From: Geosiphon pyriformis uo1
Taxonomy: Eukaryota; Fungi; Glomeromycota
NCBI GenBank assembly: GCA_016748015.1
Contig: JAAOMT010000503.1
Span: 335,669 to 398,898, forward strand
DNA length: 63,230 bases
Direction of reading: 5' to 3'
Numbering within the stretch: the first letter of the stretch is position 1; each line of letters starts with the position of its first letter. Made by a program: the position numbers and the translations under genes. Below, piece by piece: positions 1 to 63,230 of this stretch. The notes under the pieces were generated by a model. The model was not told where the DNA came from. It did no database searches and saw only the letters and a list, made by a program, of their open reading frames with translations.

Positions 1-1269
<1,269 letters not shown>

Positions 1270-1537
1270 TTGCAGAGCTGACAAAATTTTTGCTCATCAA
1301 AATTCTCCCCAAATTTATCTATGATTGGTCAGAAATATCGTGGACATCTACCTTTCAAAGATCAATCTAAAGGAGCTTCGGACTTTCCAGTCTTAGCTGT
1401 GAACGACGAACGTTTTTCCAATTCAAATTGGTTGCCCCAATACTCAGTTCTTTTTGTAGAGACCGAAGTATTCGTATTTGAAAAAGGACTCCAAAGTTTG
1501 CTCAGCAATTTTGCTTTACCTAGATCTACTGCGAGAA

Positions 1538-4301
1538 ATGGACTACTCGACACTTCAAATGCCTGTGGCTCAAAACCCGGACTACTCTTCTCCTGAACCG
1601 CTTCAACAGTCGCCAAGAAATTCACAATCTTCACGGCGACCTCCTTCCAGTGGAAGAGAGAGGGACCATCAACCCCCACAAAGAAGGAGTTCAGGAAACA
1701 CACCGGTAAGCCTAAAGAACATTTTTTTTTACTTGATTTGTCATATTTTATGTTAGCAGAACCTTCATAGACATGCCAGACACATTAGTGCTTTTTTAAT
1801 AAGTGGTCTTTTATAAATGTCGAAGATGAGTTCAATTGAAAAGACTGTAACCACCTTGCTCGTTGCTACCAAATCCTTACTTGAAAGTTTGACTGCCTGG
1901 TCTCAAGGTCGTATGACAGAACAACAAGTTTCTGATGTATATGTACAATTAACCAGCGACTTCCATAAAGCTTGCCAATCCTTTTCAAAACAGGGTATAA
2001 ATGTTAGGTAAATTATTACTTGACATTTGCTGGTTTTTATGCAGAGAATATAATTTACATTTTTGTTCATTTAGTGACTTATCTCACATCCCACCTGATT
2101 TGCGTGCTTGTCTGGAAAAGGCTCTTAGCGAAGAAGCATCGCCTGCCTCCTTAGAATTATATTTGCCTAAGATTAGAGATGTTATAGTAACTTTGCTTCA
2201 AGGACTCAAAGCAAAGCAGGCGATGTATCGGCAGATACACAATAGCGATGAAACACCACAATTACACAGACAGATGTCAGTAGGTTCTGCATCACAACCG
2301 CCGACAAGCGATAATCTATCAGCCTCTTCTCTTCGTCGAAATGTAAGTGCACCACCAGCACCTTCAGTCCCAACCGTACTTAAAACAAATAATTCAGTCA
2401 GGACTGGGAATCCGTTAGATACCCTGAAACAAAGTAATGCACTGGAACGTCGAGCTTCAAAAAGATATTCTGCATATACACATAAGTCAAATCGCGAGTT
2501 ATCACGCCGTCCAAGTTTACTTTCTGATCCCCAAGATAATTTTTTGCATCCCTCTATGACTCCTCCTCGTCAATCTTCTCCCACTTCTGACTCTACCAAT
2601 CAAGATGACGATATACCATTGTCAGAAACAACCACAGAGACTGAGCTCCCAAATAATTCTTTCCAAGAACCAGTGTTAATTACTTCGACTGAGAGAATAG
2701 ATGAAGTTGTACCTATAAAAGTAGAAAATCCGCCGGAAGAAAAAATTTTGACCCTTGATATTCAAGGTGAGGATAATTTTTGTTACTTTCTATAATTAAA
2801 ATCTATGTTTATTACATGTTTAATGTGCTATGAGTTTAATAAGATTTTGATTTGTTAGATAAACCCGAAAAAAAAAGCTTGACGCTCTTCTTACAAGTTG
2901 GAAAAGATGTAAAAAAAACATCTTATGATGGAGATGTCAGCATTTCAGCGTTACGAATGCTGTTTATTGAAAAATTTTCATATAACCCAGGATTAGATGA
3001 TTTTCCTAACATTTATATAAAAGATTCGAGCAACAGTGTATTCTATGAGCTCGAGGATTTGAGTGAAGTACGAAATAATTCTGTTTTAGCTTTGAATGTT
3101 GAAGGTAAAGGAGATTCATGATTCATGCATTGATCAGTTATATTTGTATTAATAATAGTGGAATTATATCTATCATGTAGCGCTTGAACAAGTTAAAAAG
3201 CATATAGATCAAAGCATTGCAGCTTTGACAAAAGAAATTCGTGAAATAAAGAAATCTTTTTCGGAGAATAACGAGCTTCTCCGTCGAGGAAATACAGGAA
3301 CTCCCAATGCAAGCACTTCATCCAGGCCTGCTCCCTCCGAGATGCAATTACGAGAGCTAGCAAAAAAAGTGCTTGCCAATTTCAAACAAAAAAATCAAAA
3401 TGAATCAAAACCAGACAACAAGAACAATCAATGCGAGAAGATTGTCAATGATATTAAAATTCAATTTGATGAAGTTCAAAATCTTCGACGGGATCTGGGC
3501 ATTATGAGACAGCTTTACTCTGAATTCCAAGATGAAACACAACATTTGATTCAATCTCTGACAGATAAAACAACCGCGGTCAAACAAGTGGCAATGACCA
3601 ATGTAGGTTCAGCAAGGGCTTTTATAAATGCGGGGAAAATGAAACTTGATGCAGGATCTCAACAATTATTAACGAGAGTGGATGAGCTTCAAGATATTAT
3701 TGATGAACTCAAAGCGGATGTTACCCAAAGAAAGTGTAAGCCCCGCCCGTCTGCAGTGGATCATGTCAAGAAAGAATCAGATGCAGTGGAAAAAGAATTA
3801 GCTTCTTTATCAAATTATGTTAAGACTGTCAAACCACAATGGAAAAAGACTTGGGAGGAAGAATTGCAGACTATTGTGGAAGAACAGAGATTTTTGAACC
3901 ATCAAGAAGAGTTACTTGAGGACATGCAAGATGATCACCACAAATTAACCGAGGTCTTCTCTAATATTTTGAAAGTGGTTGAAATCAAATCTAAATCGCG
4001 GCCGAAAGAGTTTCGAGTCGTTCCCACGGAAGAAGGTTTTGAGGGTTTGGTAACTGTTCTTCAAGAAGTTCGAGGTATCGCCCCTGATTCCCAACGTAGA
4101 TTGCGTGCAGTGCAGCAAGCTGAGAAAATGCGTGAACGCGAACTAGCCAATCGAATCGATGAATTCGAACAGGAGTTAACCCAATTTGTATCTGAGAATA
4201 AATTAAAAAAAACTGGTGGAGCTCAGGAGGTAGAACGCCTACGGCAAAAAAAAGACGAGGATGCTTTAAAAGAATTATTCAAGACGGCAACTACAGAATA
4301 A
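1538..4301 (+). CDS. BUD6: Bud site selection / actin-interacting protein Bud6/Aip3 (multi-exon; first-exon boundaries approximate)
   Basis: SSIEKTVTTLLVATKSLLESLTAWS (Aip3 N-terminal domain), LERRASKRYS, LFLQVGKDVKK..LRMLFIEKFSY, and coiled-coil core KPQWKKTWEEELQTIVEEQ..LKKTGGAQEVERLR; GT-AG introns link the ORF-track pieces. Confidence 0.9.
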
Positions 4302-4706
4302 ATCAAATTGTCCTATATTAGTCATTATTATCTGTTAGATATATCTATGATAGTGGTTTTAGAATTTTTACATAAATTATCTTTATTTTATTATCGGTTA
4401 AACAATATATAAATCCCAAACTAAAACAAATTATTCATTGAGAATAAAAATCATCACTTGTGAAAAATGGTCAATTTTGGAGCTGTAGGTGAGGCTTCGT
4501 ATTTGAAGAATTTTTCGTCTGGGTTAGACCCTCTTTGAATCAATTTTCAAACTGGATAAATATGAAATTGATGATCAAAAACGCACCCGTTAATCAAATG
4601 GGCGATAATATTAGAAATAGATAAGAAACCAATTTCTCAATTTGGAAACCAAAAAAAGATTGTATATAGATTTTGCATTTCTGCATCATTCTATTTAAGA
4701 TTTTGT

Positions 4707-6006
4707 TTAATCGTCTTCCATTTGCTCGTTTAGGGATTCCTGGAAAATTGAAGGAAATTAAATCAAATTGGGTAGCTGTAAAATATTGTGGAAAAATCCA
4801 AAGTTGAAAGTGAAATATTACCTTTGCCAGTCTCTCGGCTTCGTTTGCAATATCATTGGGCACAAACTGATGCCTTCTGTTTTCTGCGGTTATCCAGCTT
4901 AATTCCAGTTCAAATTCTTTGTCTTTGGCTTCATCATGGACTGTATATATTCTTGAAACATGTAATGAAGATATTTAAAAAAAAATCCCAAAGCAAAAAC
5001 AACAAAATTAATGATAACTCACATTCTAGCAGCTTCTTTCACCGCGTCTAAAACGGTGAGTTCACTAAGTTTGAGCTTTTCAATTTCGGTTTTTGCACCC
5101 TGTTTTCCTTTGCCGATGGCACATCCATGGTATCCCTATGAATGATTATCCATTTTATAATTTATTGATTGGGAAGAAAGCTTGTATAGGAATTAACTAA
5201 CGTCAAAGATTAGAATTACCCAGTAGACACCAGATGGTTCGACCATGAACAATTGAGGCCCTTCCTTATCGACTGTTCCAATAATGGCGCTGCTGCCGAA
5301 AGGACGAACACTCGAGTATAGAGTGTAGGCCTGTACGTATTGCCCTACTCTGTCTGCAATTGCCTATAAAAATCGTGGTATGAGATGTGCAATATAAAGA
5401 ATATCGGCTTAGAAAAAATCAATGATGATACCTTGCCTGTAATTGGAGCTTTATATAGGTCTTTATAGCTCTCTGCCTCATCCCTGGCTCTATTGATAAT
5501 GTGACGTCCGTCCGCTAACAAGCCCGCGGTGGCCTGCGATCAGTTTGGGGAAGTAAGGCGATACGCTTGACACAACACGCATTTTCAAACATAAAGCTGA
5601 ATCTCGTCTTCTCATACCACGCCAATATGGGTATCAACGGTTTGAATTCTGCGATTTGATCCCGGTACAAGTAATTTGGATTGTACTAATTTTTCAACTG
5701 CCAGTACAACTCCGTCTTGGACGCGTAAACCAATGGCAGTTCTATTCAAGTATATAGTGTTCAATTATAATTCGAGAGATAACAACAAAAATCGAATCTG
5801 TTCTAGAAATTCCCAATTGTTACCCGCTGTTATCGACTGCTTTTGCAGCATATTCAACTTGAAACACCCGCCCGTCAGGTGAATAGGTAGATACTGATAA
5901 ATCGTACTGCAAGTAGAAAAAAATGATTAAAGCAAGAGTCTTTCGACTGGAAAATAATAGCATTGTAAATAGCAAATTCACTTGCCCCTGTTCCAATTGA
6001 ACTCAT
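4707..6006 (-). CDS. PRE10: 20S proteasome subunit alpha-7 (PSMA3/Pre10), multi-exon
   Basis: Starts MSSIGTG at 6006; exons give [81 protein letters not shown]; ends [10 protein letters not shown] at 4707. Confidence 0.95.
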
Positions 6007-6183
6007 TAGGAAACAAATTAGGTTGTCAAATTCAAAAAAAGCTCGGATTAAAACAGTGACTTTCTTAAGATAAGATTTGTGGAATCCGTGTAATATTTTA
6101 TAGATGTAAAATTTCATAGATGTAAACGTAAAAAAAAATTGTTCTATGGACTTTTAATGACACATTTTAATAACGGGGCAAAT

Positions 6184-8104
6184 ATGCCTACAAATAACAA
6201 AGGCTCAATTCCTGCTGAGCTTTATCCTATAGTGCGTAGTTTTTTGAGTGATGCAGGATTTGACAAGACTGTAAAAGTTTTTCAAAAGGAACTTGGTCAG
6301 GTTAGTAGCGTGAAATGATTGACTCTACTACGAAAACAATTACTCAAAATACAAACGTTTCTCATTTAGAAAGTGGTTAATGATGAAGTACCGGAGGTTG
6401 ACCTCCTTAAAATCTATAGTTTTTACCTTTTTCATTAGTAAGACAAGGCCTTATGATGATAGCTGAAAGGTTTATGTTTTGGCAAGCTAAACTTTTCTCT
6501 AACCTTTCGCCTGGGAATTTAAATATTATGCAGCCGTAATTCAGAGTCTAAAATACTCTTATCGAATGAACAATCAAATTCAGAAAAAAAAAAAACGGAG
6601 TATGTCGAATCAATTATTTCCTTTTGTTTCTAATCAAAAGCATCCAATTAAAAGTGCCCATCCAAATTCAAGCTCTCCATCCTCAAGTAAAAAATCACCA
6701 AAGGCTTCATCTGTTAAAAAAGATGTAAGACACGCTTCCAGAGCTTCTAGCTCCGATTCCTCAAGTGAAGAAACCTCGAGTAACGAAGAATCTATAACTG
6801 AAGAAGAAAACTCTAAGAAGAACGGCACAAATCAATCAAAAACCAACAAAGTTATAAATAGTGATAACAGTGATGAATTTGAAGAGGACAAAACCAAAAG
6901 TGATGGTGAAGAAAGCTCTTCAAGCGACCCAAGGGTTGATCAAATGCAACTCAAGCCCTCATCTGCCTCTGGAAAAGCTTCTACCTCTGAAGATTCTTCA
7001 GATAATAGTCAGGTGGAGCTCAAAAGAAATAATGAAACAGAAGATGAGTCTACCGATTCTGAACCTTCAAGTGATGAAGAGAAATATATCACTGAGCCTA
7101 AGAATCAGCAAACAACAAAAAGCAGATCTGTAAACAAAAAATCTGAGAAAGAAGCTTCGACCTCTGAAACTTCAACTTCTGAAGATGAAAATAAAAAATC
7201 CCAAACCACCAATATAAAACCCATGATTGCCAAAAATTCGCCTGGATTTGAATTAAAACCAACTGAGAAAGGTAATAACAAGAAGGATGTCGTATCCAAT
7301 AATGAAAAGATATTTCTGACGCAGAAACTATAACTGATTCCAGAAAAAGCAAACATGACCAAGTAGTATGAGTGAACTTTATCTTAACATTTTCTTGAAA
7401 TAATAAAAGACTAACTTAAAATTTTTCAGATTCAAGTTGGAACGGCAAACGTAAAAAGAACAATGTTGATTTATCAGAAAGTGACAGTGACAAAAATCTA
7501 AACAAAAAGGACAAATTAAAACAAAGGTATGATATGTTTAGAGTGCAATCTCCTTTTCGATTTCTGGCTAAGATGAAACCAAAGACCTGTTATGATGACG
7601 CTTTATCTGGCTATTTAGTCGCCCCACTTTAAAAGATCAACAACGCAAAGGTAGTTCTCCAAAGAAAATAAAGGTTAGTATACTTGACTGAATTATTTCT
7701 GTAAATGCTATTTTTAATTAAGTTTCACTTTTATTTTCATTCATTTATTATAGCTTTCTGAAGATAGTACTGGCAAACAGAATGTTGGAATAAATACTTA
7801 TCAAAGAAGAATTGAGCCAGAAAAAGTTGAATTTTATGATGAAAGGCTAAAAAACAATAGCTTCCTCGCTAAAGTATGTAATGATTTATTCATCACTAAC
7901 TATACACTATTCGGTCGTAGTAATGCTTAAAACTAACTTTCATAGGATGGTGCAATTGGATCTTATGGGCATAAGGCTCATCTTGATCTTGTTGTGACAA
8001 GAGGAAGGGATTTTCGCGCGCAAAAAACAAAAAAGAAAAGAGGATCTTATCGAGGTGGGAAAATAGATATGAAATCGCATTCAATTAAATTCAATTTTGA
8101 ATGA
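6184..8104 (+). CDS. SRP40: Nucleolar phosphoprotein Srp40/Nopp140-like, multi-exon
   Basis: LisH-like N-terminus (LYPIVRSFLSDAGFDKTVKVF), long S/E/K low-complexity middle (ORF 6566-7333), and SRP40_C end: YGHKAHLDLVVTRGRDFRAQKTKKKRGSYRGGKIDMKSHSIKF. Confidence 0.9.
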
Positions 8105-8417
8105 CATCTGATATATCCGGCTATCAGTGCACTCAATAAATTTCGGCCATAACAGAATAGAATTCAATGAACTTTTAGTGAAAAAAACTTGGTTTTAATA
8201 TTACAACAATTGTTGGTATTTAATTTTTAAACACTTCCAACTATTAAAAAAATATTAAAAACACATTTATATTAGCACTAACTTTTTTGATTTTTAACAA
8301 TAAGGAAAACATTTTTGTTTTTATGTTGAATTTAGAAATATATGATTTATTTGTTTATATACAAATATAGTCAAATATAAAATTACCAAAAAAACAATAT
8401 TAGTTATTAAATGTTTT

Positions 8418-11400
8418 TTTATTATGATTATTGCTTAATGAGTGAAATTCAAACACTGCTTAGTTTCATACATCAAAAAAATGATCTATACTAGGTGTAA
8501 ATCATGCATTTTCTACACATGACCAGCCACTCAGGCCAATCAAAACAATACTATACAGCTATATAAACCAAAACCAGATTACCTATGTCAGAAAGAAAAA
8601 AACCAGACTGGCAAAAGCCAAAATATATGTCAAAAGTCTCATCAATGCTGAGTAATTTAACCACACCAGCAGAAAGTCCTAAAGCCAAACCAAAAACTGA
8701 AATGGAAGCTAAATCATCAAGAGAAATCAACACATTCTTCTCTATATAGGCACAATATTTGATGCTGTTATCCAAGTAGAAAAACTGATCTGAAGTTATG
8801 AAAAAACATAACCAGAACATGACATAACACAGAATAGTGTACAATAATATTGAATAAACATGTTATAACTTACGATAATGCAAGATAATATGTTACAATG
8901 TGGGATAACACAGAATAATATTAGATAACATGTTATAACATAGGATAACTAGTAATAACATAGAAAAACAAAGCAATAACAGAAATAACAAAGCAATAGT
9001 TAACAATAATGAAACAATCAGAAGCAATCCTGTAAAACCAAAAGAATGTATAAAAGCAAGTAGTAATAAAAAATAGAAAAAAGAACAGATAAATACAAAT
9101 CATTAAACAAGAACCGAATATCCATACCCCTCTTCATTTATTATATTCTCTATTTATCTTCTAAAATAAATCAATTATTAAGAAATCAAAATTATGAATT
9201 CATGTTCTTAAACTGCAAGGAATTTACATGAATTAACCATTGTTCCATATCTTCATTCCAGGACAGATGCTCTTAGCATAACCATCTTGAACTATTAATG
9301 ATTTGGACCAATCACTCTTGATCATGGCAATTGACAATACTAATTTATCTTTTCTTTTCTTTTTTTTTTCTTTCTTATTTTTTGTTTGTGAAGCAGCAAC
9401 ATAGTAAAATCGACTGTTTGAAAATAAACTTTGTGATAGTCTGGTAAAAAAGAGAGGCTCTCCTTAGGTTTTGGATATTAACGTCATCTTGTTAGCTTAC
9501 CAAAAGGGCAAAAAGACAATACCAGACCCTAACAACTGTGCTTGTTAACTCAAAGAAGAAAGCTCACATTTACAGAAAACATTGCAAACAACAAAAGACA
9601 AACTCTGTGTCTTATAACCAAAGAACTCAACAGATAAGTTCACATCTAGGAATAGATTTTTAGAGACTGATAATTAAGACTAAGCCAATGGAATTACATG
9701 GAAGACATATCACCAATAATTGAGAGCACCAAACGTTATCATTTCTATTACCCAGCAAGTTACCTGTAACAGTGCAGACCAACCAAATATCCTCTCTAAA
9801 AGCAAGGCTAAGAGAACACACAAATCTAACAACTTTCAAACTAGCAATCTTGGAGATCATGGAAAACAGACACAGTTTTGCAAAACCAATTATTAAAGAC
9901 AAAGCCCTTATAAAGAGCCATAAATACAAAAGAACCAGAAACACAAGATGACAACAACTATAATACACTTGAAGAAGAATGAGAGAAACCAAAAAGTGAC
10001 TTTCAAGAATTTACATAAGAGTCCAACAACTGACACCAAGCAGAATTATCAATCTTACAAGAAAACACATGATTTGACATTTTCACATTACCACAATATA
10101 AGCACAAAACACTAGAATAGAGTCTATTATAGAGACACTTCTGAATGGCTACAAGCAGATGATAATGCAAAGCCTTCATGAAATAAGTACATGCATTAGC
10201 TGATGGTCTGCTAGTAAAACCAGTGGCCATGTGCAAATCAAGATGTTACACCAATAAAGAGCAAAGCCAATCAACCTTAGAAAGCAAACTACTTGTCAAA
10301 AACTTAGAGCCAGAACCAACTTCCCAATGTGCATGACAAATGAAACAAAAAATATCACGAATAAAGTGTCAAAAATTGCCAGAACAATACTACTATCAGC
10401 CATCAAGAAATGTTTACTTAAGCAAAAGGGAAGAAACCGACCAAAAAAAAAAGTGGCACCAGTAATTGTGTTGGCACACTCATTTCCTGAAACACCAGAG
10501 TAATCTTTTATCTTGTGCCAACTAACTCTCAGATTCTTATCATGAATAACATTAATAATATGCCAATGCTCAACCCAATACTGATTATAAAAATTAAGAC
10601 AAATCAGATCTAATTCTGACCTACAAGCATCCAAAGCAGACTGACTATCTGAGTATAAGTGAACAGAGCTAGATGAGGAAATACACTCCAAGGCCAATAC
10701 AATAGCTTGCATTTCAGCCAAAGTAGACAACATCAACTTTGATATACTGATGCTTAAACCCAAATTAATGTCTTTGAAAAAAGCAGCAGTACCAGCTTTA
10801 TAGCTGACTGTGCCCAAATTCTTAGAGACTCATCCATATACACAGACAAACTACCAGTACCAATTTGAGAAAGATGCTTACAAACAGACACATAATTACT
10901 AGAATCAAAAATGTTCAATGGGCTAATACTACTTGAAACCATGGGAGGAGTAGGAGAAGAGAGTGAACTAGCAAGAAATGCAGCAAAAAGCTTAAACCAC
11001 TCAGAAACAGAGCCATGGAGGTCCAATCTTTTCCAATGCTTAAAAGTGTACCAGTCAAAAACAGGACTGTGACAATTATGAAGCTGTTCCACAAAGGCAA
11101 TACCATACCACCAGAGAGAAAAGAGGAACTTGTAAAATTTTGACTCACCCAAAATGGCAAACATGAGCACTCTATTACAAAACCAAAAAGAACTGGCCAA
11201 AGAACCACTTAGAGACAAATTGCAATCAAGAAAAATACAAATCATGCCCACCAAAAAGTTATTAGAAGCACTGACATGAATACAAACAGGAGAACTTAAT
11301 GGATGAACAGGATGCCAACACAGAACTTGCAAGTCATGAGATCTATAAAAAAATAAGTAACCCAAAATTCCAACAGAGTTCATAAAACAAACAAGGAAAG

Positions 11401-12002
11401 CAATCTTACTTTCAGACTGAACTTGCAAAAAGGATTTTAAACCATAAAAGACAAAGTAGTGAATCATATTACCAGGAAAATCAAAAAACAGATTAAACTT
11501 AAGCTTTAAGCTCTTATGAATCAGAGCATTCTACTTGTTGCATATACTAACAGGAACAAAGCTAAATTGCATTCTGTAGCTAACTATAGGATGGAGAACT
11601 GCCAATACCAAATACAAAAACTGCTTATCTGAGATGGTTTTTTTCAGAACCAAATTGGCAAAAAAACAAATGTTCAAATGCATCTTAGCCAAACTAGGCT
11701 TTAAAAGACCCTCAATAGAAAAAAAAATACCCAGATACTAATAAAACTCACCCTTTTTGGTGATAGAAATAGGTGAGTCATTGATAGAAAGAAAAAAAAC
11801 ACTGACCCTACTATTGATGAGAATAGTTATCATCTTGTCATTGTTGATTGAAATGTCATTAATCCAAAAAAATTTACTAACAACATTGAAAATATATTAA
11901 GTAGCACTCTGATTGTTACCAACCCAAATTATATCATCAACAAAGACACCAGCAGTGAAAAAAGAAGAAAGTCCAGCCTGAGATTTAATACAACTACTGC
12001 TG
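8418..12002 (-). mobile_element. 5'-truncated LINE (RT end, RNase H, C-terminal CCHC, 3'UTR), interrupted by solo LTR 8766-9771
   Basis: Degenerate ORF2 pieces (AEMQAIVLALECI..SDSQSALDAC; CLYCGNVKMSNHVFSC); perfect 12-bp TSD ATTAAATGTTTT at 8406-8417 and 12003-12014. Confidence 0.9.
8766..9771 (+). mobile_element. Solo LTR, third family (C), 1006 bp
   Basis: TGTTA...TAACA termini; 4-bp TSD ATGC/GTGC; splits the LINE codons WLVC(T)|KYCAY; shares CTCTTGATCATGGC and CTGGTAA/GCTTACCA motifs with the other LTRs in the opposite orientation. Confidence 0.85.
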
Positions 12003-12134
12003 ATTAAATGTTTTAATATTAAATTTTAACTAAAATATTTTGTTTTTAAACCAAATCAACATATTTATAATTTTAAATAAAACAAAAAATTTAACAAAGT
12101 GTAATTTTTTTTACTATAATTTTATAAAATATAT

Positions 12135-14410
12135 ATTATTATTATTATTATTATTATTTTTATCTATTTTAATAAGTAAGATCCAAACACTGCCTAGTAT
12201 AATATATCATACAAATGATCTAAACTAAGTGTGAATTATGCATTTTCTATACATAACCAGCCACTTAGGCTAGTCAGGACAACACTAGGCACTTATATGT
12301 ACTGAAACTATGTTACTTATATCTAAAAAAAATAAACAAAATTTACAAAACCCAAAACTAATACCAAATGCATCTGCAATACTCAACAATCTAAACACAC
12401 CAGCCAAAAGCACCAAAGAAAGACCAGAAATTGAAACAGAAATGGAACTATCATGTGAGATCATGCCATCTTTCTCTATAATAGCTCAGTACTTAGTACA
12501 CACTAGCCAAACATCATTATGAAACACAAGACAAAACTTATGCACAAAGACTACAATATGCTAAGCCACAATTTTAGAGTCTTTAAAAACAGCAACAGAT
12601 TCACGATATTACTCCTTGAAAACAAAGCTCTTACACAGAGCTGCACCAACAACAATATTAGAGATGCAAGTAGAAAGCAATCTCGAAACACATAAAGAAA
12701 AATAAGATAAACCTGAGCATGCCCTCCAAGCAAATACATGAATTTTCACTAATTGAGCATAACCAGCAGCATTAAATGGGCAAGAAAACACATGGTCTGA
12801 GATTTTAACATCACCGCAGAATAGACATATTACACTGAGGTAATTCCTATTATAAAGACATTTATGTACAGCAACCAGAAGACAATAATACAATGCCTTC
12901 ATAAAATATGTCTGAAAATCAGCAGTCTGAGTATTAGTGAAATCAGCAGCCAAATGAAAGTCCAGATGCCACACCAAAGAAGATTTGAACCAATCAACAT
13001 CAGCATGCAGACTATTTACTAAGACTTGGGAACCAAAACCAATCTCTCAGTGCGCATGGTGAACAGATTAGAAAACTATGAACAAAATGCCTAGAATTAC
13101 TGGACACTGCAGTACTACCAATTCTGAGAAAATGTTTATCAATCATATGAGAAAGATGCATATCAAAGAATACAACAGCTTTCATGAAAGCATCAGCATG
13201 TTTATTGCCCGAGACACCAGAGTGACCTCTAACTTTAACCCAATTAACATCCAAATTCTTGTGATAAATAACATTAGCAAAGTGGCAATGCTTGATCCAA
13301 CACCAATTCCTGAAATCCAGATGAGTCAACATGGATTCTGATTTGCATGCATCCAAAGCAGCTTGGCTGTCCGAAAACAAATTGACTGAACAAGAAGAAG
13401 GAACACATTCAAAAGCCAGAGCAATAGCCTACAACTCTACCATAGTAGAAGAAACCAGCCCAGACATTCCTACACCCAAACTTAAATCAATGTCCTTGAA
13501 AAAAACAGCAGCACCAGCTTTCATATCAAGAGTATCCAGCCCATTTAAAGAACTATCTATAAACAAAAAAAGATAACCAGAATCAACCTCCAATAGACAA
13601 TCACATACAACTCTAAACTCACAAGACTCAAAAACATTAAATGAACCAACATCTGGCAACAGAAGATTGCAAATAGAAGATGACCCAAAATCATTCAGAA
13701 AGTAAACAGAAACATTAAACCAATAAAGAACCAGGCCTTGAGGGTCTAATCTTTTCCATTGCTTAAAAGTCTTCTATTCAAAAACAGAACCAGTACGATT
13801 GCGAAGCTGCTCAACAAAGGCAATTCCATAATGCCAAAGTGAAGAGAAACATTTATAAAAGGTGGACTCACCAAGAACAACAAACATAAGGGTTCTATTC
13901 TGAAAACAAAAAGCATTGGTTACAAGACCACTCAGAGAAAGGTTGCACCCCAAAAAAATCCAGACAATGCCAGCCAAAAAATTATCTAAAGGATTGATAT
14001 TGATATGAAAAGAGAAAAACAGAAGGTAGTAAGGGTGTCAGCTGAAAACCTGCAAGTCATGTGATCTATGCATAAACAAATGACCCAAGATATTAACAGA
14101 GTTGACAAAACTAACAACAGAAGCTAACTTGCCTTCAACCTGAACCTGTTCAAAAAACTTCAAACCATACAGAGAAGAGTGGTAAACAGCATCATTGAGA
14201 AAGTTGAGCAGCAAGCCAGATTTGGATTTTAGACCCTTGCAAATCATAGTGCCCTATTTTACACACACATTAATAGAAACAAAGCTGAACTGAATCCTGT
14301 AGGTAATAATGGGGTGAAGAACTGCTGACACCAAATACAAGAACTGTTTGTTAGAAACAGCCTTTTTCAGCATGAAATTGGTAAAAAACTAGACATCCAG
14401 ATGAGCTCTT
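12135..14410 (-). mobile_element. 5'-truncated LINE (RNase H, CCHC, 3'UTR, (TAA)n tail)
   Basis: FSDSQAALDAC..WVKVRGHSGVSGN; CLFCGDVKISDHVFSC; (ATT)n run at 12135-12157; same 3'UTR as the other copies. TSD not clear. Confidence 0.85.
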
Positions 14411-16321
14411 ATTATTTTTGTTATTTTAAAATATTAATTATTATTATTATTATTATAAATTAATACTTAATATTATTACAAATTGGTAATTATTATTATG
14501 TAAATTTTTTTTATTTTAAATTATTATTGTATTTACAATATAATTACAATAATTATAATTTAATTTATTTATAACTTGTTATTTTTTAATTAATAATATT
14601 AAATACAATAAAATTTAAAAAATATTTTAATAAATAAAAAACAATTTTATAATTAAAAATTAAATAATTCAAATTTTATAATTTATAATAGTATTACTAA
14701 AAAACTTTTATTAAATATAGTTTTTTCTTAAAATATTAATTTTAATAATAATATTATTAAATTTTTAAAATCAAAAATAATAATTATATATTTTTGTTAA
14801 TAATTTTTTTATGTTTTAACAAATATAATCTAATTATTAATTATAATATAAAAAAACTAAATTAAAATTGAATTTTTTTTTTATTGCTTTATAAATGAGG
14901 TTCAAACATTACCTAGTATTATACATCAAAGAAATAATCTAAACTAGACATGAATCATGCATTTTCCACATGTGACCAACCATTTGGGCCGATTAGAACA
15001 ACACTATACAGCTATGTGAACTAAAACAGAGTCACTTACATCTGAAAAAAATAAACAAGATTTGTGAAAGCCAAAATAAACACCAAAAGCATCGGCAATG
15101 CCAAGCAATTTGACCACTCCAGCCAAAAACTCTGAAGCCAAACCAGAAATTGAGACAAGAACTGAACCATCAAGGGAAATCAATCTATTTTTTTCTATGT
15201 AAGCACAATGTTTGGCACAAACTGACCAAACATTACTTCTAAGAGCAAGACTAAAAAAGTATACAAATTTAACAATCTCCAAACCAGCAATTTTGAAATC
15301 ATGAAAAACAGTAACTGTTTCATGGAACCAATCATTAAAAACAAAATTCTTAAAGAGCGCTATAGACAAAGAAGAGTCAGAAACACACAAAGACAAAAGT
15401 TGTAGTATGCCCGAAGAAGAATAAGAAAAACCAGAAACCATCTTTCAAAAGTTTACATGAGATTTCAACAACTGTCTCTGAACAGAATTATCAATCTTAT
15501 AAAAGAACACATGATCTGAAGCTTCCACATCGCCACAATATAAGCATAACACACTAGGATATAATCTATTATAAAGGCACTTCCGAACGGCAACTGGTAA
15601 CTGGTGGTGTAAAGCCTTCATGAAATAAGTGCATGTATTAGCTGAAAGTCTGCTGGTGAAACCAGCAGCCATGTGCAAGTCAGGGTGCCATACCAAAGAT
15701 AAACAGTGCCAGTCAACCTCAGAAAGCAAACCACTCACCAAAATTCTGGAACCAAAACCAACCTTCCAGCATGTATGACAAATTGAATAATAAATATTAT
15801 GGACAAAATGTCTGGAATTGCCAGAAACCACAACACCATTAGTCATTATAAAGTGTTCACCCAAGTGAAAAGGAAAATACCAATCAGAAAAAGAAGCATC
15901 ACTAGCAATTGTGTCAACACACTCATTTCTTGAAACACCAGAGTGGCCCTTAACCTTATGCCAGTTGACCTTCAAATTCTTACTGCAAATAACATTAATA
16001 ATATAATGATGTTCAATCCAACACTGATTACGAAAGTCGGAATACGTCAAACCCAATTCTGACTTACAAGCATCCAGAGCAGACTGACTATCTGAAAACA
16101 AATTAACAGAATATAGAGAAGGGACATACTTCAAAGCCAGCACTATAGCCTGTAACTCCACCAAAGTAGATAACATCAAATCTGATACACCAACACCCAA
16201 ACCTAAATCAATGTCCTCAAAAAAGCCAGCAGCGCCAGCTCTACAGCCAACTGAGCCCAAATTACTAAGAGATTCATCTGTATATACTAACAAATAATTA
16301 GTACTAATCTGTAAGAGACAA

Positions 16322-17086
16322 TGTTACAGATAATTATTTGGGGTCTCAAGTCAAATAACAAATCCATAACTTGGTGCTTAGTTGGTACTTAGGTGTTGAT
16401 ATTTGAAAGTTTTGGTTGTGGAGTTCTTTGTATAATGGACAGAGATTTAATAGTTGTTTCAGTAGCCTCCCGGAATTGCAATTCCATCGAATTTTTTTCT
16501 TAGTATGGTGGCTGGTAATCCTTCTGGTAAGCTATTCTCAAATTTATGAGTGTTCTACCCTTGTTTCACGGATTTTTTACCAGTTCCTATGACATCTGTA
16601 TTTCAGTGCTTAATTCTTAATCAATTTAGTAAAACCAAAGAAATAACAAAAAGAAATAAAAAAAATAAAAAAAAATAAAAAAATAAACAAAAGCAATTGC
16701 AAGTTAGTATTCCATTAATAGCCATGATTAAGAGCTATTGTTCCAGCATGGTTAAGTATTAATTACTATCAACATGAAGTGTTGATAGTGGAGAGTGAAT
16801 TTGCATGGTAAATAGTTATTTATTTGATATTTGTGAATGGAAGGTTGCTTAGATCAAATCTAAACTGAGAGGTCTGTCTTTTCTCCTTCTAATACTACTA
16901 CTATATATACATAATTAATGTTCTATGAGATCACTCATATTTCTGAACAATGTGCTATGATTTCTTGAGCAATGTGCCATGATTTCTGACATTGCTCCAC
17001 ATTGCTAAGCAATGTGCTTACATATTAAATACTATTCTTTCATTGGTCTGCTATTTTCTATATCTGTTTTCTTTTTATGAGTAACA
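16322..17086 (-). repeat. 3' LTR of Gypsy family B
   Basis: Direct repeat of 29386-30169; preceded on the minus strand by a purine tract; U3 has GAGCAATGTGCT-type tandem repeats. Confidence 0.93.
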
Positions 17087-17100
17087 TTATTTCTTCCTTT

Positions 17101-17661
17101 TTAATATTGAGCTCTGTCAAAATCTTTGTTTTAAATTAATTCCAATACTTCTTTTTCAAGTATTGTTTGTTCAACTCTGTTTCTCACATCTTCTACTTGT
17201 GTATTGTTCATTCTTTCCTATTGGTTAATAGTTATGGTTTCTATGTTAGAGTATAACAGTATTTCTGGATAGTTTCAAAATATGTTGTGTAGTTGGTACA
17301 TTGTTTTAACATGTAGTGTTGAATTCGTTTTCTTTCCGATAAATTCTTTAATTTGTTGTATTATGTCTTGGTTGAATATTCTCTTGGATTTGTTGGTATA
17401 TAACTCCTGAATATTCAACTTTCGACTTAACTGGTAGTAACAGTATGATATTAGAAGTTGTTCTGTTTATTGCTTCTAATTCTCTTTTGTAAGTTCTTTT
17501 GTTGGTGCCATAATTATTTTCCCAAAAATGTTCTTTACTTTTTCTATTATATTATCTGATCAGTTTTTATCATTTTTTGGTAATCACTGATATGGGGTGT
17601 TTTTTGTCTTTTTTTTGGTGTTTTGATAGCAAATTGTTTGGTTGTTAATGATAATTTCCAT
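17101..17661 (-). pseudogene. Gypsy ORF3 (env position), 186 codons, unknown soluble protein with in-frame stops
   Basis: ATG at 17661 is in frame with TAA at 17101 (MEIIINNQ...DFDRAQY*); internal stops are explainable by single transitions; homologous to ORF 19334-19585. Confidence 0.7.
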
Positions 17662-18438
17662 GTCTAACAGTTGTTAACTTAAGGCCTGGAACAGTTGTTG
17701 AGCTATAGTGTGAATATAATCTGGTATTTTCATTTTTTTAGTTGCTTTTGTCGCGTGTATTGTGCCTTTATATACTCTTTTGGGTTGTTTGATTTGATGT
17801 GTTTGGTTCAATAACTATGATTGGTTCCAAATTTCATAGAATCTCATCTGGTTGAACTAGTATTCTTTGTACTCCTAGTTGTGGAATGTTATTGGTGGAA
17901 GATGATGCTATCTGGTAATATGGTTTCAGTCAATTACCATATGTTGCTTTGGCTAAAATTTTGTTGTCCTATCTTAATTTATAAGCTCCATTTCCAAGAA
18001 TTTTTTCTATGTAAAATGGTCCATCCCATTTGGGGTCAAATTTTCCACTCCATTGTTTTTCTGCTTTGGTATGATATAAAAGTACTTTGTCTTCAATCTT
18101 GAATTCAATTGGTTTATCTAGTAGTTGGTTATTGTGTCTTTTTTTTTGTCTTTCTTGTGACTTCTGGATGTTATTAGCTGTTCTTTGCTGTTTATTTTCT
18201 AATGTTTTCATTAAGTCATATGTTCTTCTTAGCAACATTTCCTGAAAATTATCTTTGGTTATTGGTTCTATTGGGTAAGTGTTGATTTTTATCTTAATTG
18301 GTAATGTTGCTGTTCTACCATATACTAATTCAAATGGTGTTGCTTGTGTAGTGTCTTGTTTCATTGTCCAATAAGCAAATAATACTGATGGTATGAACAA
18401 ATCCCATTTGTCTTGGTTTTCTTGACTGATTTTGGTAA

Positions 18439-19320
18439 TGTTACAGGTGATTATTTCTGTTGTTGTATTGAATAACAAACCCATAACTTGGTGCTCAAAA
18501 GCTATTGCTGTTGATAATGTTCTGAAGATTTTGTATTTAAAGATTTTGTATTTGAAGGTTTTGGTTGAGTCCTTTGTATAACGGACAGAGATTCAATAGT
18601 GTTGATAGTAGATGTATCTTTCCAAGAGTTTTCCCAATTTCTTTCTCAACATGATGGCCGGATTTAGTCTGGCAGTCGTGCTTTTCTGGTAAGCTATCTG
18701 ATAATATATAAAATCCTACCCTTATTTCTGGGTCTTTTACCAGGCTATCCTTGACATCAATAACTCAGCGCTTAATTCTTTTACTCAATTAGTAAACAAC
18801 AAAAGAAAATAAAATAAAATAAAGAAAAATAAAAGAAAATAAAGAAAGAAAAGAAATAAGCCCAGATGGTATGGCAGATTAGTATTCCGTCAATAGCCAT
18901 GATCAAGAGCTATTGTTCCAGTGTGGTTAAGTATCAATTACTATCAACATAAAGAATTGATAGTGAGGAGTGGATTGAGATATGAAATAATTATTTATTT
19001 AATGATTGTGTTTCTAGGCTAAGAATTCTATGGTATCGATTCTGTCTTTTCTGTTTTTAATGCTACTGCTATATATACATAATTGAGATTCTTCAATTCC
19101 TCAATTCTTCATGACAGGAATCCTAGAATTCCTGGAATCCTGCAATTTCTTTGAGAAAAATTCTGGAAATCTGGAATCCTGTAATTTCTCGTCGGAGAAT
19201 CTTGAAATTTTTGGAATCCTGCAATTCCTGAAAGGAATCCTGGAATTCCACATTTATTATGCCTACTTCTGATTGGCTAATAATTAGACTAATATATTTC
19301 CTATATTTCTATGAGTAACA
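18439..19320 (-). repeat. 3' LTR of family A element
   Basis: Direct repeat of 21476-22341; GGAATCCT/GGAATTCCT tandem repeats at ~19115-19250; TATATATA at ~19070. Confidence 0.95.
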
Positions 19321-19333
19321 TTATTTTCTCCTT

Positions 19334-19612
19334 TTAATATTGAGCTCTGTCAAAATTCAACTCATGTAATTCCCCCTCTTGAAGTATTTTCTGGATTTCA
19401 TTTTTGAGAATTACTTGTGTTATTTGGGTCTGTAATTCTTCAAATTGAGCATTAGTGATTTTTCCCAATTGATTACTGGTAATCATATTCATTGCTTTGT
19501 TGCGCAATATTTCTGGTCTATCCTGAAATGCTGTATGTATTCGGTAGATGGCTTGGGCTTGTGTAGATAAGTTGTTCTTTCCCACAAAATGTTCTAATTG
19601 TTGTAGTATTCT
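19334..19612 (-). pseudogene. C-terminal half of retroelement ORF3 retained in the family A element
   Basis: RILQQLEHFVGKNNLSTQAQAIYRIH..PEIL..NFDRAQY* aligns with family B DIIQQIKEFIGKKTNSTLHVKTMYQLH..PEIL..DFDRAQY*. Confidence 0.8.
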
Positions 19613-19944
19613 TGTGCAACATCTAATTGCGTAGCAGGTTGCGTGTAATCGTCATAATCAAATGTGATAAATGCATTACTTGATGTATTCGTATTAATAA
19701 TTGGTATATATCGTATTTGTAAACTCATAAAATTATATTTATCATAAATGTCAGCTAGACCCCCGACCCAAGAAATTATAGCAGGATGTAACATAAGAGC
19801 TGTAGCAATAAACACACTCTGTTGGGATGCAATAAATCTATCAATGACAGCTGTTTTATCTATTATAATACTGGTTTTGTTTGCTAACTGGAAACGTACA
19901 CCACGAGAAACTGGTGTATTAACTGTCTGATTTCTTAAATGCAT
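19594..19944 (-). CDS. Truncated viral single jelly-roll capsid protein (S domain; tombus/sobemo/crucivirus-like), endogenous viral element
   Basis: ATG at 19944. TPVSRG arm motif, then LHPAIISWVGGLADIYDKYNFMSLQIRYIPIINTNTSSNAFITFDYD..P, matching the S-domain pattern P....W...A..Y.KY....L...Y.P...T.T.G.....F.YD. The last residues (EYYNN*) are out-of-frame retroelement sequence. Confidence 0.85.
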   Translation of the reverse strand: MHLRNQTVNTPVSRGVRFQLANKTSIIIDKTAVIDRFIASQQSVFIATALMLHPAIISWVGGLADIYDKYNFMSLQIRYIPIINTNTSSNAFITFDYDDYTQPATQLDVAQEYYNN

Positions 19945-19960
19945 TGGAAGATATGTAAAA

Positions 19961-20470
19961 TTAGAACCACCTCTCACCAAACTGTGTGGAACTGTTTGAG
20001 GACAAACTTGATATCGAACTCCCACTTAAACTGAAGCATATTGAATGTGCTGGGGTAAATTGATTGAACGTAAAACTCTGACCGAACACATGTTTTGTGA
20101 AATTACAACTGCTGCAGCATTGTTTTGCCTGTGCGTATGTTTTCAATTCGATCTTGTATTCATGGTAAACACAGTGTTTCATGAAGCCATCTTTTACCTC
20201 AAATTGACAATCGGCTGGACTTACGTTCAAACCAAAATGTTCATATAGAACCAAATTTGCTTTGATCAAATTCACGAGCTTGTTGTACACTTTGTTATAT
20301 CTTCGTAACTCTGTAGCATACTCAAAAATATCTTCAATATTTTCATCATGTAAAGTGAAGAAATGTTCTCTAAAGTTTTTGAATACAGTAACTTGTGTTT
20401 GGGCTGTTACAAATTTTTCTACTGTTGTGATTTTTTTCAAAAACTCAGTGCAGACTATTTGAAAAGTGTG
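19961..20470 (-). CDS. Unknown ORF fragment (~170 codons, no ATG), 5' part of the foreign insert; possibly viral
   Basis: Stop-free frame HTFQIVCTEFLKK...GERWF*, with His/Cys cluster HCVYH...CCSSC; no counterpart in the family B element; stop lies 16 nt before the capsid ATG. Confidence 0.5.
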   Translation of the reverse strand, partial: HTFQIVCTEFLKKITTVEKFVTAQTQVTVFKNFREHFFTLHDENIEDIFEYATELRRYNKVYNKLVNLIKANLVLYEHFGLNVSPADCQFEVKDGFMKHCVYHEYKIELKTYAQAKQCCSSCNFTKHVFGQSFTFNQFTPAHSICFSLSGSSISSLSSNSSTQFGERWF

Positions 20471-21413
20471 TTGTTGTTGTTGTTTGTTGGGGTGGTAGCT
20501 GAAGTGGCTGCTGTATGGGTTTGGCTATAAGATTAATCGGCAGTTGATCAATGATGATTACTGGAGGTAAGTTTTGCTGATTAATTAATTTGGGGTTTTG
20601 ATTTCTTTGATTTGGCGGCATTTGAATATTTGGAGTTTCAATTTCCAGATTTTCTAACTGTTGCTGAGTTTGAATGTTCAGGATTTCAACTTCCGTGTTT
20701 TCAGTGATTGGATGCTAGTAAGTGAATTCTTAATCCTCTAATTCTTCTTCCTCCTTTTCTGATTCTGCTGCTTCCCACGGATCAGAGATTCCGAAATCTG
20801 GTGGAGGCAATGGTGATCAAAGTCCTGATGGGGTTGATGATCGCGAATTAAATCTCTCAAAGTATTCGCTGTATGGTCCTAACAATTCTGTTTTCCTTTG
20901 TCTACTTTGGAATGAGAATCGTCCAAATGTTAATGTCACAGTTGATGGGAATGCATCAGTTGATGATATGTTGATGGCACTTCCAGGTGTATAGTGGTAT
21001 AATAAGTTACTTGGGGATTCAACTCTGTTTTTCTTCCAAGCAGGTGACTGTGTTTTTCGGGGTGTTACTGCTGGTGTTTGTAATTTTCTCTTGCCTTTAC
21101 TAGTGTATGTAATTGGATATCTTTGTTGAGTGTGGTGTTTAATTTCTTTGTTGATCTCAGTGATGATGGATGCAAAATTATGGTTTGTTGGTAGGTTGGT
21201 GTTTTGAATTAATTCCTTATAGAAAGTTTCTCTTGCTGATTCAGTATTCACTGGTGTTCCTAATAAAGAGGAAATCTTTTTGTTGACATAAAAATTGAAG
21301 GCTGATTCGGCGGATATATGATTGTGGTTTAATCCCAAGTATTGACAATAGTGTTGAAATAAGGATTTTGTGAATCCTAAATGGTTTGCTCCTATAATTT
21401 CTGATTCTGCCAC
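20471..21413 (-). pseudogene. N-terminal part of Gag ORF (up to the P/Q linker), CA domain absent
   Basis: MAESEIIGANHLGFTKSLFQHYCQ.. is homologous to family B ORF 28978-29325; continues through stops to QQPLQLPPQQ and breaks before the MAYA.IAKLEKF CA start seen at 28331. Confidence 0.85.
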
Positions 21414-21457
21414 TTTTGGTTTGGTGTTGTCGGTGCTGGTTCTTTGTAGGATTATAC

Positions 21458-21473
21458 TTCACAGGGAGCACCA
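21458..21473 (-). promoter_or_regulatory. Primer-binding site (family A); equivalent PBS at ~29368-29383 in family B
   Basis: TGGTGCTCCCTGTGAA 2 nt inside the 5' LTR, complementary to a tRNA 3' end (T/C)TCAC-AGGGAGC-A-CCA; tRNA identity (possibly Ile-UAU type) is inference. Confidence 0.8.
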
Positions 21474-21475
21474 AA

Positions 21476-22341
21476 TGTTACAGGTGATTATTTCTGTTGT
21501 TGTATTGAATAACAAACTCATAGCTTGGTGCTCAAAAGCTATTGCCATTGATGATGTTCTGAAAGTTTTGTATTTGAAGGTTTTGTATCTGAAGGTTTTG
21601 GTTGAGTCCTTTATATAACAGACAGAGATTCAATAATGTCAATAGTAAATGTATCTTTCTAAGAGTTTTCCCAATTTTTTTCTCAGCATGGTGGCCAAAT
21701 TTAGTCTGGCAGTTGTGCTCTTCTAGTAAGCTATCCAATAATATATAAAATCCTACTCTTATTTTTGGGTCTTTTACCAGGCTATTCTTGACATCAATAA
21801 CTTAGCGCTTAATCCTTTTACTCAATTAGTAAACAACAAAAGAAAATAAAATAAAGAAAATAAAGAAAGAAAAGAAATAAACCCAGGTGGTGTGACAGAT
21901 TAGTATCCTGTTAATAGCAGTGATTAAGAGCTATTGTTCCAGTGTGGTTAAGTATCAATTACTATCAACATAAAGGGTTGATAGTAAGGAATGGATTGAG
22001 ATATGAAATAATTATTTATTTGATGATTGCATTTCTAGACTAAGGATTCTGTGGTATCGATTCTGTCTTTTTTGTTTTTAATGCTACTGCTATATATACA
22101 TAATTGAGATTCCTCAATTCCTCAATTCTTCATGACAGGAATCCTGGAATTCCTGGAATCCTGCAATTTCTTTGAGAGGAATCCTGGAATTCTGAAATCC
22201 TGTAATTCTTCATCAGGGAATCCTGAAATTCCTGGAATTCTGCAATTCCTGAAAGGAATCCTGGAATTCCACATTTATTATGCCTACTTCTGATTGGCTA
22301 ATAATTAGACTAATATATTTTCTATATTTCTATGAGTAACA
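21476..22341 (-). repeat. 5' LTR of family A element
   Basis: Direct repeat of 18439-19320, differing mostly by transitions; followed by PBS. Confidence 0.95.
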
Positions 22342-23139
22342 GTGATTGCTTTACACAATGTTCTGTTAAATTTTTCAACTAGTCCATTGGTTTGTGGATA
22401 ATATAGTAATGATAATGGTCTTTTGATTCCAAATCTCTGACTTAATTCTGCTAATGTTCTGTTTACAAAGTGAGTTCCTTGATCTGATAATAGTTTTTTT
22501 GGACATCCATATCAACAGATCAAATCTTAATGAACGAATTCAGCAATGAATTCTGCATTTGTTCTTTAAATGGCTTTTGCTTCTGGCCATTTAGTAAGAT
22601 AATCCATAGCTACTACAATATATCTGTTGCCTCTGCTGGTAATTGTTAATGGTCTAACTAAGTCAATTCCAATGTGATCGAATGGTTGTCCCACTTTGAT
22701 TGGTCTTAATGGTTCACTGGGTTTTGTTCCTCCTCTTTTCTGACAAGCATCACAATTTTAAACATATTAGATGATGTCTGAATACATTGATAGCCAATAG
22801 TATCTTTTTCTGGTTTTTTCTATGGTTGTTTCTTTATGAAAATGTCCTGCTGTTGGGTCTAAGTGCATGTTGAATAATATTGTCTTTTTCTTTGGTTTTG
22901 TGATTACTCTGATTGGTTGATCTGGATTTCTTCTGTTCTTCTAATAAAGTATATTTTGATGATTGATAAAATATTTTGATTGTTGTTTAATGTTCCTTTG
23001 TTCCTTTTGAGATAATTTCTCCTTGAACAGTTGGGTATTTATATAATGTTGTAGTTGTTGGTATTTTTGTATATTTATCTTTTGTTATATTTTTGGTTTG
23101 AAATGTTTTTAGATTTGTCTTATTCATGATAGTCCATCA

Positions 23140-24400
23140 ACATTTCCATTGTCTTTTCCCTTTTTATAATGTACTATATAATTAAATGGTGAAAGTTCTA
23201 TTTTCTATCTGGCATAGCAATCATCTGCAAATTCTTGTTTTTGAATTGAAGTCAATCCTTTGTGATCAGTGTACACTTCAAACTTTTGGCTCAAGTATTC
23301 CTTCTATTTGATGACAGCCCAATAGATAGCTAAGTATTTTAGTGCTGGAGTTCTATAGTTCTTTTCAGCTGGACTTAAGCTTCTACTGGCATAAGCTACT
23401 GGATGTTTTTTTCTATTGGGTCTTTTCTGTGAAAGTACTGCTCTCAATGCTTGGCCTGATGTATCAGTAGTGATTATGAATAGTTTGCTGTAGTCTGAAT
23501 ACATCAATACTAGAGCTTAAATAAGCTTTCTTCTTAATATATCAAAAGCTTCTTGTTGAGTTTCTGTCCATTCATACTTCACATTTTTTGTTTGGAGTTG
23601 ATGTAGTGGTTGAGCTATTTTAGAAAAGTCCTTAATAAAGTGGTGGTAGTATTCGGCAAATTCCAAGAATGCTCTTAATTCTGTAAGATTATTTGGTACT
23701 GGAAAGTTCTTGACAATCTCAATTTTGTCTGGATCTGTTTTGATTCCATCTTTGCTCACTACATGTTCCAAAAACTCGAGTTCAGTTTTGCCAAAGAAGC
23801 AGTTATTGGTATTTAGTTTCAATTCTGCTTGTCTGAGTTTTTCAAATACTTGTTGGAGATGATGTAGATGGTTATCAAATGTCTTAAAAAATACATTTGT
23901 GTTGTCTAAGTATATGACTACTGATTTTCATAGTAATCTAGTATAGACAATTTCTATGAGTTGTTGGAATGTTGCTGAAGCATTCATCAAGCCAAATAGC
24001 ATGATTTCAAATTCAAAATTCCCTTTTTTTGTCATGAATACAGTCTTTTCTTTGTCAGCTGAGTCCATGGCTACTTGCCAGTATTCACTATCTAAATCTA
24101 GTGTTAAGAACCATTTATTTTCTCCAAAAGTGTCAAATAGTTCTTGGATCTTTGGAGTTGGATAGCTGTCTCTTTTGGTTACTCCATTTAATTTCTGATA
24201 ATCTACATAAAAGCAAATTTTTCCATTTTTCTTCTAGACTAGTACCACTGGTGATGACTATGGACTCATCGATGGCTGAATTAGCCTATTGTTAAGCATT
24301 TGGTTGATTTCTTGATGAATAATTTCATGGCTAGCTAGTAGTACTCTGTATGCTCTTTGTTTAATTGACATTGCATTTCCAGTTTTGATCTGATGTTAGA
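23140..24400 (-). pseudogene. Gypsy reverse transcriptase and RNase H (decayed)
   Basis: LDLDSEYWQV, KTVF, FGLMNASATFQ, VIYLDN (YLDD with G>A at ~23901-23912), FLEHVVSKDGIKTDPDKI, TDTSGQALRAVLSQ, PVAYASRSLSPAEKNY. Confidence 0.92.
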
Positions 24401-24949
24401 TGATATTGATATGGCCAAATTTATTTTTGCTCACAAAGATGTTATTGAAATTGTTGAGTAACATCTTTAATTGCATCTGTTGGAGTGAGTCTAGATTTCC
24501 CATGTTTATCTGTTCCAACTGCTCTGGTTGAAGCAGATAACATTCACTTCGTTCGTAAATAGTCTGTAATGTAATGTCCATATATTTGCAAAGTTGTGGA
24601 AAATCTGGAATGTGGTTTGGTGGTTAATTCTCAACTTGAGTGGTTAAATATTCAATGATAGTTCTCTTTGGTATTTTGATGACCTTTTCAGTTGTGTTAT
24701 AGATGGGAATTTTGATGTTTTGGGGCTGTTGGCTGAGATGTAGAAATTGGTGAGTCCAATCTCTCCTGATTCACAAATGGTGGCTTCTGCTTCAAACAAT
24801 TGAGCTTGATCTTTTACTTCTCTTTTTATGACTAACATATACTGGTCATATGGTGGAATAGAAATTAATTGATAGGTTGAGATAATTTTTCTTTTGTCAA
24901 CAATTTCTTTCTCTGCCATATTAACTGGTATATCTATTTTACTCATTGA

Positions 24950-25370
24950 TCTGAATCTCTGTATTCCTCTAGCTGTAATCCTTAATTTTTCCCTGTTTCC
25001 CACTAACACTAACTGCATTATTTTCACCAAAGGTAGGAATATTGCCTGTGTTATCTTTTCATTTGGATCTATGATATATGTTTTTTCTGAGTCATTTTGT
25101 AGCATAGCAATAATATTTCTTATGTATTCTGTGTTAATTATTCCTCCTCTGATGTTGATTCCTTTTTTTGCTAAACTACTTCTGGATATTAATTGAACCA
25201 TTGTTGCTGGAATTTCCAGTACTATTTTCAGATCAATGCAAGTATGCAAGTGAGATTCCAATTTGATAGGATCTTTCTCTGGATATCTCAGATCAAATCC
25301 TGCATCAGTATCATGCACACATTCAGGCATAATATCTTCATTATTATCACTGAACCATTTCAGTTCTTGC
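24950..25370 (-). pseudogene. Trimeric dUTPase domain inside the Gypsy pol
   Basis: Motifs DAGFDL (I), SRSSLAKKG (II), GGIINTEYIRNI (III, decayed G.ID..Y.G), ITQAIF (IV), RGIQRFRS (V, decayed RG..GFGS). Confidence 0.9.
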
Positions 25371-26639
25371 TCCTTGGTAAGATTAGGGAGAGTGATATAT
25401 GTTTCAGAGTTTGAATCAGAATCCGAATCATTGTTATTTTTATTGCTGTTTTGAGTGGAGCTAGAACTGGTGTTTTCATCGTCATCATTGTCAGAGTTTG
25501 AGTTAGGATTGAAAATTGATTCCGATTCTGATGCACAGTTGCTCATTAGTTCATCTTCTTCTGGGATTATGTAGATTATACGTGGTGGTGGATTGTAAAT
25601 GAGGTCACACTTATTACAATACTTGAAGTCACATGGGATCAAACAGTGGTCACATAATTGGGTGTTTATTTCTTCCAAACATTGTTCCTGTTCTTCTCTG
25701 GTGAGTGTTAATTGTTAGTAATGTTCATGGAATTCCTCTGGATTATCTTTGATGTTGCCAAAGACATCAAAAGTTTGGATGTATTCAGATTCAAGAAGTA
25801 ATAAAGGGTTGTTTTTGATTTCTAGTAGTTTACTGGTTGTCACACTTTCTGCTTTCGCATATGCCATTTTCCAGAGTTTATGTTTGTTGTAGGGATATTT
25901 TTTTAATTGTCACAACACTCTTTTTCAGGCATCATTGATTGGTATGCCTTTGCGTACCCAATCGTTGATTAGGATTGTATATTGGCACATTTCATCGCAT
26001 GTTTTTCCTCATTCAGAAATGTTGTTTCACATTTTTTTGTCTGGAAGAGTTTTTTTACAAGTTAAACATGGTGTATTATCCCATTTTCTCACTTGTTTTG
26101 GCCTTTTAAAACATTTAACGAGACATGCATGGCAATAAAACTTAGTTGCCATCTGGTATTCTTTGTCATCACCACAGCATGCACCCATTAAAAACAATTT
26201 CTTGCTGCAATCAGCACATATAAGCTTTGGTCGACAATAATTTGGTTGTGGTAGTGCATAAGTATATGCATGGTGAATGGTGATTGGTGTTGGAATTTTT
26301 TTGTTCTCTTTCTTTTTTCCTTTGTGGTTATCCTCTTCCCACTCCCAGGTTGTTGGTAGTTCATTTTGATTATTGTCAGTTCCCTAGGCTTGATCTGAAT
26401 TCCAGGTAAGTTCTTTTGTTTGTTTTCTTTTTTCTTTATTGTCCCAGGATAGTATTGGTGGTAATTTGTTGTGGTTATTTTCATTGGCCCAGGAAACTTG
26501 ATAGGCTTCCCAGGTAGGTTTTTCCTTTTCTTTTTCCAATTTGATAAGTGGAGCTGATGGCATGGTGATGGGATTTGAAATGGCCACACGTGGCTAGTAT
26601 GCATGTGTGTCGTCCGTTCTGGCTAAGCTAGAGCTCTTA

Positions 26640-26960
26640 GGTGTTTTAGTCAAGTGTCACATTGATTTTGAACAGTCAGTCATTACTCATCAGTGCTTGG
26701 TATTGAGTGGCTTCCATAACTAATACCTTGATTGGTACAGTGATGCCATTGATTTCTATAGGCAAGTTATTTATTTTACTAATTGGAGTCTTGGTGGCTC
26801 CATCAGCTGTAATTATCTTTGCACTGGCAGCTTGATTAACTTGGTGACCTAATTGGTTTATGAGCTGTCTTGTGATGATGCTGCCAGCTAATCTACTATC
26901 TAGGATCAGTTTAATAGACTGACTGTCAATTTTGGCATCCGTGTACATCACTGTAATAGG
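26640..26960 (-). pseudogene. Retropepsin aspartic protease
   Basis: MYTDAKIDSQSIKLILDSRLAGSIIT (decayed DSG), IITADG, YQALMSND* (decayed ALVGNDW). Confidence 0.85.
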
Positions 26961-27549
26961 TTTTTTCTCAAGTATGGCTCCACTGAACAAAGAGGTTTCT
27001 GTTGGTTTCTCGATTTCAAAGGGAAATATTACTGCTAGAAACTCGTCTTCCATGATAGTGGCTGGCAGAATATTGGTAAGTGGTTGCTTTTGGTTGGGTT
27101 TCCAGGTGTTGGGCAAGGTGTCTTCTGGAGTAACCAGAAAGCTTAAATAGTTCTGAGAACTCGGGTTTTAAGTATACCCAGTTCCCGAATTCTGCTGTCA
27201 TCATCTTAATGGCTGGTTGGATGAACTAGGAATTGGTTGGTGAACAACCATTGCTGATCTCCAGTTTTGAGTGACTCTTGATCTAGGGTTTCCTGATGTC
27301 ATTTGAGTGGAATTGGGTGATGGTGTTTAATAGATTATTTGTGGCTGCAGCTGATATATAGGTTGGGACTGTAGTTGATAAACAATGGGTGCTGTTGGCT
27401 GATAAATTGGCAGTTGATAAATTTGTGGCTGCATCATAGGTATGTAATTTGGTTAATATATTACTGAGATTGATGGATAACTCAGAGCTGAAAACCTGCA
27501 ATCAGAGTTTTGATATTGATTTTTCAATTGTTGGTTTTCTATTTTTAAC

Positions 27550-29325
27550 TGACAATTAATTCTCAAATGTTCTTGTTTACTACAGTAGTGGCAGATATGC
27601 ATCTCTTGCTGCCACGGCTGATTAGATGATAATAAGAAACGCAACTGATTTTGTGGGTAATTTGTGATTCCTAAATTATTGCATTGTTAGGATGGTTGAT
27701 AAATTGTGTGATTGTCAGCTAAGTATCCTTCCAGCTTCTGGTTAATGGAATTACTGAATTGTTTCAATTTGGAATCTAATTCAGATGATCCATTCATCAC
27801 TAGATTTATGGCTTGGGCATGATTGGCTTTGAGTTCAGCTGCTTCAAAATCTCTGGCGTTGTTAATTGCAGCTTGAAGGTCTACTGGATGCATTGGGTGT
27901 ATGCATTGGAGGATGCTACTGTGCAGGCCTCTAATAAATTGGTTTAGGATTTGTGGCGCTGTAAAATAATCAGCCTAAATTGCTTGAATCTGGTGCAAAT
28001 TCCTATGGAAGCATCTTAGGTAAGTAGTAACTGCTTTATTTTTCCCTTGTTTGATAGTGGTGAAAGTGTTTGCTAGCCGATTAATACTATTGTTGTTGCT
28101 GAAGTATTGTAGGAATGCAAGCTTGAATGCAGCAAAATCTTGGAGTTTGTTAGCCAAGCTTTGATACCATAAATTGGCAGTATTTTGAAGAAAGTAAAAA
28201 ATGACCTGCATGGCTCTGGCATTATTCCAGCTGTTGGCTGCGATGGCTTTTTCCATATCATTTAGCCACACTTGGGTGTTATTTTCTTTACTGGTGAATT
28301 TCTCAAGTTTTGCTATCAGAGCGTAGGCCATTGGATCGACATTTGGTTGTTGCAGTTGTTGTTGTGGCTGTTGAAGCAGCTGCTGTGGTTGTTGAGGTGG
28401 TTGAAGTAGCTGCTATTGCTGTTTGTTGATTGGTGGAGCTGAATTAATCCTGATTACTAAAGGTAAGTGTTGTTAATTATTGATGTCAGGGTTTTAATTG
28501 TTCTGATTGTGCTGCATTTGGAAATTCAGAGTTCTGATTTCTGGATTTTCCAAATCTGGATTTTGTTAAGTCTGAAAATTCGGGGTTTCAATGTTTGGGT
28601 TTTCTAGGATTGGGTTCTGATAAGTAAATTCTTGATCTTCAGATTCTTTTTCCTCTTCTTCTTGTTCTTTCTCTGATTCCATTACTTTCTAGAGACTTGC
28701 GATTCCGAAATCTGGTTGGAGTGGTGGAGATTGAAGTCCTGATGGCATTGGTGATCAGAACTTAAATCTTTCAAAATACATGCCATATGGTCCTAGAAGA
28801 TTTTTTTCTTTTGTTTACTCTAAAATGGGAATTGTCCAAAGGTTGATGTCACATGTGATGTGAACGTGCCTGTTGATGTAATGTTGATGGTGCTTCTAAG
28901 TGTATAGTGATATGATGAGTTTGTTGATGATTCAACTCTGGTTTTCTTCTTAGTGGGTGGTTGTATTTGTTTTGGTGTTACTGCTGTGTTTGCAATTTTT
29001 CTTTGTCTTTACTGGCATAAGTAATTGGGTATCTTTGTTGTGTACAATGTTCAATTTCTTTATTAATCTCAGTAATGATGGATGCGAAATTATAATTTGT
29101 TGATAAGCTGGTGTTTTGGATTAATTTGTGGTAAAAAGTTTCTTTTGCTGATTCAGTGTTTACTGATGTTCTTAACAAATAAGCAATTTTTTCATTGACA
29201 TAGAAATTAAAGACTGATTCTGCTAATATCTGATTGTGGTTCAATCCCAAGTGTTGACAGTAGTGTTGAAATAAAAATTTTGTGAATCTTAAATGGTTTG
29301 CTCCTATACTTTTTGATTCTGCCAC
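27550..29325 (-). pseudogene. Gypsy family B gag (N-terminal extension, P/Q linker, CA, CCHC knuckle)
   Basis: MAESKSIGANHL..; AKLEKFTS..QVWLNDMEKAIAANSW..IKQGKNKAVTTYL; ICHYCSKQEHLRINC. Confidence 0.88.
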
Positions 29326-29385
29326 TGTTGATTTATTTGTTGGTGCTGGTTCTCTGTAGGATTATACTTTACAGGAAGCACCAAA

Positions 29386-30169
29386 TGTTACAGATAATTA
29401 TTTGGGGTCTCAAGTCAAATAACAAATCCATAACTTGGTGCTTAGTTAGTACTCGGGTGTTAATATCTGAAGGTTTTGGTTGTGAAGTTCTTTGTATAAT
29501 GAACAAGGATTTAATAGTTGTTTCAGTAGCCTCTCGGAATTGCAATTCTGTTGAATTTCTTTTTCAGTGTGGTGGCCAGTAATCCTCCTAATAAGCTATT
29601 CTCAAATCTATGAGTGTTTTACTCTTGTTTTATGGGTCTTTTACCAGTTCCTATGATGTCTGTATCTTAGTGCTTAATCTTTAATCAATTTAGTAAAACC
29701 AAAGAAATAACAAAAAGAAATAAAAAAAAATAAAAAAAAATAAAAAAAATAAACAAAAGCAATTGCAAGTTAGTATCCCATTAATAGCTGTGATCAAGAG
29801 CTATTGTTCCAGTATGGTTAAGTATTAATTACTATCAACATGAAGTGTTGATAGTGGAGAGTAGATTTGGATGGTAAATAGTTATTTATTTGATATTTGT
29901 GAATGAAAGATTGCTTAGATCAAATCTAAACTAAGAGGTTTGTCTTTTCTCCTTTTAATACTACCACTATATATACATAATTGATGTTCTATGAGATCGC
30001 TCACATTTCTGAGCAATGTGCTATGATTTCTTGAGCAATGCTTATATTGCTGAGCCATGTGCTCTAATTTCTAACATCACTCCATATTGCTAAGCAATGT
30101 GCTCACGTGCTAAATACTATTCTCTCATTGGTCTGCTATTTTTTATATCTGTTTTTTTTATAAGTAACA
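29386..30169 (-). repeat. 5' LTR of Gypsy family B
   Basis: Direct repeat of 16322-17086, followed by PBS TGGTGCTTCCTGT. Confidence 0.93.
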
Positions 30170-33100
30170 ATAATTACAAACAAAAACAAAGTTCTGAGAT
30201 TTAAGAATGTTCAAAGAACCAACATTATCCAAAACTAAAGGGCAAGTGGGAGATAGACTTTCACTATTTAGAAATACAACAAAAAGCTCAAACTATTTAG
30301 GAACTGGGCCATAGAGGTCCAATCTTTTTTAATGCTTGAAAGTATACCAATCAAAGACAGAACTATGATGATCACAAAGTTGATCCACAAAAGCAATACC
30401 ATACCACTGGAAAGAAGGGAAAAACCTAAAAAACTGTAACTTGCCCAGAACAACAAACATAAGAACTCCACCATGAAACTAAAAGGGATTGGCCAGAGAG
30501 CCACTCAGGGACAAATTGCAATCAAGAAGAATGCGAACCATGTCTACCAGAAGTTATCAGAAGCACTGACACAAATACACACAGAAAAACTCAATGGATG
30601 AACAGGATGCCAGCACAGAACTTGCAAGTTATGGGATCTGTGAGAGAACAAATGACCCAAGATGCCACCAAAGTTTGCAAAACTAACAAAAGAGGCCACT
30701 TTGCTCTCTGACTGAACCTGAACAAAAGACTTCAAACCATAGAAGAAAGGGTAATGGATTATATTACTAAGAAAATCAAGAGGTAAGCCAAATTTGAACT
30801 TCAAGCTCTTATAAATCAAAACATTCCACTTGTTACATATACTAATGAGAACAAAGCTAAACTGCATTCTATAACTAACTATAGAATAAAAAACCACTAA
30901 TACCAAATATAAGAACTGCTTATCTAAGACAGTTTTTCTCAAGACCAGATTGGTAAAAAAACAAATGTCTGAATTTGCTTTCGCCAAACTAGGCTTTGAC
31001 AGTCCTTCAATTGATAGAAAAATACCCAAATATTGATGAGATTTACCCTTTTTGACAATGGAAATAGGCGAGCCACTGATAGAAAGAAAAGGAGTGCTAA
31101 TTCTGCTATTGATAGAAATGGCCACTGTTTTATTGTTATTAATAGAAATATTATTTATCCAAAAAAATTCATTTGCAATATCAAGAATATGTTGAGTAGC
31201 TGCCTAACTACAACCAATTCAAATTGTATCATCAATAAAAGTGCTAGCAGCAAAAAAAGAAGAGAGCCCAGTCTGGGACTCAGCACAATCATTCCTTGAA
31301 ATAAAATAAAAATTTAACTTATAACTACACATGTTTTTCTGTCTCTTAACTTCACATAGCAGAGGATCATAAAATATACACCACAGAAGAGGAAAAAAGA
31401 CCTCCCTTTGGTTCAAACCATTATGTACACAATAACCATCCATTAACCCAAAATCTGTCATCATTCTGTTGGTACAATCTTTATGAATACCACCGAAAAA
31501 CCAAATGAACCTGCTGCACATCTTGATCCTAACCAAACTTTTCTCAAGATATACCCAGCTGACTGAATTATATGCTTTTTACATATCTTGCAAAACCAGC
31601 CAAAGCTTCCAATTTTTTTCCAATGCATCCTCAACCACTGATCCAACTGCAAAAATAGGTGACTGAGTCATCATGCTCTTTAAAACCAAAAAATTGTTCC
31701 CACAAAGAACATCAAATGTGCTGCATGCCAAAAAAATCTTATTAGAGAAAATCTTGGAAAGAATCTTATGAGCTGTTTCAATCAAGGCAATAGGACAGAT
31801 ATTTGTTAGAACACCTTCTCACTTATATGGTTTGGGAATTATTGAAACTCATGCCTCCTTCCAAGAACTGAGCACTGACTCATTAGACAAACAGAAATTC
31901 AAAAACACCAAGAACATATTCAAGACTGACTTATTACAATGCTTTCAAAGCTTATTTGACACACCTAAAAGACTGGCAGCTTTGCCATTAGGCAGATTAA
32001 AAACCACATCAACCAATTTATCAAACTCAATCAAACACATGACACCAGAAAAAGCCTTATCAAAAACATATTCCAATGGTTGATATTGGTAGTACCAGTC
32101 ACCAGAGATATTGTCTAATACTTCGCACTTCCTAGTCCAATCTTCCATGATCATGTCTAACTTAAATTTAACTAAACCAGGTTCCAGAATTAGTTTATTA
32201 TCAACTACCAGATGATCAAGCATCACTTTACAAAAGAGATGTTTTAGCACATTCCTGATTGTATAACTCTTATTAACCTTGAAGCTCTCTATCCTTCTAT
32301 CAATAGCTGATCTGATGTTTGCCTTCTTAGCCCTTAGAGATTCAGCAAGCTTGGCAGCACAATAAAACTTTCTAGCACCAAAGAAAGCAAAACAGACATG
32401 ATTAAAGCCAGCATCTGAATTCATAACATCTTAAATAACTGAAGCCTTATTATTGTCCAAAAAAATCCAGCATCTTATAAAAAAATCAAAATTCACAATA
32501 CTCTCCTTATGTGAGGCCCTGACAATTCTAGAAACCAAAAGCTCCAACTTGTGAAATCTCAAAGATTCCTTGGTGAAAACATTATTAAAGCCCTTGAACC
32601 ATTTCTTCTTAAACACCTCATTAGTTGAGAAAACCATCACTTTGCAAATGGTATCTCACATTGCATTCAAATCTGAAAACCTTGTGGAAATAGCAAATTC
32701 ATTTAAGAACATTGTAGTATTGGCCAATATAGCACCTTTAAAATCGCCTCATTTAGACTTATCAACATCTTTGAAATCAAACTTCCACCAATTCCTATTT
32801 ACTTGCTTGTGAAGAGAATTCAATTGCACATCCAAAAATCTACCCAAATCTACTAACACAAAAACAGCCCAATGATCAGTATCAAAAAATTCACACATAT
32901 CAGATACTATGCAATCTACCATAGTATTGACCAAATTTGAGGAAACAAACAAAAAATTAATGGTCTTAGCCATGCTCTGAGAGTTAGCCCATGTAAATGC
33001 TTTAACATAAGAACTACTACCCAAGGAATTGACCAAACCAAGATCCAGATACTTTTTGAAACTAGCACATTTTCAAGAGTCATCTTTATTAAAGTTGTCA

Positions 33101-33564
33101 CCCAAAACCACAAATAAAGATTCATTGACTGCCTTTGCTATCACAGAATTGACATTATTAGTTTAAAAGAAGTGAACAACCAGAGATGCTCCAGCATAAA
33201 GCTCCAATGAATTTTAAAAAAAAAACAATTATTTTTTATAATTATAATAAATTTTTATTATTAAAAATTAAACTAATTAATTATATAATATTTAACTTAA
33301 TATTAAATATTTAAAGCTTTTAAAAAACCATTATTTTAATAAATTTTTTTATTAAAAAAAAAATTTTAATTGTTATTAAATTAATAAATAAATTATTTAT
33401 ATTTTATCTTAAAATTAATAATTTTTTACTTAAATTTTTAATAATTCTTTTAAAAATACCAATATTTTTTTTATAATAAAAAGATTAAAAAAACAATTGT
33501 TTTTGCATAAAGCTTTATATTAATAAAATAATTTATAAAAAAATAAGTTATTAACTTAAATTAT

Positions 33565-36500
33565 AAAAAATCTTTCTTTTATTAATCTTTTGACTGTGAT
33601 AAGAACAAAATTTTTTTTTGAGAATATAACTTTTCTTTTCTCTTTTTTTCTTTGTCCCCATTAATTATTTTCTCAATTATACTTATTTTTATTGTGATAA
33701 AACTGACAAGCATGTCTGTTGGTGTTTCTGATTTTGGTATAACTGATTTAGAAACCTGTTTGAATGCCAAGAAAAAATGTGTAAACACTATCTACTTCTG
33801 TAGTACTTCTTACAAAAAACCAAAAAAGTCTGTAGTTAGTAATATGGTTGACTTATTTGCTGGTTTTTTAAGTTTGGAAAATGTTGATAGTGCTGGTATT
33901 GAACCTATGGTATTTTGGAGAAACAATATTAGCAGTGTTGTAAGTAATATTAATGATTTGTTAAATATTAATAATATAAAAAACACAGTTGTGGAAAAAA
34001 CAAGCTATGCTGATTTGAATGTTTTAGCAAATAATGAAAATATGGATGAAACCATGCCAAAAAAAACTCACACTCAAATATATATGCTTGGTCATCTTTT
34101 GAAAGCATTTTTGTTTATAGACATGAATGATAATAACAATATTTTGGCTCTCCTGTTCCCTAAGTTTGTTGGCACTAATTAGCTACTGTTGATCAAGTCA
34201 CATAGACTTGAAAGATGAATTTTTAAGCTTGTTAAATTGTTTGCTTTGAATGTTGAATTGTTTGCTGTGCTTAACAAAACTATTAATAATAAGTTATTGT
34301 ATATGAAAAAAAAATTTTATCAAGTAGATGGTTTTAGGGAAGCCTCTATTTCTTTGAAACTTCTTGGCATTATTAGAATTACTTTTACTTCTAAATTTAA
34401 TTTAGGTAAAGCAAAAGAAATGTTTGTTAATAAGAAAATCTTAGTTAATAATGATGTAAGCAAACCAAACAGTCATATAAATTGGGAGATAATTGTTAAG
34501 AAAATTCTAGTTGATCTTCTTAAATCAGTAGTAGAATTAATATTTACTGTTACAAGTAATTATTTGAAGTCTCAAATCAAATAACAAACTCATAACTTGG
34601 TACTTAATAGCTAGTATGATGGTGATATCTGAAGGTTTTGATGATTTAAAGGTTTTGGTTGAGTTTTTTGTATAATGGACAAAGATTTACTGATTGTGTT
34701 TTAGTAGCCTCTCAGAATTACAATTCTATCAAATTTCTTTCTCAGTATAATGGCTAGTAATCCTTTTAGTAAGCTATCCTCAATTCTATTCTTGTTTCAT
34801 AGATTTTTTACCAGTCCCTATGACATCTGTAACTTAGCACTTAATCTTTAATCAATTAGTAAACAATACAGAAACAACAAAAGAAATAAAATAAAGAAAT
34901 TAAAGAAATTAAGCCAAGACAAAAACAATTAGTATTCCATCAATAACTGTGATTAAGAGCTATTGTTCCAGTGTAATTAAGTATTGGCAGTTATTAACAT
35001 AAAGTATTGATGGTTAGAATTTGATGAATATTTTTCAATTCAATAATAACAACATAAATTGAATATAGATAAGTATTTTATTGATAATTTGATGATTTCA
35101 CTTTAGTGAATATGAACTATTCTTAAAGTGATTAGGGAATAAATAAAAAGAGAAGTCCAAATTAAGAGATCTGTTTTTTTTGCTCTTAATGCTACTGCTA
35201 TATATACATATTTAAAATTCCTTAATTCTTTAATTCTTTATATCAGGAATCTTGGAATTTTTAGAATTCTGTAATTTTTTGAGAAAAATCCTGAAATTTT
35301 GAAATTCTGTAATTCTTTATATGAGAATTCTGTAATTTCTAAAATTCTGTAATTTTTCTAAAAAAAATCTTAAAATTCCATATTTTACTATATCTATTTC
35401 TGATTGGCTATATTACTATAATTTCTATATTTTATGAGTAATATTGCCAAATTTGGTAAGGTGGTTTCAGTCAAAATACAGTTGATTAGTCTTTGACAAA
35501 AGATTATAATGAAATTTGAGTCATTAAATGTTATTAGTTTGGTTGTTTCTAAGTAGTTAATTTTTATGAAAAAAGACTTTATATATGTAACTTTGATAAT
35601 TAATAATAAGCAGTTGTGAATTTTAAGAAATTAGCATCAGACTTTATTATATACCTTGTTAGTAAGCACTAATGTCCATGATCTTTCTAGTTTGCTGGAA
35701 TTATATGATAAGAAAACATGCTTTATTGGCCATAATTTAAGTTTATATGTATGTAACAAATGTGCAGTAATTTGTTTTGCTAATAAGACATTCAAATTGG
35801 CTGCTGTTGATTCTTTGCTGGTTTTTAAGAATGTGAATTTGTGCTAAACTGGTCTTTTTCTGATCTGTTGTATTGAGTGTAAACAATTTGGTCATATTTC
35901 TAATAGGTGTTTAATTGGTGAAAATTTGGGCAGCTACAGAAAAAAAACTATCAATTCTTAGGATTATGTTTACTTGGTAAATATATATATATAAAAAAGG
36001 CTCCTATTATCTACCCAGTTTCTTTTGGTAACAAGATATGGGCTCAAGTAGTCTCACTTATTGCTTTCTCTAATAATGCTAATTCTAGTTTTGGTCTTCA
36101 TCTTTTTGTTTTTAGTGGCTCAAATGGGAAAAAAAGTGTATTGATTGTCAAAAATAGTTCATTAATTACTAATCATTTGGCTTTCTTAGAGCATTTTTTG
36201 GAGCTTTTGGAAAATCAGATTTCTGGCATAGTGTACAAACTCAGCAGCATAGAATTGGCACTTTTGGCTCCTCTTTTTTCTTTTCATGATCTGGTTATGT
36301 TATTGGTTGTCAAGTTTAGATATAGTCTTAGATGGTTCTAAGTTGTTGTTTTCATCTCCTTGTTTTATTTTCTCTAGTGTTTCAGATTTGAATCCAAATA
36401 GTTCAAAAGTTTTGACTACTAAAATAGGCTGTTTAAAGTTAAAATTGGTAACTCTCAAGATTTCTGTTGATTCAATTCTGGCAAAGTTGGATCAGTTGTG

Positions 36501-39500
36501 TGCCAGCCCAGTTTTTTTTGTAATTATTTCTCAATGAATAAATTGGTCTGAAAAATAGCTATATGTAATGTTCAGAGTATCAATATTCTTGTCAAGTAAA
36601 AAGATGTTATTTGTTAGCATAAAGATTTAGAAAATATGATTTCAATTATTACAGAAATAAAATTAAGGTCTAACATCAGACCATAAATTATAAATAAGTT
36701 TAATGGAGTTAGAATCTTCTTATCAAGTTTAAACAAAAAGTTCTTTGGTGTTGAGAAGGCAATTATTATAAACAGTTCTTTTGTGCATCATGTTTTTAAG
36801 ATTAAAAAAGTTTCCAATTAAGTTATTTTAGTATGACTTCTTTTTAAGGACAAGTTTTCTGTTTCAATTCTGAATTTATATGCTGATGCTTTTGTTGAAA
36901 TTAGATTTAGTTTGGCTTCAGAAATCAACTTTTTTATAGTTAAAACAGTCAACTCCAACAGTTTTGTGGTCTTAGATAAGAATTTTGATAAGGATGAATC
37001 TAAAAAAAGTGCAAGTTTCAGGTTTTGTTTAAATTTGAGTCTAGTCAATTTATTTAATAAATGTCTTTTAGCTAAGATCTTTACTTAAAGCAATTTGAAA
37101 GATGTTAAAAAAATTATTGATTATATTTTGGTAAGTAGGAGGCTGTTATTTGCTATTGTAAACTTTGAAGTCAATTTCACATTTGAGTTTTTTGATACTA
37201 ATCACAAGACTGTCTCAGTTTTAATTGGTTTGAGTAGTCTTTTGGATGTTTAATTGAATAGTATGCACAAGCAAGCCAATAAAAACCACTGGAAATTCAG
37301 AATAAAAGACATAAATAAAGTCAAGTTGGCTTGTTTTAAGGAGTGCTCTTTTAATCAATTGTTAACTTTGGTCAATATATTTATGAAAATAAAGACTGCT
37401 GGAGATTTAGATTTAATGTGAGAAGTGTTGAGAAAGATAGTAGTGGATTTAGCTAATGAAGTTTTCTTTAGACATTGGTTCAGTGTTTTTGATTGCTTAA
37501 GAAACAAATATTTATCAAGATTTTTCAAGTTGAAATTACTGGCTATTAAGGTGGTTAAAGCTCTAAGATTAGAAGATATGCTTAAAACTAATTCTCTGAT
37601 CTATGTTTGGTTAATTGCTAACAAGAATAAGGCTTTGAAAGTGCAAAGCATAATTCAAAATAGTGCCAAATTGATGGATATTTTCAGCTGTTTGGCTAGA
37701 ATATAAAAAAATTATTACAAATTCAAAATATATGATTTTAAGGCTTTTAAAAAAGCAGCTGTCAAATACACTATTGAGAAAAAAATAAAGAACTTCAATT
37801 TAGACAAAGGTTATATAATTAAGAACATATTGGAAAAGTTCTTTCAAAAAATGGTACTGAATTATTTGATTATTGATAAAAAGTTGATTCTAGAACCTAA
37901 GAATATTATAATTAAGGTTGATATTATTATAAAAGGATGAACCAAAAAACAGATGATTCTTGGTTTTTTATCTGGACATTGGGCCAATTAATATGTTTTC
38001 TTGAGTTATATAGATGATAATGCATTCTTAGGTGTTATAGACATTATTAATTTTAAGAATTTGGTGTGAATGGTCAAAGATTTGCTTGATAAAAAAACTG
38101 CTGGACTTAGTAATATTCTTAATAAATTGTGGAAACATAATAGTGAGAATGTTCTTGAATGTTTTTTGGATCTTTTGAATAAGTATTTGATTTTGGGTAG
38201 AGTTTCAACTTTGTGGAAAAGAGTGTAGGTTTTGATAATATCTAAGTTTTATGAGTGGAATGGAATTTTAACAAATATTCATTCTATTGCTCTAATTGAG
38301 ATGGCCAGAAAGATTCTTTCTAAGATTCTTTCTAACTGAATTTCTTTTGTTTGTAACTAATTTGGTGTGTTTTATGGGGACAACTTCTCTGTCTTAAGAA
38401 GTATTTTGACACAGTTGTCTATTTTTACTATTGGGTTTGTAATTAAAAATACTTTGAAAAAGAATAGAAAAGTTTGGTTGGTTTTGCAGGATATGTGAAA
38501 GACATATAATTCTGTTGGTTAAACTTAGTTGAAGACTAATTTGGGGCATATTAAGATATGAAATAAGTTTATTAGTTTTTTTGGCTCTATTTATAGGGGT
38601 AGAATAAATAGAATAATAATAAATTTTGGTCTTTTTAATGGTTATTAGGTGGATAATGACTTGAATTAGGATAAAATGTTTTCCCCTTTTCTTTGGAGAA
38701 TCTTTTATGACTCTTTTTTGTGTGAGATAAAAAGACATGAACATTTGTGTAGATACTATATTGACATTAGGTTTGTAAAATTAAGGCCAAAGAAAAAAAA
38801 ACTTTTTTTTTTGCAGTTGGTGCTTTCATTAATAATACTATCTAGATAGAAAATAATTAGGCTTCTACACAATATATATTGAACATTGCCAGTAAATTTT
38901 TTTCAATAAATAATATTTTAATCAACAATAATAAAACCATGGCTATTTCTATTAACTGTAGGATCAAAAATGCTGTTTTAAGAATCTGTGGTTTATTGAT
39001 TTTGATTGTTAATAGGAGAGAATCACATAAGTACTTGGAGATTTTTTTGTCAACTAATAATCTGTTTAAGTCTAGCTTGGTTAAGACTTATTCTGATGTT
39101 AGATTTTTCTCTAATATGGTGTTAAGAAAAACAGTTACAGACAAACAGTTCTCATATTTGGTTTTAGCAGTTTTACAGTCTATTGTTGACTACTGGTCTC
39201 AATTTAATTTTGTTTCATCCAGTATTTATTATAAATAGAATACTACAGTATGATTAAAAAAAATTTTAAGTTGAAGACCAATTTGCTAAAAAACTTTCTC
39301 AATAAAGTTCTTTACCATCTGTGTCTGAATTATTTGAAGCCTTTCAAACAAGTTTAGACTGAAGAGAAATTGGTCTTTTTGGTCATGTTTTTCAATTTCT
39401 CAGGTATTTTTGGCTATTTATTTAATCACAGGTTTTTGGATTTACAAGTTTTGAGATGGGCTTTTTTGAATCTTCTGTAGTTTTTTGTTAAACTGTGTGT

Positions 39501-41350
39501 TAACTCAATAAACAATTTTTTGGCTAGAATAATGAGAATTCTTTTGCTTAATGAGATGTTTATTACAAACAATCTTTCCAATACATTCTACAATTCAGGG
39601 AAATTTTTAATGTCAAACATTCTAGGTAGAACTTTGTACTATAATTTAGTGTACTTTTTAAGGCAATTTGGTGCCATATTTGGTAACAAACTTTTGGACA
39701 AAAAAAGTAATATAATAGATTGGAAGATCTTTTAGCATTAAAAGAGATTGGATTCCAAAAATCCAGTGTTTTGTTGGTTTAATCTGGCTTCAAAATTTTT
39801 GCATAATAAAAGTATATTGAATGTGGTCTTTTTAGAGGTTAATAATAGTTTGAATGTGAATGTTTTGGAATTTGCTGGGTTTTTTAAAGTGCATAAAAGT
39901 TTGTTTAAAGTCTGGTTAGATACTATTAACATATACATAAATAATTTACTAAGGAACTTGGGCTTGGTTGAGATTACTGGTGGGACTACAGCATATTTTC
40001 TAGCTGTGAATTTGGGTGTTAATGTTATGGTTCATGGACTTTTGTCTTTTATAATAACTGAATTGCAGACTGTGGCTTTATTCTTAGAGTGCATTCTATT
40101 TTCTTGTACAATAATAGTTTATCTAGATAGTCAGACTATTATCAATGCATGTGTCTCTAAAGTTGGGTCCACTAGATTTGATTTTCACAATCAGTGCTGA
40201 ATAGAAAGGAGACATATTGCCAATTTAATAAAATTTAAGAATTTTTCAGTTTAGTGGATTAAAATTAAAGATCATTTAAGTATTCCTAATAATATTAAGA
40301 CTGACTTTATGACTAAAGTGGCTGCTTCTTTTTTTTTTTTACTGCTGTTTAAAATAAGGGAGTATTTCATTATGGCTAAAGACACAGCTGTATCTGGTAA
40401 TACTCATCATTTTGTTTGTGATATTTATAGATTAATTAATTATACTTGATAAGAGACTGGTTCTGATCATAATGTAATTTTTAGCATCTTAATTAAGGAA
40501 GTAATTGGTTGTCTACAGTACAGATTTAATATTCTGATTTTCATATGCTGTCTGAATTTACTAGCAAGAAGTCTGCCAATATGTATACCTATTTTATAAA
40601 AGTTTTGCATAGAAGATTGCTAGTGACAGTTAGAAAAAAGTTGTATGACAAATTATATACTGGGGTTTTGTGTTTGTTTTGTGAAGAAACTGAATTGCCA
40701 GATTATGTCTTTACTTGTGTTAATAATGCTAATATTCAAAGGGAAATTTTGTTAGATGCTTCTAATGTTTGGATTTTGTCAATTGAACTTTTTGGTTCTT
40801 TTTCTGTAGTCTTGGAAACTCTTTCAAAATGTTTATCAGATATAAGATTGTATACTATAATTTGTAAAAGCTTTGTGTTGAAGACATAATACAATAAGAC
40901 TAATATAATTCTTAAGGATAAAAAAAAGACTATTGCTGCAGTAATTAGTTTCATAAGACATCTAGTAAAAGAGCATTATTCCAAAGTTTGGTTTGCAAGA
41001 TATAGATATAAAGTAGATATAGAAAAGACTGGTCTGATAAGAAATAGTGGTTTGGTATCTGGTTTATCTTATGAATTGACTAGAAGCTTGTCAAATAAGA
41101 TGGTCTATTTGCTTGGCATTATTGAGTCTTTTGTTATTAACTTTAATAAGTATATGCTGTGTTTGTTTTTTTCTGATTTGAATGACTGTATTAGTGTTTA
41201 TATAAGTGTATAGTATTGTTTTGTCTGGTCTGAATGGCTAATCACATGTAGTAAATACATGAGTCACATTTAGTTAGAATTATTTGGTCTGATTTTGTAT
41301 AGTAAATAGTAATTGGGCTTCATTTATTAATCATTTAATAATAATAAAAA
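33565..41350 (+). mobile_element. Full-length, heavily decayed LINE (ORF1 + ORF2), interrupted by solo LTR 34548-35443
   Basis: ORF1 remnants (SYKKPKK, FYQVDGF, PVSFGNKIWAQV), ATGA overlap at 36534, EN/RT/RNH remnants, 3'UTR and (TAA)n tail; ends approximate. Confidence 0.88.
34548..35443 (-). mobile_element. Solo LTR, mosaic of families B (U5 side) and A (U3 side), 896 bp
   Basis: TGTTAC...GTAATA termini; TSD TTAC/TTGC; restores LINE ORF1 IFAKFGK when removed. Confidence 0.9.
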
Positions 41351-41769
41351 TCTTAAAAATCTTAAAAATCTGAATAAAAAAATAAAAAATCTTATATTTT
41401 AATATTTAAAATAATGTTAACAATTAAAAAAATTTTTAAAATACCAATTTTAATAATAAAATTTTTATAAAAACCAAAAATAATAATAATATATTTAATG
41501 ATTAAATAAAATCAGAAAACTAAAAAATAAAACAAATATAATTATATATTTGAAAAATTTGTTTACAATTTTAAAAACAATATAATTAAATAAAAGAATT
41601 TATTAACTTAGTTTTAATATATATTATTTAAAATAAAAGAATTTAAATATTATTTTTTAATTAATTAGTAAGCCAAAACAATATTTAAAAATACATATAA
41701 TTTAAAATAAACAATAAATTTTAACTAAATGTTAAAAACTTTATTAAAAATATTAAAATATTAAAATAG

Positions 41770-44533
41770 TTTTTTAAGTATTATTTTTGTTGTAAAAAAA
41801 GAATTATATAAATATTTTTGTTAATTAAGAATTTGTTTAAGCTTAGTTTAAAAAAAATATACTCAAATATTAAATTTTTTACCAATATAATATTAAAAAA
41901 AAACCATTTTAAACAAATAGTATTTTATTTAGTTTTGGTAATTTTGCAATTTATAATTAATTATAAAATTCAGTTTAATTTTATATTTAAAAATATATAT
42001 AATAAATAAAACTTGTTAATAAAAAAAAATTAAAGTTAAAATTCAATTTATCAAAAAATATTTTGACAGTATAATTTAAACCTATTTAAAGAAATTTAAT
42101 CTAAAAAAAATAATTTTAATAATATATACAAATATTAATAATATTTTCAATAAACTTTTTAATTATAAATTAACAAATTTACAAATTTAAATTAAGTATT
42201 ATAAATTTTATTTTAATATTTTATTAATTTTTTAAATAATTTTTGTAAAATATATTGTTTTTTTGTCAATAATTTAAATATATTTTATTTTAAGGATAAA
42301 ATTCTAATTATAAATATTTTAAGTTAATTTATAAATTACAAAATAATTAAATTTCTTTAAAAATTTGGTATTGTTTTATAAATTAACTATAATTTTTGTT
42401 TTTATTAAAAAAATTTTTTTTGTTAAAAAATCTTAATCTTAAAAATTTAATTCTTATTTTATTTTAAATTTTATTAAAAATAATAAATTTATAAATAAAA
42501 AAATACTTGTGTTATTTATTTATTTTTATTAATATTTGTTTAATTTTAATTGTTTTAATATAATTAAAACTAATTTAAATAAAACTTATTTAAAAGTAAT
42601 TTCAATTTTTATTAATAAATTTATTAAAAATATTAAATTTTCTAATATTATTGGCTTATTTTTTAAATTTAAATTTACAGTTTAATATTATTAATATTGA
42701 TTAAATTATAAATAATAACTTTGTGGTCTGAGTACAGGCAATGTGGCTTGCAGGGCAGCAGCTTTCTTTTCTGAGATTAGTTTGAGTATGGGAGTAAGAG
42801 TTCAGGGTTTATTATCATTCACTTTAATTGAACTATAGGCAATTGCCTTGGCATTGGAGTGCGTTCCTTCATTATGCTCTGTAGTGCTTTATTTGAATAG
42901 CCAAGCAGCTTTGGATGCTTGTGTGCAAGAAAGTAAATTATGTTAATCTGACTTTTGTAGTCATTGCTGAATAAAAAAGTGTCATATTTCTAATTTGATC
43001 AGATCAAAAGACATTTTAGTAAGATGAGTTAAGGTAAAAGGGCATTTAGGCAATGTGAACAATAATCATGTGAATGCTCTTGTTCACGCTGCAGCTCATT
43101 CCAATTTAGCTCTTCCAATCGGCATTTCTAATAGATTTCTTATGATAGATGGTCTTGCCATTTTTGGTAATGTTCAGCACTTTGTTCATAACATATATCA
43201 TGCTATAAACCAGGCTTTATGGGAGGCTGGGCCAAGAGCTAATGTTTTGGACAGTTCGGACATCCAGTGTATTGACTGGAAGTGTACTGCCTCTGTTTGG
43301 CATCCAGACTCTCATATGTTGGCAGAATTTACCAGTAGAAAATCAGCTGTATTGTGTACTTATTTGATGAAGGCTGTACATAAAAGATTGCCAGTAGCTG
43401 TTCAAAAAAGGCTGTATAACAAATGCTACCTGAGTGTTTTGTGCTTAATGTGTGAGGAAGTTGAGTTCTCTGACTATGCTTTTATGTACTCAGCTAATCT
43501 AATGGTGCGTTCTGAGGTTACTTTGGCCATGTTGACTTGTGGAAGTCCTTGATGGATGATTGTCTATCAGTTTCATTCTCAGTGTTTTTTATTCTTACAG
43601 AGGTCTTGAATGGTAGTGTGTATATCATGTTATGCAAAGATTTTGTTCTTATTGATTGGGTTAAGAAAGCTGTTGCTGTCTTTGAAGATAAAAAGAGTGC
43701 TATTCTAATTGTCGTTGATTTTGTCCATCACTTAATTAAGAGTTATTATAGTAGAGCATAGTTGTTAAGATCTAAATTTAGGGTGAACATGGAAAAAAGT
43801 GGTTTGGTTTGTGACATAGATGAAATCTTTGCTCTTCTGCGTGGTTTGTCCAGTATTCTATCCAAGGATGTGGTTCACATGCTTGGTATAATTGAGTCTT
43901 TTGCTGTTAGTTTTGGTTATAGAAGTTGGTATTTGTTTTTTTCTGGTTTAAATAATGGTGATGGGGTTTTTGTGAGTGTGTAATGCTGTCTTAATTGGCC
44001 CGAATGGTGGATCATGTGTAAAAAGCACATGAGCCATGTTTAATTTGATTTATTTTGCTTGTTTCTGTATACTAGATAGTGAGTAGACTGCACTTGTTAA
44101 TCTAATAATAATAATAAAAAAATAGCTTTAATATTTAAATATATATTAATATTTAATAAAATTGTTATTAATTTAAATAATTAAAAATTTTTAAATATAT
44201 ATATATTAAAATTATATATAATATAATTTTATTTTTATAATTGTTATTAAATTAAAAAATAACATATTAGTAATATTATTGAAAAAAAGTTTATTTATTA
44301 AATAAATTAAAATAAAAAATCATTTTAATAAATATCTGAAATATTAATTTATTAAATTGAATTATTAGTAATTTTTATATTTATTTTATAAAATTTTATT
44401 CAAAAAACTATTTATTATTAAAAAAAAACTTTATAATTTTTGTTATTCTAATATAAATTATATTTATTATAGTTTAAAAAAAAATACCAACTATGTTTTA
44501 TGTATATTTTTAATTTTGTTATAAAAAAAACTG
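41770..44533 (+). pseudogene. Ancient hyper-mutated LINE ORF2 (41770-42720 and 44121-44533) hosting younger copies
   Basis: Extremely AT-rich, but LIKNLFKLSLKKIYSNIKFFTNIILKK..FYLVLVILQFIINYKIQF aligns to LSTEGFLRPNLTKAHSDVRFFTNLVLRK..LYLVLAVLHPIIGYRTQF; resumes at 44121 as IALIFKYI..NLNN*KFLN (= IALALECV..LDSQAALD). Confidence 0.8.
42722..44120 (+). mobile_element. 5'-truncated LINE (RNase H to 3' tail)
   Basis: EL*AIALALECVP, VKGHLGN, WHPDSHMLA, CLMCEEVEFSDY, 3'UTR, (TAA)nA tail; candidate TSD AATAACTT/AATAGCTT. Confidence 0.87.
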
Positions 44534-47500
44534 GAAAAAACTTCTTTCTCTCCTTCATCCAAAATTTTGAAAGAAGTTTTTTACCATTCAGTATGATAAA
44601 TCAAAACTGTTCTTTGATTATGAGGCCACTGTTGGTCCTGTTATTGCTGTTATAAAGAAGACTATTAAAGTTTCTGGTTCTGAAGGTGGTTTCAAGGTAG
44701 TTGTGTTGAGGAAGAAGAAGAAGGAAGGTGTATTGACAGAGAGTATTGATAATAGAGGGGTTGCTGCTGAAGCTCCTGGTGCTTGTTTATGGAGTTCTGA
44801 AACAAATAACACTACTGAGTCTGAGAATATTGACATAGAGAAGGAGTGCTTAGTTGAGGAAATCAGTATTGACTATGGTGAGAGTGGTGCTTTCATGGAA
44901 GGGGATCCTGATTAAATGCCAAAGAGTTTGCATGTAAAGACCAAAAAGATGTTAGGGAAGCCTCTGGATGTGATTGATTATGGTACTGTCAATACAAATA
45001 ATGACGTGTTAGATGATTCCTTTCTTTTTCTGCCCCCTCTATCTATCAAACCATCTGTTCAAGTGCCTGTTCACAAATCTTTTGCTTTAGATATTGATTT
45101 TGTGGCTATTACTGGGAAGTTTTCTCAGGAAAAATTGAGTTTTATCAGAAAAATTTTTTCAAGTGTAAATGGTTTTGGGGGGGCTTCTACTTCCTCAAAA
45201 TTTGGTGGAGTTATTCATGTGACTTTCACTTTGGAAAAGGCAATGATGGCTGCTGGGAAGTTAGCAAATAATCATGATATTGTGGTAAACACTAATCTTA
45301 AGCATCTGGTAAACAATTGTACAAATCGGGATATTGTGATTAAAGAGATTCCTGTTGGTACATTAATTGAGGTGGTGCACGCAGCTGTTTCCGAATTTGG
45401 GTTGTTGTGTCAATCAAAATGCAGTTGGTAGGACTGTGGCAAAAAGCAATTGTTACTTTGGGAGATTCTGATCAGGCTGATTTGTTGGTATCTAAGTGGT
45501 CTATTCTTATCAGGAAAGATGCAGTCTGGGTGGCCAGAGCTGATGTTGATAAACAGACTTGGGATTCCAGAAATGAGTTTAAGACATTGCTTTACACTTT
45601 TTCTGTGGGAACCAATGCACATGATCTTTGGGATTTTATTGGTTCAGTGGGTGGAAAAACATGTGTCATCAAGCACAATTCAGTTAACTACACTTGGGTG
45701 TACTGCACCACAGTGTGTTTTGAGTCTAAAAGCAATCTGAATCAGGCTTTGGCCAACACTCTGGTGATAAAAGATGTCAGTCTCCATTGGTCATGTCTAT
45801 TTGCTGCCTTGTGTTCCTCTTGCAATTCTCTTGGTTATACATCTAGGAATTGTAAATCAGCTGATGTATCTTCGAGTCCAAAGGGCAAGAGGGCTCCTCT
45901 CTTGGCTTAGAACTGGTTTAGATTGGCAAAAATTTATGAAAGGAAGTCTGCTTCTGTTTTTCATCTTTTGGCTTTTGGTGGAAAGACTTGGGCATCAGTG
46001 GTTGGCTCTATTCCTTCAGGTATTTCTCTTGGATACAACTCTTAGCTTGGTTTTATCAGAAATGGTAAATTTCTCCCTCCAGTAGTGAATGATTTGAAAA
46101 AACATTTGGTTAGCATTAAAAGCAGTCTTGTCAGTCTCATAGAACAAATTGGTAAGTTGGCTAAAAGGTTGAAGTCATTCATGCCAGCAGTTTCCCAGTC
46201 TAGCCCTGGATGTCAGCTGCTGGTAACCTCCCCATCGCAGAATCAAGAGGAGGATATGGTAATGGGAGTGGATTCGAGTGATGCCACTAGTGACAAGACT
46301 GCTACCATTTCAGGTTCTACTGTCTCATCTGAGGTTGTGAAATTGAAAAATATGTTGAAAGGTCTCTCTGCTTCAGTCATGAGCCTATTAGCATGCTTGG
46401 ATGGTTTGGCTTTGGCAAGTGGTGTTTTTTCTCTACTTTTTTCTCAATGAGTAGTCTGGTATGGAAAATTGCCATGTGTAATGTTCGTGGGTTGAACAAT
46501 CCTGCAAAGCAAGATAATGTCATTCATTGGCACAAGGATATGAACAATTTGGTTTCTATTTTTATGAAGTCAAAGCTTAAAGGGAAAGTTTGCCCATGGT
46601 TGACTGACAAATTTGATGGTATTCGGGTTTTTACTTCTGGTCTGAATTCTGGTTTTATGGGTGCTAGTGTGTTGATCGTTGTGAATTTTTCTTTAGCAAA
46701 ACACATCTACAAGGTCTCTAAAGTGCCTGGTCAGCTTCTGTTCATCAAGTTGCTTTTCAAAAATAAACTTTCAGTGTTTATTTTGGGGCTCTATGCTGGT
46801 GCTTTATTAGTGGTTCAGTTTTTTTAGGCTAGTAAAATCAACTCTCTCATTGCTAAAGCCATTAATAAGTCTTCTTTTGTTATCCTTGGTGGTGATTTTA
46901 ATGAAAATGGTTCTCAAAAGTGTGCGAGTTTCAAAAAGTGCCTTGAGTTGGGATTAGTTAACTCTTTGATTGGAAGTCCGGCCATTAAGATGCTCACTTG
47001 GGCGAATTCTAGGGGTGTCATGAAAACTATTGATTACGTGTTTGTTTCACCAAATCTGGTCAATTTTTTGGTATATCATGGTGTTTTGGATGTCAATGAA
47101 TATTTTGATACAGACCACCAGGCTGTGTCTGTATCTATAAGCCTGAGCGGTTTATTAGATACACACTTGTTTTCTCTTTGCAAGCAGGCAAATAAAGATT
47201 ATTGGAAATTTGATGTCAAAAATACCAGTGAGGCTAAATGGCTTGAGTTTAAGGATGCTACGGCTGCTAACACTACTATGTTTCTGGGTGCATTTGGTAA
47301 TGCTGTAAAGTTTTCTGATCTTGGCGCTATGTGGGACGTTATTTACAAGATCATGGTTCTCTCAGCTGGTGGTGTTTTTAAGAGAAGATGGTTCAAAGAT
47401 TTTGATACAGTTTGCAATAAAGTGTCATCTAGGTTTCATAAGCTAGAGCTGTTGGTTTTCAAGCTGGTGAAGACTTCTTGTTTGAGTTCTAGTGTTAATT

Positions 47501-50500
47501 TTGCTTTGCTTTTGGGTATATGGGACAACCTTGACTCTGCTGGTGCTTCAACAGTAAGATTTATGTTTTCTTCTGGGGCTAAATTTGATGACATTCATTC
47601 TGCTCTGGCCAAAGCAAGGAGATCATACTGCTCTTCTAAATTGCTGAAGTCCAAGCATGCTGAAGAATCTCACATTAGGCAGGCTATTACCAATAGGATA
47701 GAGAGTTTTGAGTTAGATAAGGATTATACAATCAGAAGTGTGTTGGAATGTTCTTTTTACAAAGTGGTTTTGGACCATCTGGTCGTGGACAATGAGTTAG
47801 TTCTTGAACCTAATTTGGTTAAGTCCAAGATAAATACTATTATGGAAGGATGGACCAGGAAGTGTGTGGTGGTTGATAATATTTTTGATACTTGGTTTTG
47901 TCAATACAAACTTTTGAACTACATTTTTGATGATGCTTTTTCTGAAATAATGAGTGAAATTGATTTTAATGAGTTGCATCATGTGATTACCAGTCTTCCT
48001 AATGAGAAAGCTGCTGGTCTCTTGAGCATCTCTAATGAGCTTTAGAAACATTGTGATAAGTCGGTTTTGGATTTGCTTTTGGTTTTTTTGAACTCTTGTT
48101 TGTCTTGTGAGTTGGTATCTGGTCTTTGGAAAGAGGCTTGGGTTTCGATGATTCCCAAACCTTATAAGTAAGAAGGTGTTTCCACAAATACTCGGCCTAT
48201 TGCCTTAATCAAAACAGCTCACAAAATTCTATTCAAGATTCTTTCAGATAAGATTTTACTGGCTTGCAGCTCATATGATGTTCTGTATGATAACAATTTT
48301 TTGGTTTTAAAGGGTACAACAACTCAGTCTTCTATTTTTGCAGTTGGCTTGGTAATTAAAGATGTTTTGGAAAAAAACTGGGAACTTTGGCTTGTTTTGC
48401 AGAATATGTGAAAGGCATATAATTCGGTTGGCTGGGAGCACCTTGAGAAGAGCTTAGTTAGGATCAAAATGTGTAGTAAATTTGTTTGCTTTTTTGGTAG
48501 TATTTATAGGGACTGAACCAACTATGTTATAACAGATTTTGGTTTAACTGATAGTTACTGGGTGTTTGATGGGTTGAACCAAGGTGAAGTTTTTTCCTCT
48601 CTATTGTAGTGCATATTTTATGATCCTCTTTTGTGTGAAATTAAGTGTCAAAAGAGTGTGTATAGTTACAGGCTCAATTCTTATTTTGTTTCTGAGAGTG
48701 GTCGTATTGAGTCTCAGGCTGGGCTTTCTACTTTCCTTGCTGCTGGTGCTTTTGTTGATGATACTATTTGGGTTGGTAGCAGTCAGGCTGTCACTCAGCA
48801 TATTCTCAATATTGCTAGTGAATTTTTTTGAGTTAATGACATTTCAATTAATAATGACAAAACTGTGGCCATTCCAATCAACAGCAGGATCAGTGTTCTG
48901 TCTCTTTTTATTAGTGGTTTGCCTATTTCTATTGCCCGTAGAGGAGAACCTCACTGGTATCTCAGTATTTTTTTGTCAACTGAGGGTTTTTTAAGGCCTA
49001 ACTTGACTAAAGCACATTCAGATGTTCGTTTCTTTACTAATTTAGTTCTAAGGAAGGCAGTTTTAAATAAGCAGTTCTTGTATCTGGTGTTAGCAGTTCT
49101 CCATCCCATAATCGGCTACAGAACACAGTTTGGCTATATTCCTGTTGATGTATGTGATAAATAGGATGCTCTGATTCACAAGGGCTTGAAGCTAAAATCT
49201 AGTCTCCCAATAGACTTTTCTAGTGATACTATTTATCATCCTTTTTTTTATGGTTTAAAATCTTTTTCACAATATCAATCTGAAAGTAAAGTAGCTTCAC
49301 TTATTAGTTTTGCAAACTTTGGCGGAATCTTGGGGCATCTATTCAGTCACAGGTAATATAACTTACAGGTTCTGTATTGGTGGCCCATTCATCTTTTGAT
49401 CTCTCCTGCTTGTATTCGCGTTAGTGTTTCTAATAATTTTTTAGCTGGTATGGTTTGCATTCTCTTTGATTACAATTTGTTTTTGGGTGGCTCTTTAGCC
49501 AGTGCTTTTTGGTTTCATAATGGGGTTCCTATGTCTGTTGTTCTTGGCGAGTCTTTGTTTTTCAAGTTTTTTTCTCCAGTGTTTTGGCATTGCCTTCATG
49601 GATCAACTTTGTAATCGTCATGGCATTGTTTTTAGCTAGCACACCTTCAAGCAGTGGAAAAGACTGGACCCTTGTGACCTGGTTCCTGAATGGTTTAATC
49701 TTTCTGTTGCATTTTTTATGGCTTCTCATTCATCTTCTTTAGCCTCAGTTGGTGCTGGTTCTTTTAACTTTTATGAGTCTGATGATTTTGTGGCCACTCG
49801 TGGTCATCTTTCTCAGGTTGATGTCAATAGTTTGTCTGTATATATGGATGGTTCTTTAAAGTATTTGGGCACAGCTAATTGTAGAACTGGAGCTGCCATT
49901 TTTTTTAAAAACATTGATTTGGTTTTGGGTGTTGGGGTTCAGGGTTTAATGTTATCTACTTTAGTAGAATTACAGGCTATAGTGTTGGCTTTGGAATGTG
50001 TGTCTGCAGTTCATTCTGTTAATTTGTTTTTGGATAGTCAAGCAGCTTTAGATGCTTGTAAATCTGAGTTAAGCCTGGTTTGCCCTGACTTTTGCAATCA
50101 ATGTTGGGTCAAGCATCGGCATATTTGGAATGTTATCCACAGTAAAAATTTGAGAGTTAATTGGCACAAAGTTAAAGGCCACTCTGGCATTTTAGGGAAT
50201 GACCACACTGATAGCATTGCTGATGCTGTGTTTCTATCTGAATGGTATCTTCTTCTTTGTATGGGTGGACACTTTTTGTTGGTGGATGGTGGTATTGTTT
50301 TTGGTAATTCTAGACACTTTGTTCAGGATGTTTGTCGTGTGGTTTGTCATGTACACTGGAAGGTCAGTTCTAGTTCTGGATTTCTGGCTAGTAGTTTGTG
50401 TTCAGATGTTGACTGGCTCAGTTTTTCTAGAATTTGGCACCCTGATTTGCATATGGCCACTGGTTTCACTAGCAGGCTCACAGCTGATACTTGCACTTAT

Positions 50501-51248
50501 CTTATAAAGACTTTGCACTATCGGCTTCCTGTGGCTGTCCAGAAATGCATTTATGATAAATGTTACCCTAGTGTTCTGTATCTGTATTGTGGTAAAGTGG
50601 AGGTTTCTGATCATGTGTTTTCTTGTGTGATTGATAATTCGGTTTGTTGTCAAGTTCTGGAATCCTGCATGTCTTCTTGAAAATCAATTTCTGGGCTCTC
50701 TCTTCTCTCTTCAGTTGTGTTGCAGTTTATGTTGACCTGTGCTTCAGATTTGCTGGTTTCCTCGACTCTTTACAAGGGTTTTGTTTTCAATGGATGGCTT
50801 TAGGAGGCTGTTACTGTTTTTCATGATCTCAAGGTTGCTGGTGTTAAAATTACTGATTTTATGCACTCTCTTTGCTCTGCTTTTAGGAATGATATTTGGT
50901 TGGTCTGTACCAAGCATTGTGCTTTTATGGAAAAGAATGGCCTAATTCCAGTAAACGGATCAATTCCCATTCTAGTTTTTGGTTCAGTTTTGAGATTGTC
51001 GCCTGGTGTGATTAAATTGCTTGGTGTTACTGAAGCCTTTGGTGTCCTTTTTGGCTTTCACAAGTCTTGTTCATTTTTTTCGGATATTGGTGACATGGTT
51101 TCTGTTAATATAGTTGTGTAGTGTTGTTCTAACTGGCTCGAGTGGCTGGTCACGTGTGGTTAAGTGCATGATTTATGTCTAGTTTAGATCATTTCATTGA
51201 TGTATTGTTCTAGGTAGTGTTTGGATCTCACTCATTAAACGTAATAAA
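44534..51248 (+). mobile_element. Full-length LINE (~6.7 kb), ORF1 and ORF2 with stops
   Basis: ORF1 with CSSCNSLGYTSRNC knuckle; ATGA overlap at 46447; EN (CNVRGLN, GGDFNE, IDYVFV, TDH), RT (FVDD), RNase H, CCHC; TSD (A)8CTG on both sides. Confidence 0.92.
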
Positions 51249-51610
51249 AAAAAAAACTGTTATTAAAAAAATAAACTATCTTAATTAATAAATTGTTTAT
51301 AAATTTATTTATTTTTTAATTATTATATAATATTATTATTATTAATTAAAATTTATATAATTATTGCCAAATTTTGTTTTTAATAATTAGTTTATTAAAT
51401 TATTTATAATATTTAAAAATATAACAATAAAGTTTGTTTTAATTAATATTTGTATTTTAATAACATTTATTTTTAAAATTTATTTATAATATGAGTTTTA
51501 TTTAAAATTAACATTTTTTGTAAATTTATTAATGTTTTTGGTTAATATATAATATAGGTTTAATTAATTTAAATAATTAATTAAATATAAAAAATACAAA
51601 TTATACTTAT

Positions 51611-54600
51611 ATATTATTAAAAAACTCTTTCTTTCATTGATCCCCTGGTCACAACGAGAGCTTTGAGTTGTCACTGAAATAGCCTTCCTTTTCCCTTTCT
51701 CCTTTACCTTTCTCCAGTTATTTCTTCAGACATTCCCCTTTTTGTGGCTATGGAACCAGTGGGCTTTGCTGCTGGTGGTTCTGAGTCCGTTTCGGCTGGG
51801 TTGGGGACCCGGTCTGGTGTCAAAAATAAGTATTCGGTTGGTCCTCAATTTCGTGGTGCATCCTATAAGAAACCGAAGAAACCTGTGGCAGTTGACGGTT
51901 TGGTGGAGTCGTCTGCTGGTGTCTTGAACGTTATAGATGAAAGTGGTGACGGATCTAATATTGGGCAATCGTGGGCTAGCGAGGTCAACAGCGAAGTGAA
52001 CAGCGTAAGTGGCATCTCGGACTTGAATAACTTGGAAAACGTCGTCGCTGAGGAAACTAGCTATGCTGAGTTGGATGTTTCAGGTTTGGATGACGACATG
52101 AATGATGCCACACCAAGGAAGATGCATACTCGCACCTATGTTCTGAACAGTAAGCCGCCACCTATCTCTTTCAATGTGCTAAGTGATGGTGGAGACACTC
52201 TGCCTCTTCTGAGTCCTAAATTTTGTGAGTCCAATCGCCTTCCTCCAGTCAGGTCACATGCTCCAGAGAAATGGAGTTTTATTTCGTCAAAATCGTTTGC
52301 ATTGAATATTGAGCTATTTGCCGTTCCTGGCAAAACTATTGGTAATAAGTTGGTTTGTGTGAAAAAAATTTTTTATCAGGTTGATGGTTTTGGGGGGGCT
52401 TCGACTCCCTCAAAATTTCCTGGAATAATTTACATCTGAAAAAAGTTTGTTTAAGGCGAGGAAAATGGCAATCAGTGAAAAAATATTGGTAAATGATGAT
52501 CTAAGAAAAGTAAACAGCCATTCAGATCGGGAGGTGATCGTCAAGGAAATCCCAGTAAATCTTCCCAAATCAGCAATTAAGGCAGTGTTCTCCAAGTTTG
52601 GCAAGATTGTTTCAATTAAAGTGCAGCTTATTGGTCTTTGGCAAAAGGCCCTGGTGGAAAATAAATCATCTGAGATGGCTGATTTGGTCGCAGTTAGATG
52701 GTTTGTGCTCATGGGAAAGGATTCTGTCCGCGTGGCAAAGGCAGATATTGATAAACAAATGTGGGTATCGAGGGATCAGCATCGGGCTTTGCTCTATACT
52801 CTTCCAGTTGGCATCAATGCTCATGATCTCTCCAGTTTGTTGGAATCATATGATGGGAAGACTTGTTATATCGGCCGTAACCCTAGTTCATATGTTCGTG
52901 ATAAATGTGCTGTGATTTGTTTTGGTGATGAGGCATCCAAGTTGGCTGCTATTAGTACCATTCCAGTTTTCAGAAACGTGAGTTTGCATTGGGCTGGTCT
53001 TTCTTTGGCCAGTTGTGCTCGTTGTAAACATTTTGGTCATGTTTCGGTCAACTGTTCCTTGGGTGAGTATTCTGGTGTTCGAGGAAGGAGAGTGGTTTCT
53101 GAGCAAGATCGGGTTTGTCTAGCTGGGATATATAAGAGGAAGTCGGCCCCTGTCGCTCGTCCAGTTTCTTTTGGTGGAAAGACGTGGGCCCAAGTGGCAG
53201 GCAGTTCTCCCTCTCGTGTTGTCTCTTCGGGTGCTCCTGGTGTCAGTTTGGTCTCTGGTTCGAAGGCTTCCTCAATGGATTCCTTCTCATCTGGTGCCAC
53301 TGATCTAGATGGTTGCCTAGCTGTGCTGGAACGCTCTGTGGAAATTCTCACGAACTGAGTCTCATTCATTTTAAAGAAGTTAAGTTTTGTTGACTTGGTG
53401 CCATTGGCGCCTTCTCCTTCAGCTCTTCTTTTGGTGTCTCCAACTGCCGTTGTTTCTGATATGGACTCAGGTTTGGATTTGGATAGCACGTTGTTGTCGT
53501 CTGTCTCTTCTTCTCCCAATGTTGGTGGGTTGGTTGTTGATTTCAGTCCGAGCAGTTCTAAGGTTTTGACTGCCAAGATTGGCAGTTTGGAGTCAAATAT
53601 GATGGCTCTTGAGGCTTCAGTTTGCTCGGTCTTGGATAGATTGGATTATCTGTGTTCTGGATCGGGTTCGTTGGCTTTTCCTCCATCTCAATGAGTAGTT
53701 TGGTTTGGAAATTTGCTATGTACAACGTTCGGGGTATCAATGTTCCTGCAAAGCAAGCGGATGTTGTTCGTTGGCATGTGAGCTTGGGAAATATGGTTTT
53801 TTTTATCACTGAGACTAAGTTGAGGTCCTCTTCTGGGCCATGGATAAAAGATAAATTTGATGGAGTGCGAATATTTTCTTCTGGCTTGGATAAGGGTTTC
53901 ATGGGTGCTGGAGTTGCGATTGTCATGAACATTTCTTTGGCCTGTCATGTATCTAAGGTGGAGGGGATTCCTGGTCGAGTTATTTCTGTTCGGCTCCTGT
54001 TTAAGGGCAAGCTCTTGGTTACTGTTTTGGGGTTGTATGCTGGTGCCTCCTCTGGGGCTAGATTTGGTTAGGCTTCTGAAGTTAACACCCTCATTGCAAA
54101 GATGGTCAACTCCAGCAATTTTGTTATCTTGGGTGGAGACTTTAATGAGAATAGATCTGGTAGAAGTGCTAGTTTCAAGTTTTGTTTGAGTTTAGGTTTG
54201 GTCAATTCATTTGTTGGTCATCATTTGGCTAATTCTTATATGTGGAGCAATTCGAGAGGAGTTGGGAAAACAATTGATTACATTTTTGTTGGTAGTAATT
54301 TGTCTACTGCTGTTGCTGGCCATCAAGTTGTCTCTGTTTCAGATTTCTTTGACACTGATCACAAGACTGTTGTAGTTTCAGTCAGTTTGGGTGGGCTTCT
54401 AGATGTACAATTGAACAGTTTGCGCAAGTAGGTGAATAGGGATTGTTGGAAGTTCAAAATCAAGAATGCTAACTGTGTCGGATGGGCTAAGTTTAAGGAT
54501 CTCTTGTCAGTTAAACTTTTGTCTTTGGGTGAGGTGTTCTCTGGTGCCAAAATACGTGGTGATGTAGATGCTATGTGGGCAGTTTTGGTGGAAGCTGTGG

Positions 54601-57600
54601 TGGATTCTGCTGATGTGACATTTTCGAGGCATTGGTTTAGTGAATTCAAGTGTTTGAGAAACAAACATTCTTCTAGGTTTTTTGGTCTGGAATTGTTGGT
54701 GGCCAAGATTGTCAAGAAATTTTGCTCTGGTGACTTGCTGGGCGCTGATCGTCTTGTGAGTAAATGATCGACTCTGGATGACGCGAAGGCTCGTGCTTTC
54801 AAGGACTTGGTTGGCTCGGGTGTTAAATCTGATGTTGTTGTTAGGCATTTGTCATTGGTTCGCAGAGATTACAGGAGGTCGAAGATGTTTGAGTCAAGGT
54901 TGGCTGAGAAAGCTTCGGTTAGGAAGGCGATTAAAAAGCGCATGAATAATTTCTGTTCGGATAAGGGTAGTATGATCAGGAGTGTGTTGGAAAAGCCTTT
55001 TCGCAAGGTTGTGTTGGATCACTTGATAGTTGATGATGATCTGGTCTTGTTGCCTGAAGAGGTAAAGTCCAGTGTAGATAGAATAATGGAGAGGTGGACG
55101 AGGAAACGCTCTGTGCAGTCAGTGCTTCCTGATCTTTGGGCTCATCAGTACGCGCCTTTGGACTATGTTCGGGATGATGCTTTTTCAGGTGTTATGAGTG
55201 CAATCAGTATGGGTGAGTTACTTTCTGTTGTTGGTGGTTTTCCTGATGGCAAGGCTGCTGGTTTGTCTGGTGTTCCTAATGAGTTATGGAAACATGGTGG
55301 TGAGGTGGTTTTGGGGTGCCTGTTGGCACTGTTTAATAAATGTTTGTCTGGTGGTGTGGTGCCTGTTTTGTGGAAGAGGGCTTGGGTGTCAATGATTCCT
55401 AAGCCTTATGACTGGGATAGAGTTCTTACAAACACTCAGCCCATTGCTTTGATTGAGACTGCCAGGAAGATTCTTTCCAAGATTCTGTCTGACCGTATTT
55501 CAATGGCTTGTAGCAAGTTTAATGTTCTTCAGGGTGACAACTTTTCGGTGCTGAAGGGTATGTTAACACAATCTCTGGTGTTTGCTATCGGTTCGGTAAT
55601 TGAGGATGCCATTGAGAAGGATAGGGAGTTATGGTTGGTCTTGCAAGATATGTGGAAAGCTTACAATTCAGTTGGGTGGCATCATTTAAGAGCTAATTTG
55701 CGGCGTGTCAAGATGTGTAAGAGGTTCATAAGATTTTTTGGTGGTATTCATGAGGATAGAGTTAATAGAGTGATGACTGACTTTGGTTTGTCTGGTGGTT
55801 ATAAGGTGCATGATGGGCTGGACCAGAGTGAGGTCTTTTCGCCACTTCTTTGGAGAATTTTTTACGATCTGCTTTTGTGTGAGATTAAAAGGCACGAACA
55901 ATTGTGTGGATACCAGATTGATACTAAGTTTGTTTCAAAATCTGGCAGAATTGAGGGCAGTGATGGTTTGACATCGTATTTTTCGGCTGGTGTGTTTGTC
56001 GATGATACGATCTGGGTTGGGAATTGTCAGGCTTCTACTCAATACGCTCTGAACATTGCCAGTGAATTTTTTGTGATCAATAATATTTCTATCAATAGTG
56101 AGAAGACGGTAGCTATTCCCATCAATCAGGGCGTTAAAGTTGCTTCACTGAACATTTGTGGTTAGCCAATTTCTATTGCCAAGAAAGGGGAAGCACATCG
56201 GTATCTGGGTATTTTTCTGTTGACTGAAGGGCTCTCCAAGCCGAGTGTTGCCAAGGCTTATGCGGATGTACGTTTCTTCGTCAATGTTGTGCTTAGGAAA
56301 GCTATTACAGATAAACAATTCTCCTATCTGGTGTTGGCTGTTTTGCAGCCTATTGTTAGCTATCGTACTCAGTTCAGTTTTGTCTCATCTAATGTTTGTC
56401 GCAAGTGGGATGTCTTGGTTAGAAAGGGTCTTAGGTCCAAGGCTTGTTTCTCCCGTGATTTTCCTGACACTGTTTTACATCATCCCTCATTGTATGGCCT
56501 AAAGCCTTTTGAGCAGGTGCAGTCAGAAGGGAAGGTTGCTGCTTTGGTGGCATTCTCTAATGCCTTTGGCATTCTTGGGCGTTTGTTTAGACATAGATTT
56601 TTGGACCTACAGGTTCTTGGTTGGGCTCCTTTGGATTCTTTGCAGTTTCCGGTCAGGTTGCGTGTTAGTCTGGTAAACAATTTTTTGGCTGAGATGGTGA
56701 AGATCTTTCTGGGAAATGAGCTTACTTTGGTGAACAACCTCCTCACTGCATTTCGTAGTCCTGGTCGGTTCCTATTGTCCTCTGTTCTTGGAAAGTTTTT
56801 GTATTTTGATTCGGTCAAATCTCTTAAACATTTTGGTGTCGCTTTTGGTGATCAGCTTTTTGATAAGAAAGGTGTTTTGTTGGATTGGAAAACTTTTCGT
56901 CATTGGAAGAGGTTGGATCCACGTGGCCCTGTGTCTCACTGGTTCATGGTTTCTTCTGAGTTTTTGAAAGATCAGGGTTACTCATTTTCTGGTTCTGTTG
57001 GCTCTGCGGGTAAGTTTGGTTTGAACATTTTGGGGTCTGGAGAATTTTCTGTGGTTAAAGATGGATTGCATGACATTTGGTCAGGCTTTTTTGAAGTTTT
57101 TATGGATGGGTCTTTGAGAAATGCAGGCTCTGCTGAAGTCACCTGTGGTGCTGCTGCATACTTTCCAGTCTTGAATAAGAGCATTGGTGTCACTGTTCAT
57201 GGTCTTTTGTCTTCTACTATGGCCGAGTTACAGGCTGTCGCTTTGGCTTTGGAGTGTGTTCCTTCTTCAAGTACTGTGGTGTTACGTCTTGACAGCCAGG
57301 CTGCCATTGACGCATGTGTGTCTGAGATGTCTTTGGTTGCCCCTGATTTCCGTAATCAATGCTGGCTGGAAAGGTGTCATATTTTCAATTTGGTTAGGGA
57401 TAAGGATCTCAGCGTGAGTTGGGTTAAAGTGAAAGGACACTCTGGGATTCCTGGTAATATGAGAGCTGACTTGGCTGTTGGGGCTGCCTCTGGGTCTCCC
57501 TTTTCCCTTTGTGCCGATGTGTGTGAACATTTTTTGGTTGCTGAGGATATTGCTGTTTCTAGTAATGCCCGTTATTTTGTCAAGAATATTTTTTGATCAA

Positions 57601-58506
57601 TTTGTTGTGCTTGTTGGGAAGCTGGGCCTGGTTGTGATGTAGTTCTGGATGCGATGATTGGTTACATAGACTGGATTGTCACGGCAAAGGTGTGGCATCC
57701 TGATTCTCATATGCTTGCTGGGTTTACTAGCCATGCATCCTCAATGCTTCGCACTTATGTTATGAAGGCTGTGCACAAGAGGTTGCCGGTGGCAATAAGG
57801 AAGAGGTTGTATGATAAGTACTACCCTAGTGTGTTGTGTTTGTTTTGTGGTAAAGTGGAATTCTCTGACCACGTTTTTACTTGTGTTCATGAGTCTGGCA
57901 TTTGTGGTGAGATTTTGGTGGAGGCTTCTGCCCATTGGTCAGCTTTGGCTGGTGATTCCCCTGCTTCTGCTGTGTTGTGGGTTTTGTCTCAATGTTCCAT
58001 TGATGTTGGGCTGTACACTTTGGTGTGCAAAGGGTTTGTGCTGGAGGAGTGGTATGAGGAGGCTTGCGATGTTTTTGAGAATAGAAAGATGGCCACTGCT
58101 CAGATTGTTGATTATGTCAGGTTCGTTGTTGAATTACATCATGCTAAAGTATGGTTGGCTAGAGCCAGCCACTGGGTGGTGATGGAGAAAGCTGGTCTGG
58201 TCTGTGACGTTGGTGTTGTTTCTGGGCTCCCTTGTGGTGTGTCTTTGGTTTTGTTTGATGGTGTTGTGAGATTGCTTGGTTTGGCCAATTCCTTTGCTGT
58301 TAGCTTTGGTCGTCGGAAGCCTTATTGTTTCTTTTCTGGTCTGGGTGGCAGTGTGAGGGTAGTTATAGATGTGTAGTGTTGCCTTATCTGGCCTGAGTGG
58401 CTAGCCACATGTGGAAAGTGTGTGAGTCACATTTAGTTTGAGCCTTTTAGTTTGGTTCTATATACTAGATAGCGATTGGGCTGCACTCATTAAATGGGTT
58501 AATAAA
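51611..58506 (+). mobile_element. Full-length LINE (~6.9 kb), least decayed copy; ORF1 ~51749-53694, ORF2 53691-58376
   Basis: Perfect 13-bp TSD AAATTATACTTAT (51598-51610, 58507-58519); ORF1 RRM-like region and CARCKHFGHVSVNC; ORF2 APE, RT (GVFVDD), RNase H (MDGS, AELQA, LDSQ, KGHSG), CLFC..DHVFTC; retains many CpG. Confidence 0.95.
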
Positions 58507-59067
58507 AAATTATACTTATTTTAAATTTTTATAAATTGTATTATAATAAATAATAATTAGATTTTTATTTATTAAATAAAAAAAATATATTTTTATATCA
58601 AATTTTTTATATTTATTAATTATTTTTGGCAATTATTTAAAAAATAATATAAGTTTATTTATTTGTTAATTTTATTTTATTTTTACAATTTTAATAAAAA
58701 GTGTTTTTAATTATTTGTTTTAAATAATTTATATATAAAAATAAAAAAAATTTTTTTTTTTTGTATTTTTATAAATATAATTAAAGCAAAAAGTAAAAAA
58801 GTTGCAAAATTTTTATTTTTATAAGTAAAATATATAATTATTAAAATTGTTTAATAATATTTTATAAAACTTTTTTTTTAATAAAATAATAATAAACCAA
58901 TTTTTTTTCTTTTTTTTTAAGTTAATTTTTTTGTAATATTAGAAAACTTTGTTTTTTTAATATAAAGTCAAATCTAAGATAATCTATAATCTGTAATAAA
59001 CTATAATATTTTGAATCAATCAATTTAGTAGTTAAAAAATTCTTATGTTTATAGCAAAAAATAAATT

Positions 59068-62000
59068 AAAAAAAACTTTTTTCTCTCTTACCTCCAAAAA
59101 TTCTCAAAAAGCATATTTCGAAAGAAGTTTTTTTCTGTTATTTCATACTGTCTTCCATCACTTTACAAGAAACAAATCCTTTTGTTGTTGACCTGGCTGC
59201 TCTCATGAGTGGTACTGGTGCTAAAAGAAGGTCAACCAGAGTTCCAACTTCTGGTTCAGTCAGTAGTGGTTCAAGTCATAAGGTTAAGAAACCTCCTGGT
59301 GGTGCTAAGCTATTAAGTAATGGTGTGGTTCTCAAAGGTAGTGGATCTGGTCAAGTGGTCAGACAGTTTAATAGCATGAATACTGATGGGGAGGCTTCCG
59401 AAGGTAAAGGAGTATCTGATTCCAAGATGAATACACCCCAAGCCAAGTGTTTTAATAATGGTGCGATTATTGGCTCCCCCTTTAGCTTTATTAATTTCGA
59501 CATGGAAGAGGAAGAAGAGATGTCTTTTTTCCCCCTCTCTCCCATAAGTTTTTTTCTTTGGATAAGGTGTGGATTGATCTCAAAATCATTAAAACTCAGG
59601 TGGAGGTGGCTGTAAAAAAATCTTTTGCTTTGGACATCAATCTTTCAGCTGTAAAAGGGATATTGGCAACAGCCAAAACTCATGCCATAAGAAAATTATT
59701 TTCAGGAATCAATGGTTTTGGGGGGGCTACTACTCCCTCAAAATTTGAAGAAATCATCAAATCTACCTTCACCTCTGAAGCAAGCATGGAAAAAGCTGCC
59801 TCATTGGCCAGAGAAAATAACATCATAGTAAACAGCGATCTTAAGAGACAAGGAGTTTGCTCAGATCAGACCATAGTTATCAAGGAAATTCCCATGGATA
59901 CGCCAAAGGAAATGATCATCGCCACAGTATCCAAGTTTGGTCAAGTGGTGTCAATCCGATTGCAACTCATTGGGCTGTGGCAGAAGGCTGTGGTGGAGTT
60001 TGCCAAATCAAGTTAGGCAGATCAGTTGGCAGCTAAGTGGTCATTCTTAATCAAGAAAAATTCAGTGCGCGTGACCAAAGCTGTGAGGGATTGTGAGACA
60101 TAGGCATCTAGAGATTGGTATAGGGCACTTTTGTTTACTTTGCCAGTGGGAACAACAGCTTATGATCTTGGCAATCTTTTGGCAGAGGCTGGTGGGAAAA
60201 CTTGTGTCATAAATTGATTCTTAAACACTGGTAATAGGATTTATTGTACTGTGGTTTGTTTTGAGAATGATGAGAAATTGGAGTTTGCATTTTGTATGGA
60301 GCCTATTTTTGGTGAGGTGAGGCTGTCTTAGGCTAGATTAGACATGATTCAGTGCAAACAGTATGGGAAACTTAATCATTCTGTTCTAGAGTGTGATGCT
60401 AAAACCTTAATCTCTCTTACTATTTCTAAGTCATTTAAAAGGGTTATCTCTGATAAGAATTGCCTCTAGTTGGCCAAGCTATATGTGAAAAAGAGTGTGC
60501 CTATTTCTAAACTGGCTGCATTCAGCGGCAAATCATGGGCCCAGATTGTCTCTCTGGTATTTTCGTCTAATGGTCTTCACTTTGATTCTGGTCCTGGTTT
60601 TGGCTCTTCTTCTGGTGCCTCAGGTGTGATTGATCACTCATCTCTTGCAGGTCTTATTAGTTTATTTTTGGAAACTCGTCTCACTTCTTTGGAGCACTCT
60701 TTGGAACTTCTCATAGATAAGGTGTCTGGTATTATTGACAAACTTGACAGTTTAAACCTGGTGCTCTTGGCTCTCGCCTTCTCTTTTCAGCCCTTGGTTG
60801 TCTCTGATTTGGTTAATATGGAATTTGGTTCGGATATGGTTTTGGATGACCCTAAGTCTGCAGTTCTTCTTCTTTCTTCAGTTTCCTCTGGTGCCCCAAG
60901 TTCGGGTTTGAGTAGTTCAAAAATTTTGACTTTGAAAATGGGCTGTTTGGAGTCAAAGTTGATGGCTCTCAAAGCTTCGGTTTGTTCAGTATTGGGGAAG
61001 TTAGATCAGATGTGTGCTGGCTCAGGTTCTGTAGTCTCTTCTGTACCTCAATGAATAATTTAGTATAGAAAATAGCCATGTGTAATGTCAAGAGAATGAA
61101 CAATTCAGCAAAGCAGGAGGACATTATACGTTGGCACAGAAATATGAACAATTTGGTTTCAATTGTTACTGAGACAAAGTTAAAAGATAAGGTTCAGTCT
61201 TGGATTGCTAATAAATTTGATGGTGTTTAGGTTTTTGTTTCTGGTTTGGATTTTGGTTACCTTGGTTCTGGTGTGGCGATCATTATGAACAACGCTTTGG
61301 TGAAACATGTATGTAAAGTTTTTGAGATTCCTGGTCATCTTTTGTCTGTCAAGCTGTTTTTCAAAAATAAGCTTTCAGTGTCGATTCTGGGTTTGTATGC
61401 TGGTGCTTCAATATCTGTGCACTTCTCACAAGTGGACAAGATAAATTCTTTAATTGCTAAAGCTGTTAATGAGTCTTCTTTCGTGATATTGGGTGGCGAT
61501 TTCAATGAAAATGGCTCTCACAGGTGTGCTAGTTTTAGGAAATATTTTGATTTGGGTTTGGTCAATGCCTTGGAAGAGAGTTTGTTTGGAAAGAATGTGA
61601 CTTGGACCAATTTTCGAGGGGTAACCAAGATTATTAATTATGTGTTTGTGTCATCAAGCTTGGTCAATACAATCTTAGATCGTAGTGTAACCAGAGTTGA
61701 TGAATATTTTGATACTAATCATAAGGCTGTTACCATTTCCGTGGACCTGGGTGGTCTTTTGGATGTTAATTTGATATTCCTTCACAAACAGGTGAATAAG
61801 GATCGTTAGAAGTTCAATTTTAAGAATGCTATGGCTGCCAAATGGGCTGCTTTCAAGAAATTTTCTGCTGCCACTGCAGCAATGTTTAAGTGCGAGTTTG
61901 ATGCTGCTCTATTGTTTCTGGATCTGGATGCTATGTGGGACGTCATCTGTAAAATTGTGTACTTATCAGCGAATGATGTTTTCAAAAAAAAATGGTTCAA

Positions 62001-63230
62001 GAGTTATGATAATGTATTTACTAAGGAATCTTCTAAGTTTCACAAGCTAGAACTTTTGGTGTCTAAACTAGTTAAAGCATCATGTTTGGTTTCCTCTGAA
62101 GAATTTGTTGCATTACTGGGTACATGGAACTTGTTAGACGCTACAAATGTTTCTGTGGTGGAGTCTCTTTTTCTTTCAGGGTCGCATTTTGAGGTTATAA
62201 GATCTGTCTTGTTCAGAGTCAGGAAGTTGTATCATTCCTCTAAATTGTCCAAGTCAAAGCATGCTGAAAAATTTCGTATTAGATTGGTAGTTAGTAGGAG
62301 GATAGAAAGTTTTGAGGTGAATAAGGGTCATACAATTAGGAGTGTGCTAAAGCACCCCTTTCACAAGGTAGTATTGGATCACTTGGTTGTCAATGATGAA
62401 CTGGTTTTGGATCCTAATTTAGTTAAATTTAAGGTGGATATTATCATGGAAGACTGGACCAGAAAACGCAAGTTGGTCACTGATATCTCTGCTGATTGGT
62501 GTCGTCAATACCAACCCTTGGAGTACATATTTGATGATGCATTTTCGAGAATAATGGACCCTATTAGTTCTGTTGAGTTGCTTGATGTTGTTTTGGATTT
62601 GTCTAATGATAAGGCTACTGGTTTGTCTGGTATTTCAAACGAGCTTTGGAAGCATTGTGATGAATCAGTTCTGGATATGTTGTTGGTGTTCTTAAACTCT
62701 TGTTTGCTCTGTGAGTCAATTTTTGGTCTTTGAAAGGAAGCCTGGGTGTCTATGATTCCCAAGCCTTATGAGTGGGAGGGAGTTCTTATGAACACCCAAC
62801 CCATTGTTTTGATTGAAACCACTTGTAAGATTCTTTCAAAGATCCTCTCAAACAGGATTTCTTTGGCATGCAATACTCACAACATTCTCCACGGGTACAA
62901 TTTTTTGGTTTTGAAAAATACAATGACACAGTCTCCTATCTTTGCTGTCAGCTCTGTGGTTGAGGATACTCTGGAAAAGAACTGTGAGCTTTGGCTGATA
63001 TTGCAGAACATGAAGAAGGCCTATGATTCTGTTGGCTGGGAGCATTTAAAAAAGAGTCTGATTAGGATTAAAATGTGTGGCAGATTCATTCGATTTTTTG
63101 GTGGCATTCACAATAACTGAGTCAACAGAGTAATGACTGATTTTGGCTTAACTAATAGTTATCAAGTCCATGATGGTCTCGATCAAGGGGAAGTGTTCTC
63201 ACCTCTTCTCTGGCATATATTTTATGATTC
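59068..63230 (+). mobile_element. LINE, 5' part (ORF1, EN, start of RT), runs off the window
   Basis: ORF1 from 59205 (SFALDINL, GFGGATTPSKF, FSGKSWAQ), ATGA overlap at 61051, GGDFNE, DTNH, MIPKPYEW, KAYDSV. Confidence 0.92.

Follow-up and report, generated by a model that had tools for sequence, protein, structure and literature searches.

IAP–LCMV recombinants are reportedly known from mice. LTR-mediated retroposition of foreign RNA has been described for maize Bs1, for LTR retrocopies of Drosophila and mosquitoes and as mRNA capture (PMC5408686). In Aedes, non-retroviral integrated RNA virus sequences are tied to Ty3/Gypsy and Pao-Bel elements (PMC5497376), retrotransposon–virus chimeric DNA is reported from insects (PMC6338049), and one Aedes case sits inside a full-length Pao-Bel element (PMC5497376, PMC6338049). 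Endogenous RNA-virus sequences are also known in fungi, by a mechanism that a passage of PMC11351042 calls not well understood; they include an endogenous hypovirus fragment in Gigaspora (PMC7082362) and RdRp-derived genes in Mucoromycota (PMC7482067).

The locus described here lies in a stretch of 63,230 nucleotides (the window), the source fungus of which likely belongs to the mycorrhiza lineage. Like the LTR retrocopies outlined in PMC5408686, element A (18439–22341, minus strand), at the center of this locus, has a PBS, a PPT and a foreign partial cargo that lies in sense between its two arms, with short similarity at the junctions. Unlike the cargoes of that outline, the one found here is a viral capsid region and not a host mRNA, the host is likely a fungus and a single copy is seen. 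With the insect cases, as far as PMC5497376 and PMC6338049 present them, the locus shares the joining of a virus fragment to a Ty3/Gypsy-type element, for which template switching is proposed; it differs in a donor with a predicted tombus/sobemo-type jelly-roll capsid, and the tie to piRNA clusters and small RNAs belongs to the insect systems. As in Gigaspora and Mucoromycota, an RNA-virus-like sequence is fixed in a nuclear genome from the same part of the fungal tree. Those cases concern polymerase or polyprotein pieces and no retroelement frame is described in the relevant passages of PMC7082362 and PMC7482067, whereas here a capsid is concerned and the apparent anatomy of capture is preserved.

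A nested LTR element without pol

Element A, a decayed LTR element, sits inside the integrase of its Ty3/Gypsy sister B, whose domains follow the order gag-protease-dUTPase-RT-RNase H-integrase and whose LTR and gag are ~72% identical to those of A. The two elements are composed as follows:

16322..30169, minus strand: element B, the Ty3/Gypsy host of A, with LTRs at 16322-17086 and 29386-30169 and TSD ACAA/ATAA
18435..18438: left TSD copy, GTAA
18439..19320, minus strand: 3' LTR of A, 882 bp, TG..CA
19321..19335, minus strand: PPT of A, a 15-nt purine tract just before the 3' LTR
19337..19616, minus strand: 3' end of the third ORF of the A family, open for 93 codons and present in multiple copies, with weak similarity to the 3' ORF of B
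20485..21458, minus strand: 5' part of gag in A, running to a Gln/Pro-rich linker (tblastx/blastn to B)
21457..21473, minus strand: PBS of A, with a TGG start and a 2-nt spacer from the 5' LTR
21476..22341, minus strand: 5' LTR of A, 866 bp, TG..CA
22342..22345: right TSD copy, GTGA, one transition away from the left copy

Both LTRs, the PBS and the PPT agree with the original prediction, and the PBS and PPT lie at the expected places and match those of B. The predicted 4-bp TSD holds in length, as 4 is the only one among lengths of 3–6 with which the host integrase frame stays continuous across the empty site, but not in perfection, given its one mismatch. Contigs of paralogous elements span this empty site (joints 18434-18437 to 22342-22345). 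Likewise, the description of A as cis-competent fits its layout but not its competence: the LTRs are 8% diverged (68 transitions and 2 transversions over 866 aligned sites, with one 16-nt indel) and the gag remnant contains three in-frame stops. This remnant ends short of the capsid domain that is present in B at 27978-28412 (PF03732), and pol is absent from A, presumably a non-autonomous Ty3/Gypsy (Metaviridae) derivative.

The insert and its junctions

An insert of ~845-870 bp (19617 to 20461-20484), in line with the predicted ~860 bp, stands in place of the roughly 7 kb gag-pol core. It comprises:

19613..19617, minus strand: 3' junction, other A-family copies in the DNA run diverging behind 19616
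19617..19944, minus strand: S-domain capsid gene, N-terminal half, 109 codons from the ATG to the junction
19961..20461, minus strand: ORF-X, truncated 5' and open for 166 codons within the insert (stop-to-stop 19961-20524)
20461..20484, minus strand: 5' junction zone, a CAA-repeat tract with loose ends and a depth step

Both ORFs run in the sense of the element and a 16-nt gap separates ORF-X from the capsid ATG at 19944, as described before; the 5' and 3' arms on either side are co-linear. Element B had served as the junction reference; it is unable to fix the 3' junction because the 3' arm of A resembles that of B only weakly (a DNA match at 19293-19356; 28% over 72 aa), and other A-family copies place it instead. 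At the 5' junction, such copies diverge at 20484 and remain similar to about 20461 (one DNA run). Since the 3' junction lies at 19616/19617, the originally proposed capsid ORF (19594-19944) ends in out-of-frame retroelement sequence (19594-19616), which supplies its stop and final codons and leaves 19617-19944 as capsid. The ACAA at this junction is retroelement sequence that also completes a clade-invariant Gln of the capsid and is likely a microhomology, its donor side being read from the conserved residue. The homologies at the junctions are short and lie in A/C-rich sequence, with the donor-side sequence inferred.

In DNA run X1, the insert is a single 864-nt contig with 0 differences. Its depth of 80.3, a value that does not translate into a copy number, is that of other unique pieces and falls within the ranges for other long X1 pieces of 70.9-131.2 (n = 7) and, in a second listing, 76.3-120.6 (n = 7). 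X1 is the one run that contains the insert (X2 and X3 gave 2 and 0 records) and possibly the assembly's own source; copy number rests on its contigs. At 80% likeness, no second copy was found in X1 and therefore no host source gene was seen, which upholds the non-host origin proposed at the outset. Extra copies with different TSDs, which would have marked amplification, were not seen among the X1 contigs. The CG/GC ratio of the insert (0.65) is nearer to that of gag (0.48) than to those of the coding regions of two capsid relatives (1.30 and 1.24), as would be expected after a long stay in this genome. Rfam gave no match.

Half a capsid and an orphan frame

The insert is predicted to encode the N-terminal half of a viral S-domain capsid. 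In the profile search suggested with the original prediction, the fragment matches PF00729 at E=2.6e-9 (37.7 bits against a cut-off of 23; profile positions 57-122 of 207), and PDB sequences support the same identity. A profile of the closest capsid clade matches at E=2.3e-27 and ends at position 194 of 330, where the junction cuts the capsid, such that only half of the eight-stranded S domain is present. With VIA-align, all 37 structure matches are icosahedral capsids (best Z 4.9, rmsd 3.1, 89 aligned residues, for the half domain). The suggested Foldseek search gave 0 matches for the half-capsid model, in which DSSP assigns no sheet.

The fragment matches the S-domain capsids of Tombusviridae and sobemoviruses (PF00729) in sequence and apparently in fold over its N-terminal half, but unlike them it groups with seven unnamed environmental capsids (SH-aLRT 99 and 97.8, on a long branch), in a separate clade that is not nested among the named members. 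Both trees come from quick searches and omit P0030, which is a repeat protein and not a capsid. Identity to the unnamed clade (P0004-P0009, P0033, P0045) is 27-33%, and no homolog of near length was found. The seven close relatives lie on contigs of 1216-1475 nt, to none of which a polymerase is linked; only distant relatives have one, and none was found in the insert. In the viral collection, 11 of 12 distant S-domain loci have an upstream long ORF with a GDD motif and none has a recognizable Rep. Viral contigs searched with the clade patterns yielded only distant capsids and no clade member, and with the fragment as query there was no match. The 15-nt end motif of one relative (L005), used to look for partner segments, returned 67 loci, and the six short ones that were checked are chance matches.

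ORF-X is shifted by one base against the frame of gag and reaches a length attained in only 2 of 5000 shuffles. No homolog was found in Pfam (best E=0.043), PHROGs (best E=0.023) or viral contigs, and the Atlas gave no usable match. Comparisons with 1246 ORFs, taken from the window and from retrieved loci, and with the upstream ORFs of distant capsid loci, gave nothing significant. In the two relatives read at the DNA level (L004 and L005), no counterpart of ORF-X precedes the capsid. A single-sequence model (pLDDT 40.8) had no Foldseek match at 0.001. A 14-3-3 resemblance (E=0.11) was rejected as chance, there being no Pfam 14-3-3 match at E up to 1. A possible longer N-terminal arm of the capsid overlaps ORF-X: it has an ATG at 20190, stops at 20181, 20145 and 20028, and 88 codons. 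This candidate is similar in length to the arms of the relatives (69-108 residues) but poorer in Arg and Asn.

Origin of the chimeric element

The locus probably arose when a Ty3/Gypsy element captured viral RNA by template switching, integrated once and began to decay. An RNA virus that carried ORF-X ahead of a capsid gene would have replicated in the fungus, and its RNA would have been packaged together with A-family RNA. Minus-strand synthesis may then have switched from the third ORF to the viral RNA at the ACAA match, copied ~850 nt of it and jumped back at the CAA-repeat tract in gag, skipping ~7 kb. The anatomy records that the two-LTR product was inserted, likely by the family integrase, into the integrase of B with a 4-bp TSD; C-to-T and G-to-A changes have gathered since, and no second copy is seen. 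The capture and chimeric integration put forward initially are partly borne out, by the integrase-type TSD, the co-linear arms and the short shared sequence at the junctions. From the named relatives among the capsid matches, which are positive-strand RNA virus capsids, we infer that the donor had an RNA genome, and the fungus was presumably its host.

A small but real probability attaches to a different order of events, in which a full-length element was inserted first and a later break was repaired with viral cDNA or an RNA template, with the loss of ~7 kb and no passage through a particle. The single copy is compatible both with capture before integration and with replacement after it, the short junction homologies suit end-joining equally well, and PMC7082362 reports that Gigaspora margarita contains DNA copies of RNA viruses that are not integrated. 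Two template switches, on the other hand, predict the sense orientation and the clean two-sided replacement; the orientation, which would be random in repair, contributes a factor of two only.

Distinctly unlikely is a donor from among the ssDNA viruses with a tombus-like capsid, captured as mRNA or DNA; ORF-X would then be the end of a Rep or some other gene. Cruciviruses (CRESS DNA) do use the S-domain capsid family, the capsid clade lacks a linked polymerase and L004 has one NANTATTAC-type nonamer at 161. Such a nonamer has an estimated chance of ~1 in 4 in so AT-rich a contig, however, and neither L005 nor the insert contains one. No Rep or helicase match was found for ORF-X, L004 and L005 show neither a terminal repeat nor a second long sense ORF, and no crucivirus name appears among the 29 matches whose clusters were looked up, most of which are unnamed.

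It is very improbable that the assembly joined a viral fragment from elsewhere in the genome into a collapsed retroelement. Both flanks are highly repetitive (summed depth in tens of thousands) and no X1 contig bridges either junction by 31 nt, the 3'-arm overlap of the insert contig being only 6 nt, so that the junctions are without independent proof. Against such a join, this contig is free of loose ends and terminates at the edge of the repeats in either direction. In addition, the two arms are co-linear, a frame-keeping TSD flanks the LTR pair and the 3' junction coincides with a conserved capsid codon. As the capsid sequence is in DNA and CpG-depleted, an endogenous viral element would stand even then. 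Hardly credible is retention of the insert by selection, whether for a protein product (half capsid or ORF-X) or because a mobile non-autonomous family gained a new accessory gene: both insert frames are stop-free against the three stops in gag and a publicly available gene model of 395 aa (P0003) joins gag, ORF-X and capsid by splicing, but the chance of no stop at the LTR mutation rate is ~0.25 x 0.32 = 0.08, which is not significant, only one copy was seen, and P0003 looks like a prediction artefact because it is a one-member cluster with a start inside the 5' LTR.

The locus cannot encode a complete capsid, and the evidence supports no function for it; as one decaying copy without a shown function, its importance is limited. 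The mechanism is already described in insects, and the literature searches returned no earlier case with this host kingdom or this cargo. A far broader proposal is speculative and, in our view, unlikely: that the insert documents, for the first time, a host of an undescribed icosahedral RNA virus group with capsid genes on separate 1.2-1.5 kb segments or satellites, infecting glomeromycetes, in which Ty3/Gypsy elements turn RNA into heritable LTR-driven loci feeding antiviral small RNAs as in mosquitoes. The locus keeps both LTRs, PBS, PPT, TSD and both junctions, and therefore makes the retrotransposon route testable in a fungus. The capsid clade, otherwise represented by unnamed environmental contigs alone, gains a probable host lineage. 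In a fungus, the locus would be a fossil left by a virus group not yet described, and it suggests that such fungi have encountered icosahedral viruses with a capsid.

The nested frame of element A

Nested retroelements make up most of the window, whose DNA is AT-rich and eukaryotic. Element A is inserted in the integrase of its Ty3/Gypsy sister, element B, both on the minus strand, and their LTRs lie as follows.

16322-17086 (-), element B, first LTR
29386-30169 (-), element B, second LTR; 65 transitions and 3 transversions between the pair across 767 sites
18439-19320 (-), element A, first LTR; starts TG, ends CA
21476-22341 (-), element A, second LTR; starts TG, ends CA

The LTRs of A are separated by 68 transitions, 2 transversions and one 16-nt indel across 866 sites, and its PBS and PPT occupy the expected places and resemble those of B. 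The predicted 4-bp target site duplication (TSD) stands as to length, as among lengths of 3 to 6 only 4 leaves the integrase frame of B open over the empty site, across which contigs of paralogous copies join. The duplication is not a perfect match (flanks GTAA vs GTGA), and the 4-bp TSD of B is likewise imperfect. The 5' arm of A is about 72% identical to B across 20547-22107 and ends ahead of the Gag capsid domain; judged against B, about 7 kb is absent. Domains of B follow the Ty3/Gypsy order of gag, protease, dUTPase, RT, RNase H and integrase. The dUTPase (PF00692, E = 2.8e-15; 24647-25714, minus strand) lies between protease and reverse transcriptase, after a Cys-rich stretch near 26030-26383.

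Near one end, the LTRs of A carry short internal repeats of GGAATCCT-type units (19103-19270 and 22124-22269). A further LTR-like copy at 34548-35441, related to both elements and with no LTR partner seen within the window, is possibly a solo LTR. Several other mutually related repeats, 65-74% identical and on both strands, occupy most of the window (8300-16300 and 30170-63230).

The capsid fragment, its relatives and ORF-X

The S-domain capsid assignment proposed originally was upheld by HMMER, which matches 19597-20025 to PF00729 (E = 2.6e-9). From its ATG, the fragment matches 23 PDB sequences with E values no higher than 1, headed by the coat proteins of cucumber necrosis virus and Sesbania mosaic virus. 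With E limited to 0.001, a full HMMER scan returned 30 proteins, comprising the public gene model P0003, 28 capsid-like proteins and one repeat protein, the last of which was dropped from the capsid set. The six top matches after P0003 (E 3.7e-13 to 1.7e-6; identity 27-33%), P0033, which shares a cluster with P0006, and P0045 group with the fragment in one clade, with SH-aLRT of 99 for whole proteins and 97.8 for the shared region in trees that are both quick searches and place the fragment on a long branch. A profile from six clade members matches the window at E = 2.3e-27 over positions 81 to 194 of 330, stopping at the junction, and gives the half domain 88 bits vs 43-56 for 12 whole outgroup capsids. 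For the alignment-based model (pLDDT 73.5), VIA-align gives 37 matches with Z no lower than 2; every one is an icosahedral capsid, and the highest Z is 4.9. The expected Foldseek support for a jelly roll did not materialize, with 0 matches for the fragment model (pLDDT 73.5), in which DSSP sees no sheet.

All clade members are unnamed and sit on contigs of 1216-1475 nt, two of which were fetched.

L004, 1-1473, capsid-only, T-rich clade contig
L005, 1-1475, capsid-only, T-rich clade contig

Both hold the capsid gene only, with T-rich flanks, and show no terminal repeats. This would fit capsid genes on their own segment or satellite; fragmentation is equally possible because several unrelated matches sit on contigs of similar size. 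Three other viral contigs of 4.3 kb (L001, L002, L003) carry a long GDD-containing ORF followed by an S-domain capsid; by eye, this ORF looks narna/ourmia-like.

Ahead of the capsid ATG by 16 nt ends ORF-X, truncated at its 5' end, with 166 open codons within the insert. Only 2 of 5000 shuffles reach such a length, so ORF-X was a coding frame. No relatives were found in Pfam, PHROGs, Atlas, viral contigs, Foldseek, the ORFs of the window and fetched loci, or ORFs upstream of distant capsids. P0003, a hypothetical Geosiphon pyriformis protein of 395 aa that is 100% identical to the capsid fragment, splices the 5' LTR, gag, ORF-X and capsid of A into one chain, which makes this glomeromycete fungus the likely host; its PF00729 annotation for this species is likely a gene-prediction artefact.

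Borders, copy number and decay of the insert

Other copies of the family of A part from it behind 19616 and before 20484, the likeness persisting, within a CAA tract, as far as roughly 20461, which sets the insert at 845-870 bp. Its coverage is known from one of three sequencing runs, X1 (contigs, probably DNA, which may be the assembly's own source). Mapped at 85% and 80% likeness, a single 864-nt contig spans 19611-20474 with 0 differences (depth 80.3), and no other X1 sequence occurs from 19636 to 20454, nor any host paralog at 80% likeness. Summed depth on both flanks reaches tens of thousands. The insert therefore appears single-copy, although X1 depth is not copy number and some records may be filtered out of the mapping; no amplification of the chimeric element is seen in X1.

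Nearly all differences within the LTR pairs of A (68:2) and B (65:3) are transitions; they are spread evenly across both LTRs and come with marked CpG loss. Total divergence used as a clock would overstate the age of these pairs. The CG/GC ratio is 0.65 in the insert and 0.48 in the surrounding gag, vs 1.30 and 1.24 in two capsid relatives. This CpG poverty, shared with gag and unlike the relatives, is consistent with an insert that has decayed in place alongside gag, mainly by transitions.

A probable route of capture

One copy is seen of a foreign capsid region that runs in element sense and is flanked by co-linear arms of a single element, with an integrase-type TSD. The capsid region is a real endogenous viral fragment within a retroelement frame, which it meets at putative junctions. 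On the likely reading, the donor would have been an RNA, co-packaged with element RNA and joined by two putative template switches, one at ACAA and the other in the CAA tract. A mouse IAP-LCMV case has reportedly been described. We consider it unlikely that repair of an already inserted element introduced the viral sequence. A ssDNA virus as donor seems less probable still. Crucivirus capsids are linked to the S-domain family. In Atlas, the clade lies mainly next to clusters of Kitrinoviricota; the 10 matches listed include one circovirus-capsid set. That misassembly joined a viral fragment into the retroelement is very improbable, with the caveat that no X1 contig has 31 nt on each side of an insert junction. 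Selection keeping the insert is scarcely credible: gag has three stops and the two insert frames none, but the rough chance of this at the LTR rate is 0.08, which is no evidence of selection.

PMC5408686 describes how templates are switched between LTR RNA and mRNA packaged with it, at sites of microsimilarity, and PMC5497376 reports Aedes viral integrations enriched near Ty3/Gypsy elements, one within a full-length Pao-Bel element. Chimeric retrotransposon-virus DNA in insects is reviewed in PMC6338049, and the endogenization mechanism is called "not well understood" in PMC11351042. For Gigaspora, PMC7082362 describes a hypovirus fragment that has become endogenous and mitovirus DNA that is not integrated, with no piRNA-like population from these DNA fragments. 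PMC7482067 reports that Mucoromycota carry endogenous genes derived from RdRp, that three early-diverging fungi have tombus-like viruses and that Geosiphon has a tymo-like virus. According to 10.1101/2022.02.15.480533, jelly-roll capsids occur in viruses related to the capsid-less ones of fungi. The literature searches turned up nothing on the locus of A or on any fungal S-domain capsid framed by LTRs, and supplements of the genome paper or EVE surveys could list the locus. The capture route is already known; this host group and cargo were not met in print by the searches, and they are represented here by a single decaying copy.
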